In this document: positions 1 through 64,000 of the stretch, piece by piece | How the letters are laid out: each line of letters opens with the position of its first letter | How positions within the stretch are numbered: position 1 is the first letter of the stretch | Assembly (NCBI GenBank): GCA_000091205.1 | Contig: AP006500.2 | DNA: 64,000 bases | Reading direction: 5' to 3' (one strand) | DNA from: Cyanidioschyzon merolae | Lineage: Eukaryota | The notes under the pieces: generated by a model | Database searches by the model: none | Told to the model about the DNA's origin: nothing | What the model saw: the letters and a program-made list of their open reading frames with translations, nothing else | Program-made: the position numbers and the translations under genes

Positions 1-979
1 TCACTGCGCTCGGTATCGTGAGCCAGAGCAAGGCCGTCGACGCCGAGGCAGTGTCTGCCGTAGCCTGCGGGTACACGCGACACGTCGCTAGCTGCCAGAG
101 CGTCTCTAGCCAGTTGCTCGTATCTGACGACTGTGAACGACACTGCATTTCACCGTGCCGACTAGGACGCTGGTTCCGGGTTGTCGCCCGAGAACTCAAG
201 CGGCCACCTTGCAGAAAGTTTGGCGGAAAAGTCATTTCCGAGTATTCGTACCTTGGGCCGCTTCCACACGCCTCGTTCAGGTTCTATCAAGTCTTTGGTG
301 AGATCCTTCTCCTCTACATAGCGTTCGGGCTGTGCGGTTACGAGGTTCGGGGTCGGTCGGTTTTTCGGTTTTGTGTCGAACGCAGCGTTGCGTTGACCGG
401 GGCGGGTCAGCGGTCGAACGCTTGCTTGACCAACCTGACGTATCGGTGAAGTTGCTCGCGAGTGCGCTCATGTATTTACCAACTTGCTTGCCTCTATTAT
501 GACAAAATCATAACTTGCTTGCTTGCTTGCACGCTACTCGAGCGCAAACACTATGACAGCGTTTTCGCTGCCTCTACCGCGAACCGCCCCCGCGACTGGC
601 AGTACGCTTTTGCGTCCACGAACGGACCCAGTCAGTCAGCGAACAAGAACTTCGCCTCGTCATATGCGGGTCTAGGTATCGTTTCGCTTCATGGACCAGC
701 TGTTCGAGTAGGTCTTTCAGCGAGTCTGGTGCCCACGAGAATCGCCATCCAGATGAACCGCAACAACTGCGGTTCCAAAGTGCGCAGCACCCTCAGCATA
801 CGCTGAAACCCAGGTACTGCCCGGGCATGGTGTACCTGATGCGGCTCACCAGTGTGTTTCCTGGACTCGGGAGCCCGTCGACGATGCCCACGCCTCCTCG
901 CGAAAGCGTCAAAAGCGAAAGCGGACATGGACGAGCCGCAACGCCAACACTGTTTACAACGCGAATGCTCGCAGAGCTT

Positions 980-2035
980 CTATCGCCGGCCGTGCCATGA
1001 GCGTTTTCGAAAGTTGATAAACCAGTTAGATACTTGTTTCACAGACACACCAGTCTGGGCACTCAACTGAACCTTCACCGCGTCACTTGGGTACGGGTGA
1101 TCCCAGTGCGCTCTGGCCCAGGCTTCGAATACAGCAACGGCATGCTTCGGAAGCGGGGTTCTTCGGCGCGAGCTCGCCCGAGCAGGTTCTTGCGAGAGCG
1201 CTGCTCTCAGCGGAGTCGTTTGATCACCGGATATCGAACGATTCGCATAAGCGTCTCGTCTCAGTATATGTGTGGTCGGAGTCGGTCGTCCCGAGGCAGG
1301 GCACGCACATGTCGATGACGGGCATGCCGTGCTCCGATGCACTCCAGCGGCACGCGGAGATTCCCAGCAAGGAACGCCTTCGTGGAGCACACTGGTGCCC
1401 GCACAGATACGTAGGCGCTCGATCGGCAATGCCCTGGGCAGTGGTGTCGTTTCCGCAGTCCCGAGGCGCCCAGTCGAGCGTCCGTCGAAACCGTTGCGAC
1501 TGGGCTCGACCGCAGAGCTTGAAGCTGCGCCCGCCGAGAAGCATGGACGCAGTCGGCCGCGTTGAATGGAGACAACATCAGCCTCATGGGCGGAGTGTTT
1601 GCATTCGGTGAGGTTCTGGCCTGCAAGTGCCGACTCCCCAGCTTCGTAACAGATCACATCGCGCTGAAAGTCATCCGAGTTTGCTGACCCGGGCGCAGAG
1701 CACAATGCTCGCTCACCAAGAAACAGGAGCGCAGCCTCGACATGAGCGTCGCCGTCATCGTCGAATGCACCACCTGTTCCCGCGTGCTCGACATGGCTCG
1801 GCGCTTGCCAGTCACAGACCTCGCTTTCTCTGGACGAAAAACGCAGACCGGGCTGCGCTGGAGCAGATGTTACAGATCCTGCTACTTGATTCGAATCCCA
1901 TTTCCGCGGTATGTCTTCCGACTTTCTCGTCTTGTAGGTCATGAGGGTTTCGCTTGACCAGCGCTTGACGGCAGCAGTCAAGTTGACTACTGAGTTGACC
2001 ACTCCGTCTGCGGGTGAGCGCTGTCGACCATGCAC
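980..2035 (-). CDS. TALE-class homeobox protein, KNOX-like. The C-terminal homeodomain reads '...HWDHPYPSDAVKVQLSAQTGVSVKQVSNWFINFRKRSW'.
   Basis: A 351-aa ORF. Its C-terminus carries a TALE homeodomain with the three-residue loop extension (P-Y-P) and the WFIN-x-RKR recognition helix. The spacing and the 'xHPYPS...NWFINxRKRxW' pattern resemble KNOX-type homeodomains. A (CAT)n/(ATG)n repeat lies just upstream of the ORF start. Confidence 0.6.
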   Translation of the reverse strand: MHGRQRSPADGVVNSVVNLTAAVKRWSSETLMTYKTRKSEDIPRKWDSNQVAGSVTSAPAQPGLRFSSRESEVCDWQAPSHVEHAGTGGAFDDDGDAHVEAALLFLGERALCSAPGSANSDDFQRDVICYEAGESALAGQNLTECKHSAHEADVVSIQRGRLRPCFSAGAASSSAVEPSRNGFDGRSTGRLGTAETTPLPRALPIERLRICAGTSVLHEGVPCWESPRAAGVHRSTACPSSTCACPASGRPTPTTHILRRDAYANRSISGDQTTPLRAALSQEPARASSRRRTPLPKHAVAVFEAWARAHWDHPYPSDAVKVQLSAQTGVSVKQVSNWFINFRKRSWHGRR

Positions 2036-3175
2036 TAACCACCACCATCATCATCATCATGATCATAATTGCTCTGGGATGACGTCGTTTTCATGATGAC
2101 CAGTTCACAACCCTTGCCCGAATCCCTTCTCCTGCTCGCAGCGGCTACCAGGGCATACCCCCAGCGGCATCCACACAGCCGCTGCAGCAGGCGCTCCAGC
2201 TGATCCGCGCGACCCGCGTACGGAGGGCGCCAAGCGCGCGTGCATGACGACCGTTCCGCGGGCCACGCTGACGGGCGCGATCGATGCGCCGCGGCGATCG
2301 GACGCGAACGCTATAGGCGAGTGGAATATTCATCCATAATTGTTCTATAATGTTCTAGTTTCTTGATTGGCGAATCACGCCCTGGAGCGCGGACGCTGCA
2401 CTGCGGATGATGCCGCTTGCCGCACCAGCGTGCGCTGCAGGCTCCTATCCGAGGTGTGCGTGCGTGCGTGCGTGCGTGCCTATATACAGGGACACGTGTC
2501 CCGTAGAGGCATACGTGTCCGAATGGCGATTCTTCGAAGCGTCACGCATGCGGCAATAGCGGGTGCGTTTCGCCTCTGAGAACGTTCCGCTACGTCTCCC
2601 AGCGTACTTGTCAGTGCAGCGTATACCTCGTGCGTCTTCGATATTCAGAACTGCACGCATACGCATGCGTCGTCGTGCGCACAGAACCTGCACGTCGACG
2701 GAAACAAAATGCATAGGATGGAATGCCCTGCTCACGGTCGCTTTGATGGGCTGTCTTCGGGCCACCAGGCGTCATCAGCAGCAGAGCGATCTCATGGTCA
2801 TCGGGCGGGTGCTGTAGGCATGCACTCGAGCAACCAGTACTGACCTGGTACCCGCGATTGCCAGTCTCCCGAGCATCTGCAAGCGCATTATACTACACGT
2901 GTCCTGGTCTGCGATCTGCGCAGGTCGGGCCCCGGGTCCCAGAGCACGAGGTCGTGAGATCAATGCACTCGCTCACGGAAGCTTCAGAAAATGATGGATA
3001 GCGGCTTGAACATGTTTGGGGAAACCGCGCGAAACAGCAAGAGATGCCCGGCGAGCACATATACGCAGAACTGGACGAGAGCATTCCTGATTCGCAAGGG
3101 CATCCCTAGGGGTGCGCGCACACCGTCCCGTACCACGCGCTGGGGCTTGCCGGTCTCGAGGACGCATCCTGCCCG

Positions 3176-5149
3176 CTAGACCTCTGAGCTGGGGTTCGTT
3201 GTCGTTGACGTTGCAGGGCACGCAACTGTACGAGCGGACTCCAATTGTCTTGCAAGCTCTTCTAGCTGCTCATGAAAGATGCCCTTCATATCAGCGATAT
3301 CTTCGCGCAGTTCCTGGACGAGCTCCTCTTTCTCCCCGAGCAGCTCGAGAAGGGCCTGCTCGCGTTCATGCATCCGCCGGATTTCATCGTCCAGACGCTT
3401 CACTTGGGCAGCCTGTGATTCAAGTTTCTCGTTAAGTTGTGCCATCTCGCTCGTCAAGTTCTGAATAATGTCTTCGCGTCGCATAAGTTCCGTTTGGAGA
3501 CTGCGAATCACATTCGCGCGGTGACGCAGGTGCGACTGAACTTCCGTCCACTGCACGAGGTTTGGTAGCGAGCCCGAAAGCAGCAACTCTCCAGCACTTA
3601 CTGAAGAGCCAGGCGTACTGTGCCTTTCGTCCACTGCGTCCTCGGGCGCGGAAACGTTGTCAAGTGTTTCCCCTGCCACCAACGAGGCCGTTGGTGTGTC
3701 GCGAACTGTCTGCACTGCCGACGCTTCACCAGGTTGCATTTGCGATGCTGTCGGAACGGCTTCGCAGAGAGAGGGCGTCGTCATCAGCTGCCTGCGTTCG
3801 ATTTGAAGCCTTCTCCGCAAGCCGCCCAAAGCGTGGGCGGTTTCTCGTGCCTCAGACTCATAAGCACGCTGAAGCCGCAACCAGTCTTCTCGAAAAGTGA
3901 AGAGGGTCCTGCGTAGCTGAGCGCAACACGTGCGGATCTGGCTGAGCACTTTTGCCGCAGCGACGCGCTGTTCGCGTAGCGTCGACCCCAAGGCGACAAA
4001 GTCACGGAGTTTCCATTCGAGCTCGCGTGCACGTGTGTCGAGTCGCGTATGCTCTTCGAGTAATGCCGCTCGGGCTACATTTGCTGCCTCCAGTTCTGCT
4101 CGGATCTGGAGAACCTGCTGTTCGAGCCGCTCTTGGATGGTCGCTTCGCCGGCACTACGCTGACGGAGTTGTTCGTGCAGTACCTGAATTTGTCGCATGA
4201 GTGGTTTCGTCGCCTCGGAGACGCTCCTGGAGAGCTCTTCATTCTGTTGTTCCAACTCAGACACATGCGCACGAGCTTGTGCGACTTCCTCGCGCCACTG
4301 ACGCTCTCGCCGCCCCTGTTCCTGCTGTGTTCGCTCGAGGAGAGCCTTCACATGTTCGAGCTGGGACTGCAGAACTTCGAGCCGATCCCTGTACTCACTC
4401 TTGGCTATTTCAAGCTGTTCCTGCGCTTTCATGGCCAGACGCCTAGTCAGGCTTCGCAGCTCGGCCTCGTGTTCGTCGCGGAGCTCGTGAAGTCTAGTCT
4501 CTAGCGTCTGCAGCTCAGACCGCTGGACGTGTTCCTGCTCGCAATGCTTTCGTTGCTCTTCTGCTTGTTTCAACTGCGCCAGTTGTGCCTGGAGACGAGC
4601 CTGGCATTCCTGAACGCGCTCTTCCTCCTTTCGCAGCTGGAGTGCAGTGCTATTCGCTCGGCTACGCTCCGAGTCGACAAGACGTTCGAGTTCACGTATA
4701 CGTTTTCTCTGGGCTTGTACTTGCTGATCTCGTTCGTAAACGAGCTTGGATAGACGCTGCGCTTCCTGATATAGCTCCTGTGCGTTCTCTGCGGCCTCCA
4801 AAGAAGGGCGTGGACTCGGGAGCCGCCCCGGTCCGACCTGCGAACCGTAGCTGCCCGCTCCAGAGTCACGCTCCTTTGCATCAGTTCGCGGACTGTGGCC
4901 TTCTTCAGCACCGGTCGCAGCAAGAACGTGCGCTCTTGAAGCATCATCGGTCTCGCTGCGCAGCGTTTTCGAGTCGAACGAAGCGCCAGAATCCTGCTCA
5001 TGGGACGCTTCCGGTGAACGTCCACGCACCTCTGCGGTTGCAGACAACGCGGGTTCCGTTATCTCGGGCGCAGCAACGTCTTCCCATTCCTCCTCGTCAG
5101 CAACTGCTCGTCGCATCCAGCAGGTGGCCCAACGCTGAACTAGAACCAA
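3176..5149 (-). CDS. Long coiled-coil protein of unknown function (golgin/TMF-like heptad-rich protein)
   Basis: An uninterrupted 657-aa ORF, extremely rich in E/Q/R/L heptad-like segments ('ELERLVDSERSRANSTALQLRKEEERVQECQARLQAQLAQLKQAEEQRK...'). Only short ORFs are seen in its other frames. Confidence 0.5.
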   Translation of the reverse strand: MVLVQRWATCWMRRAVADEEEWEDVAAPEITEPALSATAEVRGRSPEASHEQDSGASFDSKTLRSETDDASRAHVLAATGAEEGHSPRTDAKERDSGAGSYGSQVGPGRLPSPRPSLEAAENAQELYQEAQRLSKLVYERDQQVQAQRKRIRELERLVDSERSRANSTALQLRKEEERVQECQARLQAQLAQLKQAEEQRKHCEQEHVQRSELQTLETRLHELRDEHEAELRSLTRRLAMKAQEQLEIAKSEYRDRLEVLQSQLEHVKALLERTQQEQGRRERQWREEVAQARAHVSELEQQNEELSRSVSEATKPLMRQIQVLHEQLRQRSAGEATIQERLEQQVLQIRAELEAANVARAALLEEHTRLDTRARELEWKLRDFVALGSTLREQRVAAAKVLSQIRTCCAQLRRTLFTFREDWLRLQRAYESEARETAHALGGLRRRLQIERRQLMTTPSLCEAVPTASQMQPGEASAVQTVRDTPTASLVAGETLDNVSAPEDAVDERHSTPGSSVSAGELLLSGSLPNLVQWTEVQSHLRHRANVIRSLQTELMRREDIIQNLTSEMAQLNEKLESQAAQVKRLDDEIRRMHEREQALLELLGEKEELVQELREDIADMKGIFHEQLEELARQLESARTVACPATSTTTNPSSEV

Positions 5150-6539
5150 TAAACTCTATTTGCTTCCTCCGCGAAGACGCGAACCTGTAAAGTGCTATGT
5201 GAGGATGCCAGTGCGCACTGGCACTTGCAGACAGCAGCGGCAACAAGCGCTGCTTCTCCTGGTTCAGTTGACTCCCGAACGCGGTGCCATGTGCATAGTA
5301 CAGAGGTATCAAGGTTTGAGCCATCATGGTGAAGCTCAACGGGTCTTTTTAAAATACGACCTGAGCAAATCTTGATCGAAGAAAACTTGCCGAATATACG
5401 CAACCCGCATCAACACCGTATGCGTAGACACTCCGTGGTTACGGGTACACAAAATCAAGTCTCGGAAAAGTCATCGGAGCATTTTGAGGCGGTCTGCTGG
5501 GTACAAGTCGAGGCAGACGCAACCTGCATTGCCGAAGTTTGACACACACGAACCAAGAATGCTCGCAGCAGTTTGTACACATCGCTTTGCAGCGAACCAT
5601 ACCGAAGCAATGGAGCTTCATCTGGAATGATTTCGTCAGCGTCTGTTGCTTCCCGATTCACCAGCAGTGGCTTTGATGCGCTAAGCAGGAAGCCAGTGCA
5701 GAGGACGATTGTGCACCAGGTTGCTTTGGACCCAACAAGAGTCCAGCATGGCCCGCGCAGTACTTGAACTCGTACGCGCGGTTGCGCAAGCATACGATGC
5801 ACTTGTCTGCAACCTGAGGAGACCTGCCAGTGTACCCTGGTCTGCAGAGGCGCGTTCGCATGCATTAGTCTCAATGCGGAAAAGAACGAACGGACACTGT
5901 TCATGGCTCGCTTGTGGACCCGTGGCCACCCAGAGAAACGACGGGGAACGAAGGCAAGCTAAGCGGGTTCCTGAGGGAGAAGCTCTCGATTCGAACGCGA
6001 GGACGTATCAAGAATTTTGGTGATTATGTTCCCGAGCCTTAAAGCGCTCATGAGAATCGTCCTCTCCTCCGAAAAGGATCGGGTTTCCACGAAATGCTTC
6101 CCCGGCAGCGTCACTGAAATCCACGCACCAGCGTCAGCAGCGAACGCGAATAATGCCACACGAACAATCCAGGCATACGGAATCAGGCAACTCGGAAACG
6201 TGTCATTCACGGCCTCGGAGATGTGGTGCTACCAGGAGGCACAAGCACAGGCAGCAACCGGAATCGTTGCAGAAGCAACAATGCCGGTACTTGCAATCAT
6301 TCCAATAGGAGTGGCTGCGGCTGTGCCAGATTGAAATGCGAAACTGCATTGCTTGCTCGGTTCTTTTCCGTCGTTTTCTCGCCCAGCCTCATGCGGTGTA
6401 CATCCGCTACATTCGAAGCGGAGCAACAGCGGCTTACGAATGCACGCGTCGGTTCAGGATCCGGAGTCGTCTCGTCCGAGAGGCTCCTTGGACGCGTCAC
6501 CGTTGCATTTCCGCATGCCATCGGAATCGAGATAGCTCG

Positions 6540-6960
6540 CGATGCCGCTGGAAACCAATTCCAAAATTAACCGATACCATTCCCGAGTTCATACAATGAA
6601 GCTTCGAGCCTGCCCCTCTCGTTACGTTTAGCATGCTCAAATCACACACGCTCCAAGTATTCGATTTCTCTGTTTCAAGGTCGCTCGTGGGCGGAGCATG
6701 TGGCGCTCCGGCACCGACCACGAAAGAGAATCGGTGTCATCTGCTTGGCAGCTTGTTGACCAGCGTATACCGCAAATTCAGTCAACCTGTAACGTCAAAT
6801 GAGAGAGATCGAATGTGTTCGAAAGACAGGTTCTCGCTTTTCTGTGGTCGTCGTCTACGCGGGATTCTACAGTACCATGACGCCTCTGACAGCGTATGCT
6901 CCAGGATGCTCCAGTCGGTTGCGCTTGCCCGCAAGAGGGTTTCTGAGTCAGACCTGACTC
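6540..6960 (+). repeat. Dispersed repeat family 2, copy 1 (~450 bp, carrying a small conserved ORF)
   Basis: It aligns by eye to 47730-48160 (+) and to the reverse complement of 42330-42800. All three share 'taaccgataYcRttgtYcaatgcaYaRgta...catgYtcaaatcac...ttcaaggtYtcgatYt...tttcaag'. An ORF starts at 6633 (MLKSHTLQVFDFSVS...). Confidence 0.65.
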
Positions 6961-7599
6961 ATCTACGGGATCGCATCCAGTGGAGCGTGTAGCATCGCTT
7001 TGCATGAGGCGAGCGTTGTCGGACGGGAGTCTCTCGACCTGTTCCCTGGTCTGGCGTCGCCTTCGAGGCCTTGGTGCATCATGGAAAACATCGCGCTCCA
7101 CGAACCCGCTATCGAGTGGACCAGCGTGCGCTTCCACGCCCAGCAGACAGCGTCCTCGACGCTGGGAGCGCCCTGAGGAAGCCCCTGATCGTAGAGTACG
7201 GCACGAGACGCAGAGACGCGAGGCGGGTATCGAGGATAGCCTGCAGTGCCTGCCACGAGCGTGTACCGAGCGATGACGCAAGCGTTGACGCGCCACAGGG
7301 CAGCCTTCTCATGAAGACGTGTGGTCTGCATATCGTTAGACCTGAACGCAGCCACGTGTCGTCTCTGCGAAGGGCGTCTCCAGGTTGTCTGGCGAAAGGA
7401 TGAGAGTGGCAGGCGAAACGTCGATCACAACTTTTGCCAGTGCACGGCATGCGTTGACAACAATCGGCAGCTACGACACCGGGATTTGAACACCACCACC
7501 TATATCCATCGACTGCTATCGACGGAGCTGGCGGCAAAGGGGAGACCAGCGTGTTTACACCCGGAGATTCGAGGAAACACAGGGAAACATTCTTGGGGA

Positions 7600-8290
7600 A
7601 AGAGGCCACAAACGCTGGTGCGCATAAGAATAGGACGAAACGAAAACCTCGGTGCGTACGTCTTTATCAGTGGATCTGTTCTATCTGGTACTGGCGTGAA
7701 CAGTGAAACAGAAAATGGTTCACAACCATGGACGGTAGATATATCCACTCACCCGCTGACGTCTCCCGGCCTTTTTGACCGACCCTCTGCTATCTGCTCC
7801 AGCTTTTCCTTCTACTCTTCGAGCCTGAGAGGCTGCCCCACAAACTTGTATCTCGTCAGCCCCGGGGGTCTCGTCTTCAGCACCACAAATCTCCTGGTAT
7901 TGATGACAGCGCTGAGGTCCTGGTACACGAATCCGATGCGTTTGCTGCCGCTGATAGAACTCATCAGTGCAAGAATTCCTCGAACTCGCGCACTCTGTTC
8001 CACTATAGTCTCATTGTCGTCCAGCCCAACAAACACCTTTTCCCGCCTATTTCCCTACTTATTCTTTTTCGTCCTCATTTGCCCCGTTTCGCTGGATGAT
8101 TGACGAGGAGCGGATCTTATTCGTTGTTTTCCAGCAGCCAGCGACACAGTGCATCCACGATCCCCGATTTAGGCATCAATACCTATCCCCTTGACTTTTT
8201 ATTTCTTCAACTGAACACACTGGGAACGCGTCTTCTATAACCCGAGAAAAGTCATTTTTAATGAAACGCATCTGGTAACGGAACACTATT
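7600..8290 (-). repeat. Truncated, diverged copy of the Fanzor/TnpB-like element 3' region (copy B)
   Basis: The ORF at 7812-8036 (-) reads 'RIGFVYQDLSAVINTRRFVVLKTRPPG', homologous to the '[27 protein letters not shown]' segment of copy A. Its downstream part (7600-7810) aligns by eye to the post-stop blocks of copies A, C and D ('gacgtctcccggcctttttgaccg'; 'ccatggttgtgaaccattttctgtttcactgt'). Upstream, 8040-8290 aligns to copies C and D. Confidence 0.7.
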
Positions 8291-8570
8291 GAAGTGAAAG
8301 TCTATACACCGATCGTCTGTCTGGACGGTGGCTCGCCACACCGATCGCACCAACACACGAGTGGCGCTTGCCGCTGCAAAACATACCATTGTTGCTCATT
8401 AGGAGTAGGTTCTAGAGCTTGCACTCCTTGTACGTCGATCATCATCTATACAGGCACAGGTAATACGTTTCCGAGCCAGTGACTTTCCCAGACAGAATCT
8501 GCTTTTGAACTAGCTTGCTGAACGTGTTTGATCGTGCGCTTTGGGAGCAGGTACTTGAGCTTCGACGCTC

Positions 8571-9380
8571 ATGTGGGGAAGTTTACGCCTCTTGTCGCGG
8601 ATCCGCGTCCGCAACGGTTTGCCAGAAGCGTCTACTGGCAGACCGCTGATCAACCTGAGGTGTCGTTCGATGCACAGCAGCCAGCGAGACAACCCTGCAA
8701 CGCAGACAGACGTCGCTGGGACCCAGCGCGCACTCAGTTCCGTTGCTGCTGCGGTAGCGGCGACGGCTGGGTCCGCCAATGCCAACATTCCGCTGCCTGA
8801 CTTGCCGTACGATTATGACGCTTTGGAGCCGGTCATCAGTGCAGAGATCATGCGTTTGCATCACACCAAACACCACCAGGGCTACGTGAAAAACCTGAAC
8901 AACGCACTGAACACGCTACACAGTACAGACCACGTTCCAACGCTCATTTCGCTGCAGCCTTCACTGGTATTCAACGGAGGGGGCCACCTCAATCACTCGA
9001 TCCTTTGGACGAATCTGGCTCCAGTCGGGAAGGGAGGCGGCGAGCTCCCGGATAAAGATTCACCCCTATTGAAAGCCATAGAGAGCGATTTTGGTAGCCT
9101 GAACAATTTCATGAGCTTGATGAACACTGCCGCAGCTGGGATTCAAGGTAGCGGTTGGGCCTGGCTCGCCCTGAATCGGAACCTGCGGCGACTGGACATC
9201 ATCACTCGGTCGAATCAGGATCCCGTCGTAGGGGCCTACACACCGCTCCTCGGTATTGATGTTTGGGAGCACGCCTATTATCTCCAGTACAAGAGCGATC
9301 GCGCAGCATATCTGAAGAACATCTGGCAGGTCATCCATTGGAAAGATGTCATGAAGCGTTACGAAGCTGCGATCGCATGA
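8571..9380 (+). CDS. Manganese superoxide dismutase (Fe/Mn-SOD family) with an N-terminal targeting extension
   Basis: Diagnostic Mn/Fe-SOD motifs are present: 'LHHTKHHQGYVKNLNNALN', 'GGGHLNHSILW' and 'DVWEHAYYLQYKSDRAAYLKNIWQVIHWKDV'. The true start is probably the internal Met near position 8670 (MHSSQRD...), followed by a presequence rich in A, S and R. Confidence 0.9.
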   Translation: MWGSLRLLSRIRVRNGLPEASTGRPLINLRCRSMHSSQRDNPATQTDVAGTQRALSSVAAAVAATAGSANANIPLPDLPYDYDALEPVISAEIMRLHHTKHHQGYVKNLNNALNTLHSTDHVPTLISLQPSLVFNGGGHLNHSILWTNLAPVGKGGGELPDKDSPLLKAIESDFGSLNNFMSLMNTAAAGIQGSGWAWLALNRNLRRLDIITRSNQDPVVGAYTPLLGIDVWEHAYYLQYKSDRAAYLKNIWQVIHWKDVMKRYEAAIA

Positions 9381-9396
9381 AGGGACCCCTCAGAGG

Positions 9397-9470
9397 CTCA
9401 GTCAGTCAGTCAGTCAGTCAGTCAGTCAGTCAGTCAGTCGGTCGATCGGTCGGTCGGTCGATCGGCCTCG
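9397..9470. repeat. Tetranucleotide microsatellite, (CAGT)n decaying into (CGGT)/(CGAT) units
   Basis: A direct read of 'cagtcagtcagtcagtcagtcagtcagtcagtcagtcggtcgatcggtcggtcggtcgatcgg' immediately 3' of the SOD stop codon. Confidence 0.95.
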
Positions 9471-10632
9471 ATGCGATTGGGTTCGTGGGAAACCGCCTGC
9501 GCTCCGCATATCGGCAGCGGGATGATCGAGCGGCATTCTTCGGTAGCCGCGGTCGCTTCTGGTAGCCCGTGCATTTCGCCATGAGGGATGCGTCATTCGC
9601 CGTGAAGCGCCGGCTGGGCGACACTCGTCGATAAACGGATCGATTCTAGCCAGCTTTCCAAGAGTTTGCCGCGGAACGCAGACGACGGCATCGATATTCG
9701 TCCTCAATGAAATACCATTGTCTTGATGCCGTCCCCGAAGCGGCACGCTGGTAGACGATACAACGCAGACAACGCTGATATCCGAATAGAGCGTGAGGGT
9801 CTGCGGGTGCAACCCACGCAACCTGGACATCCCAAACCCGCCACTCGTGACGAGTCCTTCACGTGCGCCCGCTCAGCGCATTAGCTGGGAATCATGCGCT
9901 GGTGACAGGGAGATGCCAGACGCGCTCTGTCCGTTGTAGCTGACACCGCCAACGAAAACGAAACCGCCCACAGCACCCGTCATGCGCAAATGTATCGTGC
10001 TGAGGGCGTATGGCGGGCGTTGGGCTGTCCGCGAGACCCGAGTCCGCACTCCATCCGAATTCGTGCCCAGCAGGCACCGATGATCATGGTGTATGAGCGC
10101 GGATCAGCTGGCGTGCATCGGGCAGGTCGATGCGCACCTTGCCCATTCTATCAGTGTCATCTAAGTGCAGAAATGTACTGTTTTATACAAGGTCTGCACA
10201 CCGGGCAGGTCGATGCGCGCCTTACCCTTTTTAGTGTCAATTAAATACATATATGTTCAGGTTTATACGACATCTGCGCATGAAGCCGTAGCGCCGCAGT
10301 CCTGCAGGCAACCGGCGGCGCGTCAGGCTCCATGCCTGGTATCGCACTGAGGTGGACGTTGCCGGACAGCGCGCGATGTGCACGGTATGATTCGTACCGC
10401 GCAGTGCAACGTTCGGATTTCCTTCAAGCCCGGCAACACACCAGAGCGTGACCGCGACGAGCGCGCTCACTCAACAGGTCAACTGCGGCGTCTGCAGTGC
10501 AACCGCTGCTGCATGCATCATGCAAGCATGTCGGCGTATGAGACGCAGTTCGGACGTAACCCTCGGAACGCCTTGAACCTCCGCACCATCACCGCTGCCT
10601 TGTGGCGTGTTCAGCCGCTGGCGGATGGTCGT

Positions 10633-12603
10633 TTAGGAAGCGACTCGCGGGATATCGGCACCGAGTTGCGCAAACTGTTCCCGCACGCGCTTCAACCGTT
10701 GCGACCACGTCGTCAACAAGATATCGACACGATCAGCATCGAGGTCTGTGTCTCGAATCTGCCGATAGTCGGCCACAGAGACGGGATAGCTCGATTCTGA
10801 GTACCGCGTCGGATTGACGAAGCTGTCGTCCCAGGCGGGAACTCCAGATGTCGCTGAAGAACCAAATTCAGTCTCTGTGCCTGTAGCTGGAGAATCTGTG
10901 GAAAGCAGACCTGTCGTTCGCTGCCGCCACGAGACCAGCAAAACGTCTTGCGTTTGATCAATGCGTCCGATGAGGCGGCCATCCGAAATCAGCTGCACGA
11001 CAGCGTGCTCGACTTGCGCGATGCTATCGCCTTCCCTCGTTACGCCAAGGCGCTTCGCCAAACTTGCCAGTGTGATCGCTCTATACGGGTGGACGGCTCG
11101 CAAGACAGCCCGCTGCCACAGGCGACTCGACAGTGTTTCAGTGAACGGACGCAGAAACGTATCTTCGATCATTGCACGATCCTTTTCGAGACTAGATTCG
11201 AACAGCACCAGATCATCCTTCTCGTAAGCATGAATCATATCACCCAGGGCCCGCATGTGGGGTTCCGAACCGTAGGTCTGCAATTCCGGGGCTGTGAACA
11301 AGTCCACTGTATTTCCCGAAAGCAGGTTCGCTAAAACAAGATACCGTAGAACGGCGAAGCGTTCCGGCGCACCAACCTCCTCATAATGGCGGAATGCCTC
11401 GTAGAACTCCCGTGCGGCCTCCGTGACGCAGCCCTGTGCCAGATACAACTTGCCGCCGCAGGTCCGAATGATCGCTAGGGTGCGCGGGCTCACAAGAACC
11501 CCTTTAAGCACGCTTTTCAAGCGCATGGCCTCTTGATACAGTCGCCAGAGACGAGAAGCGTAGAATCCGTCGTCTGCTGCGATCGGTACGCCCGGTCTAC
11601 CAGGCGGGCTCAGTGCTACGCCCACCGTACGAGGTACTGCGGACGAGTCCGGAGGCATTGTCGCTACAAAGTCGCGGTTCCTTCGACCTATCGATGCGGC
11701 CGGGGACGTATCCTGAGCTGTATGTCGCAACCGGTACTCCATGGCTTGTGGAAACTGGAATGGTACTGATGCGAGCTTGCCCCAAAGAACGAGCTGCAGC
11801 TGCATGTCCAACGCAAACAATTCCAGTAGCTGAGAGCCAGAGAGCGCACCTATCAGCAGCTGCTCGCCCGGTTGTCGTGGAGCGCTCACTTGCCCGCTCA
11901 GCGAGGCTGACTTGGGCTCCAGCGCTGGGTCGGCGCCCAGCCGTATACCAGCGTGGCGGTACAAGCGGCGCAGAAGCGTGCTCAGCCGCCACAAGGCCCC
12001 CGTGTCCAGATACAGCTGCCCAAGGCGCACCACGGTACGAAACCGCAATCGATTATTCAGGGAAACACCAGCTGCGTCGAGAGCGTCTATGGTAGCCTGA
12101 AGCAAACGCTCCAGTACGCTCGCAGGAACGTACGTCTCCGAGGCCAGCGAGTCCAGCAGCTGGCTGATCACGAACTCTACCAGCGTACGCGGGACCGCTG
12201 TGTGGAAGTAGCAGAGGAGACGCTCATGGAGCGCTTGTGCCCTACTATAGTCCTTTCTTTCAAAGACGCTGATAATGACTAACTGGTGAAGAGCACGAAC
12301 GCCCCACTCGCTTTCTCTCTGTGGTTGCTCCAGGGAGAGCAGTCGCTCGTATAAGGCTGCCGCTCCGCTGAGATCCCCGCGTTCCTGCAGGCTCTCCCCG
12401 TCATAGTACAGGTTCTCCAGAAGCACGGCGTACTCTGGTGTCGAGCTGCGCACTTGGCTCCAACTTGACTCTGGCGGTGTACCAGCTGGTGTTCCCATGC
12501 CCAGGAAAAAGCACGGAACACCACCACCACCAGCACCACCACCAGCACCACCACCACCAGCAGCAGCAGTAGTAGTAGTAGTAGTGGATGTAACAACAGG
12601 CAC
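10633..12603 (-). CDS. PCI-domain protein (proteasome-lid / COP9-signalosome / eIF3-type subunit) with a low-complexity N-terminus
   Basis: A 656-aa ORF. Its C-terminal region has a PCI/winged-helix signature: '...YRAITLASLAKRLGVTREGDSIAQVEHAVVQLISDGRLIGRIDQTQDVLLV', preceded by TPR-like helical repeats. The N-terminus is a poly-T/A/G tract encoded by an (ACC/AGC)n trinucleotide repeat at 12480-12600. Confidence 0.6.
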   Translation of the reverse strand: MPVVTSTTTTTTAAAGGGGAGGGAGGGGVPCFFLGMGTPAGTPPESSWSQVRSSTPEYAVLLENLYYDGESLQERGDLSGAAALYERLLSLEQPQRESEWGVRALHQLVIISVFERKDYSRAQALHERLLCYFHTAVPRTLVEFVISQLLDSLASETYVPASVLERLLQATIDALDAAGVSLNNRLRFRTVVRLGQLYLDTGALWRLSTLLRRLYRHAGIRLGADPALEPKSASLSGQVSAPRQPGEQLLIGALSGSQLLELFALDMQLQLVLWGKLASVPFQFPQAMEYRLRHTAQDTSPAASIGRRNRDFVATMPPDSSAVPRTVGVALSPPGRPGVPIAADDGFYASRLWRLYQEAMRLKSVLKGVLVSPRTLAIIRTCGGKLYLAQGCVTEAAREFYEAFRHYEEVGAPERFAVLRYLVLANLLSGNTVDLFTAPELQTYGSEPHMRALGDMIHAYEKDDLVLFESSLEKDRAMIEDTFLRPFTETLSSRLWQRAVLRAVHPYRAITLASLAKRLGVTREGDSIAQVEHAVVQLISDGRLIGRIDQTQDVLLVSWRQRTTGLLSTDSPATGTETEFGSSATSGVPAWDDSFVNPTRYSESSYPVSVADYRQIRDTDLDADRVDILLTTWSQRLKRVREQFAQLGADIPRVAS

Positions 12604-13237
12604 AATAGCAAGTGCAACAGTAGGTGCACCTGCAATCGCTCGAAGGTCTAAAGCTGCTTCGCAACCGCCACCGCCCAGAGCCGACGTCCAGCGGAGGCAA
12701 CCCGCGACTACGTCCTATATCCGAACAGCGGCAGTTGTTGTAGAAGTGCTTCCAGCGGCTGCACTGATTTTGCTGGGCTGAACCTTTATTTTCGAGTAAG
12801 GGGGAAACTGGACTGGAGGCTGGTGATAGAACGGAGCAACTTCTGGAGCAGAACGGTGGTCGCTTCTCAGGTTGCTGGCTCGTACCAACGACGACGCGAC
12901 TGGGCGTTTCGGACGCGACTCGTTGATCCCAGACCGTGCGTTAAAAAGCTGTCAAAAGCGCGCCAGTTGCTACTGCTGCTGTTTCGCGCCCACTTCATCT
13001 CTAACACTGTGGCGCTGTACTCCGTGCAAGACGCTCGGTTAGCGAGCAGCAGCGCCCGCTCGGATTCCGCTTGGAGCTGTCTCCGCTCAACTGAGGGCTC
13101 TGGTGCCGAAAAGCACGCCGCGTGTAGCGTCGTAGTCACGTTGTTTCGCGACCTGTGGAACGGCACAGTGGAGTACCCGCATAACCGCCGCACCGTCCTG
13201 TGACTCGATAGTTCATCAGGCAAACAAAACAGACGCT

Positions 13238-14494
13238 TTGACATTTACGAGCATGAGTCAGCAGCAGTCTCGCGGTAAACAACCGAACGCGCCAAGCGCT
13301 ACCGCGACGACGGCTGATAACGATGACGAAGTCGACCTTTACTCGGGAATCGAGTTCCCGCAAGCGCTCGCCCCAGCGAAACAGAAGGTGCAGCCTCTCC
13401 GAGCCGCTCCGTCGAAAGGTAGCAGCGCTTCAGAGCGTGACAGAGTCGAAGCGCATGCACCTTCGGACAAGCGTGGTGCTGACCGACTCGAACAGGCAGA
13501 GCGCAACGCGAACGAGACCTCCAGAGTTCGTGCAGCGCCCGACCCTAGCATCAGCGATGATCTCCACGACTCAGACGAAGAGGACGACGCCGAAGAAGAG
13601 GATCAAGAATCATCGGACGACGACGTGGATATCATTTTGGGCAGTTCGCAACCCGCGATTGGCGAGCAGGCAGCCAAGTTTGCTGCATCATGGAATGAAG
13701 TCGCGAAGGAAGGGCGTGGTGTTGCCGAGCAGGGCGGCACTGCCGCAGGTCTCGGCATGATGAACGCCGAGGCCTCGCTTCAATCGTCAGCGTTGCTTCA
13801 GAGCATGTTGCCACAACCAACCATGGCAAATGTTGTTCCCGGCAAACAGAGAAGTCTCTACGAAGTTGAGCTAGAGCAGTTGGATGAAAAGCCCTGGCGG
13901 GAGCCCGGCGCTGTACTCTCTGACTACTTTAATTACGGGTTTACAGAGGAGACCTGGAAAATATATTGTCAACACCAGGCTGCAATGCGCCAGGAGACAA
14001 GCGTCCTGCACCGTCAGGTTACAATGAACCAGGCGACGGCATCACGGGAACGCGACAAGCCGACGCGTCCCGGCCAGGCTGGTGCCGGCTCTGCAGCGAT
14101 AAGCGCGGGGAACGCTCGCGAAAGGCCACCGCGACGAGCGGTGGAAGAGGAAAAGCCCAAACGAGACGTCGAGTCTACCGCCAAGAGCACCGGGAAAGGT
14201 CCTGGGACTGCGTGGAAGGTGGCTGGTTCGAGTCCATCCCTGCTGCCGAGTAAGAACGTCTTGGAGCGTCTCGCTCAGGTGCGCCAACAAATCATGAGCC
14301 AGAACACCGGAGCCCAGACTCCAGAATCCAGTTCAAAAACGATGCACCGTCATGAAACAACCAGCTCTGAGGCAAACTCCGGAGAAGCAGATCGCGCTGA
14401 GCCGACTCAAGCCACGGCATCCGATGATCGCACTCGAAAGCGGAAACGGGTGAATGAGGAACCAGCACCGAGCATCGCGGACAGGTCCCGCTGA
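13238..14494 (+). CDS. FIP1: Pre-mRNA 3'-end processing factor FIP1 homologue
   Basis: An acidic N-terminal region precedes the conserved Fip1 motif 'EQLDEKPWREPGAVLSDYFNYGFTEETWKIYCQHQ' (compare canonical '...KPWRKPGADxSDYFNYGFxExTWxxYC'). The C-terminal tail is rich in R, S, D and E. Confidence 0.7.
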   Translation: MTFTSMSQQQSRGKQPNAPSATATTADNDDEVDLYSGIEFPQALAPAKQKVQPLRAAPSKGSSASERDRVEAHAPSDKRGADRLEQAERNANETSRVRAAPDPSISDDLHDSDEEDDAEEEDQESSDDDVDIILGSSQPAIGEQAAKFAASWNEVAKEGRGVAEQGGTAAGLGMMNAEASLQSSALLQSMLPQPTMANVVPGKQRSLYEVELEQLDEKPWREPGAVLSDYFNYGFTEETWKIYCQHQAAMRQETSVLHRQVTMNQATASRERDKPTRPGQAGAGSAAISAGNARERPPRRAVEEEKPKRDVESTAKSTGKGPGTAWKVAGSSPSLLPSKNVLERLAQVRQQIMSQNTGAQTPESSSKTMHRHETTSSEANSGEADRAEPTQATASDDRTRKRKRVNEEPAPSIADRSR

Positions 14495-15283
14495 AAACCT
14501 GGACTCGCTGCGGTGATGCGCTTATGGTCATCATCCTGGCGCGTCTTGTCGTACCGAGAGTGCCTCTGGGGGTTACATGTCCTGCGCTGGGGCGACACAG
14601 CGCATCCAGGTATCGATGGAGCTCGACGGCAACCGAGTAGAGCACCAAACGATGTGCGTCCGTCGCCATGCAACGGAAGCGAGCACCTCTCTTGGATATG
14701 TGTATGTGTGTGCGAATGTGCTTGTGTGTTGTCATTGCGTTTCCTCGACACGACTTTTGGTGCCGCTGACGCTGATGAACGACCGCTTCTCGCTTGGGTC
14801 CACCAATCGTGACCAGGACATATCCAGCGGTCACTTTGGCGTGCACGAGCCCTGCAAGGAAACGCTCATGGTGCACGCAACCGCGTCGGAAGACGAAAAC
14901 GCCTCAAGGTCGATCGCTCGTCTCCTCGTAAAGAACACGGCTTGCTGAACTCTCGCTGATGCGTCCAACGCCGGTTCGGAGAAGGCGGCTAGTCGGAGCC
15001 TACCCGCGACAACCTTCAGCATCGTCTATACCGCAGCACCGTCGCCCGCCGCAACACCACACGCTACACCACGCTCTCGTTCTAGAAACCCTACCATCCC
15101 AGGTACATTCGCATCATTCGATAGAATAAGCGCATGAAGCCGCTAAAGGCAACTGCACGTTGAAAAACGCACCTCAGTGCATTTCCAGCAACCGTTCAGG
15201 ACACCGGTCAAGCCACATTCCCAACCGAACTTGCTTGCGCGAATAGCTTTTGGGTTCCAGTTGCTGTTGGTGGTGTTGATGCA

Positions 15284-17635
15284 ATGCCACGCCTCAGAGG
15301 CAGAGGAAGCTCTCGGTCGGAGGAGACTGCATCACACGAAAGTACGCCAACAGGGAGCACGGCAGCTACACCAGCTAGCGAGGACGGCAGTGGCACGTCA
15401 CGCTCAGCAGCGAACGAGTCGGACGAGTGGAGCGCGAGCGCACTCGGTGCGGCACTTGTTCAGGGACTGCGAGCACTCCTCGAAGACGTGTCCCTAAGCT
15501 TTCAAACCGAGTCAAGTGGTGAGCGACCTAGTCAACGGCGCCGTTCGCGTCGCCAACACCTGCAGTTCCAACGCTATGCATCGAGTCGTCTGGCTCCGAA
15601 CGTCGGGGTGAACCGTGCCGCTATCCAAGCGGATATCGCTTTTCCACAAGCGCTCTGGCAGCTGGATGAGTCAGGACGTGAACGAGAACGCTCGATTGAA
15701 GACATCGAGAGAATGGAAGCTGTTTTGACGTACTTGAGCTACTGGCTAGGCGAGCGCAACGGAAGTCGCGTGGTGTACGGCTCGCAGCAGCGTTTCCGGA
15801 GCCCGTTGCATGAAACGGACGCTGCTCTGCGCCCAGTTTGGGCGATTCGCCTCGGCTCGGTTCCTGACGCCTTGAGAGCGCGTGAATGTACCGCAGAGGC
15901 GGTCCCAATGCCGGGTCTAGCAACCAAGAGTCGTCTGTGGACCGAGCCGCCGCAGCTGCTCGCGGAATGTCATCGCGAGCGTCTGGAACAGTTCCTGCAT
16001 CTCTTGCTGCCGCCGACAACTGAGTCGAACCTGCCACTGGATGCTCAATATTTTTCATCTTTCTGGTATCGATTTTTATTTCTAGAGAAGGAGCTCCTGC
16101 GCTCTGTGGACGTTCGTCAGCCAACGGCACCTCCGGTGCATTACTCACAGCCGCTCAGCGACGGTGATCCGCGAGCTGCCTCTGAGGCCGCTGGGATCAG
16201 TGCAGCTACCTCTACCGACACTTGTTCAAGTTTTCAGCAGCCTTGGTCGCGACTTTATCCAGGTGCATGTAGTACACGAGCGCCCGGAGCTGCAAGTCGA
16301 TCCCTACCCTGTGGATTCCATGACGCTGCGATGGCGTCTCTGCAGGAGCACTATGTTCCGCAGTTTCCGCTGCGCAAACTCGATGTCTACTCAGCGAGAG
16401 CGTACGGGTGTCGCTTTTTTGATGAAGGAAGACTACTCGTAACGAGTTGCCAGGATCGACGCCTCCGCTTGTACGACACCAGTGCTCTGGATGTGTTCGA
16501 GTGGTGCGGCGGTTCACCGGAGCACTCGCTTTTGGAGCGATGGGAGCGACCTCCTTCGGAGCAGGATTGTCGCGCTCGCTTGCCGGTAAGCGAGGTGATC
16601 GCTCGGGACCTTCGCTGGACCGTAACCGACGTAGACTGGTCTCGACAAGCGGACGGCACCAGTTGGCTCGCGTACGCTTCGATCACGCCACGTGTTTATC
16701 TGGTTCGGTTGGATGCAGTAGAGGCGCAGCAGGCGCTGAGTTTTGCGGCACCTGCGAATCTCGTCCTTGACCAGAGCAGCAGCGAAACCGGTGCAGCAGC
16801 CGGCTGGACTAACTTGCTTGATGCAGAGAACTCCTACGGCCTTGGGATATGGAGTGTTCGTTTTCGACCTGATGGATCGGAACTGGTGGCGGGTGCCAGC
16901 CACACGGGTCATGTTTTCGGTGATCTCGTCGTTTATCGCCTGGAGCGGCAAGCGCCGGTGGCATCACTGCGAGCTCACCAGGATGACGTGAACAGCGTGG
17001 CGGTAGCGGGGGCAAACCTCATCCTCAGTGCTGCGGATGACGCCTATATTCACGTATGGGATCGTCGAGACCTTCGCCGGCCTTGCGGCTCCTTTGTGGG
17101 CCACACCGAGGGTATCACACACGTGTCGTGGCGTGGAGAAGAGGTCGCTCCGCAACTCCGATGCGCAACGGACCTGCTTGACCAGCGCTATGTGGTGAGC
17201 ATCGGCAAAGACCAGCGATGCAAGCTATGGGATATTCGTTTGCTGCGAGAAGCGAGTCAGGTCGAGCGGCCGCGTCCAACGCATTACGACTACCGTTGGA
17301 ACGATATGGTGAATCCGCCACTCGATAATCGAAGAACCCTTCGCGGGGATAACTCGCTTTACACATTCATTGGTATGCGGGTTTTGAGTACCCTGATTCG
17401 AGCCTACTTTTCGCCTCTGTCTACAACGAGTGGGCGATACATTTACACCGGAAGCCAAGATGGGCGCATTTGTCTCTTTGATACGGTGAGCGGCATGCCG
17501 CTCACGGCACTGCGTGGACACGAAGCCGCAGTTCGAGAAATGAGTTGGAGTCCGCGCCTGCCCGGAGTACTTGTCAGCGCTGGTTGGGATGGTCAGGCGC
17601 TCATCTGGCGACCGGCTGGTGTTGAAGATCACTGA
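15284..17635 (+). CDS. DCAF11: WD40-repeat protein, DCAF11/WDR23 (LEC14B)-like CUL4-DDB1 substrate receptor
   Basis: A 783-aa ORF whose C-terminal half has WD repeats. Blocks match DCAF11 closely: 'AADDAYIHVWDRRDL', 'GHTEGITHVSWRGE', 'IGKDQRCKLWDIRLL', 'TLIRAYFSPLSTTSGRYIYTGSQDGRICLFDTVSG' and 'VSAGWDGQALIWR'. Confidence 0.75.
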   Translation: MPRLRGRGSSRSEETASHESTPTGSTAATPASEDGSGTSRSAANESDEWSASALGAALVQGLRALLEDVSLSFQTESSGERPSQRRRSRRQHLQFQRYASSRLAPNVGVNRAAIQADIAFPQALWQLDESGRERERSIEDIERMEAVLTYLSYWLGERNGSRVVYGSQQRFRSPLHETDAALRPVWAIRLGSVPDALRARECTAEAVPMPGLATKSRLWTEPPQLLAECHRERLEQFLHLLLPPTTESNLPLDAQYFSSFWYRFLFLEKELLRSVDVRQPTAPPVHYSQPLSDGDPRAASEAAGISAATSTDTCSSFQQPWSRLYPGACSTRAPGAASRSLPCGFHDAAMASLQEHYVPQFPLRKLDVYSARAYGCRFFDEGRLLVTSCQDRRLRLYDTSALDVFEWCGGSPEHSLLERWERPPSEQDCRARLPVSEVIARDLRWTVTDVDWSRQADGTSWLAYASITPRVYLVRLDAVEAQQALSFAAPANLVLDQSSSETGAAAGWTNLLDAENSYGLGIWSVRFRPDGSELVAGASHTGHVFGDLVVYRLERQAPVASLRAHQDDVNSVAVAGANLILSAADDAYIHVWDRRDLRRPCGSFVGHTEGITHVSWRGEEVAPQLRCATDLLDQRYVVSIGKDQRCKLWDIRLLREASQVERPRPTHYDYRWNDMVNPPLDNRRTLRGDNSLYTFIGMRVLSTLIRAYFSPLSTTSGRYIYTGSQDGRICLFDTVSGMPLTALRGHEAAVREMSWSPRLPGVLVSAGWDGQALIWRPAGVEDH

Positions 17636-18938
17636 AATGCACTCGAGTGGCGAAGCATGTTGCTGGCATGCGTTTGCCTCGATATCCGTGGTGCAAGACG
17701 GTCAAGCTCATGGGAAACGTTTCCGCGCTATGGACAGCTTCTAGTTCGAGGAGAAGCACAGGCAGCTGGGAGCGGCTTACCTGCAACGCGTGCAGCCTTG
17801 GGTCGCTGCGACCCCTCGAATGCGTTTCTCGGTCGGTGATCGTGAAGCGCAGCGACACGACTTGCATTCGTTTGCTTCATGTTCTAGTGTATATAAATTT
17901 CCAGATGCGGTACGTGTCATCTACGGAGGCTTTCTTCGTTGCCGAGCGCGAGCATTCCCTGGATACGCCCAAGCTGCCGGCAACGGCGAGACTGTCCGAG
18001 GAGGCGTAGATGGTGTCACCAGCGATCAACGCTTCCCGTCGGCAGTTTGGTCTGCCCAGCGAACGCTCTGGGCACGAGGCCTCCCACAGGTGTGTGCTGC
18101 GACATTGGATGCACAGCGACCGCTGCTGTCAAAGTCGCCCTCCGAAGACATACCGCCATTACAATGCCTCGAAGCCGGTGCGAACCGGCTAGCGGCGCAA
18201 ACGTTGGTGCTTCCCAATATGCGGTGCCGCCTGCAGGAACGCAGCAGGATCCTGAAGGATCGACTGGTGAGAAATATCGGTTAGGTTGAGTTCCTGCACG
18301 ATCGATCGGGCGATATCGCGTACCAGGGGCATGATTTTCTTGCACGTCCCGCTGGTACCTCGGTGTATGCGCTGCAACTGTCCGACACTGACATGCAGAC
18401 CGGAATTGTAGGCGCTATGTTGCGTAGAGTCTCCTCCAAAGTTTGCATCCACTGCACGGGCTTTGTTTGATATCGCATCAGATGACATCATAAAGGATAT
18501 GCGCCAGTGAAGGCCAAGAGCGCTGAGCGGTGCCGCAGTTCATCAGGGCGCGAGGTGTGTCGACGCAAGCGCCTGCAGCTCGGTGCCCGCTGGAGATTCA
18601 TTTGGAAGCATTTGCTCGTTTGTTCAATTGACTCCGCATTTTCGGATCCCGAAGACACGACTGACGTGCGAACTCCGTGGACCGCTTCGGGCTGTTGGCG
18701 TCGTAACACTGCTCGGCCATGGCAACCGTGCAAGGCACCCGCCTGCATGGCTGTGCACATCGACCTCATGGTGTATGCAGAGCGACGGACAACGTGCTCG
18801 TTCACTTATCCGCAAGAAGCTGGCGAATGCTCCCTCAAGTAGCGTAAAATAAGGCGCAACCACTCGTATCGTCGGGGAATGCGGCGACTTTTGAACCTGA
18901 ATGCGCACCAGCAGGCATCACAATGAAACGCCCGCGTT

Positions 18939-20168
18939 TCACGACGCGACCCCTTCCAGTGATGCAGTGGAAACCGTGCGGGAGCTGGCCTGGGCTTTGA
19001 AGTACTCAAAAGCCGTCATGGTTATGGCGGTGTTCGGTACGATCCATAGAACTCGCGGACCCAGACCTCGGAGCAGCGCTTGGTAACCCTGTTCTCGAAC
19101 GAGTGCGCTCGCCATTCGCCAGAGACTGAGGCGTTCTCCTGCGGCCAACCGCGTCGTCTGCAACCGGGTCTTCAGGACGTCGAGCGGTGTGGTACAGGCA
19201 GCGGCGACTGCTCCGCTCGCCGCAGCGCTCGCAAGGATGCTCCACGATGGCAGTGACTCGGATTTCGTGAGAAATCGCGACCACCACCGCTTTAGCCGTT
19301 CATAGGTTACAAAGTAAAGCATCGCGTATGGGCCGAACACACCGATGGTGAGCAGGTACCCGCGAAAAAGGGCACGTGCACCTTCCTCTGTCCAGAGACG
19401 GCGCGCTAATGTTCGTAAAGTCGCATCCGCATCACAAGTCGCTACTTGAGCGCGTTGTTTCATCACTTCCATTGGTGTCCAGAAAACAGCGCTCACAGTC
19501 TCTGCCGCCAGCCCCGAGCAGAGGTGATTCCAGGGGCTGCTGGCGGATAGATCTATGAGCGGTCGTCGATGCGGCGATGTGCGACTCGCTGCCTCGAACT
19601 CGGCAAGTGCGAACTTGGTTTTTTCGTATACTGTAAGGTAAGTTGCCACTGCTGGTGCCTGCACCAGCACGCTAATTGTGTAGCCGCGGTAGAGCGAACG
19701 AACAAAAGCCCCAAAGCGGCCCAGGCGACGGTGGTACCGGGCACACGACTCGGTGCCCGCTCGCTGCAACGTCTCCCAGATCGAGAGCGGCTTACTGGAG
19801 ACCATCACGCGCGCCCGAATGGTATCCAGAGGTTGCACAGCGGTTCGCGCCAGAACGCCAGCTACGGCTGACCAACTGCACAGGTCGGTAATAGCCGGTT
19901 CGTGCGCTGTCGAGGGCGGCGACATCCTCGCTGCTGAGGAATCGGGTAACGTCACCGGTTCCCCAGACGCTGACATGGCCAGTCCCTGTGCTTCGGCTTG
20001 CCGTTTGGAAGCGAGGTAATCATCCAGGCGTATTTGCCCAGAGCAGCGAGCGCGTCCTCGCTCTGGCAGTACACGCGCTTGAGGTACACGGGTGAAAGCG
20101 CGCACGGTCGAGGTTTTCGTTTTGGGGTGCGGTAACGCCACGAACCACCGCCGCAAGCAGCCACACAC
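18939..20168 (-). CDS. Mitochondrial carrier family (SLC25) protein
   Basis: Three tandem carrier repeats, each with a Px[DE]xx[KR] signature ('PLDTIRARV', 'PMEVMKQRAQV', 'PLDVLKTRLQ'), and six predicted transmembrane segments. Confidence 0.8.
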   Translation of the reverse strand: MCGCLRRWFVALPHPKTKTSTVRAFTRVPQARVLPERGRARCSGQIRLDDYLASKRQAEAQGLAMSASGEPVTLPDSSAARMSPPSTAHEPAITDLCSWSAVAGVLARTAVQPLDTIRARVMVSSKPLSIWETLQRAGTESCARYHRRLGRFGAFVRSLYRGYTISVLVQAPAVATYLTVYEKTKFALAEFEAASRTSPHRRPLIDLSASSPWNHLCSGLAAETVSAVFWTPMEVMKQRAQVATCDADATLRTLARRLWTEEGARALFRGYLLTIGVFGPYAMLYFVTYERLKRWWSRFLTKSESLPSWSILASAAASGAVAAACTTPLDVLKTRLQTTRLAAGERLSLWRMASALVREQGYQALLRGLGPRVLWIVPNTAITMTAFEYFKAQASSRTVSTASLEGVAS

Positions 20169-20942
20169 TGTCGCTTAGTCGCGAGGGCTGGTCAGTGGAA
20201 CCATACAGGTATCTAGATCAAACCACCGACAAATCCCTCGAGTCTTCTCACGTAGCCTCTGTACCTCGCACAGCGCTTTCGATAGCAGCACAGCGGGGCA
20301 TGCTTGCTTCCCCACGGTCCAGATTCGGGAGTGGGTACACGCCCTCGGCTGGCGTGCGCGTGCCGTGCATCCCCATGCGGCGACCGATACCCTGCTGTCC
20401 TTCTTGTACTAAAGTGTATCGTTTAATACAGATCCGATGAGCTGCATTTCCCTGGCGATGCAGCAGCGGGCGCTCGCGGAGACGCGGGAACCCTGCGACA
20501 CTGGGCGACGAGGGCGCTGCTTGGAATGACGGAAGCGAGCTCAGCTTCCTTATAGATCACTTTGGGTTCGACCAGCTCGGAAAAGGCTTGTTATCAGAGG
20601 GATCGAAACTTGATGAATCCAAAGAGCTCCTGAGTGCTGACCCCGTTCGCGCCAGCGGACGTGCATGCGTGTCAGCATGCATTGGAATCGGTCGACGTAC
20701 CTCACACGGACGTACACGCTACGGTTTGCGTCTCTTTCCGTTGTCTGTAACACGAGAGTCTCTGGGATATTTTTGTGACTCCTTTATTTGCCTATCTTAT
20801 TGTCGACTTTCAATGTGAAGATCTCTTCTTTCCCTGAAGCTCCGTTGTCCATCGGCGAATGATATTGATAGCAGTGTTCAAGTTGCGACTTGCTGCGTTC
20901 TGCAGTTGGCGACGCATTAGCTGCACAGACCAAAGATGCGAT

Positions 20943-21553
20943 CTAGGCTTCGCTTGCCATGTTCACCTTCGTGGTATACAGGCTCGGTGCGCACCCTTCG
21001 CACCGGTGACTCATGACTGTGATCAGATGGTCTCGGACGACCACAAAAACTCGTGACGCTCCAGAGGCTGTAGGGCGGCGTGAGAACGCGTGCTTCATCG
21101 CTCGGTCCGTGCCCTTGACGGTTGAAGAAGGCTCCACGCGATAGTGTCCTCCTCTTCTGCGCACACTACCGCACTCTGTGATCAGGGGTTTCTTCTGAGA
21201 GATCCCTCTGGCGAGTACGCTGTCGCTGCATGCGCAAGCGCGTGCAGTTTTCCGAACAAAACAGCACGGATGGGACGCGATGTTGTCGGTGATGATGCGC
21301 ATTCGGGAAGGGAAATCCAGGTTGGAGATGATATCGAGATATTTCGAAACGTTTACGCCCTGTTCGTGCAACGCGATGACGCAGGTCCGGACCCGGGATC
21401 CACTCTCATGGGAACAGGCAAGATGAGTGCATCAGGGAGCACGGATCCTCTGACTGGTATCATGCTACCATGGAAATCCGTTTTGTCGATGGCCTTGCAG
21501 AGAGGCGGATATGCCCTCCGAATGGCGCGACTCAATTGACGAGAGACGTTCAA
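20943..21553 (-). pseudogene. Possible decayed DDE transposase (pogo/Tc1-like) relic
   Basis: The minus-strand ORF contains 'RIITDNIASHP', resembling the DDE_1 'LLLDNASSHP' motif. An adjacent frame gives 'ALQPLE' (compare 'LQPLDQGII'). Frames are broken and the spacing is atypical. The relic lies in a gene-poor, AT-richer interval of ~3 kb. Confidence 0.25.
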
Positions 21554-23083
21554 TGAACTTGAGGCGTGAACTTGTGATCAGGTCTTCAAAGGACTACGTC
21601 GAGTTCTCTTCTTCGTCAATCTCGCGGGACGCTTCGTTGCGTCTGGGTGTTGCCATGAAGCAGAACGATCGAAAAATTGAAGTGTGCGTCACTTGCGCAT
21701 GCTGCAGGTAACGCTATGGGAAGAGCGGAGCCTTGTACCTTTCATTCGGATGAGGGCGCCGGGTATTTTACGGGAACCCTGTTGGAAGGCGTCAGGAATC
21801 ATACGCCGATTCGGGTGCCATCACGAATGCCAGCGGCACAGAACCAAATGATCCACTTCGAAAAGACGACTGAGCCCTCTAAAACACGTATGAATCCTTC
21901 ATCATTTATGACTGCACTTGGAATGTCGAAGATGTACCTCTAAAACGATTCCGAAACATCGAAAGGCATGAGCAGCTTGAGCAGATCGGTGTTCCAGTGT
22001 ATCGTCTGACACGGGTATTGCACATGCATCATGAACGCAAGCGAGTACGTGGGCGAGTGCAGCTATGTTCGTGTTCTGCGCGACTTTGAGACTCGTATTT
22101 GTGCCACCGCAAGGTTGTCGCACTGGTCGGGGCTCACCCTCGAGTCCAAGTCCCTGTGCAGTGGTGATGATCGCGACGCGACGTGTTCATGAATCGACCT
22201 TCACGACACAATGCTGCTGCAACCGAGAACAGTGATCCTCGCACGCGTTGCGTACATTGCGTGTTTACTACAGACAGCTTGGCTACGACGCTCGACTTGC
22301 TAACGCATCATCTTTTTTCATGATGCTATGTTCGCGAAGATTGTGTTTCGAAACAGTCCCTTGTGTAGCACTGCGGCTCGCAAGTCGCCCGCTTCTGACG
22401 CTTGGGTCGGTTTTGAGCAGCGAGCTCAAAACGGAAACGCCATTCGATGCTTACGGAATCCGGACGATGTGTCTCACACCTACCAATGGAGCAGACAAAT
22501 ATCAGACACATCCAATGCAGCGAATGAACACTAGTTACTTCCACAAGGCACGTTGCACAAGCAAGACTACTTGGGCTGGGAATTTCCAACCCATGTGACC
22601 CAAGCCCGAAATACGTCAGCGCTCGATAGCACCGTTGCAGCGACCAGCTTCGTAGGGAGAACGCTGCACCACCGGCTGCTTCAGACAACGTACCCTGCCG
22701 ATGAGGCAGGGTTCGATACCCGCTACCTATGCCGGCAGCACCACTGGCGCCACCACTACCGCGTTGCTCATGCTGCGCGTGCCCAGCGCGGTGTTCTCTC
22801 TGGATGGCGTCGGAGGCAGCGACAGCGTACCCAAATGACGTCTACATCAGGTCTGCGTCCTGCGCATATTGTTCGCGTGCGCTCTGGTTAGCTTCAGCGG
22901 TACCTGGTAAGCAGTGCTTGTCTCCGCAGCACCAGTTCCGGCGAGGACAAGAGCAGCGGTCCATAGCGCCTGCCAGAGGCAGTAGGCCTTGGCGCATCGC
23001 AACCGGCTCATGGAACGTCCAATGGCAACTGCGCACGTACCCAAAAACACATCCACAAACACAGACATACATAGCGCGTCGAT

Positions 23084-25045
23084 TTACAGTGCGCTTGTGT
23101 TCAGCGAGGAAATATAATCCTTCAAGCCGACTAGACCACTAGTATGACGCAGTTTTCGAAACGCAGCATTCTCTATCGCTCTAACCTCTTCACGCGGTAA
23201 ACGCACCAGCGCACCTACTTCATCAATTGTCTTGGCAATGCCCGAGTCCAGACCGTATCGCAAACGCACAACCCTCATTTCCACATGATTCAGCAACTGG
23301 AGGGAACGCTCGAGATCTTCACGAAGCATGCTCAGCTCAATTTGCTCCTCAGGCGAAGCGCTTTCATGCACGATCGAATCCGCAAGGGTTGTGCGGTCTC
23401 GTTCCGAGCCAGACTGGTTGTTCCCAAACCGAACCGAGGATTCCAGCGAGATGGTCTGCACTGCAAGCGAACGCAATTCACGCAAGCGCTTCCGGGATAT
23501 TCCCAACCGTTCACAGATATCCGCTTCGGTTGGTTCGCAGCCCCGTTCGATGCTCAGGTCGCGCGCGGCTTTGCGAACGGCGAGTATGCGATCATGCATA
23601 TGAACAGGAAGCCGAACGATACGACCTTGGTCCGCAAGCGCGCGCATGACGCTCTGTTTCACCCACCAGGTCGCGTAGGTGCTGAAACGACATCCGCGTC
23701 GGTCGTCGAACTTTTCTGCCGCCCGAATGAGGCCGAGCGAGCCCTCCTGGATGAGATCCTCCAGGGGCAGACCTTTGCGCATGTATCGCTTGGCAATGGA
23801 CACCACGAGTCGGAGGTTCGCTGCTACCATACGGTCCTTCGCTCGCCGTGCTTCGGCAAGGTTCCTGCGAAAGCGCTCTGGGTCGACACCGAGATGCTCT
23901 GCGAGTTCATCATCCGTTGGTGCTCGATCCAGTGCCCCGTGGAGCTCGATTCGCTTGCGCTCCCAATGCAAAAGCCGTGAAATCTGACGTGAAAGCGATA
24001 CTTCCTCCTCAGGGGTGAGCATATCCACACGTCCGATCATGCGCAAGTACCAGCGCAGGGTACTGCTCTCGCTGGAACGCGCACGAGGGGTTTCGGGATA
24101 TGTCTCCCACGCCAGCGGCTCATTGTCGGAAGGATCATCTTCACTGTAGTCGAGTTCCCGAATGCTCGGTCCGTCATCATCCGCTGCACGTTCGCTGTCC
24201 TGGATGCGTTCCCACCGGGCATTCACTACGGCGGATGGATTCGTAGAGAGGGATCGACGTGATCCTTGTGGCAACTTGTGAACTGCATCATTCAGAGATG
24301 TTGGGCTGAGTCGTTGGTCGGCATTGGACAACTGACGTTGCCGAGCTGGCCGGACACTCTTACTTGAACGTGTTTTCGCGCTCGGAGAGGTAGTTTCACG
24401 CATATGAGCTTGCCCAGGCCCGCCAGGGTGCTTCGCCTCCCAGTTTGGTACCGGCAGGCGATTATCCACGGAAACGAAAGTTTCCTCCAAAGGGGTTTGG
24501 AGCGGCGAATCAGGTACTGCCGACGTAGACTGGCCAACACGAAGCGTTGCAGCTCTCGCCTGACGACGACGCGAGCTGCCGGTTCGCTCGGGCGTACGCT
24601 GCGCACCGGAACTCGCATCCGGAGTCGTACCGCTGTCCACTGACTTGGGCACATGTTCACGCTGCTCGTCGCGTGCCACGGGACCTAGCGGTGCTGGGGC
24701 ACAAACACTGTTCGCCTCCGGCTCAAGTTTTCTAGCTCCATCAACAAAACCATGCTTTTCGAGAGCGTACTCAGCGCCTAGGTCTCGTGATCTGTTCGTG
24801 TTCGCGCAGCAGCGACAGCTGCGCAAGAGGCGCGGCTCGGCCACAACTAGCCTCACACCGCGACCAGGGCAAGTCTTGCCGTGCTGCAACCGCTGCCCGG
24901 CACGCGGCAGATCCAGTTGCTTTAGCGGGCGCACCCTCCATAGACCGAGCGTCGCCGTGACGAAACCTACACCGTCGCTGCTTAGCCTGCAGCAGCGCGC
25001 CTCAGCGCTCGCGGTACGTCCCTGCGTGAACATTGCCCAAGCCAC
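23084..25045 (-). CDS. RNA polymerase sigma-70 family factor (nuclear-encoded plastid sigma factor)
   Basis: The C-terminal half carries canonical regions 2-4: 'RNLAEARRAKDRMVAANLRLVVSIAKRYMRKGLPLEDLIQEGSLGLIRAAEKFDDRRGCRFSTYATWWVKQSVMRAL' (regions 2.1-2.4), 'TIDEVGALVRLPREEVRAIENAAFRKLR' (region 4.2) and others. A long low-complexity N-terminal extension is consistent with an organelle-targeted eukaryotic sigma factor. Confidence 0.85.
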   Translation of the reverse strand: MAWAMFTQGRTASAEARCCRLSSDGVGFVTATLGLWRVRPLKQLDLPRAGQRLQHGKTCPGRGVRLVVAEPRLLRSCRCCANTNRSRDLGAEYALEKHGFVDGARKLEPEANSVCAPAPLGPVARDEQREHVPKSVDSGTTPDASSGAQRTPERTGSSRRRQARAATLRVGQSTSAVPDSPLQTPLEETFVSVDNRLPVPNWEAKHPGGPGQAHMRETTSPSAKTRSSKSVRPARQRQLSNADQRLSPTSLNDAVHKLPQGSRRSLSTNPSAVVNARWERIQDSERAADDDGPSIRELDYSEDDPSDNEPLAWETYPETPRARSSESSTLRWYLRMIGRVDMLTPEEEVSLSRQISRLLHWERKRIELHGALDRAPTDDELAEHLGVDPERFRRNLAEARRAKDRMVAANLRLVVSIAKRYMRKGLPLEDLIQEGSLGLIRAAEKFDDRRGCRFSTYATWWVKQSVMRALADQGRIVRLPVHMHDRILAVRKAARDLSIERGCEPTEADICERLGISRKRLRELRSLAVQTISLESSVRFGNNQSGSERDRTTLADSIVHESASPEEQIELSMLREDLERSLQLLNHVEMRVVRLRYGLDSGIAKTIDEVGALVRLPREEVRAIENAAFRKLRHTSGLVGLKDYISSLNTSAL

Positions 25046-25359
25046 GTCTGTCTCGATGCCCTCCCAAATTCAAGAAATAGGAGTCCAGCTCGAAGAACCA
25101 AGCTTCACCAAGTAGCCTTTTTGAGCAGAGCACGTCCCTGGTTCGACAAATGGGAGTACCACGAACGACAACCGCCTTTCAAAAGAAAAACGCTGTCACT
25201 GGCCGTATACAGTCGTGGCGGCGAATGCGCGTAGACAAAACGCCTCCAACTGACGCGCAGACGCTTCCGAGGCTTTCTCGACCGGCCACCCACGACTGCT
25301 TCCAATTGTTTCTAATATAGTTCCACTTTGGGATGTTGTCCAACAATGTTTTCTCATGT

Positions 25360-25884
25360 CTACGCTGGAGGTCTCTTCTCCAGCACCGCACATCTCCGGA
25401 TATTGATTGCGGCGTTAAAGTCTCGGTTCACAAACTCCATCCGTTTCTTGCCATCGTTGGTTGTACTTACGAATGCGAGTAGCCCTCGAACTTTCGCCCT
25501 CCTTTCCATTTGCTCCTCCGTCAGCGGTCCGAACTTTTTTATATCCTCAGGGCTCCGCTGGCACTTTTCCATATCGACCCGCTGGAGTGTACACCTCAGC
25601 CCGTGGTGTGTATACGATGTTCGGAACTCATCTACAGGTATCGTAACGAAACGCCTTGCGCACTGCTTGTACGTTCTTGTCGTTGGAGCTGGCGTACACC
25701 CTTTTCGGGTCTTCCAGCGCCCTGCTCCGCGTGCTACTACGAGCCTCTGACTTTTATCCTCTTTGAAGGCGCTCATTGGAAAAATTCGCAGATGCACGCT
25801 GCCTCCCACCGTATAGATGAATACGTAGACGAGCCCAAAAGGGCTTTGTGTACTCTTTCCACAGCGCCTCACAATGAGCAACAC
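25360..25884 (-). CDS. TnpB/Fanzor-like nuclease, C-terminal segment (OrfB Zn-ribbon region + RuvC-III)
   Basis: '...[30 protein letters not shown]...[28 protein letters not shown]'. The Zn finger appears degenerate (HH...C...C instead of CxxC...CxxC). Confidence 0.7.
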
Positions 25885-25975
25885 GAATTTCCATGAATTT
25901 CAGAAACGCTTTAAAGTCCGCTCCGCGGCAAGTCACCTCGCTCAAAGCTTCCCGGTGATCCTTCATTCCATCGTT

Positions 25976-26578
25976 CTACGTCTCAATTTTCTTCCTTGCA
26001 TTCATGATTCCCGATTCTCGATAGTATCTCGCTCTCGAGAACCTCAACAGACGCACGTCTTTCTGACGCAAGTTGCCGTCGGTATCATCTCCCCCACGCT
26101 TGGGTACAGCGACGGTTATAATATTCGTGTTCCCGGGGTCCGCGCCACCGACAAAGCAATTCTCATGCACTTTCCGCGTCGCAGGACCCGCCTCCTTCTT
26201 TTTTTCATGCTTCGTCGCGCCAACCGTAAAGTCGTTAGCTTGCACTTTCTGTGTCGCAGGATCCTTCTCCTTCTCATCTTCATGCTTCGTCAGCGGCGGA
26301 ACTGGACGATCCACCTTCAACCGCCGATAGTGTACACACAGGGCTACTCCATCGGTTTCGATCAACCCAGTGAACAACTTTTGCTTGCTTATTTTGAGAC
26401 GTTTGAAAACGAAGATATTCTTCCAGTGCATCTCCCTGTTCTCACCTGTGAACTCTGCCCTCCTTACATCGAACTCGGGACTGATCTCCTTCATGATGCC
26501 ATGAAGGACTCTGGAGCCGGTAGTAACAAAATGTGACTTGATGGTGCACATTGGAACGACGTTGGAGCGCTTCCCCAT
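25976..26578 (-). CDS. TnpB/Fanzor-like nuclease, central segment with the RuvC-I motif
   Basis: '...[51 protein letters not shown]'. It contains an internal tandem duplication of ~66 bp (26160-26290; '[16 protein letters not shown]' / '[16 protein letters not shown]'). It is out of frame with the downstream segment, indicating a frameshift or a small intron. Confidence 0.65.
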
Positions 26579-29500
26579 TAGGGCCGCCTTCCGTCTCTCC
26601 CACTCTTCATTTTTTCGTCACTCAGCTTTATTTCCGCCTTGCGTTCTGGCGCTCGGTCCAGAAACGCGAAATAGCACAGAATGAGGCGATAGTATCTTTC
26701 ATTATCTTTTTTCAGCTCTGATATCTTTTCTCTTGAATTCGCCAGCCCCGAGACTGCACGGTGCTCTTGTATAACAGCACGGATTACAGAAGCTTCATTC
26801 GTGCTCCTGCGTGATTTCTTCTCGTCGACGAATTCGATCTAATCTTCATGCTTGCGATCGTTCGTGATACCGTTGATAATCGCCCATATTCCTTTGCGAG
26901 ACAGGCCCGGGTAAATTGCAAACACGGCGCATATCATAAAACGTTCGAGGTTCATCCTCAAATGCTTCTTCAGGTTCGTGAGGTACTTCATCGCCCCGTA
27001 TGTGTAAGTATCCCGGTCACCCCTGTATCGAGTACCCTCGAAGCGGAATTCCGCGAAGTTTTCGTGGAGGACGTGCACTAGCTCATTTTCCGTCCGCGTT
27101 TCCCCTGTGCCAAGCATCAGGTGACGAATAAAGGTCTTGTCGAAAACTCGTCCGGAATCTCGACTGTTTCCGTATGCGCCACGTCTTCGTACATCTCCCT
27201 CGCCATATGCATGACTCCTAAAGAAGCCTTTATAACACTCATGGGGTACGAATCGACACGGTTCCTGATAGCGTCTCGCAACTTTTCCTTGTAGGGATCC
27301 TTGATATGTTTACGAAGACAGGCGTTTACCACCATCTCGTCGTACTTTCGTCTTTCGTACAGCATGTAAAGTCGGGTCTCCTGCCTTAGCTTCTTCGTCT
27401 TCTCCTGCTCCACTTGGCTCGGCACTCTGTTTCGCTTTCTCTGGCAGCCGGCGAGGTTGTACCACCGGTATCATCCACTTGCTTCTCCATACGTTTCCAT
27501 TTTTGAAAAAGAACGCGCTTTGATCGCTTCTGCTATGTAGCGCGAAAAATCAATCGAATACACCCCCCCTGAGGATTGAAACACAATGGAACTGAGAAGC
27601 TATACTTGCGGCCACTTTCACACAAATACACCCTGTACGATAGAACAACACGCGAAAGATCAGAATCGCGTTTCCCTTCAACGGCGACATGCGCGTCATG
27701 TCTCGTGACTGCCGGATCTCCCGGGTGCGCGTATCGAGCGCACTATGTACCAACAAGAACATAGACTAACGATAAACTACCAACGATACAAAAATTCCTT
27801 TCCCCTCTACGATAAACGTTGAACGTGGGAAACCGCTTCCGTACTGTCGAAAGTTAGCCTTCTTGACGGAAGGTCCCGCGAGCCGGACGAGTCTGTCACG
27901 TTTGTGTTTCATGCTGCACTCAGTGGCAGGTACTTCAGTGGCAGGTACTTCAGTGAAATCTGAGCCACTCGTCCGCAACGCAGTTTCCTCTGAGACTAGG
28001 GGCAGTTAAGCTGTGTCTGGGCGTCGCCCATGTTGCAACTATCTCCGAGCATATCGCTTGGCGCTGCTGCAGGCAGTAGGGCTGTCTGCCCAGTTTTCAG
28101 GCTCCCAGAATGACAATTAGCTCTGATTCCGTGTCAGGTGTAGTATTCGTCGGGCCGACACCATCGGGAGTATGGCAAAGCCGTTCTGGCTACGTGCAGC
28201 ATCTGCTCCAGCGGTGTAGGCGCTGCAGCGGGTGCTCAGCGCAGGCACTCGGCACACGGTAGAACGTTCGAAACGATCAGTATACCCGAGATGAAGAGTA
28301 AGTAATGGAACTTGAAGGTAGGATGCATGATGATGGGCGCTTCCCCGAAAGCCATTATCTATGCCGCAATCTGAGATCCATGGTTCATGTAAACGTTTTG
28401 ATATCGAAAAAAAAATCGCTACCGCCATTGTCATCCCCGCGGATCCATCAACTGGTGATCGCCTCGTCCATGATCTGTTTCATTGCACAGGTCGCTCGAT
28501 GGACAAGCGTTCCTCAACTGCGCGCTTGAGATGAGCGATCGGGAAAGCATCCATCGATCTAGGTCCTGCCTCCAAGTTCCGTGGTGCATACGTCTCCTCC
28601 GAGTGTACTCGTTATCTCTTATGTTCTGTGGTATGCGTCGAGGCTGTTGTGAGCGTTTGCGATAGCGCGTGTAGCGTCGATGCGCACGCAGCCCCGAGGT
28701 CATGTCCACGAAGCGGTTTGTGTGCACGGCCGCCGATGTATTGCTAGTGAAACATGTCGATACAGTGGATCGGGAGTGCTCTGGATGCACTGGTGCTGTC
28801 GGCAGCTGGGGAATGGACACTTGTTTCTTCTCGGATATGGCAGCGTCGTGATGCCTGCAGACCAATTTCCTAGACGAGAATCGGGATTCATAGCATAGAC
28901 GCTTGAACGCTGCGCCCTATCAAACCGCTGGTAGCGGAGCCTGTGGCAGCGCGCAACCCTATACGCCCGCTCGTGCCGCGGAGCATGGCGCAGGCTTCAT
29001 GGTATTCGCGCATGCGTTCAAAAAAGGGTCCCGGAGTGCATCGCTGCCCGTTCCACTGAGGTCGCAGGCTCACCGATACCGCCTCATCGATCCTGGGGCC
29101 GTTCATATCAGTGGATGGAGGTGCTGCGTGATGAAACTACGCAGAGAGGTTTTACCTGGATTCAGACTGCAGCAGGAAGCACGCCTTCGTTCAGTCTCGA
29201 GAGTGCTTGCCTCAGCAGCAGCGCAGTGTCATTTGCCATGAAAACCTACGCAGGTGTCCCAGCGGTCCAGCGTCGCGAGAGGCTACGGATAGCAGCTCCC
29301 CCCGGATCGATGCAGATGCAATTGCGGCTAGGCGAAACCGATATCTGTGCCCGGCACGAATCGTGAATGTGGATACGTATACGGATGCATCCATAAGTGC
29401 GTCCATCGCTCGCCAAGGTCGATGCAGCGTCCGTTATTGCGCAAAAAACGACGATTCCGTGGACCTTCAGCGAAAAGGCGAGCTGCGCTCCACATTCCAT

Positions 29501-29678
29501 CTCCCCTGTGCTGCAGGCTCCTGTTCGGCGCAACGCATCTATAGACACGATGCAGCGCTCGTGGTAGCCTGTGGCGAAAATTCGATCGAGTTGTCTCTCA
29601 GAGACCACATGAATGGCCACTAGATGAACGCCAGGGGGTGCCTCGGGGCTCGCGCTCGCGACCCCGAATCCCTTTGGA

Positions 29679-30908
29679 TCACGATTTGAAGCGCCGCTCA
29701 AAAGCCTGCAACGTGTTCAAGAGCAGCATCGCAATCGTCATCGGTCCGACACCGCCAGGTACCGGTGTGATCAGGGCAGCGCGCTCTTTCGCGGTATCGA
29801 ACTCGACGTCTCCGACGAGACGATAGCCGCGGGGCGCAGACTCATCTGGTACTGAATTGATACCCACGTCAATGACAACCGCCCCGGGCTTAATCCAGCT
29901 ACCCTTGACAAAGTTCGCGCGGCCAATCGCTGCCACGACGATATCCGCCCGTCCGACCTGCTCTGCAATGTCCGCCGTCCGGCTGTGACAGACGGTAACC
30001 GTGGCATTCCGCTGCAGCAACAGGAGCGCCATCGGTAAACCGACGACATTGCTTCGGCCGAGCACAACGGCATGCTTGCCCTCTATCTTCACACTGGCCC
30101 GGTCGAGTAGTTCCAGGCAGCCGCGCGGCGTGCACGCGATCGCCAGCGGTGGATACAGCGGACTCTTCAAACACAGACGCCCGATGTTCAACGGATGGAA
30201 GCCATCCACATCCTTCTCCAGAGATATCTCTTGCAGAACACGCTCACTTTTGATATGCTCTGGTAACGGCAGCTGAATTAGAATGCCGTCTATACTGTCA
30301 TCCGCGTTCAGCCGACGAACCAAGGAAGTGAGCTCCTCTTCTGAGACGCTCTCCTCCAGCGCAAATAACAGCGAGTGAATCCCAACCTCCTCACAGGCTT
30401 TTCGTTTGTTCCGCACGTAGGTCTGAGAGTCCGTTCTTGAACCAACAATAATAACGGCAAGGCCGGGAACCCTACCGTATTGGTTGCTCAGTTCCCGTAC
30501 CCTGCCTCCTATTTCGTTCTTTACCTGGTTCGCTATCGCTTTCCCGTCCAGTAGTCGCGACGCTGCGCTATGGTTCTGCATAGCAACTGGTGGACCCAAA
30601 GACTGTACCGGGTGTTTCAACGTCCCTGTGTCTGAGAAACTTCCCAACTGGAGGCGAAGCGCAACCCGCTGCTCTGCAGGAAGCCTCGCGTGCTCTGCTG
30701 CTGCTGCTGCGAAGCGATAGCGTCGACGCCGCGAGCACTGTGCCGAGGCCACCCGCGACCCCGGTGTGCGCTGCCGTCCACTGCAGCGTTGCCCAAACCA
30801 GGAGCCTTGTGGGGTGAAGCCCGGTGCCAGGTACCGTGTTCCACTAGGACTATGTTGAAGGACAACGGGTGCAGTTGTGCGTAAGCCTACACGAGGGGCG
30901 TTTCCCAT
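29679..30908 (-). CDS. Bifunctional methylenetetrahydrofolate dehydrogenase / methenyltetrahydrofolate cyclohydrolase (FolD / MTHFD-type) with an N-terminal extension
   Basis: FolD family blocks are present: 'LLDGKAIANQVKNEIGGRV', 'PGLAVIIVGSRTDSQTYVRNKRKACEEVGI', 'DGILIQLPLPEHI', 'VVLGRSNVVGLPMALLL' and 'ITPVPGGVGPMTIAMLLLNTLQAFER'. The first ~100 aa form a likely transit peptide; an alternative start is the Met at ~30587 (MQNHS...). Confidence 0.85.
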   Translation of the reverse strand: MGNAPRVGLRTTAPVVLQHSPSGTRYLAPGFTPQGSWFGQRCSGRQRTPGSRVASAQCSRRRRYRFAAAAAEHARLPAEQRVALRLQLGSFSDTGTLKHPVQSLGPPVAMQNHSAASRLLDGKAIANQVKNEIGGRVRELSNQYGRVPGLAVIIVGSRTDSQTYVRNKRKACEEVGIHSLLFALEESVSEEELTSLVRRLNADDSIDGILIQLPLPEHIKSERVLQEISLEKDVDGFHPLNIGRLCLKSPLYPPLAIACTPRGCLELLDRASVKIEGKHAVVLGRSNVVGLPMALLLLQRNATVTVCHSRTADIAEQVGRADIVVAAIGRANFVKGSWIKPGAVVIDVGINSVPDESAPRGYRLVGDVEFDTAKERAALITPVPGGVGPMTIAMLLLNTLQAFERRFKS

Positions 30909-31179
30909 GAAAACGCTCGGACTCTAGAGGCGTCTCTCTCGATCGGCCTCTGCCGACCTCTCTGGTACACTGGAGGGCATCCCGTCGGCGGGGCAGGCGC
31001 GCCGGTCTCTAGACGCCAATGCGCCGACATGTCGAGATGCGCGCTGCTGGCGATGCCGCTAGGGCGACATTCCAGCACACTGAAGGCTTCTGCTAGCTGT
31101 TTGTTCACTTTATGGACAGTTAGATCGACTTCTTGGCATATCGAAAGCGCTATATAATACGTACGGAGGCGAATAGACT

Positions 31180-31695
31180 GTGTGGAGTATGGTATATTTC
31201 GAACATGCGTTGATGTGCGGGAAAACTGCAGTACTCGGTGAGCGCAGGTTGCAGGCGTTTGTTTTCAGTGCAGCGGCGGGGCGCCTCGCTGCTGGGGGCC
31301 ACGTGCCACGTTGCCGGGGACGTCCTTCACGAGGGATGCAACGCTTCTATCAGCGAGCGACGAAAGGGGCTCTTGGGTTTCGTGAACCTGTGCGGAGCGA
31401 GCTGGCACTCGATGGTGGTGGTGGTGGCGGCCAATCACTAGAGGCCCTCGGAACGTTGCCGACTGATGCCGAGTCTCAGCAGTACCTCGCGGACATCGAA
31501 CGGTTACGGGCTCTTGATCCCGAGACCTGCCCTACCTGCAAAAACGCAGGTATGATTCAGTGCCCGGCCTGCAATGGTTCGGGTTTGCGGCCGGCGAAGC
31601 CGGATGAGGTGTATCGTTTCTTCTGCGAGACGTGCCTGGGAAAGAAGCTGGTGCGCTGTCCCGACTGTCCAGGGCGGTGCCTCAGCTGCGGTTGA
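31180..31695 (+). CDS. DnaJ-type CxxCxGxG zinc-finger protein (BSD2 / Orange-domain-like chaperone fragment)
   Basis: The C-terminus has four CxxC-type motifs: 'CPTCKNAGMIQCPACNGSGLR...FCETCLGKKLVRCPDCPGRCLSCG'. The N-terminal presequence is hydrophobic and Arg-rich. Confidence 0.5.
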   Translation: MWSMVYFEHALMCGKTAVLGERRLQAFVFSAAAGRLAAGGHVPRCRGRPSRGMQRFYQRATKGALGFREPVRSELALDGGGGGGQSLEALGTLPTDAESQQYLADIERLRALDPETCPTCKNAGMIQCPACNGSGLRPAKPDEVYRFFCETCLGKKLVRCPDCPGRCLSCG

Positions 31696-32318
31696 TTCTA
31701 TGGGAAATGACAACGCGCGTGGTGCAGGCTGCATAAGTTTTGTCTGGTGGGTGCACGCGCTGCTCTGTGCTGGGTTCCAGAGGAACCCTCATGATAACTG
31801 AGGCGCGTTCTTGTCCGCGGCCTCTGCGTGACAACGCGAAGCGCTTCCACCCGCCCGAAAGAGGCAGCACCAGAGGCGAGGCATTCGCGGCGCTAATTTT
31901 CCCTCTATGGCAGGGACACGAGGAGCTTTCACATGAACGCAATGAAATGTCGCACGATGAAACATGCAGCGTCGCTCGACCTGTGTCCGGTATGTTGCAA
32001 GAGTTCCGTGAAGCGAACGCGCACGGAGCGCTAGCCGCATTACCCAATGTACGAAAGTGCGCTGGTTCAGCGTGAAGAGCAGCTTTTGGTGTGAGCCCAC
32101 CTATACTGTCTACGCAGCTGCTGGGCAACACTGGGCAACCCTGACACCGCGAGTCCGTGCTGACTACCACGTACAGAGCAAGACTGTAGCATCGATCCGT
32201 CGACAATGCGATATTCCATACACTACAGGGCGCTGCGTTCATACCTGCGCGCACGAACGCGTTGGCAGCCACGTCGGTGGATGTGCTCGGATCGACCGGT
32301 TTGCGCAGTTGATATCGT

Positions 32319-34037
32319 TTACGCTTCCTGTTCTTTTTGACCGATCACCCGTTGCAAAGTAGCACACATTTCCCCAAAACGTATGCGATCCTCGCGATGC
32401 GCGAACCGTAGACACCATACCTGAGCTCGTCGTTGCGCGTTTGGCGCTGGCGCATCAGTGACTGTGCCGGACGCAGTACCTGATGGGGCTGTGCTCGCAG
32501 TTGCATCGGCAGCCTCCTCACTTGCGTTTTGCGTTGCAACAAAACGCACCATCGCTTCTCCGGCCTCGTCGAGCCGCGGGGTCTCCCGCGTAATCGGAAC
32601 GTTCAGGATGACCCGCAACGTTCCGTCAACGCGCATCACCATCCTAGCAGTTTGTTTAGATGGATGGTACAAAAGTCGGAGGAGGCCGCGTCCTCGCTCC
32701 CGCCACTGCTTATCGACGAGCTCAAAGAGTTTTGCTCGCGTTTGGAGACGCATCTCTTCTTCAGATTCGTTGTTGAAAATATCTGGAACCGTTGATGGCA
32801 TCGCCTCCGATACGTTGGCGTCGTCGTCATTATCACCACCACCACCACCACCACCATCATCGTCGTCGTCGTCGTCATGAGCTGTTTCGTGGGCGCTCTT
32901 ATGATCGCCTTCGGATGCCTCTACATACGCGTCATGCTCTCCGCAATGCCTACCATCTGTGGATTCTAGAGCCCGGCCAGGAACTTTGACTCTTGAGGGC
33001 GTTCCCTTCGAGGCCGCTCCACCAGCTAGTTCCGGGAAGAGCGGCGTGCTACCCGGTAGTGCGGATGCATTGTTTTGCAGAGCAGGCGTTGTCGCATCCT
33101 GAAAACGGAAACTCGCCAGTCCCGTCATTTTTTCACTGTGTGATGTTGACAAGTTTCCAAACGTAAAGCCAGCAAACACCTTCGCGGCGCCAGACAGAGG
33201 TTGATTTTTCTCGGCATCATGTTTTGGGACGTCGTCGGCCTGCTTCTCCTTGTTCGAGCGCTGTCCAGCCTCGGAGTCGCCTGCGCTTGAGGGAGCATCA
33301 GCTGTGAGCGCAGCCGCCTTCGACGCGACAGCACCTGAGCTGATGGTCTCCGAGTTCGCTGCGCTGCCTGTCTCGGTGGATCCAACTCCAGCAGAAACCG
33401 ACCGTGCCCTCTTCTCTGCTGTTTGAGCAGGCACTGCCTGCGGTGCGGCCTTGGGCACTGCAGCGGACACGTTATCTGGTGGAAGCGGAGATGCTGTCCC
33501 AGCGGCTCGCTTCTCGACAGCGTCACCGGATGCAGGATGCTTAGGCGCAGCACCATCCTCACCGGAGGAGTTGTGCACGAGCGCTGCTTCCGAGCCTAGA
33601 GGCCGCGCTGTCGACGCTACTTGCTCGCCGGGAGCACCACCAGATAGACGATTTGCTTCTTGCGTCGATACTGGAGCCGCTGTCAAAGTCGACTCCCGAG
33701 TGGAAGCGGGCGATTTCTCCACGGAACGAGCAGCCTCGCTGGACGCCTGTGCGACGGGCAGTTTCCGCGTTGTGCTTTCGCTGCTGAGGCCTTGGGTAGC
33801 GGGCCCCGCGGAGTTCCGCCCCGCGTTCTGTTCAGAGCTGGGTAGCGCCTGTGCTCCAGTGCGGCGAACGCGAACGATGCGACGTCCTGCCAGGGTCGGT
33901 GCTGCGTTCCACTGGGTCGAGTTGGTGCCTCCCGCCGGTCTAGTGTCGGCAGATCTGCATTGCTCCTCGGAATCATCATCAGCCAGAGCGCTGTCCTTAT
34001 TCAGTTGCGTGTCCGCTAAGCGTTTTCGCGAAGCCAT
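32319..34037 (-). CDS. Ran-binding-domain nucleoporin (Nup50 / RanBP3-like) with a low-complexity FG-containing region
   Basis: The C-terminal RanBD-like block is 'EEEMRLQTRAKLFELVDKQWRERGRGLLRLLYHPSKQTARMVMRVDGTLRVILNVPITRETPRLDEAGEAMVRFVATQ...WCLRFAHREDRIRFGEMCATLQRV'. Upstream are 'FAGFTFGNLS' FG-type motifs and a poly-D/G tract encoded by the triplet repeat at 32820-32880. Confidence 0.65.
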   Translation of the reverse strand: MASRKRLADTQLNKDSALADDDSEEQCRSADTRPAGGTNSTQWNAAPTLAGRRIVRVRRTGAQALPSSEQNAGRNSAGPATQGLSSESTTRKLPVAQASSEAARSVEKSPASTRESTLTAAPVSTQEANRLSGGAPGEQVASTARPLGSEAALVHNSSGEDGAAPKHPASGDAVEKRAAGTASPLPPDNVSAAVPKAAPQAVPAQTAEKRARSVSAGVGSTETGSAANSETISSGAVASKAAALTADAPSSAGDSEAGQRSNKEKQADDVPKHDAEKNQPLSGAAKVFAGFTFGNLSTSHSEKMTGLASFRFQDATTPALQNNASALPGSTPLFPELAGGAASKGTPSRVKVPGRALESTDGRHCGEHDAYVEASEGDHKSAHETAHDDDDDDDGGGGGGGDNDDDANVSEAMPSTVPDIFNNESEEEMRLQTRAKLFELVDKQWRERGRGLLRLLYHPSKQTARMVMRVDGTLRVILNVPITRETPRLDEAGEAMVRFVATQNASEEAADATASTAPSGTASGTVTDAPAPNAQRRAQVWCLRFAHREDRIRFGEMCATLQRVIGQKEQEA

Positions 34038-36244
34038 ACCTTGAAGCTGCTGTGCGCTGTTGGCTCAGGAACGTGGTGCCGGGCAAGGCTCCCTGAAGAA
34101 CGCGCGAACGTTGGCGCTCACCGGGGCTTGAACTTTTCCGGTGACGACTCTGTGCGCTACGACCACCGGCTCCAGAACAGGGTGGAGCAGCGGAGCCCCT
34201 CAGTTCAGTGCAGTTCAATATATTGCAGTGCAGCAGGCAGCAAAGATTTTGGCGTCGAAGCGTCGCTTCCGCGGCGTCCGTCGTGCTGCAACAAGTATAT
34301 CGCGTTCGCGCGGGCCGTTCTCGCCTTTGATAGCAACAGAGAATAGAGGTTTTGTCTGGATTCTCAATGTTTTTCGTGAATGCGCTTTTAGAGACAAGGA
34401 TCGTCGAGGAGGACGCCTTTCTCGGCTGTGAGCCCAGCTCTTTGAATCGACATACACACCGATATCAGGCGTTTGGTACGGCTGTGTCGAGTTTGCCCCT
34501 GATCATGCATCGATCCTAGTCCAGTATAGACCATTTCATCACCAAAAGTTGGACGGGTACTCCAGTTTCCAGGTCAAACTCGTCAATGGGTGTTCCTCGC
34601 GGGCGTACCGGCACGAGGGTGTTTCCGGTGGCAAGCCAATATCTAGTGCGGACGAGAAAGACGCTGTCTGGGCTTCCGGAAACCCACTATGCTCATCAGC
34701 ACATGGGCTTTCTGCATATTCCCACATCCATAAACGAAAAATGCGTCATATAGTGACTTGTAGGTTTACCCATGCGGACACTGTTCGGCGTGTGCTGTGT
34801 ATATTCGTAGCGCACGTACGGTACCAAGGAAGATTCCCAGAGCGAAACCATCCGTACAGTCCAACAGTGTGCACCCGTGACCTCTGTAGGCCAATACGTG
34901 CACAGAAAGCGGCGGAGTCTGCTGTTCTTTTTCCTCTTCCAACGAACGTCAAGGAAAAATGAACAGACGCTCCGTCCGGCGCAACGTACCAGCCGCCACA
35001 CCCTGAGCATGTCTTCGAGTCTGGATGGTTCGTTCAAGAGACCTCCGAAAACGCGAATCCAGCGCGTACCGACTCACTGCTCGTAAAATACTTGCTTCGA
35101 GTTGTTGGCAAGGACAGGTGCCGCTATCCAGCGGTAAGCAGCGAAGCCCGCAGCCACTCTCGTGGTTGCGGGCGTGCTGCACGCTCAAAGCGGTGTTTCT
35201 CTCGCCGTCTCTGTTAATCTGCGGTCGACTCTCGATCCCGAACTTCCTAGAATAGGGTCTCCAGGCGTTCCCCTTGCGACCGCGAATGTCGTCCGAGTTA
35301 CGCACTCACAGCGCTTGGCCGTCTGCGCCACTGCGTCGCTGTCTCTGGCGAAGCTCACGTCTATCGTGCATTCCTCGAGCAGTTCAAGCGCTGAATCCAG
35401 CTGGGCTCCGCTCCTGTCGCGTAGTCCCAGCCGCAGCAACCAAAAGCGGCTGCTTCGACGACGTCCGCACCCTGGCTAGACGTGAAGCGAGTCCCTGTGT
35501 GCGAAGCGCGCAGGGCGCTCGTGCACGCGCAGGGGAACGAGCTCGGCTCCTCCGCAGACGCGTCCACGTTCCATCAAAGCCAGTAAGGCATGCCCCTGGG
35601 TTAGCAAAAAGACTTCGTCGGTCCAGCAGCATTGCTCCAGCTGCGGAGCCTGATTCAGACGCCCAACGAACAAGGCTCTAGTGCATCGTGTCCACCGAAG
35701 TGTCCACTCGACGCAGGTACGCTCGCATCGAACAGACACCTTCACCACAACCTTTTTATGGTGGAGGCTCAATTCCATCAAATGGAGGAATTTTGCATAC
35801 GCTAATGTTATTGGCGTCAAAGCAAGCATCTATCAAGATGAACCAGATCCTCCGTGCTCCGTCAACTGCCACCGGCCAGACCTCACGCTGGAGTTCACGC
35901 TACCTTGAAAGGATCCTCTGGGTGCCGAACCTGCCGTTTGAACATATGGCGACAGACGTAGCGTCGCTACGGACGCTTTACAGACACCAAATGTCACAGA
36001 CGTGTCCTGAAACACGTCTACCCGTGGTACTGGTACCCATTGTGCCCCAACATCGCGTCCAAAAGCTCAACTCCGGTACCAGTACCGGTAACAAGCTGCG
36101 GGAGATGATCTCGAGGCGCAGCTGCCCGCGCCTTTGTTCGCATCTGAAGAAACGCAGACGTACGACCGCGGCTACACGCGGACGCTTAGCGTGTCGTTGC
36201 AACCGCTAGAGGTTCCCCCGAACACACCGACATAAACTTAAAGA

Positions 36245-38734
36245 ATGGAGGAGGCAGTAGCGACTCAGCGTCGCGGTGTCAAGCGAGAACGGACGGTGCG
36301 ACGGCAGCGTGTGCTGCGCTTGGCGGTGCCGACGCGTCTGCTTCCCACGCTCAAACGAAGCGTTATAGAACAGCTTCATTCTCAGAACGGGAGTATGAAG
36401 TACGACGGCAATAAAATCGAGGATCTCATCTTGCGTGCACTATGTGACTTTGCAACGTTTGCGGGGATACCGCCCGCGCACCGGCTGGCGGCTCTCGAAC
36501 GAGCGCTCCCGCGTCACATTGCCCAGAGCCCCCGGTACCGCAGCTCCTTTTGCGCTGCCTGGCACTTTTCAGCATCTACTGGTGCTCAAGACGAAAATGA
36601 TCAAGATGGCACTCTATCGAGTGAGCTTGCCGCTCTTCGAGCACTGATTCTAGAAACCCTTTCGGAACGCGAAGAGCAGCAGCGGTCTCAACGATCAGCA
36701 TCCAGTGATTGCTCGAAGGCAATCCCCGAAACGCCTCCGTATGCTACCTCAGCGTGCGATGTCGCGTCAACGCAAGCAACTGTCGAAACGTTGCGACAGT
36801 CAGGTTGTCGAATCACACGCAGTGTCCAGGCATGGCTGACGACTGCGGCAACCACAACAGCACAGCAGGGCCCTGCAACCGATGCAGCACCGAGTCGCAT
36901 GCAACCAGTAGCACTGAACGCGCACACGACAACCTCAGACACAGGGCAATGCTGCGGAACTGTGCAGCAGCTCCACCATCAACGTCAAGGCACAGCGCGT
37001 ATTCGAACGCGCTGTGGCAGCTCGTCAGCCATTCCGACGAGGGTGCCACTGAGTCTCGCTCCGATGCTCTTACGTTTCCTCGAATTGCAGCTGCCTGAGG
37101 CAGTGGAATATCACCTCCAGGACCTCCTCCTAACTGAATTACTCCGAATTGACCGAGTGCAATATGTGTACCTGCCGGGGCGAGGCCTCGATACGAGCCG
37201 TGGGAGCATACGCGCTTCGTCGCACGCAGCGGGTACAGAGCGGCAGGCATCGTCGTCGTGTACGCGTCGAGCCGCGCCCCAGACCCGCACCGATACCGAG
37301 TGTCCGTACGAGCGGGTGCGCTCAGCTCGTATCACGGAGCATCGAGCGCTACTTGCCGCACTGGGACTCGGTCGATCTGTGGCGGGTACAGTTACGCCGA
37401 CGTCGAAGAAGCGCGAGGAGGCGACATCGATGATCCAGTGCAAGGAGATGCGGCACGAGCGCTTATTGCCACGCAATGCAGACACCATGTCTAGGAAGCA
37501 GAGCTCGCCGCTGACGTTTGCCGAATATGTGCGAAGAGCAGACCCAGCAACGAGTGCTTGGATGGGTGCGCTCGACCCGCTCTGGATACAGGCTGCGGAG
37601 CAGGTTGTTGCGGCGTGTCTGGTACGTGCACGCGACCCGAACGCTTGCTCCGAGGGCGCAGCGCCCGCCTGGAGCACAGCGTACATGCAGCGCTCCATCT
37701 GGGAACGCAATGATTCCACTCAGTATCGCAAGCATGTCCAAAGGATCAGTGAACGTTATCTCCTGGAATTGGATAGTGCTGAAAATCGACGGAAACGCGG
37801 CTTCCGGAATCATCCCACGGTATATGCGGCAGCTCGCCGAAACGCGCAGCCCGGGACGCTGTCCGCTGATGCCTGCCTCGCCCGGCTGACGACAGCTACG
37901 CTTGGAGCGCGCTCAACTTGCGGCTCGACATTGACGGAGGAGAAGGAGACGACGATGACGACGGCTCTGCAGCGCCGCGGCAGCGTCGAGGAAGCGTATC
38001 TCTGGACAGAGGCGGACTACGATGCGTTCTTTACGGCATGGAGGCGCTTCGGGAACAGCGTTCATGCCAACAGAAAAATCGCGCAGGCGATGAATGAAGC
38101 GTACTGGGCGCGAGTTCCGACGCGTAAGCGGCACGCTTTAACCCTGAAAACACGGCAAGGAATCGGGGGTCGAGTTACGTTCCTGCCGACTCATATTGTC
38201 TATCAAAAGCGATTGCATCGGGGGTGGTTGGAAATGCATCGCTCGGAAAACGAACTCAAGTTGGAGCAACTGATGCCGGCACCGCACCAGACGCGCTGTG
38301 GTCTGTGCCGGCGTGACGCGTCGCACGACGACAGCACCCAGACCGGGGCCCTGATTGGACCCTTCTGGGAGATGCTTCCTGATGCACCATCCACTCCGGT
38401 GTGGATGCATAGGGAGTGCCTTCTGTGGACACCCGAAGTCTTTGAAACCTGTGAAGGCACCATGATGAATGTGCGGCGGACGTTTCGACGGGCGATACGT
38501 ATCCGCTGTGCCTACTGCGGACGCACCGGCGCTGCAACCGGCTGTTTCCTGCGCTATTGTCGACGAAGTTATCATGCGCCGGTTTGTGCAGTGGCGGCGG
38601 GCTGTAGTCTCGACCACCGTCATTATCGTCTGCTATGTATGCAGCACACGCAAGTCTATGCAAAAATATCAGCAAAGGGTGCGGCTTTATTCTGGGAGAG
38701 TCTGGAACAAGAAGGCATCTCCAGCGTCAAGTAG
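36245..38734 (+). CDS. Extended PHD (ePHD) zinc-finger chromatin protein with a Myb/SANT-like domain
   Basis: The C-terminus reads 'CGLCRRDASHDD...WMHRECLLWTPEVFETCEGTMMNVRRTFRRAIRIRCAYCGRTGAATGCFLRYCRRSYHAPVCAVAAGCSLDHRHYRLLCMQH', an ePHD Cys/His pattern of the JADE/BRPF/MLL type. A SANT-like block ('WTEADYDAFFTAWRRFGNSVHANRKIAQAMN') lies upstream. Confidence 0.65.
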   Translation: MEEAVATQRRGVKRERTVRRQRVLRLAVPTRLLPTLKRSVIEQLHSQNGSMKYDGNKIEDLILRALCDFATFAGIPPAHRLAALERALPRHIAQSPRYRSSFCAAWHFSASTGAQDENDQDGTLSSELAALRALILETLSEREEQQRSQRSASSDCSKAIPETPPYATSACDVASTQATVETLRQSGCRITRSVQAWLTTAATTTAQQGPATDAAPSRMQPVALNAHTTTSDTGQCCGTVQQLHHQRQGTARIRTRCGSSSAIPTRVPLSLAPMLLRFLELQLPEAVEYHLQDLLLTELLRIDRVQYVYLPGRGLDTSRGSIRASSHAAGTERQASSSCTRRAAPQTRTDTECPYERVRSARITEHRALLAALGLGRSVAGTVTPTSKKREEATSMIQCKEMRHERLLPRNADTMSRKQSSPLTFAEYVRRADPATSAWMGALDPLWIQAAEQVVAACLVRARDPNACSEGAAPAWSTAYMQRSIWERNDSTQYRKHVQRISERYLLELDSAENRRKRGFRNHPTVYAAARRNAQPGTLSADACLARLTTATLGARSTCGSTLTEEKETTMTTALQRRGSVEEAYLWTEADYDAFFTAWRRFGNSVHANRKIAQAMNEAYWARVPTRKRHALTLKTRQGIGGRVTFLPTHIVYQKRLHRGWLEMHRSENELKLEQLMPAPHQTRCGLCRRDASHDDSTQTGALIGPFWEMLPDAPSTPVWMHRECLLWTPEVFETCEGTMMNVRRTFRRAIRIRCAYCGRTGAATGCFLRYCRRSYHAPVCAVAAGCSLDHRHYRLLCMQHTQVYAKISAKGAALFWESLEQEGISSVK

Positions 38735-39386
38735 TGTTGCGTACGCCTGGGTGCCAGCATCGAAACGAAGAACAAGGTCACCGCTGCAACGCGACGGCTG
38801 GTATGGATGCACGCTACGCGATGGACACTGTAACGGATATATGTGGTGCAACCGTGATTTCGTCGGCTCCTTTCGATTTTACGGAATCAAGTCTCGTGCT
38901 CCGAAGCGATGAGACGAAGAACAAGGCCGTCGCTGGAAGAACTTGTGCAGGAGCTGGGCTGGTCTTCCGCAGGCCGGCATTCGGTTAGTGCCAAACCTAG
39001 CGCCAGCAGCTGTGTGCTCGTGCGAGTGCCAAGGCGTCAGGCTCGCGCACTACCTGCAACCGATATCGTTAGCGTTGATGCAGCACCCGTATCGTGGTGT
39101 ATGGACCTCATCGTGCTGCGGCGCCAGCGAGCCGGATCGGTCGATACCTGATCGTCGGTCGACGAGCCTTTTCAGATATCCTGATTTTTCGGTTACTGTT
39201 GGGCAACTGGCGGCTTTGGATGCCAGTTGCCCAATGCCCATGAACGGATACGCACCCACTACCGCGTTCAGAGTGATCTGCCTCAGCGCGGGACGCACTC
39301 GACTGATCTGGATCAAAGCATGTACTATACTCAGCACACTAGCTTTGGCGAGGAAACGCTCCCTTGTCTATCGCTTTGCGCTGGCC

Positions 39387-41195
39387 CTACGACGATGTCA
39401 ACGGTGGGGAAGGCGCGCGCTCCTGCTCACTTCGTCGCGACGCTCTTCGTGGCTGTAGAACCGGATGCTGTACCGTATCTTGGGCTTCATCGTCAGAGGA
39501 ATCGATCAGGTGCTCGTTCACAGAGACGCCACGATGCACTTCATTCGTGCTCTCCATGCGGGTGTGTGCAGTCTCCACATCGATCAGGTCCTCGGCAGCC
39601 GGGGCCGTTGGCGACAATGCCGCCCAACTAAGATTCTCGTGGAGCGGTAGCAACTCATGTTCTGGTTCCGCTTGCATCGGAGCGGAGGTGCATCCGTCAC
39701 CATCTTCTGGCGGTACGATGGGAGCAGGCGCACGCTGTGCAACGTGGCCATCCGGGGATAATGCTGCTCTGAAAAATGCATTCGTTTCGCAGAGCGTTCG
39801 AAACTCTGTGAGAGCTCGCTCTGCATCACAAAGCAGCCGTGATGCCTCCTGTCGTAGCGGAGGCTCCACGATGCGCGGTACAAGGCTAGCGAGCCCGTCG
39901 CGCATCATTTGGACTCGTTCAAAGCGACTGCGTGCGTTCTCCAGCGTCTCCGAGTTGGGCGAAGTACCCACTGGTGCATCTCGAAAGCTATCGCACATTG
40001 CCTGGAAGAGGTCAATCGTTTCACGCGTCTCCTGGAACGCAGCCCGCAAGCGGTTCAGCATCTGGTCTCGACGGTTTGGCGGAGCCTGCACCGGACTCGG
40101 TGTCGGATACCAGGTCGGACCGCTCCCGTACTGACAGAAAACGCCAGCGTGCATGGACGCAGTCCATGCCCACATCCACGCTTGCGGTAAAATCATTGGT
40201 GCTCGATAAAATCGTCGCACTGAGGCCGCTGGTGCCCCAACGTTCGCTGACGCCGGCACCGTTGTCCCAGGCACTGGTCGTCGTTCGGCAGTGCCGGCTG
40301 TCGGCCGGGGCCCAGCTCCGCTCCCGGACGTTGACGCTGGGCGACGAACCCTCCGGTATCGTGCGGAGAGAGAGAGGCCGTCGCGCTGGACTGCAGCAGC
40401 GGCCTGCTGGAACTCGGGAATCTCTGCAACCAGGGGCGTCATGACCTGCGCCCAATGGATCAGGCACTGGCGAGCTCGAACGACCAAGACCTGGCACTCT
40501 ACTGGGACAGCCGATGGACTCGTTACCCCTTTTGGTGCCGGCGGTTGCTGCGGATCATCGACGCAGAGCGGCAGAAGCGCGATCTGCTGGATGAGCGGCA
40601 AGTTGTATCGGATGAGCACCCGATTCACAGCTATGTTCGTGTTCATAACGCAAACGTCCAGCAGGGCAAGCGCTGCTAGCGCGTCACAGATTGCTCGAGT
40701 GTCAGCGGGGGGGCACTTTGCCGGCGCGACTGCTGACGGTTGGCGAACGACCTGAGCATACTTCTGTTTTTGGCGCCAGGGCCAGTGCCAACCGAAACTA
40801 CGCGATCGTGAGGTACCAGAAGCCGACACTGGCTCTAGAGCCGCCTCCGAGACACCGTCACCTCCTGGACCCTGCCTCCGTTGCAGAACGCCCTGGGCCC
40901 AGGGCGAAAGCACGCGCTGTACCGCCGTGAGCGCTGTGCGCAGTGTCTGCTCGAGTGCCTCCGCTCTGGAGTGCTCCTCGACAGCTGCGTGCGCAATGTC
41001 CAGCTGACGACACCTGAGCGCAGGTGTTACCGCTTCTCTTAAAATATCGGTAGCGTACTGCTCACTGGCCTGACGAAGCACCTGGTTGAGGTCTCGTTCA
41101 AATGCCTCCGCCTCAGCGGTGGCTCGCTTACCGCCGTCCGTGCGGAGCATCCAGTCTACCACACGTGTTGGCAATGGTCTCGTATACGCAATCAC
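39387..41195 (-). CDS. Hypothetical protein of 602 aa with no recognisable domain
   Basis: A long uninterrupted ORF in a GC-rich region. A 256-aa opposite-strand ORF overlaps it, so coding status rests on length alone. Confidence 0.35.
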   Translation of the reverse strand: MIAYTRPLPTRVVDWMLRTDGGKRATAEAEAFERDLNQVLRQASEQYATDILREAVTPALRCRQLDIAHAAVEEHSRAEALEQTLRTALTAVQRVLSPWAQGVLQRRQGPGGDGVSEAALEPVSASGTSRSRSFGWHWPWRQKQKYAQVVRQPSAVAPAKCPPADTRAICDALAALALLDVCVMNTNIAVNRVLIRYNLPLIQQIALLPLCVDDPQQPPAPKGVTSPSAVPVECQVLVVRARQCLIHWAQVMTPLVAEIPEFQQAAAAVQRDGLSLSARYRRVRRPASTSGSGAGPRPTAGTAERRPVPGTTVPASANVGAPAASVRRFYRAPMILPQAWMWAWTASMHAGVFCQYGSGPTWYPTPSPVQAPPNRRDQMLNRLRAAFQETRETIDLFQAMCDSFRDAPVGTSPNSETLENARSRFERVQMMRDGLASLVPRIVEPPLRQEASRLLCDAERALTEFRTLCETNAFFRAALSPDGHVAQRAPAPIVPPEDGDGCTSAPMQAEPEHELLPLHENLSWAALSPTAPAAEDLIDVETAHTRMESTNEVHRGVSVNEHLIDSSDDEAQDTVQHPVLQPRRASRRSEQERAPSPPLTSS

Positions 41196-42329
41196 TTATA
41201 AAGGTCCAAGAAACTTCGCCTTCATTGCCCTCGAGCGTACGGTTATGCCGAGGAATTCCCTGCCCTGTAACGGGAGCGCGACATAGGGCGCTCTGCTGTC
41301 CGCAGATTGCGGCGAAGTGGCAGCGCGCAGCTGGACAGCAGCATCCCCCGGAGCGTATCGCCTTTTCGTGAGAGCGGAGCGTATCCGAAGGAGGGATTTC
41401 CTTCGGGTGCAGGATTATAGACGTGAGCTTGTTTTTCCCAATAGCGCCATGGTTATGGGATATCCGGGAGAGCGTCTGGTTTTCTGAAGGATATGGCTTG
41501 CACTGCCCCAGCGTACAGACAAGGCGAGCTGGGGCTTGACTTTACGGCATCGTCGCTGGATACGTTCGACGTGCTTGCACTGCATCTGCGTCTTTTCACT
41601 AAACATTGTTTGATCGGGCGGGTTTTTCTTTTGGAATGCTAAGCTGATGCGTGCGCATAGAAGCGGTTGGATGCCTGCATCATGAGTGTCAGCATGGGAA
41701 CGGGCCAGGTACACGTTCCGAACTCGGGCGTGAACGCTAGCTTTCTTGTTTCTCTCAGGTGTGATGGACAGCTGCCGTTGGGGAATTTTTTTCGGCGACT
41801 GTTCACGTTTTCTCTCTTAGTTCCAGATTACAATATGCTGGTCTATTCTTTCCATCCAGCTCTGTTCACAGCAGTTGACGGATGTTGGCGGTAGCGTTCA
41901 AGTCCGGATTTCGTACCTGCCGACAGTTGTCAACGCATTTCATGCACAGACGCAAGATGCGGTGTAGGCTCGCTTGACATCTTCATCTTTTTCATGTACA
42001 GTCTCGGTACGCAGTTTGCAGCTGTGACTCCTGGATATGGACAAATGAAGTATAAATCTATCTGCCATACCCTCTCGACTGAGATCCACGTTGAAGCGCG
42101 TAAACGCCTGCTAGATCGCTCCGTATACGCCCTTATATGAAAGGCGATCCTCGATGCCCTGCTCCGTTTCCGTGCCAGGAGCGATGCCCTGCAATGACGC
42201 GCTTGGTTTGGACTATACCGTCGGCGAATGTGCTGCCGGCTGAACGTGCAAGCGCATGCCGTCCATGATAAAAATTAGCTGAGGGCATATCATAACTGGA
42301 CAACAAGTCGAGAAATGTCGATTCGTCTA

Positions 42330-42800
42330 CGCTTTCCTCGTGCGGCACGGTAACGAACGCCCGACTGCAAAACGATCGCCGTGCTGACTGAACGCCGAGT
42401 CCAGGATGCGTATCGGGGCAAACCGAAGCGAGGCGAGCCTCTGGGCGCTCATCGTGTGAGAGCGATCATGCTGCAGCTGTCGAGTTCTGGTTCGCCGGCG
42501 GCCACCCAGGGTGGGCATTGTCTTTCGAAAGAAATCGATTCCTTGACATGACAAGTTCAGAGAAGTTTCGATTTGAACTTGTGAGAATGTCATCAAAGAG
42601 CGATGTGAATTTATGTGACTTCTTCGTCAATCCATCGCAGCGCATCGCTGTGCGCATGCGGTGCCTTGAAATGTAGAGATCGAAAACTTGAATCATGTTT
42701 GATAGGAGCACGATACACACGTACGTGAGGGAGAAGATTCGCGGATTCTACTTGTGCATTGGACAATGATATCGGTTATTATACGAACTCTTGTTCGCCG
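42330..42800 (-). repeat. Dispersed repeat family 2, copy 2 (reverse orientation)
   Basis: The reverse complement of 42660-42790 reads 'taaccgatatcattgtccaatgcacaagta...aaacatgattcaagttttcgatctctacatttcaaggcac', which matches copies 1 and 3. An ORF at 42466-42720 (-) begins 'MIQVFDLYIS...'. Confidence 0.65.
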
Positions 42801-42949
42801 GCGTCGCAAAACATCTCGATTTCGGTAACGGAATGAATTCCTTGTCCAAAGCGTTAAAGGAGCGATTCCGAAACAAAGGAAAAACACCGAGCATCTTTAA
42901 ACTACGTTCAAGTAAGACTTGATTCCTGCACTCCGAATATCGAGGTTGC

Positions 42950-43650
42950 ACAGCTAGAACATAGTTCCGGAAAAGAATCGAACTGGATGAACAAAGCGAG
43001 TCATCCCCTACTCGATTTTATCGTCAGCGAAATGAGAAATGTTCTACGATAATTGAGGGTGTATGAATACATACATACGCAGACGCCTCCCAGCCTTGTT
43101 TTGACCGGTTCCCCGATACCGGTTTCAGCTTCTCCCTGTATACTTCGATCCTGAGAGGCTGCTGGACAAAAGTTGGACCGGGGCAGCTTCGAGGGTCACG
43201 TCCCCGGTACCAAACTTCTTCTGATATTGATGGCGGCGTTGAAGTCTCGGTTCACGAACTCCATGCGTTTATTGCCGCTGGTGAAGCGTATCATTGCAAA
43301 GATCCCTAGAACTCGTACCCTCTGTCCCAGTACAATCTCGCTATCGTCCCATCGGACAAACAGCTGTTCTCGAGTATATATCCCCTGTTCTTGTTCTTCG
43401 TCACTTGCTTTTCTTCGCTAGATAGTCGACGAGAAGAGGATCTTTTTCGGTTTTTATCCCGGTCGCCAGCGACACCAGCCCTCTAGAATCCCCGACTCCC
43501 ATGTCCATACGGTTCGCTTAGATTTCTTATTTCTTCAAATGAACGCTTTTCGGACGCTTCGATTACAAACCGAGAAAAAGCGTTTGATGCGACGCACCCG
43601 GAGATGGCGCACAATTCAAGAAAGCGTCTACAATCTGACACGAGCCCACC
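42950..43650 (-). repeat. Truncated, diverged copy of the Fanzor/TnpB-like element 3' region (copy C)
   Basis: The reverse complement of 43201-43260 encodes '...[20 protein letters not shown]'. The reported plus-strand ORF 43173-43421 is the antisense frame of this. The flanks align to copy B ('cttcgatcctgagaggctgc', 'gcagacgcctcccagccttgttttgaccgg', 'ttatttcttcaaatgaac...ccgagaaaaagcgtttgatgcgacgcacccgg'). Confidence 0.7.
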
Positions 43651-44692
43651 GCGGCTCGAGCAGGCAACGTACGCTCAGTGCCGCCTTTCGCTTCCTCGGT
43701 GTCGGTCTGGTACCTGGGCGCCACGAATGGGGCGCTGCAGCTCGTGTCGGAACAAGACGATATACTTTTGCTATGTAAATCGAGAGTTTATTTGCTTGAA
43801 CTGCGTGTTCCAGCCGAGGTATGAACTTTCCGTTGTGCGCTCGTACAAGGAATGGATTCGAGACTCGAGCTACGAGCAGCCTCCACGTTGTCCGTTTACC
43901 GGAGCGCCTCTCCGACACGGTGAGGAGCTGGTTCGGCTACCACCCCCTGACCTACGTGTGGTTTCCGCCGCGGGACTCGCAGCTTATCTTCGTGGGCGTT
44001 TCGGCCCGGACACAACACCAGCAGGATTCCGTTCGAACGAGCTGCCTTTCGGGTTGGTGCCGGACCCGCAGGATGACTCTGCAGTGGCGCAGCGTTTGCG
44101 GAGGTTCCTCGCGTTGCTCGGCTATGATGCAGCTCTAGCCGTAGCAGAGCCGCTGGAAGACAAACGTTCGAGTCCCGGCACCGTCTCGGCAGAGGGAGGC
44201 ACGCAAGCCGCCAGCGAGGCAACGCTGTTGGAGCGGCGCCTCCCGAGCGAGCAACGCCCGGTGTCTCGCCCGCTGGAGGCCACCACAGAGGCCGTGAGTC
44301 GCACGGCGCCGCGAACGGGCTCCAACACAACGATCGTGGTGGAGTCTCACAAAACCTCCGAGCCCGACTCCACGACAGCGATCGCTCCGGCACGGAAGCA
44401 GAACGCTGCTGGTCGTACAGCGGATAATGACAGCAAGGAACGCAAAATACGACAACAGAAAATACGGCGGTTCCTCAACTTTTTAGGTCAGAGCGCTGAA
44501 GTGCTCCCTTTGCCACATCCACGACCTAATCGTCGAAACCGTCGTCTGACGGGGCTCGCGCTGTCCTTCGGCTTCGGCGTGGGTATTTTAGTGTTTCTCG
44601 CGTACGTGGTTCGTCATGGTCTATTCAATCCGCTGGCTTTATGGGAATATGTCGTCGAAAGACGTCAGGGCATGTTGAGCGTTGAGCGTTGA
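43604..44692 (+). CDS. ZFPL1: ZFPL1-like (zinc finger protein-like 1) tail-anchored Golgi protein
   Basis: The N-terminal Zn-finger/RING-like region 'CSSCRNKTIYFCYVNREFICLNCVFQPRYELSVVRSYKEWIRDSSYEQPPRCPFTGAPL' matches the ZFPL1 pattern ('...NLFCFEHRVNVCEHCLV...CIVQSYLQWLQDSDY...C..C..PL'). There is a single C-terminal transmembrane helix, 'LALSFGFGVGILVFLAYVV'. Confidence 0.7.
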   Translation: MAHNSRKRLQSDTSPPRLEQATYAQCRLSLPRCRSGTWAPRMGRCSSCRNKTIYFCYVNREFICLNCVFQPRYELSVVRSYKEWIRDSSYEQPPRCPFTGAPLRHGEELVRLPPPDLRVVSAAGLAAYLRGRFGPDTTPAGFRSNELPFGLVPDPQDDSAVAQRLRRFLALLGYDAALAVAEPLEDKRSSPGTVSAEGGTQAASEATLLERRLPSEQRPVSRPLEATTEAVSRTAPRTGSNTTIVVESHKTSEPDSTTAIAPARKQNAAGRTADNDSKERKIRQQKIRRFLNFLGQSAEVLPLPHPRPNRRNRRLTGLALSFGFGVGILVFLAYVVRHGLFNPLALWEYVVERRQGMLSVER

Positions 44693-46249
44693 AAGCGCTA
44701 CTCGAAACAGCGAATCATCCCAGCGAATGTGTACCTCATGGAACCGTGTGCGCGCTTTTCACGCAACTGCTCGCTGCTCGCTATGCTGCCCAGACTGCAC
44801 ATAGCGCGTTGCCTCGAGCAGTATGCCCATATTCGCTCGATATACGAATGGCGACCTGTTCAAGGGCGAAGCGCAAGCTCCCGGCGTACGCGCTCTTCGT
44901 CAAGTGCGTCACGGCGGTCTCGTATGTGCACACGCCAGCGTCAAGCTGCCCGGAGAGAGACTGCAGCGCCCTGCCGCCGTACCACAGTGGCCTCTGGGCG
45001 CCCTACTCGGGCGATAGCCATGATCGATATCAAAGCATAGCGGAAACCATGCGGTGTCGCTTGTGCTCGCGAGGCTCCAGGGAAGATTCGTATCAGTTCA
45101 TGAACAGCGGCATGTTTTTCTTGTCGCATGAGAGCACGATGCGCGAGTCACTTCATGCGCAGCGTACAGAGAAGCAGAACTGTGTTATCCGCAGTATACC
45201 GGAAGCAGGTCGTTGAGATGATGGCGATTCCCAACTTAAGCGTGGATGCTTTTTGTCTGCTTCATAGCATATTCCGATGAATCCGCATCTGCGTATCGAC
45301 CAAGGCGCGGAAGTTTGTGTGGCGTATGCTAAGCATGCTTTGGCGAGCGTATGCTTGTAGACGAGGCCCGAAGACATTGGACGCAAGCCCGCGGACGTCG
45401 CAGCTGATACGACGCGCTCTTATGGGAAATACTTGCAGGTATCATAGCGGTTGTAAAAAACCCCCAACGAGATGCCGCTGCCAATGGTCCAGACTGTTGT
45501 GTTGCGGTGGACGACACGAACGCGCGCTGCCTCCACCTGCACCCGAGTTCGGAACAGCACACAACCACAGCGTCTAGCTCTGGTTGCGCGTAACGGCCGA
45601 AGTAGCTAGCATCCTCTGCGCTTCTGGACGGACGGTTATTCTGGGATGAACCAGTTGCGCGAGAGGATTATCGCCGCTCAGAAACAGATGCTCGCACTGT
45701 AGCGCGAGTGCTGCACCTTCCGAAAAAGCGCTTGGGCCGCACTTGCCTTAAGTGGCGGTTTCCAGTGGTGCTGGGCGCCATCGAACCCTTTGGATTGTGA
45801 GCGGGAAGAGCGGCAACCATGCAGTGACTGGCAAAGTGCACGCTGCACAACAAACCGAGCCAGACACGGAGAGCGCAGCTCATGACCTGTGCTGCAGCAG
45901 TGACCCTGCCTCGCTCACAGAGCCCAACTCGTGTCCATTGGTGAGTTCTAACAGCGACCTGCCGTCAACTATGTGTTCTACAGGTGCCTGAGACACGCGC
46001 TTCAGGTCTCCGGTCAGCGCTATGCGGGTATGGCCGGTTAGTCACCGGGTACGAGCGGACTGCAACTGACCACCGTGTTGACTGCTCAACGCGAAACAGC
46101 TCTTGCGCCGGAAAGCGCTCTCTATGAACGCTTCGACCAGGTGGTATGTTCACCCTTCAGACAAGTGACGAGTTGTATGCGTATACCAGCGACTGGCCCG
46201 GAGCGTCTGGGGCCGCGGCAACCACTACCCTAGCGAGCACCGGTACCTC

Positions 46250-47335
46250 ATGGGGCGCGCGCTCCTGAACCAGGTACCAATGGAAGCGTTCTTTATCTTC
46301 CCAGAGGAGGTCCCAGAGACTGCGGGCAACATGCTCACACCATCCAGAACGACAGAGACTGCAGAGGAAGGGTCCCGGACACTGTTTACGGTGGATAGAA
46401 ACGCAGGAAACACTGGCTCAGAGCTGCCCCTACCCGCGCTATCCGACGTGCTCACGGCGACCTCGCTGCAAGTAGATCACTCGCTGGAGAACATCGATGA
46501 AGAGATAGGATGCGGAGGAATCCCTGAAGCAAGCGCAGTAGGCCATGGCATTTCAGTCGATATAGATGCACTGGACCTCTACCTGGATATGCGGGACGGC
46601 ACGCAAACCACAGCGTCAGAGCGTCGCGCTCAGGTCGATAACGCGGAAGATTCAATAGCATCGGTAAGAGAAGTCTCGATAGATCAGCCCGAGCATTCAA
46701 GAGCCCGTTTGCTATCATGGTGTCGGAGGACGGCCCTACTAGCTCGAAACTTGGCGCTGGAATATGACGGCCCGTACAAGGATCTCGTGCGTCTGCAGGC
46801 TCACTGCTTAGCGAATCAAGTTGAGCAGCTATGGGCCGAATCGCCGTGCCGGCACGAAGCGAGAGCACCTGTCGCAACGAGACACTCAGTGAGTGCGTCG
46901 GCTTCACTGGCAACTGCTAGCGCAGCTGAACCCCGCGATACACTGTATCGATTACCGACGAATGTTGTCCAGGGTGCCTGTGATGCGTCCGCATCCGATT
47001 CGAACACTTGCTCGAAACAAGGAACTGCGGCACGATGCAAGCGGAAACGGCGGAGCTTCGGCGGGATTCACGGATATCAAGCGCGAGCAACGAAGCACCG
47101 AACACGAGCGTCTACGAACGAGTATGCCAGCCGCATTCTGAAGCAGTGGCTCCTCGATCACTTTCTAAACCCGTACCCCGGTGATGAGGAGAAGCATCAG
47201 CTCATGAGGCGAACTGGTCTCACGTACAATCAACTCAACAACTGGTTTATTAACGCTCGCGTCCGTCTTTGGAAGCCGCTGGTTGACGCCTTGGCGTGCA
47301 AACGGCAACGGCAGCAGGAGCAGCCGGGTACTTGA
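46250..47335 (+). CDS. TALE-class homeobox protein, BELL-like
   Basis: The C-terminal homeodomain reads '[55 protein letters not shown]'. It matches the BELL-type consensus ('...[48 protein letters not shown]'). Confidence 0.7.
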
Positions 47336-47729
47336 CGTTCATTCGTGTCGGCAGCTCGGCAGCACGAGCGCTAGTCAGAACGGCGCTTGCACCCAGAAAC
47401 GCGCTTGAACGACAGAAATATTTGTTAAGCGAGCAATGGGGTCTCGCTTGCCAAACCAGCCGGAGCAATGTTCGGTTGTTGGCGAACTCTACACCCGTGT
47501 CAGAGTAAAATGGGACACTGAACCGCTCGCTCTCTTCATTCCCATGGATTTTCTTACGACAGATCTTAGATGTCCAGCATCGACGTGAGCAGTGCGGCAG
47601 TACGAGATGATGGACTCATGCGTACTTTAAGGATGCTTGGACGTCTTTTCGGAGCGACTTGCCCGAGTGTATGTCGCAGGGATTCGGTACGGCATTGTCG
47701 TACTGATGGTCCTCGCCACCCTCGAACGA

Positions 47730-48160
47730 GGGTTCGTAATCTAACCGATACCGTTGTTCAATGCATAGGTACAGGCCTCCGCTGCCTCAAGTTTCTAGCG
47801 TGAAACATGTTCAAATCACGCATTCTTCAAGGTTTCGATCTTTGTGTTTCAAGTCGTGGATACAGTAAATCCGCCTTCGGATTCACGACGAACAAAAGCT
47901 CCATGTCGCGCCTCAACGACTTGTTCACAGGCGCGTACCCAAAGTCCACTGGACTTGGAACCTCAAATAATAACCGATTCCAGTCGATAGACAAATCATC
48001 GTTTCTTGCTGACGATTCGCGAAACCGGATTCCACAGTAGCAGGACGCTTCTCGACAGATTTGTTTCCAGTGGCTCCAGTTTCTTCTGTTTGCACGGGAA
48101 AGGGCCTTAAATTCAGAACTGAGTCATCACAGCGATCGATTCCAGCTGAGCATACGTCAC
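47730..48160 (+). repeat. Dispersed repeat family 2, copy 3
   Basis: 'ctaaccgataccgttgttcaatgcataggta...gtgaaacatgttcaaatcacgcattcttcaaggtttcgatctttgtgtttcaagtcg'. An ORF at 47807-48040 begins 'MFKSRILQGFDLCVSS...'. Confidence 0.65.
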
Positions 48161-49015
48161 CTCTTTGCAACAAAACAGCGTAGACCGATCGACATTTCTC
48201 GACTTGTTCTTCAACCTGGATTTTCCTTCCGGTACTTTTTTTCATCTCGGATAACATTGCATTCCGCAAATCCTCGATCGAATGCGACGCAGTGCGCTAG
48301 CGTATGCAGCGGACAGTGTACTCGCCCAGGGCATGTATCCGAACTGGCGCGTGTGAACGTCGGGCACGGCACCGGGCGCGGAAACGGTGGCCTGCATCGA
48401 GGCGCGCCTTGTGTTCGCGTCAAGCTCATGTACCGAACGATAAAGCAAGCGCTCACGCTCCACAGAACGGATACCAGAGGCGGAGGAGAACCTGTGATGG
48501 GCGTGCCAGAGAACATCACCCCAGCTCAATATCACCGCCGCAATGGGTGCACCGCGGCTTCATACGAAAGAAGATGAACATGGCAAGCGAGACGTAGATT
48601 GCAAGTTTCGTCGATACATGGAATTCGTCAACAGCAGCCGGAATCAACGACATCGGGACATGAACGCTGCCAGCAACAGCCTTTAAATACTAACAACACG
48701 GTACACGATAGAACCTATGCAGCAACCAGTATATCCCAGAGCACGTATGGAGTTTGGGGCTTGGAAGCAGGGCGCGGAATCATGTATGCTTCACCGCGCG
48801 CTGATATCGAGCGCACTGTCGGGGAACGCTAGCGTGCTTCAACGTTTTTGTCACAGAAACAAGAATGCTGACAACGGGACTGGAGGGAAACGATAGACCG
48901 GCGTATTCAAATCCGGAGAAAACGTGTTGAAAAGGAAGCATTCGCAGAGAACGCCCTCCTAGACGAGAACTGATGACACTGGGAACAGATCCAGACTTTA
49001 GCATGTACGCTTTCG

Positions 49016-49912
49016 TCAGCAAAAGTGGACCCCTTCCATTTTATTCTTATATAGATGTAGGCCCGGGCTGCGCGGAACACGCGCACCCCCGCCCGGGTTT
49101 CGAACCTGCATCGTGCATGTGCGACGAGGAACCTTGTACCATTTCCGCCATCCAAGGGCGAGGTTTAAAACACACAACAGGTACGCAGTGCTGCAAACGC
49201 TGTTCTCGGAAGCATCGCTCGGGCAACAGCGTTCCCACATGGAGAGCGGGAACGTCCCTCCGCCACCTCCTTGGGAACAGTGCCTTTCGCAGTGCGCTGC
49301 TTTGAAACACCACAGGGACGGATACGGCTTGCCGCAAATCACTCCAGTTTGAACCGCACTCGGATTCGGGTTCCACGCAGGTACGCGGACCCTCCGTCGA
49401 AACCCCAATGAGCGTACGCAATGCAGCGCTGTGGCGTTCTCCCGCAGCACCCCAACATGACCAGCACTGCCAGACAGTCCCAACTTGCGGCCACAAGCGT
49501 TGCAGGTACCCGTATTGTCGCGACGCGTTTCGACCGGATAGCCTCCCTGGATATGATGCTTTCGAACAAAAGCACTCAATTCCGATGCGCCGCAGTTAGC
49601 ACAGCCCCGCGAACGGATGCTCGCAGCAGCACATATGCGGCGGCCTTGGGCCCAATACCACGGGGTATGTCTGGGCGATTCCACTGCCGGACACTGTACT
49701 GGCTCGTTGTGCATTGGACAAATGCGAACCGACGCAACGAAGCGCACTTGCTTGCGACATGGAATGCGTACCACTGAATGGCGGCAACTGGTGCGACCCG
49801 TCGCTGCACTTACATGTTCGCCTCCAGGAATATTCTCTGCAGAATTGTTTGAGGCGGACAGACGCGTATGCACCTGCAGTAGCGAAGATGAGCCAGACAA
49901 GTGCCGATCCAT
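49016..49912 (-). CDS. Possible Cys-rich (zinc-binding?) hypothetical protein
   Basis: A 298-aa ORF with clustered CxxC pairs ('CANCGAS...CNACGRKLG', 'CGKPYPSLWCFKAAHCERHC'). ORFs of similar length overlap on the other strand, so coding status is uncertain. Confidence 0.2.
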   Translation of the reverse strand: MDRHLSGSSSLLQVHTRLSASNNSAENIPGGEHVSAATGRTSCRHSVVRIPCRKQVRFVASVRICPMHNEPVQCPAVESPRHTPWYWAQGRRICAAASIRSRGCANCGASELSAFVRKHHIQGGYPVETRRDNTGTCNACGRKLGLSGSAGHVGVLRENATALHCVRSLGFRRRVRVPAWNPNPSAVQTGVICGKPYPSLWCFKAAHCERHCSQGGGGGTFPLSMWERCCPSDASENSVCSTAYLLCVLNLALGWRKWYKVPRRTCTMQVRNPGGGARVPRSPGLHLYKNKMEGVHFC

Positions 49913-50493
49913 GGTTCGTACCAGCGACTTGGATGATGTTTTTGCGGCTTTCCACGCTCGAACACGGGAGATGCGCTCTCATCTCGACGGCACAGTGCTG
50001 GTTGGTAGCCACGGATGCTGTACCACGAGCCAGGTCCGCCTGATTCTCCAGCTACATAGAGACTGCGCTGACCGCTCCGCACAAAACTTTCTTCGGCAAG
50101 TGCGAGTCGCGAAGCTCAGCTCCATGGCGCTTATCTAACGCGATTTGCAGGAACATGACGCGGAACGGAAACTGTTCGTAGTATACAGAATGGCGCGAAC
50201 ACGCTGCGCTCAGCGCCAGCGTGTCGAATGCCAAACCGGAAGCGGCATCTGGCAACGCACGCTGAACACAAGTGCAACCAGAACAGGGTTCTTCACTAAT
50301 GCGGGAATTCTCTCACATATACACACATCGCCCAGAGGACACGCTTTCGAGAGTGACACGGCGCGTGGACGCGTCGACGTGTCGGTCGCGTGGCGGTAGC
50401 ACAGGCCTCTGCTGGGCAGCCAAACTGCGCGCGTGTGCTCGAGTACACACGTTCTCCCTCTGCAAGTCGACCTTATGTTCCTTCGTTCATGAA

Positions 50494-51219
50494 CTAGGCA
50501 GCTTTCTCGAAACGACCGTACTGCATTTCATAGACTTGATCGTACGCTCCAAGGCGGATGCGAACTGGGCCTGCATCTGCTTTCGGTGTTGAAGAACACG
50601 TCAGAATGAACCCCTCTTTCCGAATGTTCGCATCCAGCGCTGCGAACGGGTCCTCCACGTCCCCTGAGAGAAGCCAGGCAGCGCACGTAGTGCAGACGCC
50701 AGCTCTGCACGAGCTTGGAACCTCTGTCCATAAACCGCTTGCCTCAACCGCTTCCAGGATACTCTGTCCAGGTTGACAACGAACCACCTCCGTTCGGTCC
50801 TGGTACTCTACGGTGATTTCGATCGCTCCGTCCGCTCCCGCTTTCTCGTTCAGACTCGCAGTTGCGCGCAGTTTGCGTAGCGCTGCACGCCGCACGCCCA
50901 GCTGCTTGTGTGCCCAGCACGCCGGTCTCCGCGGCAAGGCTCGGACGGTTTCCCAGCGAGTTGCAAACATTCCAGTCAGTTGCTTCCAGCTGCGATGCGA
51001 GCTCGTCGTTTGTCCTACTAACCAAGGTTGGCACCCAGCCACAAACATTGGACGTGTTTGACTCATGGTGGCTCGTATACATACACTCGCCTGTGAGGAG
51101 CAGCGCAGTCGCCGTGCGCCGCATGCGCACCCCGTAGGTTGGCGCATGCGCTCACTCTGTCCATCAAGGAATCCATGAATCATTCCTCTATTCGACGACT
51201 CGATCCGTGAATCGTTCAT
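50494..51219 (-). CDS. Plant-type [2Fe-2S] ferredoxin-like protein with an N-terminal extension
   Basis: The C-terminus reads '...ITVEYQDRTEVVRCQPGQSILEAVEASGLWTEVPSSCRAGVCTTCAAWLLSGDVED...EGFILTCSSTPKADAGPVRIRL'. The cysteine spacing C-x4-C-x2-C...C is typical of 2Fe-2S ferredoxins. Confidence 0.75.
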   Translation of the reverse strand: MNDSRIESSNRGMIHGFLDGQSERMRQPTGCACGARRLRCSSQASVCIRATMSQTRPMFVAGCQPWLVGQTTSSHRSWKQLTGMFATRWETVRALPRRPACWAHKQLGVRRAALRKLRATASLNEKAGADGAIEITVEYQDRTEVVRCQPGQSILEAVEASGLWTEVPSSCRAGVCTTCAAWLLSGDVEDPFAALDANIRKEGFILTCSSTPKADAGPVRIRLGAYDQVYEMQYGRFEKAA

Positions 51220-51816
51220 TCATAGGATCAATATGTCCATGATTCAGTCATTCTTTTATTCTGCGCTGCATACGGCATCAGCACAAGCGAAGCGCGGCGC
51301 TCAGCGCCGCCTTCCAGCAGCGCGTGCGTCGTCGAAGCGCAGCGCACCGAACGGTGTTGTTGTAACGATACCGCCGCTTCACGGACGGCAACGCAACACC
51401 GTGCTGTGACGACGTGAGCGATGCCAGCAAAGCCAAACATCCGTCTCAGAGGTCAGATCGAGTACTTTGTTTCTCCGTATGAGCAGCGAATTTTTGCGGA
51501 CTGGTTCGATCCCAAGTTGGTTCTAACAAAGCTCCAACGGAAAGTCAGCGAGAATGCGAAAGACGTTTTACCCGCCTTCTTTGTGCTCGTTGGCACAATA
51601 TATTTGGGAGACAAACTCCACGAAGAAGAGGCCAAACGGCACCGCTTTTAAAGAGGAAACTCGAGGGACTATGTCTTCGAGTGTGTGCAAGCGCTGGTCG
51701 CGTTCATCTCGGGGTGCGCAGGGAGCAGTCGCTGCTCGCTTTTTATGTTCACGGTGACCCCGGGGCGCACCGCGCAGAGTGGCGTCGTTTCCGCCGATTG
51801 CAAACCCAGCGCGTGC

Positions 51817-52470
51817 TTATTTTAGAGCGAGGGTAGCGCCGAACTGTTTCAAACGGTCAACGAGAGCCTCGGCCTCGTTTTTGGGCACGGCACTTTTGAT
51901 GACCTTGGGTGCAGCCTCAACGAGTTCTTTGGCCTCTTTCAGGCCGAGTCCTAAAGCAGAGCGAACTTCTTTAATAACCTGAATCTTTTTCGCCGCATCA
52001 TATTTTTCCAAGACGACGTCGAACTCGGACTTTTCTTCCGTCTTCTCTGCAGAACCAGTAGCAGCTGCCTGTGCACCAGCAGCGGCGTTGCCTGCAGTGA
52101 ACATAGCCTGCTGCATCGCGGCCAGTGCTGCTGGTGTCAGGGCACCGCCTCCGAGGGCTGGAGTGCCCTCGATCCCCAAACGCGATCGAAGCACATCGCT
52201 TAACTGCTTGGCTTGCAGTAGGTTCAGAGATAAGATTTCGTCTGCCAGACGCCCGACCCGCTCGTCGACAGGATCGTGGCGCGCGTCTCCGCTTTCGGTG
52301 ACATTCGGCTGCGTCTTGACGTGAGGAGCAGCCTGCGCAGAGACAGTGCTCCATCGTCTGCCGTCGTGTCGCCAGGAGAGACACAGCTGTGTCGACCGTC
52401 GCCCGCAGAAGAGCGTCGGTGCGAGGTACCGCACACACTGGGCAGCCTTTGCCAAGCGTGTGCCAGGCAT
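51817..52470 (-). CDS. rplL: Organellar ribosomal protein L7/L12 (bL12)
   Basis: The C-terminal domain '[76 protein letters not shown]' is a near-canonical bL12 CTD. It has an N-terminal oligomerisation helix, an Ala-rich hinge and a presequence. Confidence 0.8.
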
Positions 52471-53664
52471 CGCTGTACGAAAGCCTACGGTGTGCTGCTC
52501 TTAGCCAGAAGCGGAAGCGGCGTGTGGAAAATGCAGGCGCGGCGCCCTGGAAAGGCGCTTTGGTCATTCGCGCGACGCCCGGTGATTTCTATGAAAACGA
52601 GGGCTGCAATTGTTGCAGGCGGCGTGGATCGCGCTGCCCAGTAGCATCGCCGGTAGAATAGTAAACGAGAATCTCTGGATGTTCATCGAGATCGAGACAT
52701 TACTCAGAAGCGAGTCTTCATCGTTTCAAGTGCGCTAATCTCGATCAGATGATTCGCCAGCGTCATTCGGCAGTCGGTGCAGCAGACAAGGGGTGCAGTT
52801 TCCAACGAAATCGTTGAACACTGCGTCTGCGACACGGTCAGGCGTGCTGTCCCCACTGGCTGTCTTCTTGAAGATGCTCGCGAATATGCCCTGCTGACAG
52901 ACACCAGCGATGCTTGTGAGCACAACCCCGCCAGCTGACCAAACATTGGCGAGCAAGTGGGCGCGCTCCCGACGAATCCTATTCGCGTGGATCGGCGAAG
53001 CGTCAGTCTTTTGAAAACGCTCCCGAAAGCAGCGTCATTTGGCGAGCATCCGCCCATCCACTGGGATGAGGCCCCTCATTATGAACGTCATTCTCCCCGA
53101 TGATCATCGTCTGTACGGCACGCACAAACGACACCTTTTGCGGACCTGATCCCGTGGTCGTCGAGAACAAGATACGATGGAGACCTGATCCCCTGGCGAG
53201 TGGACCAAGCGCAGGTAATGCGGCACGACAGGTGCCAATACTCGGGTGTTTGACGCTGGCCTGGTGATGCAGGATCTCGTCCACGAGAACACTGGACGCC
53301 TGTCGATTGCACGCCGGGTCCCGGGGTTACGCACCGAAGGCATGACGACTCCGTTTGCGCCACAAAGTCGCTAAAGTTACATTAAATTCATATTTAGTAT
53401 AGATATGTACAGGCGATGCGCGACTCGAATGGCAACCTTCGCTCCACCATAAAGTCGCTAGAGTTCCATTCAATGCCAGTTTATTCCATATATGTTCGTA
53501 CTGCAAATCGTCAGGCAAGCGTGCCCAGAATCGCCACAGGGTGCTATCAACCAGCATTGGCTTGCGAGCCGGTTACCGTCGATAGCACGTCTGCCTGTGT
53601 GTGAAAACGACTGACCAGGAGCGGGTACCGTGTTGGCTGCCAGTTCCCGTACCTCTATGGGGTT

Positions 53665-55575
53665 ATGAACGGTACACGAGTCTTCCAACGGGAACATCTG
53701 CGAAGTAGCACGGAGCAAATAGCATCCGCTGTAGGTCCGCCTGGCGGGATACCGGCGAACGCCCGGCGACTCCAGACGCTCAGGTTGCAACGCGTCGCGG
53801 CAACCGCTCCTGGTGCGGAGCCAGACACAGGCGAGCGCCGACAATTATTCGCCCAGTTCATGGCTACCAGTGTGCTGTGCGGATTTCGTTCAAGGGTGCT
53901 GCGATCACCGGGCACCTCGGTGACGAGACACGGCAGCAGCGCCGAGCCGGCTTTCCTCCTGGCTCGCCATGCGGCTTTTCTAGGAGCGCAGGCAGTCACA
54001 AGACGTGCGAACACTTGCGAGCGCGATAGGGATAGCCTGCAGCCTCTCCCCGGAAGGTATCTGCAAGGAAGTAAACGTACTTGCGTCCGCCGGCGTTGCG
54101 GACGGGAACGATTGCCGCCCCCGTGCCACTGTCAGTCGGCAGCTTTCGATGACGCACAGGCGCCCGGCGGTGAGTCGTGGCGCCCGCAACGCCCGCGTCG
54201 CGATGAACCAAAACAGCAGCAGCAGTCTGCGCATGAGACGACTGCGCGAGAAAACAAACCCCGCGCTTCGGAACGGATACCTCCTACGGAATCTCCGCCT
54301 CCAGATAAGGCGCGTCTAGACAGAGCCCATAACAACGAGTCGTCCCGTCACGCAGGCGATGGCAATGAACATGGTATTGTGGACACCGTCCCGTATGGCT
54401 GTCGATCCAGCCTACCAGAACGCCGTCCAGACCGGGAAGCAGCGCCTGATGATGCGGCCATTCAGGACAACACGAACGGCACCGAGGATACCGTTGTGGA
54501 GGATGCGTCCTCGGTGGACGCGGTTGGACAAGCGAAATCCCACGTATCGCCGTCTATCCGCGAGTCGCACCGCGCCCTCATCACTAGCCCCCAACGTGCC
54601 GCCATGTCCCTGGTGAGCGGTTTCGCCACAGCCTTGGCTTATGTGACAAGTCGCGTTGTCGATCGAGCGCTGGGACCAGGCACCGCAGCGTCCGTGCAGA
54701 GCTTTCTTTCGCATGATCCGTCGCGGCTGCATCCCGAGCTCGCAGACCCTAGTGCTGCGTACGAGATCGAGTTCGAGGATGTGTGCAAATCATTCGAAGC
54801 GCGGCCGGTTCTCAAGGGCCTCAACCTTCGGATTCGTCGAGGAGAAGCTGTGGGCATCATGGGGCGCTCAGGGTGTGGAAAATCCACAACACTGCGACTC
54901 ATTGCGGGCTTTGAATTACCGGATTCTGGGAGCGTTCGCATCCGCGGATGGACGCGAGACGAGCCCATCCAATATGAGCTGGGACCAATCAAAATCGGTA
55001 TGGTGTTCCAACATGCTGCACTCTTCGATTCGCTCACCGTCTTTGAGAATGTAGCGTTCGAATTGGAACATAACACCGACCTTGAGGACGATGAAATTGA
55101 AAAGGCTGTCGATATCATCCTCAGTCGCCTAGGTCTGCGGGATACCCGCGATCTTCTACCAAACCAGCTGAGTGGCGGCATGCGGAAACGCGTAAGCCTT
55201 GCTCGGAGCCTGGTCTCGGATTTAGGTAAGGGTGCCAAACCTTTACCCGACGTACTGCTGTATGATGAACCCACTGCCGGCCTCGATCCAATTGCATGTA
55301 CTCGAATCGAGAATCTGATTCGAGAGGTCCGCGAAACCGTTCCGACGTGTATAGTTGTTTCGCATCAGCTCTCAACCATTCAGCGCACCGTTGATCGAGT
55401 GGTGCTTCTGCACGGCGGCCGTATTCGCTGGGACGGACCGGTGTCGGACCTGGGGCACACCGACAACCCGTTCGTTCGCCAGCTACTCTCTGGCGACGAA
55501 AACGGCCCCATGAGTGGACCCGAATTCGACCCGGACTCATCGCTCTATGTACCCGAAGACATACAGGACGCCTGA
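53665..55575 (+). CDS. ABC transporter ATP-binding protein (MlaF / TGD3-like); the true start is uncertain
   Basis: Walker A 'GIMGRSGCGKST', Q-loop, signature 'LSGGMRKRVSLARSL', Walker B 'LLYDEPTAGLD' and H-loop 'VVSHQ' all lie in the last ~270 aa. The ABC domain begins near 54775. The upstream ~370 aa of ORF are low-complexity and may be a transit peptide and extension, or non-coding. Confidence 0.8.
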   Translation: MNGTRVFQREHLRSSTEQIASAVGPPGGIPANARRLQTLRLQRVAATAPGAEPDTGERRQLFAQFMATSVLCGFRSRVLRSPGTSVTRHGSSAEPAFLLARHAAFLGAQAVTRRANTCERDRDSLQPLPGRYLQGSKRTCVRRRCGRERLPPPCHCQSAAFDDAQAPGGESWRPQRPRRDEPKQQQQSAHETTARENKPRASERIPPTESPPPDKARLDRAHNNESSRHAGDGNEHGIVDTVPYGCRSSLPERRPDREAAPDDAAIQDNTNGTEDTVVEDASSVDAVGQAKSHVSPSIRESHRALITSPQRAAMSLVSGFATALAYVTSRVVDRALGPGTAASVQSFLSHDPSRLHPELADPSAAYEIEFEDVCKSFEARPVLKGLNLRIRRGEAVGIMGRSGCGKSTTLRLIAGFELPDSGSVRIRGWTRDEPIQYELGPIKIGMVFQHAALFDSLTVFENVAFELEHNTDLEDDEIEKAVDIILSRLGLRDTRDLLPNQLSGGMRKRVSLARSLVSDLGKGAKPLPDVLLYDEPTAGLDPIACTRIENLIREVRETVPTCIVVSHQLSTIQRTVDRVVLLHGGRIRWDGPVSDLGHTDNPFVRQLLSGDENGPMSGPEFDPDSSLYVPEDIQDA

Positions 55576-55988
55576 GACCCGAATCCGCCCAGGGATGTTG
55601 CAGTGCGCGTCAACAAACCGCCAATGTTCATGAGGAATCGATCTGCATGTCGCGTGCTGCCTCGTGGAGCATACCAGCGTTGCCACCGCACGCAATTTGT
55701 TGGCGTCCTGACATGCACTGGGACGCATCCAGCATCAAAACGTCGTTCTGGACGATTCTTGAGGCGGTACCCTCGCGAATACCATCCTCAGACAAGCTCC
55801 ATCGCTAGCGTCTCTGTGCCTCGGGAGACGCGTCCACGAAACGATCCCGCTGCGCTGCAGCGATTCTGATGCTGTGGTACGAACGATGTCGGATGCAGCT
55901 TGTCGATATGCATCGCGCATCATCGCGGGTGCCCTGATTCACGTCGACGAGCGTAGAGTGTCCGCACAAGGTGATATCCGATGCTGCT

Positions 55989-57593
55989 CTACCGCGGCGG
56001 CAGGTACTCGATAGCGCGCGTAGGTAAAGCGAAATCCGCCAATTCGCTTTTCACGATGCGATTCAGTTCGATGAGTACCTGTTGTTGAATTTCGAGAAAC
56101 CTCCGTCCGTCCGTCACATTCACAATGCAACTTAACTGAATCGGCAACGAGTACTCCGCAAATTCCGTGAAGAATACCGAGATGGACTCTCGGTAGGCCG
56201 CGATCTCCGGAACCTCCGCCAGCATTTCCCGCACCCGCTCCACGATCCTACCGATTTTGTCGATATCCTGGTACCGGAGTCCGAAGCGAAGATTGATCCT
56301 TCGATTTGTTATTCGAGAGTTATTGGTGAGACGTTCGTTCAAGAGCTGCGCGTTTGGAATCCAGATCGGTCGCCCGTCTGCACCGATGAGCTCGGTTTTA
56401 TAGAAACCGATCTGGCGCACTTGCCCCGATACACCGAGCGTATTCAACTGGACGGATTCACCGGGTGCAAACGGCGCCCCCAGGGCAAGCATGATGCCGC
56501 TGATAAAGTTCTTGGCAAGTTCCTGTGTGGCCAAGCCGACGGCCAAGCCTCCGATACCACCAAACGCTAAGATGGAGCGCAGTGGCAGACCGGTGGTTTC
56601 AACGAAAACCAGGAACGCAACAGCGTAAATGAGAACCGTTCCGAGCCTTCCCAGCACAAATATCTGAGACAACGACAGGTCCTCGCGTTCATACAAGAAC
56701 CAGTTGTAGAACGTGTCGAGCACGAAAGCAAAGTACCCAATCGTAGCGAGACGGGAGATAACGTACGGCAGTTTAGGCCAGATGGTGATTCCCAGTCGTG
56801 CACCCAGCACGAGCCCAAACTGACAGGCCATGACCCCCAGCCGCAGTGTTAGGAAAAGTCCCACAGCCCGCTCCGTAGACTCTATCCAGCGCACAAGCCC
56901 GTGTTCGTCAGCGGGAATAAGTTTTCTCGTTAACCACTTGTCCGGCAAACGAGCACCGGCTGGTTGAAGAACGCTTCGCGCTAAGATGCGGACCATGCGA
57001 CGATACGCAACCAACAAAATAAGAATGACGAGCAGGTCAGACAGTGTAAACGCCGCCACGAGCCTTGATTTGCCCCCCAGCGAAACTGGTGTTTCGAGGA
57101 TGCTCCCAATATCCAGGTTGTGAACGTGCGTCGAAAGGTGCGCTTGCCACAGGCTCGACAGTGCCTGCCGCTGGTGCTGCCCTGCGTGCGCCAGCAGCAG
57201 TCTACCGACGCCACGCGGCAACACAGACACCGCCGGGAGCGCTCGTTTTTTCCATCGACACAGCTTCAGTCGTGCATCTCGAGAAAAGATCCTATGCGTA
57301 TGATATCCTACACCAGAGAAGGGGTTCCCCTGCAGCGGTACGAATGAGAGCGTTTGCGTCGCTAGCTTCTCCATAGGCGTACCAGAAGCGATCGAGCAGC
57401 AATGCTTGCTTCGTTTACGCGTCGATCCACCTCGCATAGGTACAAATATTGGAGGCGCGGCGTCCTGGCGCGCGATCCGTGATGCCGCGCTGGATCCGTT
57501 TGGCGCGCGACGTGCAAGGCTTCCATGAAACAGAACAGAACTACACATTTCTTTCCTATCTTCGATCGCAGCCGCCGCAGATCGCTTGCTCAC
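55989..57593 (-). CDS. MscS-like mechanosensitive ion channel (MSL family)
   Basis: Several N-terminal TM helices are followed by the conserved MscS pore and beta domain: 'GGIGGLAVGLATQELAKNFISGIMLALGAPFAPGESVQLNTLGVSGQVRQIGFYKTELIGADGRPIWIPNAQLLNERLTNNSR'. Confidence 0.8.
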   Translation of the reverse strand: MSKRSAAAAIEDRKEMCSSVLFHGSLARRAPNGSSAASRIARQDAAPPIFVPMRGGSTRKRSKHCCSIASGTPMEKLATQTLSFVPLQGNPFSGVGYHTHRIFSRDARLKLCRWKKRALPAVSVLPRGVGRLLLAHAGQHQRQALSSLWQAHLSTHVHNLDIGSILETPVSLGGKSRLVAAFTLSDLLVILILLVAYRRMVRILARSVLQPAGARLPDKWLTRKLIPADEHGLVRWIESTERAVGLFLTLRLGVMACQFGLVLGARLGITIWPKLPYVISRLATIGYFAFVLDTFYNWFLYEREDLSLSQIFVLGRLGTVLIYAVAFLVFVETTGLPLRSILAFGGIGGLAVGLATQELAKNFISGIMLALGAPFAPGESVQLNTLGVSGQVRQIGFYKTELIGADGRPIWIPNAQLLNERLTNNSRITNRRINLRFGLRYQDIDKIGRIVERVREMLAEVPEIAAYRESISVFFTEFAEYSLPIQLSCIVNVTDGRRFLEIQQQVLIELNRIVKSELADFALPTRAIEYLPPR

Positions 57594-57878
57594 CTAATCG
57601 ATGGATCGATGCATGGATCGATGAACGTAGCGTGGCCGTCACGCGACACACCACGTGTCGCAGCGCGCCGCGCTTCACCGCGATCTGCAGCCACGCGAGC
57701 GCACCGAGCGCTGGGCGCCGCACGAACGCACGCACGCGATCGACGTTCGCGCGAATCACGCATTCGCCGGTGTTCCGTACGTGCGCTGTTACGAACACCA
57801 CCAACACCAACACCAACACCAACACCACAACCTTCATCGTCATCGTCTTAAACTCTGATAGCGGTTCGATCACGAGTC

Positions 57879-58547
57879 ATGTCAGCGGCGTCAAAGAAAA
57901 AGTATTTTGAAGATATTGCGGGGGGTTCCACGAAACCGACGGACGTGCTCGAAAGTGGTCCGACGGCGCCGAGTGCCGGCAGCGATCGGAAGCTGGCAAC
58001 TGTCGCTGCAAAGGAGACTGATCGTCAGTTTTCCGCTGCAAGCAGTCCGATGGAGACTACAAAACCAGCGCAGCCAGCGGCATCGGCAGTGAGCGCACGT
58101 GAAGCCACGACGAACGGCCTGTCGAACGCGAAGACGGTTGGCGCGGCTGCGGACACGGATCGCCCAACGCAGACGGCAGCGGCAGCAGCACCGACTACAA
58201 CCGCCAAGCAGGCTGCCCAGCCTACGAGGCCGTCGGCTCCGACTGCTGTCGAGAACGCCGCCGCGCAAACGAAACCGGAGAAAGAGGCCAAGCCCGCTGC
58301 TGCGTCGACCAAGCCCGAGTCGTCGTCGTCGTCGTCGAAGCGGCTCCTTACCATTGGAGAGAAAGCCTACGAGTTGTGGCAGAGTGGAAACAGCCAGGAC
58401 TCGGAAAAGAACTGGAACGACGCGATCTATCAGCTAGCATGCCAGCGGGCGCACGAGATCTGGTTGGAAACGGGATGTGAGGACTCGGAAGCCAACTTCC
58501 ACAAGGCACGCGAGGAAGTGATCGCCAACGGCGGTTTGTACGTCTAG
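57879..58547 (+). CDS. Low-complexity (Ala/Thr/Pro-rich) protein with two C-terminal DUF2934-like repeats
   Basis: 'GEKAYELWQSGNSQDSEKNWNDAIYQLACQRAHEIWLETGCEDSEANFHKAREEV'. The two 'A[YH]E[LI]W...G...D...W..A' units resemble the DUF2934 motif, which is bacterial. Confidence 0.45.
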   Translation: MSAASKKKYFEDIAGGSTKPTDVLESGPTAPSAGSDRKLATVAAKETDRQFSAASSPMETTKPAQPAASAVSAREATTNGLSNAKTVGAAADTDRPTQTAAAAAPTTTAKQAAQPTRPSAPTAVENAAAQTKPEKEAKPAAASTKPESSSSSSKRLLTIGEKAYELWQSGNSQDSEKNWNDAIYQLACQRAHEIWLETGCEDSEANFHKAREEVIANGGLYV

Positions 58548-58840
58548 GCACGGGTCCGTGCGGAATCGTCCGGATGCCAGCCACCGGTTCGATCAAGGGA
58601 TTGGCGTGTGTGCGCAAGGCAAGACATGTACGATATGCAGGTTAGTGCTTCTGGGAGAGTTTACCACACACACACACACAGATCTGTATTATATACAAAA
58701 GTAAACGCACGTGTGTTGAACACCATTCTTTTCGCCGTGGGAACCTGGATGGCATCTCCGATGATGATGCGCACCGCTAGCGCCACGAGTCGATCGCTCT
58801 TCGCAGCAGTTCGTCTGGTGCGCATGCGCACGCGCGCAGG

Positions 58841-61800
58841 CTAGCCTTGCCCGCGGTCCGGCGCCCGTCGCTGTCCACGGTGACCGGTGGCATCCGTGGT
58901 CGACGACGTGGCATCGATTGAGGTAACAGGCACCAGGCCGGCAACCTGTGCAACCGAACTCGAATGCCGTTTCAGTGCCGGCATCTGTCCGTACATGGCC
59001 TGTACCAGATCATGCACATCCAGGGGCGGCGACGGCGACGGCGACGGCGACGATCGTGCTGACGGCGATGTCGGCAATGGTGATGGTGAACGTGTGGATT
59101 TCGCATCCACCACCTTGTCGTAGTCGTAGGAAAAGGAATCTGCACGAGTGATTCGCTCGCTCCCGGTCAACCGAGGATCATCGTGTGCGTGTGTCCATGA
59201 CGCGTCTCTGGTCAGCTCTGGAGCACACTCGTCGGTTCGTGAAGATTTCCCAACGAACGATTTCATGAACGACTCATCTACGGTTACAACATGCAAGCCG
59301 CTGAGCGGAACCTCGCTCGCCGGTTCCGAGGTTGCCCTCCGCGACGGACCTGCAGCAGGCATATCATTCGTTATCGCCGAGTCGCTGCTCGTCGCCGGTT
59401 GCAGCGCCGAACTTTCATACACTGGCGTCTGCAAACAAGCACCTTCATCGAGAATGGCGCCTGCGGATTGAGCCGGGCGATAGAGCACAGAGGCGCCCTC
59501 CAAAAACGATGCCGCATGACACGTGTCTACTTCAGAGGCGTGCACGCATCGCGTCTGATCCGTGCTGAGATTTTCCCGCGCATCCGACGGTGGCGTTTCC
59601 ATAACAACGACAACAGGCACGCCAGCGGCATTGGGTACACTGCTTGCCGGTCGCAGGGGTGGTGCAGTTGGCGCAACGCTGCTGCGTAGCACTTGGGCAA
59701 CACAATCTGGGGTGCCCAGAGGCGCACCAGGAGGCAAGCCCTGTGCGGCTTCGCGCCTGTCGTTGCCCGCTCGCTCACTGGGCTTCGGTGCCGTATGCAC
59801 CGCTCTAGTGTCGCTGTTCGAAATCTCTGTGATCGTCGATAATCCCGAAATCGTCTGTGCGGGTGTTCTCTCAACAGGCGGAGACGCAGACGAACGAAGA
59901 GCCGTTGGCGCCGGCGCTCCAGGTACACTGACGAGATTGGGGCTCGCCTCCGACTCGGGCGGCTCTTGAAGACGCTCCAGCGGGGTGGTAACGACTCGAA
60001 TCGTGGGTATGCTGGAGACCGTCTCGACGGGCAGTGGCTTGGTTCGCGGTAATCCGGCGGTCGCTGTCGGTTGCAGATGAAGATCGAGTTGTCGATCAAT
60101 CGCCTGTGCAATGTTCTCAGCTTGGGCTTCGTCGAGGTTCAGTTCTTCGACCATCTCGCGAGCGACCTGCTCCGCTGACTCCCGATACGGGTCCATGGCG
60201 AAGGTGATGCGCTTCACCGCGCCAGACACTGGAATTCGCACTGAAAGCACCAAAATCCCCGAGTATACAAGTTTCCTGTCATTGACGCCGGAACGATTCG
60301 TAGCGTCGACCGAGGTGACATCTACGCTCAGGGCGTGTTGCGAATCCGGTACAGCGCTGGTGTCTGTCCCGCTGATACTACCCGATTCCGCCGGAAGGAT
60401 ACTTCGGAAGGACTCATCCGCTCGGCCGATAACACGCACAATGGGACGCGTTGGCGGTGCTGCGGCCGCCTCGTCGATATCCACGCCCTCAAAGATGCGT
60501 CTGCGTCCCGGGCCTTGATGTAACGCACCCGCGGCCGCGTCTGCTTGCTGGACACCAAGGAGACCGCAGATAGCGTCCTTCGTGCGTTCTTCTCCCGCGA
60601 CCGCACTCGAGTCCTTCGCATTCGGGGACTGGTCGTGTAAAGCCGAAATCGTCGGCGATGCATTGTGCGACGCACGACCAGCGATGATGTAGTTCACCGT
60701 AATATTGCCAGCCGATGTTGCTTTCCCAGTAGCTGGGTGTTCCACGATGCTATGCGCCTCGGCATCAGGTGTCGTTTGGTCGCCGTTGCGTGCCCGGGCT
60801 CGCGACGGTGCATGCTCCATAGACAGTCGCGACACTGTGGTCGATGATGGCGAGGGTGACAGGTTCGATGTCAACGACTGCTTGGCAGCGTTCGTGTCAC
60901 CGTCGGGAAATTGCGTCATCGACCGCGGAACTTCCAGCGACGAGCGCGAGCGCCCGCTGTTTGGCGAGACCATCAAGTCTACGTTCGAGAGTGAACCATC
61001 GTCGCTTTCCCAGTCGGCGAAGAGCGGGTGATTGAGCAGCTGCAATGCTGTCGGGCGCTGCGACTCGGACGCCAAACACTGGAGGATGACGCGCTTCAGA
61101 TCGCACTCGACCATCCGGCTGAGCGCTTCCGGAAGCACCCCGTTGAGAACCTTCTTGAAGATCTGGCCCGCATTTTCGCATTCTGCGTACGGATACTCTG
61201 TGCTGACCATTTCGAGCATGCACATGCCAAAGGCATAGATGTCAATTTTTTCACTGTAATTCTCATCGTACAGTTCGGGCGCCATAAATTCGGGTGTCCC
61301 AATGACCGTGTACCCGCATTTGCTCGCGCGATCCTTCACCGAACTCAAACCAAGATCCCCGATCTTCACCTCGCCAATGTTTCCGTTGATGAAAATATTG
61401 TCGCATTTGAGGTCACGGTGCATAATCGGTGGCGTACACGAGTGGAGATAATGGATCGCTTCGAGGACGTTGCGGCACCACTTGCGAATAACCTTGACCT
61501 TGATCATTTTCACCTTCGCAATATACTGTTTCAAGGTCCCACTCGTCATTAGTTCCGTGATAAAATGCGCTCCTCGGACCCGGCCGCGCTCGTCGCGAAC
61601 CTCCCAACCTGCAAACAAATTGATAATATTCGGATGCTGAATAGAGCGCAGGATATTCACTTCATTCATCACTCGCTCTGTGTCCTGATTCGTCAGTCTC
61701 TGAATATTCAACTTATTCCAGGCCACCTCTATCCCGTTATCTGTATCGAAACCCTTGTACACGGTTTTATAGGCACCGGTTCCGAGAACTTCGGGAAACC

Positions 61801-62224
61801 TGAGGAATCGGCCATCAGGAGAGCGCTCCTCGAAACAGTCATCGTTGTCTTCCGTGCTGGGGCTCTGAGCGCTAGGCGCAGTCACTATGCCAGCCGGAGC
61901 ACTGGCAGCTTCACCACTGCGATGCATACCGCCGGCTGCGGCACCAGAAATCATAGCCCCAGCGCCCGGCTGTCCACCGTTCACTGGACTCAACACAGGC
62001 GGCGCCGACTGCTCCTGTGTGACAGTTGTTTCGGAGCACACACCAAGCAGAACTGGCGCCGCCTCCGTTGAATCAAAACACGCTGCGGCACTGGGCACCG
62101 CCGCACCGGCATCAGCTGGAACCGCGCGCCTAGCCGGCATCACAGGGTCCCACAGCTCCGCCCGCCTAGACACGAACGGCCCATTCACTGAAGAAGGTTC
62201 GCCCTGCTCGTCGTCTCCCATCAT
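58841..62224 (-). CDS. WNK: WNK-family ('with no lysine') serine/threonine protein kinase with a long low-complexity C-terminal tail
   Basis: The kinase domain reads 'LGTGAYKTVYKGFDTDNGIEVAWNKLNIQRL...' and has the WNK hallmarks: the catalytic Lys is in the beta2 strand 'AYKTVYKG', and 'VAWN' replaces the VAIK lysine. It also has 'IMHRDLKCDNIFINGNIGEVKIGDLGLS' and 'GTPEFMAPELY'. This is an uninterrupted 1127-aa ORF. Confidence 0.85.
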   Translation of the reverse strand: MMGDDEQGEPSSVNGPFVSRRAELWDPVMPARRAVPADAGAAVPSAAACFDSTEAAPVLLGVCSETTVTQEQSAPPVLSPVNGGQPGAGAMISGAAAGGMHRSGEAASAPAGIVTAPSAQSPSTEDNDDCFEERSPDGRFLRFPEVLGTGAYKTVYKGFDTDNGIEVAWNKLNIQRLTNQDTERVMNEVNILRSIQHPNIINLFAGWEVRDERGRVRGAHFITELMTSGTLKQYIAKVKMIKVKVIRKWCRNVLEAIHYLHSCTPPIMHRDLKCDNIFINGNIGEVKIGDLGLSSVKDRASKCGYTVIGTPEFMAPELYDENYSEKIDIYAFGMCMLEMVSTEYPYAECENAGQIFKKVLNGVLPEALSRMVECDLKRVILQCLASESQRPTALQLLNHPLFADWESDDGSLSNVDLMVSPNSGRSRSSLEVPRSMTQFPDGDTNAAKQSLTSNLSPSPSSTTVSRLSMEHAPSRARARNGDQTTPDAEAHSIVEHPATGKATSAGNITVNYIIAGRASHNASPTISALHDQSPNAKDSSAVAGEERTKDAICGLLGVQQADAAAGALHQGPGRRRIFEGVDIDEAAAAPPTRPIVRVIGRADESFRSILPAESGSISGTDTSAVPDSQHALSVDVTSVDATNRSGVNDRKLVYSGILVLSVRIPVSGAVKRITFAMDPYRESAEQVAREMVEELNLDEAQAENIAQAIDRQLDLHLQPTATAGLPRTKPLPVETVSSIPTIRVVTTPLERLQEPPESEASPNLVSVPGAPAPTALRSSASPPVERTPAQTISGLSTITEISNSDTRAVHTAPKPSERAGNDRREAAQGLPPGAPLGTPDCVAQVLRSSVAPTAPPLRPASSVPNAAGVPVVVVMETPPSDARENLSTDQTRCVHASEVDTCHAASFLEGASVLYRPAQSAGAILDEGACLQTPVYESSALQPATSSDSAITNDMPAAGPSRRATSEPASEVPLSGLHVVTVDESFMKSFVGKSSRTDECAPELTRDASWTHAHDDPRLTGSERITRADSFSYDYDKVVDAKSTRSPSPLPTSPSARSSPSPSPSPPLDVHDLVQAMYGQMPALKRHSSSVAQVAGLVPVTSIDATSSTTDATGHRGQRRAPDRGQG

Positions 62225-62624
62225 GCGAAGCAGCTCAATACGCTAACCCTATGCCGGGAACGACGCGATGGGAGAAGGCTTGCGCCAGAAACGCACGTCC
62301 AGTGTGTGTGTGTATGCGAGACAGAGAGCGCCTACGCGAGTCCCGTGCGCGCACCGTTTGCAGCAATGCGCGCGCGCCGTTTGACGCCCCCCAGCGCGCC
62401 TGGACGCGCACCGCACCGAGGCGCTGGCCCCGCGCACCGGTGCCGTTTGATGGCGCGCCTGGACGCGCGAAGCGGCGCCTTCGGTACATCGCGCGGCGCT
62501 CGAGCGCGCGCCGGCACGCATCGATCCACGAAAGGTGCCCGCGACGTCGCGATGGCAGCTGCACGCACAGCATGTGACGTGACAACACGTTTCGGGGACA
62601 CGCTGCGGCGTGTTGCGTCGAATT

Positions 62625-62663
62625 ACGTTGCGCGCTGGTAACTAGCGCGCAACGTAATTGTAT
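62625..62663. repeat. Perfect GC-rich inverted repeat, 15-bp arms and a 9-nt spacer (aattacgttgcgcgc-tggtaacta-gcgcgcaacgtaatt)
   Basis: The right arm is the exact reverse complement of the left arm. It lies ~400 bp upstream of the WNK kinase start codon and at the 5' edge of Fanzor-related copy D. Confidence 0.9.
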
Positions 62664-63300
62664 TCCGTGGCCGGGAGCGTGTCGTCGAATGCTGTTTCGC
62701 GGTTGATGGCAGGGGCGTTGACGTGCGTTCATTTGAATGAACGAAAAAAATCCAAAGGAAATGCATGGAGATAAAGGTCGGGGATTCCAGAGGGCTGGCA
62801 TCTCTGGGTACCGTGAAAGGACTGAAAATTCTCTTCTCGTTGACTATCGGGCGTAGGAGAGCAAGTGACGAAATGGAAGAAGAGAAGATATCATCGAGAC
62901 AAGGCGTTTGTCCTACGGGACGATGACGGGACTATAGTGGGACGGAGGATGCGAGCTCTAGGAATCCTGGCAATCATGCGTTTCACTGGAGGCAATAAAC
63001 GCAAGGAAACCGTGAACCGGGACTTCAACGCCGCCATCAATACCAGATGATGCGCGGCGCTGGAGACGAGACCCGAGGAGCAGAGGCGAGCGAGCTTTGT
63101 GGGGCCCCCTCTGAGGCTCGATGTCTACGTCGAGGAAAGTGATACCGAGCGCAGGCGGTCGGTCAAGAAAGGTTGGGCAGCGTCTGCGCGTGGACACGTA
63201 CGTAGATCTTCCATGGCTGCGAAACGTTTGCGTTTACTGTCATGTTTAGTAGAGTTTTTTGGTTTGACACGTCGTCTACAGCGACGATAGATCCCAGATT
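62650..63300 (+). repeat. Truncated, diverged copy of the Fanzor/TnpB-like element 3' region (copy D, plus orientation)
   Basis: The ORF at 62865-63050 (+) reads '...[33 protein letters not shown]'. Downstream, 'gtcggtcaagaaaggttgggcagcgtctgcgcgtggacacg...ccatggctgcgaaacgtttgcgtttactgtca' matches the post-stop blocks of copies A and B. Upstream, 62690-62865 matches copies B and C. A perfect 15-bp inverted repeat sits at the 5' boundary (62625-62663). Confidence 0.7.
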
Positions 63301-64000
63301 GCGGGATGGAATCTGGTATTCGGGAAAGCATCGAACATGCAGCACCCTACCTTCAAGCTTTGTAACCCCGAATGCTTCTCGTATATATTGGTAGTTTCGT
63401 ACAGTCTATTGCGCATCGAGTGCCTGCCCTGAGCACCCGCTACAGCGCTTATACCGCTGGTGCGCATGCAGCACAGTAACGGAACGCCTTTGCCATACGA
63501 CTTGGGGCGTCGCCTGGAGGCGAACTGCCCCTGAACCAGGCTCCGGTCTTGTCGCCGCTGCGCGACGCTCTGGAGAAACCAGACAGCAGCTAGGATGAAT
63601 CCTGAGCGCCGCCTCTCACGTTCGCGATGTTGTACGCAAAGCGTTGTCGGTTGGCGACGCGGGCTTTTGCTTGGCATTCACCAGTGAGCAGGTGTGCAAG
63701 GCACCGGGCCTTCCGACGAGAAGGTAGAATGTGAGTTTGCTGGCCGCTACTGAGCGTTGGGGCTCGCTCAGTTACGAGACCGACGCCTCAATCGATACGA
63801 GCGCGGATGGATTGGACGGGCGTATGCGGCCTGTGGGGTGGTCTTGTGCCACAGGCGCTTCCGCTGACGGGTACGCGGTGCGCTCGGAGCTCGGGTGCTC
63901 TGCGCGTTTGTTACGGAGTATTGGGGTCAGCGCTGGACACGTTCAGGTACGGAGTAGGAAAATAAGCATGCATAGGATGGGGGTTTGTTGTCTTGTGCGC

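Follow-up and report, generated by a model that had tools for sequence, protein, structure and literature searches.

The 64,000-nucleotide stretch of DNA analysed here (the window) lies on chromosome 18 of Cyanidioschyzon merolae 10D and carries two TALE homeodomain transcription factor genes, CMR153C (KNOX-Red1) and CMR176C (PBX-Red). We consider it very probable that the arrangement is explained as a whole by the known KNOX-Red1 and PBX-Red pair, likely forming a heterodimer that serves as the diploid switch, with a linkage that reflects inherited gene order. The window runs from CMR152C to about CMR18x (CMR locus tags denote chromosome 18), with a G+C content of 55-60% throughout and long, uninterrupted ORFs that are densely packed. 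TALE pairs of the KNOX/BELL type are a conserved haploid/diploid switch in green plants, and the red-algal orthologues of these pairs play a central part in the sexual cycle recently discovered in Cyanidiophyceae. CMR153C and CMR176C are single-copy, already catalogued life-cycle regulators; publications already cover both genes, their classes, their likely role and the mating-type region, so that finding them here adds nothing new in itself.

The initial annotation had described two homeobox genes in the window, and both were confirmed: the peptides it quoted are present in the ORFs at 980-2035 (-) and 46250-47335 (+), and each ORF gave a full-length match to the 40-position Pfam Homeobox_KN model (E 3.3e-17 to 3.8e-17 for CMR153C and 2e-18 for CMR176C) with a score far exceeding the gathering score. 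The first of these genes is real, but its extent had been overstated. The CMR153C ORF at 980..2035 (-) encodes 351 aa and has the C-terminal sequence '...AHWDHPYPSDAVKVQLSAQTGVSVKQVSNWFINFRKRSWHGRR' followed by the stop; the annotated CDS spans 980..1942 (-), or 320 aa plus the stop, and 980-2035 is a mechanical ORF that opens at an upstream GTG. When translated from the ATG at 1942, the product was identical at 320 of 320 residues to BAM82406.1/XP_005538442.1 of C. merolae 10D, and the 90% protein cluster of the first ORF includes this same 320-aa entry. The in-frame upstream extension of the mechanical ORF, which opens with a GTG (1943..2035, -), falls outside the annotated CDS because the first in-frame ATG is at 1942 and both the NCBI protein and that of Joo et al. 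have 320 residues; it is probably the 5' UTR of CMR153C. Versions of CMR153C with 351 aa were seen only in prokaryote-style gene calls on metagenomes.

CMR176C occupies 46250..47335 (+) and encodes 361 aa plus the stop, and all 361 residues match Cyame_CMR176C_PBX in Table S2 of Joo et al. 2018 (BMC Biol 16:136), where CMR153C is entered as Cyame_CMR153C_RKNOX1, of class KNOX-Red1. That survey counts six homeobox genes in C. merolae. The TALE genes among them number three: CMR153C (KNOX-Red1), CMH049C (KNOX-Red2, on chromosome 8) and CMR176C (PBX-Red). Hirooka et al. 2022 and 2026 call CMR176C 'BELL-related', and the label in the 2026 dataset is 'Homeobox protein; BELL-related'. Searching 5.8 billion proteins with the first ORF returned near-identical copies and otherwise only Cyanidiophyceae relatives at ~35% identity. 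The nearest relatives of the two flagged genes outside strain 10D belong to Cyanidiococcus and Cyanidium.

The physical linkage of the two TALE genes, also claimed in the initial annotation, held up: they share one chromosome and are separated by a gap of 44,308 bp. They are divergent in orientation, and about 12 housekeeping genes lie between them, including those for TMF-like, Mn-SOD, PCI, Fip1, WD40, mitochondrial carrier, plastid sigma factor, MTHFD, RanBP1, PHD-finger and ZFPL1 proteins and an unknown protein of 602 aa. A TnpB/Fanzor-like relic suspected at 25.3-27.5 kb was rejected: its one Pfam match fell below threshold (E 0.014), PDB gave no match and NCBIfam none of relevance.

A third homeobox gene, missed in the initial annotation, lies at the window edge. 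CMR152C is a non-TALE homeobox gene of 531 aa, of which the first 78 codons (1..235, -) fall within the window; it starts 745 bp downstream of CMR153C, in tandem. The translation of 1..235 (-) matches the N-terminus of Cyame_CMR152C and that of the 531-aa gene on contig L001. CMR152C matched Pfam Homeodomain over model positions 3-57 of 57 (E 2e-11), and this typical Homeodomain model fits better than the TALE model; a kinship with KNOX-Red2 was considered as a possibility, and in alignments with it the homeodomain alone aligned (pairwise E about 1e-5). The CMR153C/CMR152C tandem is kept in contigs L005 and L010.

Gene order was compared among the genera with the orthologue table of Hirooka 2026, which equates CMR153C with g552 in Cyanidiococcus (Cc), g2409 in Cyanidium (Cd) and g3492 in Galdieria partita (Gp), and CMR176C with Cc g565, Cd g2423 and Gp g6599. 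In that dataset, CMR144C..CMR205C corresponds to Cc g545..g591 and Cd g2402..g2451, a collinear run of at least 60 locus tags that is scattered in Galdieria. Local order agrees on both sides of the interval: TMF, KNOX-Red1, homeobox, cytochrome b5, L21e and S19e follow one another in Cyanidiococcus, and a Cyanidium-like contig has the same order from KNOX-Red1 through S19e, with the contig end cutting the upstream side. The order Fer2, ZFPL1, BELL ... PHD, RanBP1, MTHFD occurs in contigs of Cyanidium caldarium and in Cyanidiococcus-like contigs. The linkage of KNOX-Red1 and BELL-related in Cyanidiococcus is read from the Hirooka 2026 gene numbering together with local synteny on both sides. 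On synteny, which the initial annotation had proposed to compare among related species, linkage is common to Cyanidioschyzon (Cz), Cyanidiococcus and Cyanidium as part of a collinear block, but it is absent in Galdieria, the one genus in which function has been shown. Since the conservation in three genera follows from general, block-wide collinearity, the most fitting reading of the linkage is a gene order inherited along with a long collinear block rather than a functional locus.

Inherited order by itself leaves the origin of the 44-kb proximity, which has a chance of ~0.5% under random placement in ~16.5 Mb (a post hoc figure), unexplained. We found no discussion of the KNOX-Red1/PBX-Red neighbourhood, with or without the third homeobox gene, in the literature searched. 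It is slightly useful to record that three cyanidiophycean genera have KNOX-Red1, PBX-Red and a third homeobox gene close together, an arrangement that could be set beside the sex-linked TALE pair of Bostrychia.

One reading of this neighbourhood, which we think unlikely, is that the linkage represents an ancestral or selectively retained red-algal homeobox cluster, no mating-type locus in C. merolae but a possible source of a sex-determining region if members were lost reciprocally, as in Bostrychia. Bostrychia moritziana has just two TALE genes, which are of the same two red-algal classes and are tied to one chromosomal region, a PBX-type gene in the female U and KNOX-Red1 in the male V sex-determining region. 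In C. merolae, a span of ~50 kb holds three of the six homeobox genes, against a random expectation of ~0.06% (post hoc, and less extreme, hence inflated, should CMR152C and CMR153C be tandem duplicates), the KNOX-Red1/CMR152C tandem is kept in three genera, and KNOX-Red2 of G. partita sits three genes from the Mn-SOD orthologue of CMR158C, a neighbour of the cluster. There is thus a small chance that the series CMR152C - KNOX-Red1 ... 44 kb ... PBX-Red could preserve the ancestral red-algal arrangement of life-cycle TALE partners. If so, the CMR152C-CMR176C block and a red-algal sex chromosome's core would be homologous, and the Bostrychia U/V state would have come about via reciprocal loss. 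Against this, block-wide collinearity fully accounts for the conservation among Cz, Cc and Cd, and G. partita KNOX-Red1 (g3492) and BELL-related (g6599) lie far apart. The two genes are also not co-regulated, as their differential-expression patterns differ in the Hirooka 2026 dataset; about 12 unrelated genes intervene, and the observation is post hoc. The two systems also differ in their present state: in Bostrychia each gene is limited to one sex haplotype, within non-recombining regions of 12-13 Mb, whereas every C. merolae haploid carries the two genes in cis, within a gene-dense and recombining region that has no relation to the mating-type region as mapped.

It is very unlikely, and already largely refuted, that a mating-type or life-cycle locus is marked by the linked KNOX/BELL pair or contains it, as had been suggested for the window. 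TALE genes are present in fungal MAT loci, a precedent for such an arrangement. The same idea draws on the 44-kb distance, unlikely by chance (~0.5%), on the retention of linkage in three genera and on the TALE genes in the sex-linked regions of the red alga Bostrychia. Set against these points, the candidate mating-type region of C. merolae is on chromosome 11, from CMK076C (HAP2/GCS1) to CMK078C (~1-2.6 kb), a region that differs between 10D and MS1 Ha3 and was mapped by comparison of these two genomes and by PCR correlation with mating type; strain 10D is itself haploid, with MS1 haploids as mating partners (Hirooka et al. 2026). Both TALE genes occur together in one haploid genome, and the interval between them consists of ordinary housekeeping genes with normal, uniform composition. 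Identity among public alleles is 99-100% for CMR153C and 98% for CMR176C, and neither a second class of haplotypes nor idiomorph-like dimorphism was seen. The CMR153C-CMR176C block thus does not look like a haplotype-specific, mating-type-linked region. What survives of the earlier suggestion is a linked pair of orthologues of life-cycle regulators; its mating-type part does not, the candidate region being on chromosome 11 and the window on chromosome 18.

The proteins themselves were compared with other TALE factors. Both fit the TALE definition, having a 63-residue homeodomain with a three-residue extension (PYP) between helices 1 and 2 and a WFxN helix 3, and both homeodomains align without gaps to those of plant, green-algal and red-algal TALE proteins. 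In CMR153C the homeodomain (983..1168, -) forms the extreme C-terminus, at aa ~259-320, and matches positions 1-40 of 40 in Homeobox_KN. AF2 predicted helices at 266-278, 287-297 and 301-316 with a pLDDT of ~90. Helix 3 reads 'NWFINFRKRSW', which is KNOX-type and compares with 'NWFINFRKRHW' in the Ostreococcus KNOX protein. Identity across this homeodomain is ~90% in Cyanidiococcus-type orthologues and 50-64% in comparisons with other red-algal KNOX-Red1 proteins.

Upstream of the homeodomain, CMR153C has little that is recognisable. The MEINOX (KNOX1/2) domain that the initial annotation had proposed to seek was not found: KNOX1 (PF03790), KNOX2 (PF03791) and ELK (PF03789) gave no Pfam match even at E<=10. 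POX, PBC and Meis_PKNOX_N likewise gave no Pfam match at E<=10 in either CMR153C or CMR176C. AF2, run on a shallow alignment of four sequences, predicted the 257 residues before the homeodomain to be disordered, with no upstream helix. Joo 2018 Table S2 labels CMR153C 'KN-B/ELK', and CMR153C is missing from the hit list of the KN-B HMM search in that same study. When the N-terminus of CMR153C was compared by hhalign with those of other KNOX-Red1 proteins, the alignment had E=0.29, with the best local match placing aa 89-126 on the KN-B region. KN-A is absent, consistent with the definition of KNOX-Red1 (KN-B and ELK present, KN-A absent). The sole N-terminal motif of CMR153C that is conserved in Cyanidioschyzon and Cyanidiococcus lies around 'IQRGRxRPCFS', which belongs to a conserved segment at aa 89-136. 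The C. merolae KNOX-Red1 thus seems no longer to possess a MEINOX dimerisation domain that can be recognised, an apparent loss that bears on whether the heterodimer model holds in C. merolae. That CMR153C lacks a detectable MEINOX-type domain with which to bind CMR176C is an observation that runs against the switch model.

In CMR176C the TALE homeodomain (47096..47284, +) has a BELL-type helix 3; it was matched by Pfam Homeobox_KN, and its AF2 helices fall within 286-357. Further upstream lies the PBL-Red (PBC-like) region at aa 147-197 (46688..46840, +), a predicted two-helix hairpin and presumed dimerisation surface. AF2, run on a seven-sequence alignment, placed its helices at 147-171 and 177-197 with a pLDDT of 81-89, and a conserved block at aa ~158-193 lies within the region. 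Cyame_CMR176C is the top match (2.7e-24) of the PBL-Red/PBC motif HMM of Joo 2018 (Data S1), a score to be read with the fact that the CMR176C sequence itself belongs to the alignment behind that HMM. CMR176C accordingly has the make-up that defines PBX-Red, a PBL-Red domain upstream of a non-KNOX TALE homeodomain. The BELL/SKY domain that had been proposed for checking was found neither by Pfam, where the POX domain (SKY and BELL, PF07526) gave no match, nor by hhalign, where N-termini of the CMR176C type from Cyanidiophyceae did not align significantly with 22 plant BELL N-termini (E=0.69). The CMR176C N-terminus also showed no significant hhalign match to Madagascaria and Cyanophora PBX N-termini (E=0.73). 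Outside Cyanidiophyceae, the best matches of CMR176C are plant BEL1-like proteins with POX, typically ~45-65% identical over the homeodomain stretch; our alignment gave 55-58% identity between this homeodomain and those of plant BELL and glaucophyte/red PBX proteins. On these comparisons, the BELL-like character of CMR176C is confined to its homeodomain.

The two genes belong to separate TALE classes. Their homeodomains are 37% identical and fell into separate, supported orthogroups in the alignment and neighbour-joining (NJ) tree, which used 64 columns, 500 bootstrap replicates and reference sequences from Joo's Table S2 (STM, BP, Ostreococcus KNOX and Galdieria KNOX-Red1). Bootstrap values were 73-95% for the CMR153C orthogroup (within Cyanidiophyceae) and 77% for the CMR176C orthogroup. 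Support for the deep split between KNOX and non-KNOX was at most 48%, as is to be expected from 64 columns, and deeper CMR153C nodes had less than 35%; this split rests on the ML phylogeny of Joo 2018, where KNOX-Red1 joins Viridiplantae KNOX with support of 92/90/1.00. The CMR153C homeodomain was also searched exhaustively with phmmer against 1.84 billion cluster representatives; multi-homeodomain proteins with summed scores dominated the result, so that only single-homeodomain matches were informative. The best of these were a Cyanidium-like orthologue (64%) and bangiophyte/florideophyte proteins (52-64%), the latter carrying the KN-B motif 'F..Y..L...YE..C' and an ELK-like stretch. CMR153C groups with KN-B/ELK-bearing KNOX-Red1 proteins of red algae (P0251, P0265, P0276, P0284 and Galdieria EME30635), and CMR176C groups with PBX-Red, PBX-Glauco and BELL. 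Solved structures do not separate the classes, as both homeodomains match MEIS/PKNOX first, with TGIF and PBX also among the best.

The KNOX-type and BELL-type labels given in the initial annotation thus hold at the level of the homeodomain, in agreement with the published classes, and phylogeny did not place both genes in a single TALE subclass. That they are instead paralogues of one subclass (for example, both BELL-like), with no KNOX/BELL pair at all, is hardly credible: it can point to the name that GenBank gives the CMR153C product ('similar to BEL1-related homeotic protein'), to a CMR153C homeodomain with 48% raw identity to plant BELL and slightly less, 42%, to plant KNOX, to the shared MEIS/PKNOX best matches among solved structures and to deep NJ nodes below 50%, but it is opposed by the mere 37% identity of the homeodomains, by the separate groupings described above, by the helix 3 'NWFINFRKR.W' that CMR153C shares with Ostreococcus KNOX, by the published ML tree and by the differing N-terminal architectures predicted by AF2.

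As members of separate KNOX and PBX classes, CMR153C and CMR176C can be compared with pairs of known function. Closest is Galdieria partita, whose KNOX-Red1 (g3492) and BELL-related (g6599) genes are TALE genes and one-to-one orthologues of CMR153C and CMR176C, which Hirooka et al. 2022 (PNAS) name as the orthologues in C. merolae. In that study, BELL and KNOX-Red1 of G. partita were haploid-specific, and deleting either prevented self-diploidisation, a block on the passage from haploid to diploid that corresponds to the function we infer from orthology for the C. merolae pair. By this analogy, CMR153C and CMR176C would most likely be the two halves of a TALE heterodimer; if both proteins were present in one nucleus, the dimer may turn on the diploid (cell-walled) programme, in what would be the scheme that GSM1/GSP1 follow in Chlamydomonas and KNOX/BELL follow in Marchantia. 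In C. merolae itself, both heterodimerisation and the diploid-switch function are thus predicted by orthology.

The likeness to Galdieria has limits. The two Galdieria genes are unlinked and both haploid-specific, whereas the mRNA of CMR176C is not phase-specific in Cz. Galdieria KNOX-Red1 is short (179 aa in the G. sulphuraria orthologue, EME30635) with a clear KN-B helix, unlike CMR153C, in which the 257-aa N-terminus is predicted to be disordered and KN-B is not detectable. In the data of Hirooka 2026, KNOX (CMR153C) mRNA was haploid-enriched in Cz, Cc and Gp, and BELL-related mRNA was haploid-enriched in Gp and Cd but not phase-specific in Cz or Cc. Expression specific to gametes or mating types had been proposed for checking; KNOX mRNA is enriched in haploids of both Cz mating types. 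Neither the KNOX nor the BELL protein was detected in the Cyanidiococcus proteomes of Hirooka 2026. This proteomic result, and the BELL-related mRNA that is not phase-specific in Cz and Cc, are likewise observations against the switch model.

Lee et al. 2008, as cited by Hirooka et al., describe a pair from the KNOX and non-KNOX groups, GSM1 (KNOX) and GSP1 (BELL-related, GLX class), that runs the haploid-to-diploid switch in Chlamydomonas. GSM1 and GSP1 are expressed in opposite mating types, unlike the KNOX gene of C. merolae, which is expressed in both. GSM1 contains KN-A, besides weak KN-B and ELK, and PBL-Chloro is found in GSP1, whereas CMR153C has no detectable MEINOX and CMR176C has PBL-Red. 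In comparison with KNOX and BELL proteins of land plants, CMR153C is without KNOX1, KNOX2 and ELK and CMR176C without POX (SKY/BELL). The homeodomains are where the likeness to land plants lies: CMR153C has the same 'WFINxRKRxW' as KNOX proteins (STM, BP, KNAT3), and CMR176C has a helix 3 equal to that of BELL proteins (BEL1, BLH), with homeodomains that are ~55-58% identical.

CMR153C, which encodes the KNOX-Red1 TALE homeodomain protein, is followed 745 bp downstream on the same strand by a third homeobox gene, CMR152C, whose 531-aa product is encoded at 1-235 (-) and past the edge of the window. Its homeodomain is non-TALE and one residue longer, with a helix 3 that reads 'WFSNRRMREKR', and Joo 2018 gave it no class. 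The gene was located in three comparison contigs (L001:6243-7838, L005:11616-13175 and L010:1611-2666), and the tandem CMR152C/CMR153C pair is kept in Cyanidiococcus and in one Cyanidium-like contig. C. merolae has six homeobox genes, and three of them thus lie within about 50 kb. In the Hirooka 2026 dataset, the Cyanidiococcus gene is mildly haploid-enriched (logFC of about -1). Galdieria KNOX-Red2 resembles CMR152C in its N-terminus ('MTFP...') and in helix 3; significant alignment between the two is confined to the homeodomain.

We were unable to detect KN-B/ELK helices, the accessory regions expected N-terminal to the KNOX-Red1 homeodomain, in residues 1-257 of CMR153C (980-1942 (-)) by Pfam, hhalign or AF2. 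The protein is also missing from the KN-B HMM hit list of Joo 2018, yet it is labelled 'KN-B/ELK' in Table S2 of that study. The Galdieria KNOX-Red1 orthologue carries a clear KN-B; together, these data suggest that the MEINOX-type dimerisation domain has degenerated in the Cyanidioschyzon/Cyanidiococcus lineage. The sequence upstream of CMR153C contains two short simple repeats, at 2460-2500 and 2040-2070 (-): one is a (CACG)n run, 'cacgcacgcacgcacgcacgcaca', and the other an (ATG/GTG)n run, 'atgatgatgatgatggtggtgg'.

The Mn-SOD gene CMR158C (8571-9380 (+)) lies close to the tandem homeobox genes CMR152C and CMR153C. According to the Hirooka 2026 dataset, its Galdieria partita orthologue is the Mn-SOD gene g1160, which is three genes away from KNOX-Red2 (g1157). 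This proximity may be left over from an earlier neighbourhood of homeobox genes around SOD.

At the other TALE gene, CMR176C (BELL), gene order differs between species. Compared with the Cyanidium caldarium and Cyanidiococcus-like contigs (L006, L007, L008 and L009), C. merolae shows an inversion of a two-gene segment consisting of a ZFPL1-like gene (43604-44692) and CMR176C, together spanning 43604-47335 (+). The window reads PHD, an unknown gene (602 aa), ZFPL1 and BELL, whereas those contigs read Fer2, ZFPL1, BELL, (unknown) and PHD. Gene numbering in Hirooka 2026 is consistent with the inversion, as Cyanidiococcus g564, g565 and g566 correspond to CMR173C, CMR176C and CMR174C, respectively.

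No tRNA genes or Rfam families were found across the entire 64-kb window. Its lowest-GC stretch, at about 25300-27500 (-), has a GC content of 0.50, a GC skew of -0.14 and broken ORFs. The end of one ORF is similar to the final RuvC motif of TnpB/Fanzor-type nucleases, with a sub-threshold Pfam hit to Cas12f1-like_TNB (E=0.014) and no PDB match or relevant NCBIfam match. The stretch may be a decayed transposon relic; it also contains a 75-nt tandem duplication at 26141-26290.

Follow-up and report, generated by a model that had tools for sequence, protein, structure and literature searches.

The 64,000-nt stretch of DNA analysed here (hereafter the window) lies on chromosome 18 of Cyanidioschyzon merolae 10D; eight of its long ORFs encode proteins identical to annotated proteins of this strain. 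The first-pass annotation had described a dispersed repeat family of three copies in the window, at 6540-6960 (+), 47730-48160 (+), and 42330-42800 (-), each about 450 bp long and each carrying a small ORF. The three segments are true homologues, with a global pairwise identity of 64-66% compared with 56-57% for shuffled controls and with alignment scores far beyond those of all shuffles. The small ORFs (119, 77, and 84 aa) are present as described, and the 'taaccgatacc' block noted ahead of the ORFs has counterparts in the remaining copies. The size of the family and the length of its unit had to be revised, however. Self-comparison of the window revealed that the similarity reaches well past 450 bp, giving a unit of approximately 1.35-1.57 kb, and that a fourth copy is present at approximately 20.7-22.0 kb on the minus strand. 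The copies are referred to below as c1, which contains the originally noted feature, c2, c3, and c4, the one overlooked before (Table 1).

A metagenome scan seeded with the motif LQVFDLxVS, which marks the start of the small ORFs, retrieved 61 loci encoding a relative across nearly the whole unit. When grouped at ≥93% identity, these loci represent 23 distinct copies, 4 of which are the window's own loci; further copies outside the window thus exist. The number 23 is a lower bound within Cyanidioschyzon assemblies, the copies having been collected through the LQVFDLxVS motif, and the conservation of this motif among the 22 copies aligned below is partly built in, as it served as the search seed. 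None of the 23 copies is intact, and the longest open stretch among them comprises 273 codons.

In an alignment of 22 copies, conservation is approximately 0.47 outside and 0.70 inside two sharp boundaries that are separated by 1380 bp, and the consensus derived from these copies is 1380 bp long. It starts with CACCCGTGTCAGATTAAAATGGAAC and closes with the reverse complement of CACCCATGTCAGAATAAAATGGAAC, forming 25-nt terminal inverted repeats (TIRs) with 23 of 25 positions in agreement. An exact TA dinucleotide flanks 8 of 20 copies on the 5' side and 9 of 21 on the 3' side, and T and A are the majority bases of the flanking columns. This frequency is approximately that expected from an original TA after about 27% decay per site. 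Within the window, c2 retains TA on both sides, and its 5' TIR was recovered with 2 mismatches, where 0 such matches are expected by chance. It was the only TIR found within 3 mismatches; the TIRs of individual copies are otherwise badly degraded. The most 3' 200 nt of the element, where a Fanzor1/TnpB element would encode its ωRNA, are not more conserved than the rest (0.69-0.70 versus 0.70-0.77 elsewhere in the element), and an Rfam search of the window matched no RNA family.

Table 1. Features of the four mariner-family copies and of the adjoining CMe-1-like elements (positions in the window; cons, position in the 1380-bp consensus).
Feature	Position	Strand	Basis
Copy c1, contains the originally noted feature	6318..7702	+	BLASTN of the 1380-bp consensus: cons 6-1293 = 6323-7620, 72% identity; ends via 22-copy alignment
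c1 5' TIR, degenerate	6318..6344	+	Aligned to consensus TIR CACCCGTGTCAGATTAAAATGGAAC
c1 IS630/Tc1-mariner transposase remnant, two HTH domains, with stops and frameshifts	6396..7100	+	Consensus translation matches IS630 and DDE_3; 22-copy alignment
c1 'taaccgatacc' block, (K)LTDT in the ancestral transposase frame	6568..6578	+	Frame translations of the four copies
c1 small ORF, 119 aa; codons 1 to ~30 correspond to the transposase HTH2 in the ancestral frame, remainder out of frame	6633..6992	+	
HTH2 motif, consensus ILQVFDLSVSRQLVGAAIRAAGLTRKK (LQVFDFSVS of the first-pass annotation)	6648..6728	+	Pairs with VAQSFNLCVSERTLGRIL in the mariner transposase of PUl-1
c1 first catalytic D	6847-6861	+	Within transposase remnant
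c1 second catalytic D	7078-7089	+	Within transposase remnant
c1 Fanzor1/TnpB C-terminus remnant	7110..7566	+	TBLASTN of intact Fanzor P0230 residues 315-513, E = 1.9e-10; consensus versus PF07282, E = 7e-8
c1 3' TIR, degenerate	7676..7702	+	Aligned to consensus
Short CMe-1-like element, 3' end abuts c1 3' TIR	7708..8250	-	CMe-1A cons 2833-3092 = 8002-7747, 72% identity; CMe-1A protein HMM, E = 5e-21
Copy c4	20664..22017	-	cons 2-1374 = 22016-20670, 73% identity
Copy c3 (small ORF 42466-42720)	41681..43034	-	cons 35-1354 = 43000-41708, 71% identity; ends via 22-copy alignment
Short CMe-1-like element, 3' end abuts c3 5' TIR	43035..43601	-	Window self-comparison, HMM, BLASTN
c2 TA flanks	47490-47491 and 49058-49059		
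Copy c2 (small ORF 47807-48040)	47492..49057	+	cons 1-1198 = 47492-48697 (76% identity), cons 1186-1370 = 48863-49047
c2 165-bp insertion	48698-48862		
Short CMe-1-like element	~62671-63230	+	

The 5' part of the element is the remnant of a transposase gene. The consensus translation matches the NCBIfam IS630 transposase profile (E = 4.7e-18, residues 24-236) and Pfam DDE_3 (E = 6e-10, 39.6 bits, over the gathering score). It also matches the helix-turn-helix (HTH) families HTH_33 (E = 4e-4) and HTH_Tnp_Tc3_2 (E = 1e-3), both over residues 71-123, which hold LQVFDLSVS, and HTH_32 (E = 9e-3); the HTH stretch reads 'MLKSRILQVFDLSVSRQLVGAAIRAAGLTRKK'. As these HTH family matches cover the LQVFDLSVS stretch, the conserved start of the small ORFs is the second helix-turn-helix (HTH2) of the transposase. 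BLASTP of the consensus against the mariner transposase of PUl-1, a Fanzor1-carrying mariner of Pythium ultimum (sequence from PMC3627910), gave E = 3e-6, and the alignment pairs HTH2 of both proteins, AIDETAF with ALDEAAF, and IMDNIAFH with LLDNCATH. Significant matches to Pfam and NCBIfam were obtained with the majority-rule consensus only; when the 22 copies were frame-corrected and searched individually against DDE_3, none matched at E ≤ 0.01.

The first two catalytic residues of the transposase, D1 (AIDET) and D2 (IMDN), are present in the consensus. The complete DD(E/D) triad is absent, the sequence following D2 being Fanzor-derived, and the match to the IS630 profile ends at position 238 of 299. 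Because the third catalytic residue is missing and no copy among the 23 is intact, we classify the family, judging from its sequence, as a non-autonomous member of the Tc1/mariner-IS630 group.

The 'taaccgatacc' block belongs to the same gene. It encodes (K)ITD(I), approximately 25 codons upstream of HTH2 and in the same ancestral frame; across copies its translations are KLTDTI, NLTDTV, and IITDII, and the consensus reads RKITDIII. In c1 and c2, the block and the ORF start are parted by different stop codons, which is the pattern left by independent decay of one longer ORF. The shared frame and the differing stops argue against the earlier suggestion that block and ORF form a conserved promoter plus 5' exon module.

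A second homology occupies the last ~450 nt of the consensus in another frame, which reads KKPVIVGYGTGRGNGGGHRGEPSVPVKGMYRAMKQAF...TTVKCHRCEG...LCMKCV...RPAYL. This part matches PF07282 (Cas12f1-like TNB; E = 7e-8, 33 bits, over the gathering score) and the last 60 profile positions of NCBIfam guided_TnpB (E = 2.7e-4). It also contains, with TTVKCHRC...LCMKC, the motif [TS][TS]-x-x-[C4 zinc finger]-x(5,50)-RD that Bao and Jurka (2013, PMC3627910) defined for the C-terminus of Fanzor1. The remnant in c1 retains GYGTGRG, a CxxC..CxxC zinc finger, RDLNTTTYI (RuvC-III), and RPACL. An open stretch of 162 codons in c4, used as the query of an exhaustive HMMER search, led to P0230, an intact metagenomic Fanzor1 of 551 aa with the motifs IETDG, GLDPG, and GYGTGRGNGGGHKGEPSVPVK; a word-index protein search with the C-terminal ORF of c1 returned its own allele only. 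P0230 is encoded on a 7.7-kb metagenomic contig (locus L065) beside RNA-ligase and Peptidase_S74-domain genes, and no transposase was found on that contig. No transposase or Fanzor chain was matched in PDB sequence searches with P0014, the family profiles, parts of the consensus, and P0230.

BLASTP of the consensus against P0230 gave E = 8e-39, with no part of P0230 aligned other than residues 313-513. Compared on its own, the frame-0 sequence upstream gave E = 2.7, and GLDPG (RuvC-I) of P0230 has no counterpart in it. The element thus holds a fragment of a Fanzor gene only, lacking the RuvC-I Asp (125-275 residues upstream) and the N-terminal WED/REC region. Since P0230 aligns from residue 313 only, the Fanzor segment begins a few codons past D2 of the transposase. 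The breakpoint is uncertain by approximately 15 codons, as the junction in the transposase frame also reads ...AYSP, resembling the YSPxLNPIE motif.

A rival reading makes the element an autonomous transposon whose product was a functional fusion, with the HTH domains and the two Asp residues of the transposase joined to the RuvC/zinc-finger C-terminus of Fanzor. Both parts do share one frame in a few copies (c4 and the metagenomic ORFs P0222 and P0223), frame 0 of the consensus stays open for approximately 345 codons, and at least 23 copies have one uniform structure. However, in 19 of 22 copies 62 nt separate the D2 codon from the 'AAD' codon of Fanzor, which places the two parts out of phase; the founder therefore already carried them out of phase, and an in-frame fusion was ruled out by this spacing. 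Moreover, such a product lacks both the third catalytic residue on the transposase side and the RuvC-I Asp on the Fanzor side, and the substitution pattern bears no sign of purifying selection. A functional fusion is thus very unlikely.

Another reading takes the whole repeat for a single decayed Fanzor/TnpB gene, with LQVFDLxVS as its RuvC-I motif and a spliceosomal intron of ~109 nt between the small-ORF exon and a downstream exon. Several results obtained with the window copies are in line with this: they carry a C-terminal CxxC..CxxC together with RDxNxxxNI, they give a weak PF07282 match (E = 0.0013), hhalign to the family of CMe-1A, a Fanzor1 element of the same host, pairs KKPLIVEYGTGRR with QRLVVAYGAGR (E = 0.016), and removing columns 506-617 restores the frame in c1 and c2. 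The 22-copy consensus points elsewhere, as its frame with LQVFDLSVS matches the IS630 and HTH families but not RuvC, and P0230 aligns with its downstream part only. The RuvC-I identity of LQVFDLxVS was dropped on these grounds. The candidate 109-nt intron (CA/GTAGCA ... TTCCAG/, slashes marking the splice boundaries) was dropped as well: in the window copies, an A-run just past GLT(R/T)K deviates by 1 nt from the consensus, and this indel accounts for the change of frame, making an intron unnecessary. Introns are also rare in C. merolae, being present in only 0.5% of its genes (PMC1955436). We regard the single-gene explanation as extremely unlikely.

The same 1-nt indel determines the fate of the small ORF, which therefore leaves the ancestral frame beyond approximately codon 30. 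The first-pass annotation had described the ORFs as conserved at the protein level and had proposed a small fast-evolving gene family. Real short genes or micropeptides riding on the repeat would agree with the observation that in 3 of the 4 window copies the corresponding frame starts with ATG or GTG and stays open for 77-119 codons, and that the motif region is the best conserved stretch of the element. In the small-ORF frame, however, pN/pS is 0.92, which is near 1, and the two other frames give values just as low or lower (0.92 and 0.75); frameshifts occur between the copies. The downstream part gave a mild signal only (0.75). Divergence from the consensus is nearly even across codon positions 1, 2, and 3, at 0.244/0.257/0.268 in the transposase part and 0.281/0.270/0.279 in the Fanzor part. 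Stops are rarest in the transposase frame until approximately nt 830 of the element and thereafter in the other frames.

The ORF itself is poorly maintained. Counted from the aligned ATG, it runs for 3-174 codons among the 22 copies, and the ATG is kept in 12 of 22; in c4 it is broken by TGA at codon 4, three codons past the ATG. Among 5.8 billion proteins the small ORF has no homologue, and a 15-billion-protein collection that does contain the annotated C. merolae proteome lacks the ORF itself. When three metagenomic alleles of the c1 locus were compared with the window, the element showed 6-8 SNPs per kb, a density like that of neighbouring intergenic DNA (7-12 per kb), compared with 0-4 per kb in the SOD and PCI coding regions. 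Hence, the small ORF is spurious, open by chance around HTH2 of a dead transposase gene, and the copies have residues in common because their nucleotide sequences are related, rather than through selection at the protein level. That it represents a genuine short gene is scarcely credible. The 119-aa ORF, as well as the 172-aa and 260-aa ORFs that a gene caller predicted on metagenomic copies of the same element, should be treated as spurious and masked as transposon remains.

We conclude, with a probability of about 90%, that the noted feature is a fragment of one of four window copies of an old, extinct, non-autonomous Tc1/mariner-IS630 family. The founder was approximately 1380 bp long and bounded by the 25-nt TIRs, and it would have inserted at TA with duplication of that dinucleotide. 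Its 5' two-thirds carried an IS630-like transposase with two HTH domains and the first two catalytic Asp residues, joined out of frame, a few codons past the second Asp, to the last ~200 codons of a Fanzor1 (TnpB-like) gene and its 3' flank. The element may be described as a chimera or as an internal-deletion derivative, with neither a complete transposase nor a complete Fanzor. Because it combines a truncated transposase and a Fanzor 3' fragment with both TIRs, it could not have driven its own movement, and an autonomous relative recognising the same TIRs may have mobilised it in trans. The family reached at least 23 copies, all of which then decayed neutrally to the present 66-76% identity with the consensus. 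As no autonomous parent was found (a complete transposase with the same TIRs, with or without a full Fanzor), we infer, rather than observe, the origin by deletion and the mobilisation in trans; a composite mariner-plus-Fanzor element would be a plausible parent.

Among the explanations offered by the first-pass annotation, a MITE with a vestigial ORF came closest. Like MITEs, the element is non-autonomous, is bounded by TIRs with TA flanks, and would have depended on a transposase supplied in trans, and its ORF is a transposase remnant. It differs from them in that MITEs are under ~800 bp and non-coding, whereas this 1380-bp chimeric or deletion derivative contains the remnants of two genes.

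The organisation of the founder has a counterpart in PUl-1, which shares TIRs of approximately 25 nt, TA flanks, a paired-HTH transposase with DDE_3-type D1 and D2, and, within those TIRs, a downstream Fanzor1 in the orientation of the transposase. The Fanzor C-termini of both match each other at E = 1e-7. The TIR sequences of the two elements are unrelated, and PUl-1 is 3.6 kb long compared with 1.38 kb. Unlike in PUl-1, the transposase of the C. merolae element ends after the second Asp, approximately 310 N-terminal codons of Fanzor are gone, the two parts are out of frame, and all copies are dead. An association of Fanzor1 with Tc1/mariner transposons is known, and a P0230-like Fanzor1 inside a mariner-type element fits it. 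C. merolae would thus once have hosted a second Fanzor1 lineage within a mariner-type element, since the Fanzor fragment belongs to a lineage near P0230, other than that of CMe-1A.

The family is new, or at least not visibly described, and represents a transposon fossil of an ordinary kind. In C. merolae, Nozaki et al. (2007, PMC1955436) counted just eight class II 'transposase-related elements', closest to bacterial transposases, with E-values from 0.071 to 6e-7. Such weak E-values are what decayed IS630-like copies would give, and the kinship of the eight elements with the mariner family is putative; for them, that paper gives no family structure, TIRs, target site duplication, or link to Fanzor. 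With four copies in this 64-kb window and at least 23 in Cyanidioschyzon assemblies, the class II content of this 'transposon-poor' alga exceeds the eight elements counted in 2007.

The first-pass annotation had also placed a 'Fanzor-related' repeat near two of the copies. This repeat is CMe-1A, the Fanzor1 element of Bao and Jurka (2013, PMC3627910). The 3169-bp CMe-1A consensus, taken from the supplement of that paper, aligns end to end with 25173-28406 (-) of the window at 84-88% identity, and fragments of it occur elsewhere in the window. CMe-1A is probably also the 3.2-kb interspersed repeat for which Nozaki et al. counted 253 copies (PMC1955436). It resides in the same host as the mariner family and likewise has a Fanzor1 C-terminus; it differs in its length of ~3.2 kb, in retaining intact ORFs, and in having no reported TIRs or target site duplications (PMC3627910). 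At the DNA level there is no meaningful similarity between them, the best match being 29 nt. An HMM trained on 22 full-length CMe-1A-type proteins detected only CMe-1-like pieces in the window and no mariner-family copies.

CMe-1-like pieces adjoin or interrupt 3 of the 4 window copies. The neighbours of c1 and c3 are real and start within ~6 bp and ~1 bp, respectively, of the element ends. They belong to a class of short elements of approximately 560 bp that consist of a diverged CMe-1-like Fanzor C-terminus only and a distinct tail. Both short elements meet a TIR from outside with their 3' end, and the geometry of the two junctions is the same. In the metagenomic loci L045, L036, and L015, a short unit lies ≤50 bp from a truncated mariner-family copy. 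Overall, 4 of 7 short units are adjacent to a family boundary, whereas approximately 2% of the sampled sequence lies that near one; so frequent an adjacency is improbable by chance (rough p ~5e-6), but the junction positions are heterogeneous. We considered that a mariner-family insertion had split a pre-existing short element; this was rejected, as the far flanks of c1 and c3 do not hold the remainder. TIR remnants noted by eye near L062, L032, and window position 63230 failed a permutation test. Only the left flank on the c3 side was supported, where the 5' flank of the adjoining short element carries the TIR-like sequence CGTGTCAGATT (empirical p = 0.004).

The simplest reading of this juxtaposition is that transposons nested in the ordinary way at the few intergenic sites where a compact genome tolerates them. 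Fanzor/TnpB guide RNAs are thought to extend into the DNA just past the right end of the element, and the guides of copies abutting a TIR would therefore match the mariner TIR. The short Fanzor1-derived elements might accordingly have inserted preferentially at or next to mariner-family termini, leaving a fossil of RNA-guided targeting or homing. We regard this as unlikely and treat targeted insertion as a lead rather than a finding, although the juxtaposition is the sole point of the locus that could lead to something new. In c2, the 165-bp insertion within the element is partly CMe-1A-like and is placed between direct repeats of approximately 14 bp.

Several family-2 mariner/IS630-type copies have as neighbours members of a second, short family related to CMe-1A, the Fanzor1 element of C. 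merolae (3169-bp consensus; Bao & Jurka 2013, PMC3627910). Members of this short CMe-1-like family are about 560 bp long and combine a Fanzor C-terminus with a distinct tail. Their 3' ends abut family-2 mariner copies or lie within 50 bp of them far more frequently than expected by chance. At c1 and c3, the copies at 6318-7702 (+) and 43034-41681 (-), the short element meets the TIR at the outer end of the latter. Next to c1, all 3 metagenomic alleles were free of SNPs over the short unit (7754-8250), although the numbers are small and the alleles non-independent; the same alleles carry 6-8 SNPs per kb in the adjoining mariner copy and 7-12 per kb in nearby intergenic DNA.

Coordinates of the features discussed
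Feature	Sequence	Position	Strand	Remarks
Short CMe-1-like element	window	7708-8250	-	
Short CMe-1-like element	window	43035-43601	-	
Short CMe-1-like element	window	62671-63230	+	
Short CMe-1-like elements	metagenomic loci L045, L036, L015			
CMe-1A, full-length Fanzor1 element	window	25173-28406	-	consensus 1-3169, 84-88% identity
CMe-1A 5'-end fragment, isolated	window	28539-28642	+	
CMe-1A 5'-end fragment, isolated	window	63265-63520	+	
165-bp insertion within c2	window	48698-48862		
172-aa 'hypothetical protein'	window	6778-7296	-	prokaryotic gene callers, metagenome assemblies
260-aa 'hypothetical protein'	window	7321-8103	+	prokaryotic gene callers, metagenome assemblies
L006 (c1 cluster)	Ga0078972_1001419	61377-70559		
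L007 (c1 cluster)	Ga0078972_1001419	79125-88307		
P0230, intact 551-aa Fanzor1	L065, Ga0399894_004485 (JGI 3300035702)	5569-7224		

The ORF of the full-length CMe-1A copy is broken by frameshifts and stops, and the copy contains a 75-bp tandem duplication (26141-26290). The two isolated fragments retain the 5'-end portion that CMe-1A has in common with TE-N2_CMe, and the larger of them lies immediately 3' of a short CMe-1-like unit. Similarity to the CMe-1A 5' end (consensus 65-159, 71% identity) was also found at 48696-48791, in the insertion that interrupts the family-2 copy c2 (47492-49057, +). An imperfect direct repeat, about 14 bp long (ATACTAACAACACGG / ATGCTGACAACGGGA), borders this insertion on either side; the TSD of CMe-1A and TE-N2_CMe has been reported as not determinable.

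The closest relative of the Fanzor fragment in family 2 is P0230, with 73% DNA identity across 116 nt. Its gene neighbours encode RNA-ligase, 2H-SAK and Peptidase_S74-domain proteins. The contig has a GC content of 55.7% and may derive from a virus or from a relative within the Cyanidiales.

The two predicted 'hypothetical proteins' are almost certainly spurious, as both lie inside or span remains of transposons. The c1-cluster loci L006 and L007 occur about 17.7 kb apart on a single metagenomic contig, which suggests either that a related strain carries a segmental duplication of this region or that the assembly is at fault.

Follow-up and report, generated by a model that had tools for sequence, protein, structure and literature searches.

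A short gene-less element in Cyanidioschyzon merolae as a probable member of an old non-autonomous family from a Fanzor1 lineage

The DNA analysed here, a stretch of 64,000 nucleotides (the window), carries three short relatives of a Fanzor-like element, copies B, C, and D, which raise the question of whether such pieces are chance remnants of longer genes or members of a short form that was itself propagated. An earlier note on copy B, made from the letters of the window, had favoured propagation. Our analysis came to the same answer while changing much of the anatomy on which that proposal had been built.

The parent element and the anatomy of copy B

Two proteins encoded in the window, the Mn-SOD at 8571..9380 and a WD-repeat protein at 15284..17635, show full identity to BAM82408.1 and BAM82411.1 of C. 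merolae 10D, and the window was therefore assigned to this strain. Near-identical contigs (99.4% over 19 kb) were present in several hot-spring metagenomes, each contig with copy B. A single Fanzor1 family, CMe-1A, has been described in C. merolae, with a 3169-bp consensus (Additional file 2 of the source, used here throughout), ~150 copies at ~80% identity to that consensus, no terminal inverted repeats, and target-site duplications that were not determinable; the family was left unclassified, and a 635-bp element, TE-N2_CMe, was found to correspond to the 5' 635 bp of CMe-1A (Bao & Jurka 2013, Mobile DNA 4:12, PMC3627910). Copy A of the window (25173..28406, minus strand) is a full-length CMe-1A Fanzor1 element with 83.6% identity to the consensus over positions 1-3169, and by frame analysis it is a pseudogene, interrupted by frameshifts and by stops in frame.

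Copy A and its homologues have kept the RuvC motifs GADPG and VDEFRTS together with a third, C-terminal motif (RuvC-III), and long frames are still open in some of the metagenomic CMe-1 homologues, such as P0001 (752 aa). A profile built from P0001 and remote homologues (A8) matched three solved Fanzor1 chains, from Parasitella (9cf0; 3.2e-19), Spizellomyces (8gkh; 2.2e-12), and Guillardia (9cer; 3.2e-7), and the label "Fanzor-like" was therefore right. Neither single Fanzor sequences nor a shallow alignment (A2) gave a match in Pfam and PDB, and only the deeper A8 reached the Fanzor1 structures. The AlphaFold model of P0001 had a mean pLDDT of 33.

Copy B, delimited by an nhmmer profile of the three short copies and by an alignment of 20 copies (A4), occupies 7681..8304 on the minus strand as a short ORF-less derivative of about 610-624 bp, with limits that, owing to the heavy divergence among copies, are precise to ±5 bp at the 5' end and ±20 bp at the 3' end. 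Similarity ends between 7701 and 7681, with a TAG motif at 7683-7681; positions 7600-7680, which the earlier note had included in a span of 7600-8290, lie outside the element. The unit begins with TAGACTTTC and opens with a 5' leader (8181..8304, minus strand; CMe-1A consensus ~786-905) that holds the conserved block GTTCAGTTGAAGAAATAA at 8216-8199. This leader is followed on the same strand by the remnant of a start codon, in which the ATG is mutated, with some 40 N-terminal Fanzor codons (8045..8180; consensus ~906-1020), and then, past a deletion junction at ~8060-8040, by a degraded C-terminal coding remnant (7745..8044; consensus ~2795-3100) that includes the tail …RPPGLTRYKFVGQPLRLEE…. 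The minus-strand unit closes with a 3' terminal imperfect palindrome (CCATGGTTGTGAAC … GTTCACGCCA) at 7690..7731, matched by the covariance model R1 at 7688-7732. Aligned directly to the CMe-1A consensus, copy B covers positions 784-1015 and 2830-3097 at ~70% identity, and copies C and D are equivalent.

The degraded RuvC-III remnant that the earlier note had read in copy B was recovered: RIGFVYQDLSAVINTRR lies on the minus strand at 7940..7890, inside the ORF 7812..8036, and aligns with the RuvC-III region of the copy A pseudogene. Of the three RuvC motifs this one alone survives, degraded to YQDLSAVIN, with SAV in place of NAA, and frameshifts and stops accompany the mutated motif. With two RuvC motifs gone and the third degraded, copy B therefore encodes no Fanzor.

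Copies C (43008..43630, minus strand) and D (62643..63252, plus strand) share the architecture of copy B in the self-comparison, the profile, and the 20-copy alignment. Self-comparison of the window showed the three to be homologous over ~600 bp at 65-71% identity, with unrelated flanks, and the reading frames of all three are broken. The block that the earlier note had quoted near their common 5' end, TTATTTCTTCAA(A/C)TGAAC, is exact in copies B (8199-8216) and C (43527-43544), two matches against 0.01 expected, but copy D has it only in a more diverged form. The three copies do share a 5' end as had been claimed, although it lies ~85 bp past the quoted block, at 8304 in copy B.

The B/C/D profile matched copy A in two separate places, its positions 5-246 at 27597..27382 (E 4e-15; 5' leader and first codons) and its positions 297-556 at 25510..25248 (E 9e-40; gene end), and the element is therefore made up of three parts: the leader with ~40 N-terminal codons, ~110 C-terminal codons, and a ~50-bp tail. 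Between the two matched parts about 1.8 kb is deleted. The claim that only the 3' ~700 bp had been retained, with loss of the N-terminal two thirds of the gene, was thus replaced by that of an internal deletion that spared the leader and ~40 first codons. Remnants of the gene start were legible in translation, MEKEVEDPGG… appearing as MDMGVGDSRG… in copy C and MEIKVGDSRG… in copy D, and the translations fused …SDEEQE… to …VFVRRDD.ETIVGQRVRVLGIL…NRDFNAAIN…RPPELTR.NFVGQPLRLEVY.EKLKPIAGGRSKK.GRRL. The "conserved downstream block" of the earlier note is indeed conserved, but it is mostly the Fanzor C-terminal coding tail (…RPPELTR.NFVGQPL…GGRSKK.GRRL, as in P0006), after which comes the palindrome.

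The short elements lack consensus positions 1-785, the TE-N2 part included, and their last ~50 bp are unlike the end of CMe-1A. Copies B, C, and D had no match to consensus 1-680. An nhmmer extension of the 5' end of copy C to consensus 680 was not significant, an equal or higher score being reached by 96 of 1000 shuffles. TE-N2-like heads were located by alignment to the consensus at three other places in the window (63265-63546, 28499-28698, and 48696-48853).

Census, phylogeny, and origin of the short copies

A peptide search across the junction retrieved short metagenomic ORFs that cross the identical junction (P0039, P0044, P0067/68, and others), whose contigs yielded six further copies at unrelated loci; one metagenome scan with the C-terminal motif gave 79 loci from the same samples. 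An exact DNA pattern of 22 or more bases across the junction was judged unsuitable, since at ~30% divergence it would retrieve orthologues alone. The sequence compared came to ~1.27 Mb including the window and the earlier loci, of which ~0.72 Mb was non-redundant. The census therefore describes the window together with metagenome contigs of a 99.4%-identical population, picked for carrying Fanzor 3' ends. When the CMe-1A consensus was mapped on all loci, 72 non-redundant copies with a 3' end were counted. About 9 were full length with a TE-N2 head, at least 11 began at consensus ~645, 2 began at 735, and about 23 were of the short type with one and the same deletion (mapped as ~970-1070 to ~2810-2840). 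One copy had another internal deletion (679 to 2241), and about 10 were assorted 3' fragments with scattered break points (consensus starts 2054, 2061, 2093, 2106, 2209, 2389, 2659, 2676, and 2736), the remainder being cut by contig ends.

Twenty short-type copies, 3 in the window and 17 metagenomic, were non-redundant and mutually non-orthologous, with 64-77% pairwise identity (mean 68%). Alignment A4 showed homology unbroken across the junction and a common 5' limit, junction, and 3' tail; the 5' limit fell at consensus 782-787 in 8 copies. The flanks of the copies were unrelated, and L001-L006 were the only loci syntenic with the window, which argues for dispersal and not for segmental duplication. 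The earlier note had named random, unrelated truncation points across the genome as the finding that would overturn a propagating derivative; the census instead gave one structure in about 23 of the 72 copies, with the others scattered and mostly single.

In a neighbour-joining tree built on the 265 nt that the copies share at the 3' end, the 20 short copies fell into one clade, with the addition of only three longer fragments, and this clade was sister to CMe-1A. Mean distances were 0.31 within the short copies, 0.21 within full-length CMe-1A, and 0.38 between the two groups, and the tree inside the short clade was star-like. The single clade, the distances, and the star-like tree together point to a single founding deletion, in a lineage that is sister to CMe-1A and older than it, followed by an old copying burst and then by independent, neutral decay. 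The proposal of a propagated derivative, as opposed to independent deletions, was thus borne out by 20 non-orthologous copies with one junction in one clade. Pairwise identity of 64-77% marks these copies as old relics, and the short family is therefore not propagating today.

The parent of the short type was represented by fragments only (L015 1551-2016, L025 6353-6927, and L065 3601-4997), and the short-type 3' tail was also found in longer fragments of the sister lineage. An intact full-length parent with the exact short-type 3' tail was not recovered among the sampled loci. Eight of the 20 short copies, all outside the window, carry a module of ~950 bp (Z) between their first ~60 bp and the remainder. 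Insertion of Z into the short element was considered and dropped, because Z-like sequence is colinear and upstream of the ORF in L038, an old, strongly diverged, full-length-like Fanzor copy, and because a second deletion type, running from the end of Z to consensus 2736 at two loci (L025 6353-6927 and L065 4997-3601), keeps Z. On the same two grounds, Z is probably ancestral to the sister lineage and would have been lost in the form represented by copies B, C, and D.

Ends, RNA, and rival explanations

No inverted repeats joining both ends of copies B, C, or D were found. A search for target-site duplications, which the earlier note had suggested as a check, detected none: the longest flank match averaged 3.8 nt against 4.0 nt in mismatched-flank controls, a comparison whose sensitivity is limited by decay and boundary uncertainty. 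Seven of the 12 Z-less copies begin with (N)TAG. In 11 of the 20 copies TAG stands 7-30 nt past the palindrome, whereas control windows had it in 2-5 of 20; this excess is suggestive but post hoc.

The short-copy tail is a ~50-bp imperfect palindrome (CCATGGTCGTGAAAC, loop, TTTCACTGACTATAA) in which 80% of cells were paired, against ~43% in slid controls, and pair counts indicated conservation, with covariation not above the shuffle control. The model R1 of this palindrome matched family members only, and the palindrome of copy B is itself rearranged. Terminal hairpins were seen by eye and in single-sequence folds. RNAalifold gave no consensus structure and no pairs for the last ~175-230 nt of 20 short-type and 48 CMe-1A 3' ends, and a sliding RNAalifold scan gave no strand-specific signal and detected no 5' hairpin. 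Bacterial promoter and terminator scans returned nothing relevant. The designation "solo omega-RNA" was not sustained, given that these folds lacked a consensus and that an Rfam search matched no family. As TnpB and Fanzor elements encode their omega-RNAs at the 3' end (Saito 2023, PMC10432273), production of an omega-RNA from the short elements is plausible by position only.

Copy B is, very probably, a dead member of a non-autonomous transposon family derived from a C. merolae Fanzor1 lineage sister to CMe-1A. The gene-less, non-autonomous character that the earlier note had given it agrees with the broken frames and the two-part match to copy A. A single internal deletion took out about 1.8 kb, corresponding approximately to codons 40-625 of a Fanzor gene of ~734 codons; what remained was the 5' leader with ~40 N-terminal codons, fused to the ~110 C-terminal codons and the 3' terminal palindrome. 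The founder structure was then copied to many unlinked sites, amounting to at least 20 distinct loci in the ~0.7 Mb sampled (three of them in the window), and the copies have since decayed independently, some with Z and some, including B, C, and D, lacking it. Copying could have been performed in trans by the machinery that moved the full-length elements, with the retained ends, above all the 3' palindrome, as the putative cis signals. We know of no transposase for the CMe-1A family. The retained 3' ~150-300 bp is also the expected place of a Fanzor omega-RNA, and young copies could have acted like the "ghost" loci of Spizellomyces.

The competing accounts differ in what they ask of the shared structure. 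Had copies B, C, and D arisen separately, each by a random truncation or deletion of a full-length Fanzor element, and come to look alike by chance, the scattered 3' fragments and the one other internal deletion (679 to 2241) would be their natural company, as both exist in the family; this account can hardly be correct and is refuted by the census, by the continuous homology over the junction, and by the single clade, in which 20 non-orthologous copies agree in 5' limit, junction, and tail. It is very improbable, though less extremely so, that the short elements still function as "ghost" omega-RNA loci that are transcribed, guide intact CMe-1 Fanzors, and are maintained for this reason. Such a role would fit the retention of the 3' ~300 bp and terminal palindrome, where TnpB and Fanzor omega-RNAs are encoded, the ORF-less loci with working omega-RNAs documented for SpuFz1 (PMC10432273), and the long frames that persist in homologues such as P0001. 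The copies, however, are 64-77% identical with no standout conserved region, they gave no consensus RNA structure, significant covariation, or Rfam match, and the palindrome of copy B is rearranged.

Another account has the short elements persisting through co-option of their 5' part as a promoter or regulatory sequence of the neighbouring host gene. Based on host-gene calls that are simple ORF proxies, an ORF lies head-to-head with the element 5' end, 0-414 bp off, in 12 of the 14 short copies with an ORF within 500 bp upstream, a set that includes copies C and D as well as copy B (Mn-SOD, 267 bp). The same orientation bias was present in the full-length copies (16 of 21 by the same proxies) and is therefore a property of family insertion or tolerance, not of the short form; moreover, the 5' parts are no less diverged than the remaining element, which leaves co-option very unlikely, between the two preceding accounts. 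A bolder combination, still very unlikely even if a shade less so than the functional ghost loci, would make the short family the C. merolae equivalent of these loci, with the terminal palindrome and adjacent flank of each copy specifying, once or even now, an omega-RNA guide for CMe-1 Fanzor, and with the head-to-head bias resulting from HUH-like, hairpin-recognising, orientation-specific insertion into single-stranded DNA at active promoters. If true, this HUH-like mechanism would be one undescribed for red algae.

The gene-less derivative family to which we assign copy B accounts for about a third of the sampled elements with a Fanzor 3' end, in a small and TE-poor genome. Approximately 600 bp were sufficient for copying: a leader of 120 bp with the N-terminal codons, ~330 bp from the end of the gene, and the terminal palindrome. 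This makes the short elements a compact substrate for finding the transposition machinery or the omega-RNA of the red-algal Fanzor.

Comparison with known systems

Copy B has its genome and protein family in common with CMe-1A, and both are devoid of terminal inverted repeats and detectable target-site duplications. Copy B differs from it in lacking consensus 1-785, 1020-2795, and the CMe-1A-type last ~75 bp, in place of which it has another terminal palindrome. With ~70% identity over two segments, as against ~80% over the full length, and a position in the sister clade, copy B falls outside CMe-1A, whereas copy A belongs to it. TE-N2_CMe is the 5' 635 bp of CMe-1A, and the absence of any match to consensus 1-680 sets copies B, C, and D apart from it. 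A derivative that keeps both the 5' and 3' parts is not described in Bao & Jurka 2013, in which the related short element is TE-N2_CMe, or in the accessible literature, with Repbase outside the scope of this comparison.

The short family also resembles MITEs and other class II deletion derivatives in being short (about 610 bp), non-coding, and present at 20 or more loci, with both ends kept after an internal deletion. The term "MITE-like" used in the earlier note is apt in these respects but not in others, as the family has no terminal inverted repeats, target-site duplication, or known transposase. Hairpin-ended single-strand transposons (IS200/IS605-like and Helitron-like) are marked by subterminal hairpins, by the lack of terminal inverted repeats and target-site duplications, and by an HUH/Rep-helicase transposase in autonomous copies. 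In the short family a 3' terminal palindrome is present, and no 5' hairpin, inverted repeats, or target-site duplications were detected. The Fanzor1 copies of Chlamydomonas reinhardtii (CRe-1/2/3) are often internally deleted or 5'-truncated with an intact 3' hairpin end; their ends are of the Helitron2 type, and their variable target-site duplications follow TTTT (Bao & Jurka 2013, PMC3627910). They are thus likewise Fanzor1-bearing elements with internal deletions and a kept 3' hairpin end, but the CRe deletions vary by copy, whereas the C. merolae deletion is fixed across the whole family.

The closest counterparts are the "ghost" Spu-1 loci of Spizellomyces punctatus, 134 ORF-less loci of ~550 nt that are delimited by conserved inverted repeats of 30 nt carrying a CA motif and whose omega-RNA is strongly conserved, expressed, and functional (Saito et al. 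2023, Nature 620:660, PMC10432273). The C. merolae short elements (~610 nt) are similarly ORF-less and multi-copy, have end regions in common with Fanzor-bearing elements, and, like the ghost loci, keep the region where the omega-RNA is encoded. They differ in being heavily decayed, in having no inverted repeats or detectable conserved RNA fold, and in that both the start and the end of the ORF have left recognisable remnants. Set beside these systems, the short family is a by-product to be expected from the biology of DNA transposons, not a new system, and its close precedent, the ghost loci, is already published.

Apparent modular architecture of full-length copies and additional deletion forms

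Many full-length copies of the Fanzor family start at position ~645 of the 3169-bp consensus of CMe-1A, the published C. merolae Fanzor1 transposon, without the part corresponding to TE-N2_CMe (the 5′ 635 bp of CMe-1A). Examples on hot-spring metagenome contigs of the same alga (loci with L handles) begin at L018 7742, L031 6615, L050 5603, L078 4811, and L083 7801. About 720 bp upstream of several of these copies lies a stretch of 98 bp similar to the 3′ end of CMe-1A (consensus 3071-3168), as found at L031 5800-5894, L036 794-891, L043 1232-1329, and L064 921-1018. Together, these starts and the upstream 3′-end-like sequence make the 5′ side of the family look modular and CMe-1A look composite. 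CMe-1A copies or 3′ fragments also form pairs in large head-to-head palindromes, whose junctions often lie near consensus ~2050-2100 or at 735/2 (L070 2439-4513, L071 8227-10396, L052 4-1337, L055 14-2043, L085 2-1717, and L092 4773-10394).

The short element, the ~0.6-kb gene-less deletion derivative represented by copies B, C, and D, also occurs in a ~1.6-kb form, in which a ~950-bp module, designated Z, follows the first ~60 bp (L007 8912-10605, L009 8755-10471, L011 1509-3213, and L013 8865-10578; further copies in L052/L055, L053 [two copies], L054, and L019). Module Z was absent from the window; an old and diverged Fanzor copy (L038 1522-1902) also has Z-like sequence upstream of it. In a second, distinct deletion derivative, the end of module Z is joined to consensus ~2736-3168; its presence at two unrelated loci (L025 6353-6927 and L065 4997-3601) means that copying was not confined to a single deletion form.

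Reading frames within and across the elements

Directly before RuvC-I, the Fanzor ORF carries a 78-bp in-frame tandem repeat (consensus 2117-2196; window ~26250-26090; also L017, L036, L042, L043, L065, and others). The number of units differs among Fanzor copies, from 1 to about 5, with 2 in the full-length pseudogene copy A (28406..25173, minus strand). The frame is broken in most short copies, B, C, and D among them. The short copy encoding the metagenomic ORF P0044 (L007 10001-10432) retains an open chimeric frame of at least 143 aa, in which an N-terminal part of ~45 aa is fused to the C-terminal RuvC-III part. Antisense to B runs a 260-aa ORF (window 7321..8103, plus strand; L001 8751-9533), which metagenome annotations list as a gene and for which no Pfam match was found; it is probably spurious and passes through decayed transposon sequence.

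Placement relative to host genes and to another repeat

A strong orientation bias was observed among the short copies with a neighbor within 500 bp (n = 14): in 12 of them, the 5′ end of the element faces the start of the closest host ORF upstream in head-to-head orientation (element/ORF positions 8304/8571, 43630/43604, and 62643/62224 in the window; L007, L011, L012, L013, L015, L025, L053, L056, L081, and others). The Mn-SOD gene (8571) is separated by 267 bp from the 5′ end of B (8304), C (5′ end, 43630) overlaps the annotated ATG of ORF 43604..44692, and a kinase-like ORF ending at 62224 lies 414 bp from D (5′ end, 62643). The same head-to-head placement was seen in 16 of 21 full-length CMe-1 copies, and downstream neighbors had no orientation bias.

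A separate dispersed repeat, only ~100-200 bp long and with no relation to the Fanzor elements, was found at window 7440-7550, 41837-41947, and 20808-21015, as well as in L011, L025, L036, L043, L067, and L072. One of its copies lies ~130-150 bp past the 3′ end of B, near the coordinates that the earlier note had given for that copy.

Element ends and TE-N2-like heads

By visual reading of the alignment of CMe-1A 3′ ends (A9, columns ~236-262; window 25195-25174), the last ~25 nt read either CGTTTTTCTTTTGAAAGGC or CGTTCGACTTTCGAACGGC, both variants being able to form a terminal hairpin of their own, and a GC-rich hairpin (CGCCAC…TGGCG) is discernible just upstream. At D, the sequence ACGTTGCGCGCTGGT A ACTAGCGCGCAACGT (window 62625-62655) forms a near-perfect palindrome of 15 bp across the 5′ boundary, which was not seen at B or C.

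TE-N2-like heads, fragments recognized by similarity to the CMe-1A 5′ end, were located at window 63265-63546 (plus), 28499-28698 (plus), and 48696-48853 (minus) and at L015 8778-9016. One begins ~13-25 bp past the 3′ end of D; the unrelated locus L015 repeats this order, with a short element at 8181-8797 followed by its head, and another head stands head-to-head with copy A. A comparison of short-copy 3′ tails (e.g., window 7731-7690 and 43055-43012) with CMe-1A consensus 3-30 (window 28404-28377) showed that TCCATGGTCGTGAAACGTTTCTCAT, the 5′ arm of their terminal palindrome, is the reverse complement of the CMe-1A/TE-N2 5′ head, with a local score of 15 that none of 2,000 shuffles reached. 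This sequence match may point to a cryptic inverted-repeat relation linking TE-N2 heads to the 3′ end of the short-copy lineage, although the CMe-1A family has been described as lacking terminal inverted repeats.

Follow-up and report, generated by a model that had tools for sequence, protein, structure and literature searches.

Described relatives of the locus

The Fanzor1 proteins of Spizellomyces punctatus (SpuFz1), Parasitella parasitica (PpFz1) and Guillardia theta (GtFz1) are omega-RNA-guided double-stranded DNA endonucleases. They are known by experiment, whereas the CMe-1 family treated here is described from sequence and predicted structure. Both are carried by a eukaryotic transposon and share the overall fold (SpuFz1, PDB 8gkh and 9ceu-9cez; PpFz1, 9cf0-9cf3; GtFz1, 9cer-9cet), and profile matches between them span RuvC-I, II and III, but the sequence identity is only 13-15%. 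The characterised proteins have a CxxC...CxnC zinc ribbon between RuvC-II and RuvC-III, which is found in 0/45 members of the CMe-1 clade, and they differ from the CMe-1 family in that the latter carries a disordered Lys/Glu-rich tandem-repeat linker before RuvC-I. Bacterial TnpB (ISDra2, 8h1j), Cas12f and other type V effectors have, as CMe-1 does, the RuvC core in the C-terminal half; they also have the RDxNAAxNI-type RuvC-III motif in common with CMe-1, while the similarity in fold and sequence is marginal (Foldseek E = 0.02), and CMe-1 is about twice their size and has a eukaryotic nuclear location.

CMe-1A and its protein CMe-1 were described in the study from which Fanzors take their name (Bao & Jurka 2013, Mobile DNA 4:12, PMC3627910; Repbase). 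According to this source, CMe-1A is present in about 150 copies with ~80% identity to a consensus roughly 3 kb long, lacks terminal inverted repeats (TIRs) and has no determinable target site duplications (TSDs); its 5' 635 bp correspond to TE-N2_CMe, and CMe-1 is a one-exon Fanzor1 of 734 aa, which some copies still encode intact. The Chlamydomonas elements CRe-1 to CRe-3 are, like CMe-1A, algal, high in copy number and without TIRs, with TSDs of 0 or undetermined length, but their genes have 5-10 exons, are expressed and lie inside recognisable Helitrons (PMC3627910), whereas CMe-1A is not assigned to a transposon class.

A CMe-1A copy upstream of a sigma-factor gene

The window analysed is a stretch of 64,000 nucleotides in which four proteins neighbouring the locus are exact Cyanidioschyzon merolae 10D entries (BAM82408, BAM82414, BAM82419 and BAM82428). 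The CMe-1A consensus and the CMe-1 protein were taken from the supplement of PMC3627910. Global alignment revealed that the full consensus (3,169 bp, positions 1-3169) corresponds to window positions 28406-25173 on the minus strand with 86.3% identity and with matching termini (5' start CGATGACAAAACGTTTAC..., 3' end ...TTTTGAAAGGCG). We conclude, with a probability of about 95%, that the locus is an old inactivated copy of the published CMe-1A, a ~3.2-kb non-autonomous DNA transposon with a single-exon Fanzor1 gene (CMe-1). The copy and the published element come from the same organism and share the single-exon ORF and the TE-N2_CMe-like 5' block, while the copy differs from the consensus by four frameshifts, five premature stops, loss of the stop codon and an extra 63-nt linker repeat. 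Its divergence of 13.7% from the consensus is typical of the family, for which about 20% was reported. The coordinates of the features are given in Table 1.

Table 1. Features of the CMe-1A copy, in window coordinates.
Feature	Position	Strand	Evidence or remark
Whole CMe-1A copy, non-autonomous element carrying Fanzor1	25173..28406	-	Consensus alignment and inter-copy similarity
5' block, TE-N2_CMe equivalent (CMe-1A positions 1-635)	27755..28406	-	Published equivalence and copy coverage
Fanzor1 (CMe-1) ORF remnant	25231..27490	-	Alignment to CMe-1A ORF, 87.7% nt identity
Premature stop, codon 218, GAG to TAG	26839..26841	-	One of five
Imperfect 75-nt tandem repeat, Lys/Glu-rich linker	26141..26291	-	Self-match 26166-26216 vs 26241-26291, 84%
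RuvC-I GADPG, catalytic Asp kept	26132..26146	-	Aligns to DPGR/DPNK of PpFz, SpuFz
Remaining premature stops	25978 (W485), 25362 (L692), 25356 (R694), 25314 (E708)	-	
5-nt frameshifting deletion, codon 552	25775..25776	-	Alignment to consensus
RuvC-II VDEFRTS, catalytic Glu kept	25615..25635	-	Aligns to PpFz DEFRTS, SpuFz DEYKTS
RuvC-III motif, catalytic Asp kept	25399..25428	-	Aligns to NRD of Fanzor1 structures
3' non-coding tail; with last ~200 nt of ORF, candidate omega-RNA scaffold or transposon right end	25167..25230	-	
Near-invariant 13-nt motif CGCCAC(G/T)ACTGTA	25208-25220	-	Column conservation 0.9-1.0
Terminal hairpin	25167-25197	-	z = -2.5 in window copy; median -2.6 over 34 copies

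The limits of the element were also seen in the alignment of copies, where similarity begins and ends at the same positions across 82 loci; the 3' limit lies at 25173 by consensus alignment and at about 25165 by copy alignment. A repeat unit of 3.2 kb with sharp ends was thus delimited, and 283 related stretches were found in metagenomes. The inner boundary of the 5' block was calculated from the indels of the consensus alignment, and the coverage by other copies falls at about 27750. The GC content of the element is 0.507, compared to 0.571 and 0.577 in the flanks, which agrees with the lower-GC island that had been noticed from the letters. The adjoining sigma-factor gene was likewise borne out: the minus-strand ORF 23084-25033 contains Sigma70 regions 1.2, 2, 3 and 4, and the start codon of this sigma-70-type factor gene lies ~140 bp downstream of the relic. 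The original interval of 25046-27425 needed revision at both ends, since the ORF remnant runs from 27490 to about 25231 within a larger element, and 25046-25172 lies outside the element, in the host DNA that precedes the sigma gene.

The Fanzor1 gene thus sits in a eukaryotic transposable element. When the ends were compared by eye for TIRs, a weak and unconvincing AACGTT-centred resemblance was seen, in agreement with the published absence of TIRs. In related strains the interval between FolD and the sigma gene was searched for an empty site; none was found, and 7/7 contigs examined carry the insertion. The 5' block is preceded by a T-run (28407-28415); this T-run 5' of the element is conserved and is the sole hint of a target motif.

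The encoded protein belongs to Fanzor1

The four minus-strand ORFs on which the original prediction was built (27117-27425, 26839-27117, 25976-26578 and 25360-25884) all exist on that strand, and the RuvC-I, zinc-ribbon-like and RuvC-III stretches it quoted are present verbatim and in the right order, at 26105-26155, 25591-25647 and 25393-25443. A tblastn search with the intact clade member P0001 matched the locus in frames -3, -2, -1 and -2. The joined translation has 49 relatives (best 1047 bits, 65-79% identity), and therefore the motif-bearing ORFs are not a product of chance; identity to P0001 is 65%.

Profile search and structure prediction, both proposed with the original prediction, favoured a TnpB-like RuvC nuclease of Fanzor type. 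The profile of the 45-member family matched only Fanzor1 chains in the PDB, with E-values of 1.7e-22 for PpFz1 (9cf0), 2.5e-14 for SpuFz1 (8gkh) and 3.4e-10 for GtFz1 (9cer). The fold was examined on P0001 rather than on the broken window copy: its AlphaFold2 model (pLDDT 81.8, pTM 0.79) had Fanzor1 structures as all of its best 7 Foldseek matches in the PDB (E = 6e-16 to 2e-13, TM up to 0.71), whereas TnpB and Cas12 matched with E above 0.01 only. The split RuvC with Asp-Glu-Asp in the order I, II, III is present in the window copy, and the corresponding residues (D484, E656 and D725 in P0001 numbering) are invariant among the 45 family members, both aspartates aligning to the Fanzor1 structures. 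These results show that the family encoded here is Fanzor1 in fold and conserves the RuvC D-E-D triad. A PDB search with the single sequence gave no match, and a narrow alignment (A1) gave a marginal match to the RuvC-I of IscB; the Fanzor1 matches required the broad alignment (A2).

In Pfam, the only model to appear on the single ORF pieces was the zinc-ribbon model PF07282 (Cas12f1-like_TNB), below threshold on the window copy (16 bits vs cutoff 26.3, E = 0.014); Cas12f1-like_TNB matched 9/45 clade members (best E = 3e-5). The models searched, from which PF26935 was absent, gave no match on the intact relatives. Precomputed 'weak' matches to PF26935 (DUF8286) are on record for the relatives P0001 and P0009, and the DUF8286 label sitting on a Fanzor1 family represents an annotation gap.

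The zinc finger had been described as degenerate, and a Cys4 arrangement (two CxnC pairs) is indeed lacking between RuvC-II and RuvC-III of the window copy. The same was found for all 45 clade members, 42 of which have no pair in this region, and for the published CMe-1, so that the degeneracy is a trait of the whole clade and not decay peculiar to this copy. Being a clade trait, it leaves the clade within Fanzor1 in the definition of Bao & Jurka. This large Fanzor1 clade (2,459 representative clusters) is without a Cys4 zinc ribbon.

In the model, the linker before RuvC-I (P0001 residues 385-470) comes out as disordered, with pLDDT below 50, and its repeat number differs among copies. In the window copy it is 63 nt longer than in the consensus and remains in frame (+56, +2 and +5 nt). 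The 75-nt repeat rests on self-BLAST and was not reported by Tandem Repeats Finder.

Proposed function, mobility and the 3' end

By analogy with known Fanzor1 proteins, the nuclease made by an ancestral intact CMe-1A would have bound an RNA whose template was the 3' end of the nuclease ORF plus the right end of the transposon, and it would have cut DNA to which the flanking guide matched; such RNA-guided cutting probably aided transposon persistence. This mechanism is carried over to CMe-1 from distant relatives of 13-15% identity.

As to movement, CMe-1A may possibly be a rolling-circle or single-strand (Helitron-like or IS200/IS605-like) element, a tentative proposal that we hold to be the lesser chance, in which the terminal structure would be recognised as DNA by an HUH-type transposase and would not be an RNA feature. 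The absence of TIRs and of determinable TSDs, a hairpin of variable stem sequence that lies some 10 nt short of the 3' terminus, the terminal hairpins typical of HUH transposons in the literature, the Helitron-borne Chlamydomonas elements CRe-1 to CRe-3 (PMC3627910) and the TE-N2-type 5' blocks that directly follow other copies at their 3' ends are all in its favour. Nevertheless, neither the element nor the window showed a Rep/helicase gene, the termini differ from the canonical TC...CTRR of Helitrons, and a Replitron survey found related proteins nowhere in red algae. The question bears on how the element moves and not on the identity of the gene.

Among the non-coding parts of the element the 3' tail is conserved best, and its terminal hairpin has stem sequences that differ among copies in a subfamily-specific manner. 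A candidate omega-RNA scaffold would comprise the 3' ~180 nt, with a CUGGAG hairpin, a long-range helix with CGCCACUACUGUA, a GGCGUCU hairpin and the terminal hairpin. In this four-helix structure 86% of cells were paired, and 7 pairs showed double changes, a number reached by 4/500 shuffles; the covariation score was 0.104 vs 0.084, and the pair counts exceeded both shuffles and slid controls. The window copy itself carries a compensatory change from A-U to C-G in the long-range helix (25286-25297 / 25208-25220). RNAalifold over 37 copies gave essentially no consensus structure, in part because the register in which the terminal hairpin pairs varies across subfamilies, and an Rfam search over the element returned no family, only a chance match to CRISPR-DR9 (E = 0.45). 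The terminal hairpin and the modest covariation are consistent with, and not proof of, a candidate omega-RNA scaffold.

It is conceivable, although improbable, that the locus with its dead protein still acts as an RNA gene. An omega RNA from the 3' end would then load into Fanzor1 supplied by the few intact CMe-1A copies, and its guide would come from the host sequence that follows position 25165, in the upstream region of the sigma-factor gene. The conservation of the tail, the retained hairpin with its subfamily-specific stems and the paired changes described above speak for this, as does the report that some copies encode intact protein (PMC3627910). Against it stand the near absence of an RNAalifold consensus and the folding of the 3' region, which in the window copy is no better than that of shuffles (z = -1.35; consensus -2.9, intact copy -2.3); moreover, the conserved tail is equally explicable as a DNA transposition signal, and the only copies found otherwise open all have their ATG out of frame. 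Extended to the family, the idea that protein-dead CMe-1A copies are live guide-RNA genes whose scaffold is loaded in trans by Fanzor1 from rare intact copies is slightly more doubtful still. If true, C. merolae would hold about 150 genome-encoded guides, each matching DNA beside a transposon copy, the guide here would be the upstream region of the plastid sigma-factor gene, and the conserved T-run would be the TAM. The CMe-1A right end, with its conserved hairpin and 13-nt motif, offers a starting point for reconstitution of a red-algal Fanzor from the consensus, in an alga that is intron-poor and genetically tractable.

Inactivation of this copy

The window copy of CMe-1A is a pseudogene, unable to make CMe-1 protein. 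The conserved ATG is kept at 27490, but no uninterrupted frame leads from it to the former stop: alignment to the consensus revealed 1-nt frameshifting deletions near 27440, 27148 and 26615 in addition to the 5-nt deletion and the five stops of Table 1, and codon differences amount to 151 non-synonymous and 79 synonymous. The same lesions were found in orthologous copies on seven independent environmental contigs (99.1-99.4% identical), and they predate the split of several environmental strains, being present in the common ancestor.

The frame changes had been attributed to small introns or frameshifts, and only the latter reading held. For an intact gene split by introns we see next to no chance: multi-exon Fanzors occur in other eukaryotes, e.g. 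Chlamydomonas (PMC3627910 supplement table), and all catalytic motifs are preserved here, yet the published CMe-1 gene has a single exon, the published consensus and our own 58-copy consensus are each one uninterrupted ORF, compared with the consensus the frame shifts through losses of 1, 1, 1 and 5 nt and not through inserted sequence, five in-frame stops fall within well-aligned coding sequence, and GT..AG is absent at the junctions. Sequencing or assembly errors in a really intact gene, suggested by three single-base deletions out of four frameshifts and by one frameshift falling within an A-run prone to indels, were rejected as vanishingly improbable because the lesions recur in independent environmental assemblies (the identical set in L083, and in L092 over the covered part), five of them are substitutions creating stops, and the copy is 13.7% diverged with many non-synonymous changes.

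The expectation of an intact or near-intact copy was therefore not upheld. The family has been known since 2013, together with its Fanzor1 protein, its copy number and the absence of TIRs (PMC3627910), and this copy is protein-dead, so that the locus carries little weight as a discovery, contrary to its presumed noteworthiness. About 79/82 related copies are likewise broken. Further Fanzor-like relics in the window, at 7.9, 43.2 and 63 kb, contain no ORFs and are short and ~70% identical. A solo TE-N2_CMe-type block was also observed in the window, at 63273-63498.

Locus and element structure

The original prediction placed a gene in four minus-strand ORFs within a lower-GC island beside a sigma-factor gene, and each of these features was recovered. 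The ORFs are located at 27117-27425, 26839-27117, 25976-26578 and 25360-25884, the GC content was 0.507 in 25173-28406 compared to 0.571 and 0.577 in the flanks, and the neighbouring ORF (23084-25033, minus strand) carries Sigma70 regions 1.2, 2, 3 and 4, with its ATG (25033) about 140 bp past the end of the element. The three quoted motifs were present verbatim in the translation and in the order described. The joined translation had 49 relatives, the best of which scored 1047 bits (65% identity, 96% of the query covered), and therefore the ORF and motif signal is far beyond chance. Neighbouring proteins matched exactly entries of C. merolae 10D (mitochondrial Mn-SOD, BAM82408; FolD, BAM82414; CYME_CMR174C, BAM82419; WNK-like kinase, BAM82428).

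The paper defining Fanzors describes the family CMe-1A in C. merolae, with about 150 copies approximately 80% identical to a consensus of about 3 kb, no TIRs and undetermined TSDs, in which the 5' 635 bp are equivalent to TE-N2_CMe, an element in its own right with about 70 copies, and a single exon encodes a Fanzor1 of 734 amino acids; its supplement gives the consensus (3,169 bp) and the sequence of the CMe-1 protein (Bao and Jurka, 2013; PMC3627910). The window sequence aligned end to end with this consensus at 86.3% identity (position 1 at 28406, position 3169 at 25173). Independently of the published description, 82 related loci delimited a repeat unit from ~28408 to ~25165, with a separable 5' block where their coverage falls off at ~27750 and of which solo copies were found elsewhere. 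Insertions of 12 and 3 nt relative to the consensus were due to the 15-nt TCAGTGGCAGGTACT repeat. Repbase includes the family, and the noteworthiness hoped for did not hold, since the family had been published before and the gene is not intact.

A T-run of 5-9 precedes the 5' end of nearly every copy (28407-28415 in the window) and lies outside the published consensus. It may be unrecognised terminal sequence or mark a preferred target site, in which case it would be a candidate TAM; its reading as a target or TAM motif is speculation.

Features of the CMe-1A copy and of related relics (window positions)
Feature	Position	Strand	Detail
15-nt unit TCAGTGGCAGGTACT	27920-27955		2.4 repeats, inside TE-N2-like block
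Frameshifting deletion	about 27440		codon 17, 1 nt
Frameshifting deletion	about 27148		codon 115, 1 nt
Premature stop	26841		E218 to TAG
Frameshifting deletion	about 26615		codon 293, 1 nt
Linker before RuvC-I	26141-26291		imperfect 75-nt tandem repeat; residues 385-470 of P0001
RuvC-I-containing 17-aa motif	26105-26155	minus	quoted, verbatim
Premature stop	25978		W485 to TAG
Family-typical 20-aa stretch	25781-25840	minus	between RuvC-I and RuvC-II
Frameshifting deletion	about 25775		codon 552, 5 nt
RuvC-II-containing 19-aa block (predicted as zinc-ribbon-like)	25591-25647	minus	quoted, verbatim
RuvC-III-containing 17-aa motif	25393-25443	minus	quoted, verbatim
Premature stop	25362		L692 to TAG
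Premature stop	25356		R694 to TGA
Premature stop	25314		E708 to TAG
CMe-1-like relic	7747-8002	minus	~70% identical to consensus, no ORF
CMe-1-like relic	43079-43276 and 43444-43587	minus	~70% identical to consensus, no ORF
CMe-1-like relic	62991-63112	plus	~70% identical to consensus, no ORF

Assignment of the protein family

Single-sequence searches gave only a sub-threshold Cas12f1-like_TNB match in Pfam (E = 0.014) and no match in the PDB (phmmer), and with a narrow family profile the outcome was a marginal hit on IscB RuvC-I. An exhaustive profile search revealed a family of 2,459 representative clusters (E <= 1e-3). Across 45 diverse, aligned full-length members the catalytic triad is conserved, with D484, E656 and D725 (numbering of the intact relative P0001), residues of GxDPG, VDEFR and NRDxNAAxNI, respectively, among the invariant columns. 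Searched against the whole PDB, the profile of these members matched only Fanzor1 chains, from Parasitella parasitica (9cf0, E = 1.7e-22), Spizellomyces punctatus (8gkh, E = 2.5e-14) and Guillardia theta (9cer, E = 3.4e-10), in alignments spanning all three RuvC motifs. The AlphaFold2 model of P0001 was confident (pLDDT 81.8, pTM 0.79), and a Foldseek search of the PDB with it ranked seven Fanzor1 structures first (E = 6e-16 to 1.7e-13; TM, normalised to the target, up to 0.71), whereas Cas12 and TnpB followed only at E > 0.01. The profile matches and the Foldseek ranking of the predicted fold show that the protein family is Fanzor1, and the family had been called correctly from raw sequence. 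PF26935 'DUF8286' is the sole Pfam label attached to relatives P0001-P0048; it amounts to a Fanzor1 domain, and the DUF could therefore be renamed.

The zinc finger had been described as degenerate. A Cys4 ribbon is indeed absent, and since in the stretch from the RuvC-II Glu to the RuvC-III Asp two CxnC pairs occurred in none of the 45 clade members (no pair in 42), its loss is a trait of this Fanzor1 clade, published CMe-1 included, and not a symptom of decay of this copy. The linker repeat encodes KHE(E/D)KKEA.PATQ.VQDND, is predicted to be disordered in P0001, and varies in unit number (one in the published consensus, two in the window copy, more in the relatives P0001 and P0013); the window copy shows here an in-frame gain of 63 nt.

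Inactivation and fixation of the copy

The ORF remnant extends from 27490 to 25231 and retains the ATG, and its natural stop codon is damaged. Lesions were called against the published consensus, and equally against our own 58-copy consensus. The four frameshifting deletions and five premature stops contradict an intact or near-intact Fanzor gene. The frame changes, for which introns or frameshifts had been proposed, are frameshifts of a pseudogene; introns are excluded, because each change is a loss (1 or 5 nt), GT..AG is missing and each consensus is one unbroken ORF. Assembly errors are ruled out by seven independently assembled environmental contigs that contain the interval from FolD through the element to the sigma-factor gene (99.1-99.4% identity), one of them (L083) with an identical lesion set. 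The dead copy is fixed. The environmental C. merolae-like strains (L083-L086, L089, L092, L093) showed this identity to 10D over 4.6 kb; L089 differs at two lesions: it lacks the stop at codon 218, and near codon 292 it has +1 instead of -1 nt.

Most CMe-1A copies are decayed: of 82 examined, only about 3 have a long open frame. Even in the best open copies (L001, L003 and L004, encoding P0001) a 1-nt change in the A-run at ~27440 (CMe-1 codons 17-20, just after the ATG) puts the published ATG out of frame; the run is a homopolymer indel hotspot that leaves 25 of 46 ATG-bearing copies out of frame.

By analogy with characterised Fanzor1 enzymes, the ancestral element would have expressed a nuclease that bound an RNA covering the ORF 3' end and the element right end, and that, with the adjoining flank as its guide, would have cut DNA of matching sequence. 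The window copy is only a relic. At most it could contribute to the sequence upstream of the sigma-factor gene or, which is unlikely, donate RNA in trans.

Possible RNA structure at the 3' end

No Rfam family matched at the locus, and RNAalifold found next to no consensus structure for 37 copies (-7.9 kcal/mol, covariation term -0.08). The non-coding tail contains the near-invariant motif CGCCACTACTGTA and terminates, about 10 nt from the terminus, in a hairpin whose stem sequence varies among subfamilies with pairing kept (median z = -2.6, 34 copies). The 3' ~260 nt folded better than shuffles in the published consensus (z = -2.9) and in an intact copy (z = -2.3), and no better in the window copy (z = -1.35). 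A four-helix structure common to the folds, derived from one of the aligned rows of copies related to each other, had 86% of cells paired (37 copies) compared to 34-58% with the partner slid, seven pairs with double changes (reached by 4 of 500 shuffles) and a covariation score of 0.104 versus 0.084 (1 of 500); because of this derivation and relatedness, the data are only suggestive of some RNA structure. In the window copy, one A-U pair of the long-range helix (25286-25297 pairing with 25208-25220) has become C-G, a compensatory change. The conserved 3' features could also represent a DNA signal for transposition.

Other repeats in the window

The 43-kb relic is an internally deleted copy that retains a 5' portion together with the 3' end; it abuts the CMR174C start (43604). 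A TE-N2_CMe-like 5' block (63273-63498) immediately follows the 3' end of a Fanzor relic. The order recurs in metagenome loci L047, L073/L077 and L054, which points to insertion beside right ends already present or to copies arranged in tandem or nested. Lower-GC patches occur at 21-22, 42-44 (including the 43-kb relic) and 47-49 kb. An inverted pair of 69 nt (20902-20970 and 48570-48638), 72% complementary and 27.6 kb apart, is probably another dispersed repeat.

Follow-up and report, generated by a model that had tools for sequence, protein, structure and literature searches.

The interval 25046-25357, which lies on the minus strand of the window (the whole 64,000-nucleotide stretch of Cyanidioschyzon merolae DNA analysed here) between a Fanzor ORF fragment and a sigma-70 factor gene, most probably represents the 3' end of one dead copy of the CMe-1A (Fanzor1) transposon family followed by ~110 nt of host DNA; we put the probability of this reading at roughly 0.8. 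A preliminary description of this DNA had treated the interval as a conserved non-coding block and a candidate ωRNA scaffold. We hold firmly that it consists of three parts: what is left of the ORF (25359-25234), the transposon tail in decayed form (25230-~25156) and, at 25155-25046, host sequence. These and the other features discussed below are collected in Table 1.

Table 1. Positions of the copy A element, its parts, its neighbouring gene and the other related copies in the window
Feature	Position	Strand	Basis or remarks
Copy A, full-length, dead CMe-1A Fanzor1 element	25156..28406	-	TE-N2_CMe-like 5' module, 5'UTR, ORF remnants and 3' tail
TE-N2_CMe-like 5' module of copy A	28406 to ~27820	-	Left-end motif CGATATCAAAACGTTTAC begins at 28406
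Premature stop TAG	25360..25362	-	At CMe-1 Leu692; the 'ORF stop' of the preliminary description; homologues have CTG, TTG or CAG
In-frame remnant, CMe-1 codons 693-734	25234..25359	-	Basic C-terminal tail ...GGRSRKPRKRLRVSWRRFV; holds the first core at ~25290-25250
Two further nonsense codons	TGA 25356-25354, TAG 25314-25312	-	Within the copy A remnant
TAC in place of the family stop (consensus TAG)	25231..25233	-	69-copy consensus, published consensus and tail listing
Decayed HP1 remnant	25217..25230	-	Folds of 16 tails; family form UAG-GGCGGG-loop-CUCGCC-A-CUA
Linker	25208..25216	-	Copy A ACGACTGTA; family consensus CCACTACTGTAC, nearly invariant columns
HP2, long terminal hairpin, 'v2' C. 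merolae type	25157..25207	-	Copy A fold, family hairpin ends, nhmmer ends
Host DNA	25046..25155	-	Between the transposon right end and the sigma-factor gene; family conservation profile down to 0.3
Plastid sigma-70 factor gene, nuclear	23084..25033	-	649 aa from ATG 25033; Pfam Sigma70 r1.2, r2, r3 and r4
Copy C1	7695..8294	-	~600-bp internal-deletion derivative, divergent CMe-1 subfamily
Copy C3	43022..43620	-	~600-bp deletion derivative of C1 type
Copy B	62652..63244	+	~600-bp deletion derivative of C1 type

CMe-1A was described by Bao and Jurka in 2013 as a Fanzor1 transposon family of C. merolae, with ~150 copies that are each ~80% identical to a consensus of 3169 bp (~3.2 kb) and that lack terminal inverted repeats; the 5' 635 bp correspond to TE-N2_CMe, and the CMe-1 consensus protein has 734 aa (PMC3627910). 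Copy A is ~80% identical to the CMe-1A consensus DNA, and the 5'UTR and N-terminus of the consensus match positions 27649-27277 of the window at 80%. The conceptual translation of copy A is 76% identical (343/454) to residues 306-734 of the CMe-1 protein, reaching its last residue. No transposase was found in the CMe-1A element, which holds the Fanzor ORF only.

The membership of copy A in the Fanzor1 family CMe-1, based on this identity and on profile matches to solved Fanzor1 structures, bears out the Fanzor-like character first ascribed to the ORF. An exhaustive profile search collected 1469 relatives, and a deepened profile took in 33 remote ones. The profile of the family and its remote homologues matched the solved Fanzor1 proteins of Parasitella (9CF0, 1e-18), Spizellomyces (8GKH, 4.8e-9) and Guillardia (9CER, 4.7e-5). 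Searches of Pfam and PDB with single ORF pieces and a shallow family profile yielded nothing useful; the Pfam Cas12f1-like_TNB match was below threshold (E=0.014). The motif D-X(125-275)-[TS][TS]-...-RD of Bao and Jurka, which comprises RuvC catalytic residues, is present in CMe-1, its homologues and copy A as the segments GADPGNTN ... VDEFRTSY ... VNRDFNAA, and the copy A ORF fragment carries a TnpB/Fanzor-like RuvC-III motif. The D, P, E and R-D-N-A-N residues do not vary among 36 diverse homologues. The stretch from the TS motif to the RD motif has no canonical C4 zinc finger; this segment, TSYTHHELGCTLQRVEMEKCQRS, has two His and two Cys residues and no CxxC pairs, and it may form a non-canonical metal site. 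None of the 80 metagenome loci that harbour a family member has an intact ORF, the longest coding for 594 aa. An AlphaFold2 model calculated on a 14-sequence alignment had a pLDDT of 31.6 and was unusable.

Judging from its sequence, copy A is a dead pseudogene whose tail has decayed, and it is almost certainly inactive today. The reading frame changes 1->0->2->0, which corresponds to at least three frameshifts, and it contains at least four in-frame stops, one of them ten codons past the consensus ATG. Read through the premature stop, the frame continues as ...RPPA*T*ENIVGQHPKVELY*KQLEAVVGGRSRKPRKRLRVSWRRFV (asterisks, stops). This extension aligns residue-for-residue with the published CMe-1 Fanzor1 C-terminus ...RPPELTRENFVGQPLKVELYEKKLEAVVGGRSKKTGRRLHVSWRRFV, the end of the published consensus protein being …LEKRPPELTRENFVGQPLKVELYEKKLEAVVGGRSKKTGRRLHVSWRRFV, and the three stops of copy A fall at CMe-1 positions L692, R694 and E708. 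Homologues from hot-spring metagenomes (60-78% identity) have the sequence …RPPE.TRENF.GQPLKVELYEKKLEAV.GGRSK..GRRLHVSWR…, with a stop a few codons later. The first of the two cores that had been quoted as non-coding, 'ggtcggtc(a/g)agaaagg..ggg.agcgtctgcgcgt', encodes GGRSKK.GRRLRV; the quoted motif reads GGRSRKPRKRLRV in translation. Several candidate helices were considered and dropped: CCGGTC/GACTGG, inside the coding extension, is broken in half of the copies; CGTCT/AGACG, also inside the extension, was examined and set aside; and the long-range helix of CAGTAGT.GGTGG with CCACTACTG has one possibly compensated case, which is copy A itself.

The original proposal, in which selection on an ωRNA scaffold would have kept 25046-25357 conserved as non-coding DNA in all four window copies, is largely refuted in this literal form, and we consider it quite improbable. 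The block does adjoin the 3' end of a Fanzor ORF, and in the multiple alignment of the four copies similarity does extend past the copy A stop. Nevertheless, it does so over ~117 nt rather than the 150-250 bp first described, and more weakly than in the ORF: copy A is 65-68% identical to the three other copies over the 155 nt before the stop and 56-57% identical over the next ~117 nt (25359-25243), all of which lie inside the ancestral ORF, whereas from 25242 on identity drops to the background of 33-40%. The conserved part is in the ORF frame and corresponds to the published protein C-terminus, so that it is not non-coding, and past the ancestral stop copy A has nothing in common with the three others, whose tail differs. 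Since 25359-25234 is an ORF remnant, we attribute the similarity of copy A to the other copies to shared descent of coding sequence and not to non-coding selection. The nucleotide diversity of 69 copies also argues against such selection, with no excess conservation: it amounts to 0.24 in the C-terminal extension and 0.22 in the upstream ORF, compared with 0.33 for the tail and 0.34 for third codon positions. Codon positions 1, 2 and 3 have diversities of 0.25, 0.21 and 0.28 in the extension, where position 3 is the highest (p=0.026) and the periodicity is weak but significant, and of 0.16, 0.15 and 0.34 in the upstream ORF. Furthermore, the helices in the coding stretch show neither consistent pairing nor compensation. 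It is more improbable still that the block owes its conservation to the sigma-factor gene, as its promoter or 5' region. Only ~123 nt separate the right end of the element from the sigma ATG downstream of it, and the orthologous metagenome loci have the same arrangement, but these orthologues are 98-99% identical throughout and are uninformative on constraint. The host part, 25155-25046, resembles none of the copies (identity at the background level of 33-40%), and the similarity between copies lies within the transposon.

The sigma-70 gene is a neighbour of the element and lies outside it. Its orthologue in the metagenomes codes for a protein of 649 aa that is 99% identical, and orthologues place the ATG at 25033 instead of the start at 25045 given initially. 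The window is nuclear DNA of an intron-poor red alga, and five of its ORFs exactly match proteins of strain 10D in the series BAM82408-BAM82425, encoded on a chromosome of 1.25 Mb.

Comparison of the window with itself identified four related places, namely copy A and the copies C1, C3 and B. In the latter three, an internal deletion has joined the 5'UTR and first codons directly to the last ~110 codons, beyond which lies a short 3' tail unlike that of copy A; their 5' part matches the published consensus around its ATG. In these ~600-bp derivatives the frame passes RLRV by a few codons to reach a common stop position (TGA, TAG or CGA), beyond which only ~25 nt are common to them. The second core that had been quoted, 'ccatggctgcgaaacgttt..gtttcactgt', is indeed common to the three short copies, but to those only, and it spans their last codons (PWL-stop) and these ~25 nt. 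In the tail of the divergent subfamily, represented by few copies (C1, C3, B and the loci L061 and L007), we found no convincing hairpin. A TE-N2_CMe-like left end is present at 63262, 17 nt past copy B.

To delimit the family tail, we used the 80 metagenome loci, which gave 69 non-redundant 3' regions including the window copies; 66 of the regions are metagenomic. The consensus has its stop, TAG, at alignment position 256-258. Conservation, expressed as the share of the most frequent base, is 0.83-0.89 through the ORF, 0.77-0.78 in the next ~45 nt and 0.59 in the following 30, and then falls to the background of 0.3, which is reached about 75-95 nt past the stop. In agreement with this profile, nhmmer end points cluster 75-97 nt past the stop. 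The family thus has a non-coding tail of ~75-95 nt that runs from the canonical stop to the end of homology and that corresponds to 25230-~25156 in copy A. The published consensus ends 69 nt past the TAG, at ...GAAAGGCG, and so breaks off within the 3' arm of the terminal hairpin, whereas the copies share a further 12-20 nt, up to ..GGTG. In copy A, the 3' foot of the terminal hairpin (..GTGGTA) marks the right end at ~25156 (±5). The element right end does therefore lie within the interval, as first suggested, and the search for further copies in metagenomes refined it to ..GGTG.

The termini of the element are (T-rich)CGATGAC... on the left and ...GGTG on the right. Right flanks diverge directly past ..GGTG and have no motif, as would be expected of a guide but equally of any insertion. 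Homology among the copies stops at 27741, beyond which at least four alternative 5' modules occur, so that neither a single left end nor a target-adjacent motif could be defined. No empty site was found for copy A; the orthologous metagenome loci L081 and L082 (98-99% identical) also carry the element, and no copy A orthologue is present among the 80 family loci. In four metagenome loci, the last 35 nt of the ORF and the two tail hairpins (HP1 and HP2) occur as a 'solo' tail, and the Fanzor core follows ~700 nt downstream. Single-strand (HUH-type) transposons, too, use a terminal hairpin and have neither inverted repeats nor target duplications.

Single-sequence folds of 16 tails have a common architecture composed of HP1, the linker CCACUACUGUAC and HP2. 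The HP1 stem includes the stop codon (UAG). HP2 comprises ~20 bp, and its 3' foot coincides with the end of homology between copies. Relative to dinucleotide shuffles, the folding z-score is <= -2 in 11 of the 16 tails and goes down to -6.3, and for nine of them only 0-1 of 200 shuffles were as stable. The tail hairpins of the family are well supported by folding energy, whereas the tail of copy A is decayed (z = -1.6). In its HP2, the inner stem-loop (25197-25167) is intact and the outer stem has decayed. The family covariance model matches copy A weakly (16.3 bits at 25249-25163), a search of the whole window with the model seeded on v1 tails (R1) did not find it, and an Rfam scan of 24800-25700 gave no match. 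With DNA energy parameters, the same hairpins were obtained, with z-scores of -2 to -4.8.

In 54 of 64 copies the tail folds more stably on the sense strand than on the antisense strand, the difference being 5.1 kcal/mol (p=3e-8); ORF and flank controls have no such asymmetry. At 5 of 28 stem positions G·U outnumbers every other pair, and the stability excess of the sense strand fits these dominant G·U pairs. The terminal hairpin occurs in two versions, v1 (GGCGTCGTTCGA-CTT-TCGAACGGCGTT) and v2, the C. merolae type (AACGTTTTTC-TTTT-GAAAGGCGTT with an outer stem). Several substitutions and a 3-nt indel set the two apart, and their pairing registers differ, with a long hairpin in both.

With two v1 copies as seed, a first covariance model retrieved 43 tails; a second, built from these, retrieved 68. 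In the alignments fitted to these models, HP1 pairs are 89-93% paired. The proportions of paired cells are 85.6% and 79.8%, compared with 81.8% and 75.4% in shuffles, respectively, and slid controls gave 27-62%. The covariation scores are 0.129 vs 0.085 and 0.156 vs 0.101, with none of 500 shuffles reaching the observed values. By contrast, a MAFFT alignment based on sequence only, on which the v1 register was imposed, had no excess (74.9% paired cells vs 75.4% in shuffles), and RNAalifold detected nothing, or only 3 pairs, in MAFFT tail alignments. Thus, the covariation evidence for a tail structure is equivocal, being positive on model-fitted alignments and absent on the sequence-only alignment. 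When decay was simulated with spectrum-matched substitutions, the sparing of the hairpin was weak (p=0.21 for v1, p=0.025 for v2). A first simulation had looked stronger, but it was biased by counting flank differences, and the stricter design was used instead.

In active elements the tail, possibly together with the last part of the ORF, would be transcribed with the Fanzor mRNA and would serve as the ωRNA scaffold. The guide would then be ~15-20 nt of flanking DNA just past ..GGTG, as in the Spizellomyces Fanzor1; in copy A the host DNA at 25155-25046 would furnish it, if an ωRNA were made. The terminal hairpin might also mark the transposon end at the DNA level. Based on position, size, stability and strand specificity, we consider the odds to be about even that the CMe-1A tail acts as an ωRNA scaffold in active elements. 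The placement of a scaffold between the ORF and the right end in the preliminary description may hold for the family, which has a structured non-coding tail from the true stop to the right end, but this tail is not in the sequences that had been cited as conserved. A more specific version, which we propose tentatively, is that a two-hairpin tail of ~85 nt, with the stop-codon hairpin, the CCACUACUGUAC linker and the ~20-bp terminal hairpin ending in ..GGUG, would be the scaffold of a red-algal Fanzor1 that stems from a thermo-acidophile and is devoid of a canonical zinc finger, with its guide beyond the right end. On ~600-bp derivatives or as 'solo' tails, the same module would keep non-autonomous relatives going by way of the nuclease.

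The tail hairpins might instead represent a single-stranded transposon end that acts at the DNA level and is recognized by a transposase in trans, of IS200/IS605- or Helitron-like type, the tail having a secondary ωRNA role or none. We find this explanation rather doubtful, although several features are in line with it. CMe-1A lacks terminal inverted repeats, its target-site duplications are not detectable, its hairpin adjoins the end of homology and folds equally well with DNA parameters, and the left end of TE-N2 type also has a small subterminal hairpin. Elements abut one another, as seen with the TE-N2 left end 17 nt past copy B and with tail-then-5'-module junctions in five loci, and the Fanzor1 elements of Chlamydomonas are carried on Helitron2. 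Nevertheless, the element encodes no transposase, its termini CGATGAC.../...GGTG do not fit the 5'-TC/CTRR-3' of Helitrons, and the five or six G·U(T) pairs of the stem favour RNA. As the right-end hairpin of IS200/IS605 elements (ISDra2/IS608) is also part of the ωRNA, a DNA end and an ωRNA role are not exclusive of each other. It is also conceivable, but unlikely in our view, that the hairpins have no function and are palindromes inherited from a master copy, for instance from a 3'UTR with incidental structure. The tail diversity of 0.33, close to the 0.34 of third codon positions, is roughly neutral, the unfitted alignment has no covariation and the divergent subfamily has no hairpins. However, z-scores down to -6.3 with 0-1 of 200 shuffles as stable in nine of 16 copies, a strong strand asymmetry and a long hairpin kept in two registers of different sequence speak against a lack of function, and real copies are slightly more stable than simulated decay predicts.

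The locus itself has little significance, as a dead copy of a known family with a known mechanism: CMe-1A has been known since 2013, and the use of 3'-end ωRNAs by Fanzors since 2023. New here are the hairpin structure of the tail and a slightly extended right end of CMe-1A, which completes the hairpin cut by the published consensus. For genome scans, copy A is a reminder that a stop in a decayed transposon copy can make coding sequence look like conserved non-coding DNA. The family tail provides a concrete candidate ωRNA scaffold for the Fanzor1 of an extremophilic red alga whose genome is compact and genetically tractable. If this assignment is correct, the tail would offer a scaffold, ready for use, with which to reconstitute a Fanzor suited to about 42-45 °C.

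The closest known system is the published CMe-1A itself, which belongs to the same family as copy A and has the same TE-N2_CMe-like 5' module and no terminal inverted repeats. Copy A differs in being a pseudogene, and the paper, which precedes the discovery of ωRNAs, is silent on tail structure. In bacterial TnpB systems (ISDra2, IS608), the guide RNA extends from the 3' end of the nuclease gene through the right end, and a subterminal hairpin doubles as the DNA end and a portion of the RNA. The IS200/IS605 elements have a TnpA Y1 transposase as partner, and their ωRNA largely overlaps the ORF, whereas CMe-1A has neither a transposase nor a canonical C4 zinc finger.

Among eukaryotic systems, the elements of CrFNuc-1 from Chlamydomonas reinhardtii resemble CMe-1A in being algal Fanzor1 elements devoid of classical terminal inverted repeats and with a structured 3' region, which is predicted in the case of CMe-1A. 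They differ in being Helitron2 elements with target-site duplications, asymmetric terminal repeats and an intron-containing gene, whereas CMe-1A is unclassified and has an intron-less ORF. Stand-alone extra copies of the fRNA region of CrFNuc-1 are present in the genome, and no cleavage activity was detected for this protein (Jiang et al. 2023, PMC10530073). With other Fanzors, the RNAs that co-purified came from the 3' non-coding region adjoining the right end (PMC10530073). In Spizellomyces punctatus, the SpuFz1 ωRNA scaffold of 75 nt lies in the 3' non-coding tail up to the right end, and short 'ghost loci' keep the 3' region (Saito et al. 2023, PMC10432273). The SpuFz1 elements have 30-nt inverted repeats, which CMe-1A lacks, and the SpuFz1 RNA has been sequenced, shown to be bound and structurally solved, whereas that of CMe-1A is predicted only. 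Both are Fanzor1 systems, and CMe-1A has a tail of ~75-95 nt at the same place, followed by variable flanks. The 'ghost loci' are likewise reminiscent of the ~600-bp derivatives and solo tails of CMe-1A, as short non-autonomous relatives that keep the 3' region.

Copy A, the dead full-length CMe-1A Fanzor1 element of the window, and family members at approximately 20 loci share a single homology break point in the 5'UTR, located at window position 27741 in copy A and at equivalent positions elsewhere. Upstream of this point, the alternative 5' modules are of at least four kinds unrelated to one another, namely the TE-N2-type, X, Y and Z. The 5' end of the CMe-1 family is therefore a mosaic, and no one consensus describes the left end or ends of the family. 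A module resembling TE-N2_CMe constitutes the 5' part of copy A, and another begins just 17 nt past the right end of copy B. The left end of such modules comprises a T-rich tract followed by CGATGACAAAACGTTTAC, with a small hairpin, ATCCC-N7-GGGAT, approximately 30 nt inside; the version found at metagenome locus L059 is ATGCC…GGCAT.

Additional arrangements involve the non-coding 3' tail. At four loci of one subfamily, we identified 'solo' Fanzor tails composed of the final ~35 nt of the ORF and both hairpins, each flanked on both sides by identical sequence and followed ~700 nt downstream by the Fanzor core. At a further locus, L058, the tail of a complete upstream copy abuts the 5' module found at the 'solo'-tail loci. 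Together, these observations point to tandem or abutting insertion, or to a tail at both element ends.

Coordinates of element parts, deletion derivatives and dispersed repeats (window positions unless a locus is named)
Feature	Location	Strand
TE-N2_CMe-like module, copy A	28406-~27820	-
TE-N2_CMe-like module, after copy B	63262-~63534	+
'Solo' tail	L052:456-524	
'Solo' tail	L039:460-531	
'Solo' tail	L004:461-507	
'Solo' tail	L025:392-463	
Derivative C1	7695-8294	-
Derivative C3	43022-43620	-
Derivative B	62652-63244	+
Dispersed repeat	20808-21015	
Dispersed repeat	41828-42033	
Dispersed repeat	48532-48681	
Dispersed repeat	7440-7550	
Dispersed repeat, paired stretches	6862-7298 with 48027-48465	
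Dispersed repeat, paired stretches	42265-42797 with 47723-48245	

The three other copies of the window, C1, C3 and B, are ~600-bp internal-deletion derivatives of a divergent CMe-1 subfamily, in which the 5'UTR and first codons are joined to the last ~110 codons, followed by a short tail. They look like one non-autonomous, 'ghost'-like element family rather than separate truncations. Copy B has a 39-nt near-perfect palindrome (92%; 62621-62659) at its 5' boundary. Furthermore, the window harbours a second dispersed repeat family (~70-75% identity) with no relation to the Fanzor element, some members of which adjoin C1 and C3.

The region immediately upstream of the sigma-factor gene is now transposon tail, with the right end of copy A ~123 nt from the ATG. 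The same dead copy precedes this gene in metagenome strains at 98-99% identity (L081:1-1190 and L082:1-402 versus window 24901-26090), and hence the insertion is older than the divergence of these strains.

The Repbase-style CMe-1A consensus cuts the terminal hairpin short within its 3' arm, stopping at …GAAAGGCG. Its end was checked against loci L011, L050, L059, L064, L070 and L076; copies share an extra ~12-20 nt (TTTGTTGTYG…GGTG) beyond it, which completes that hairpin. The copy-A ORF contains a 75-nt tandem repeat (26141-26290, -) whose unit corresponds to ~25 K/E-rich residues (…KHEEKKEA.PATQKVQ.NDF.VGA…); present in two to five copies depending on the homologue, it directly precedes the RuvC-I motif GADPGNTN. 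Where TnpB and Fanzor proteins have a C4 zinc finger, the proteins of the CMe-1 family (P0001-P0120; copy A 25640-25560) read TSYTHHELGCTLQRVEMEKCQRS, which has no CxxC pairs and harbours two His and two Cys residues.
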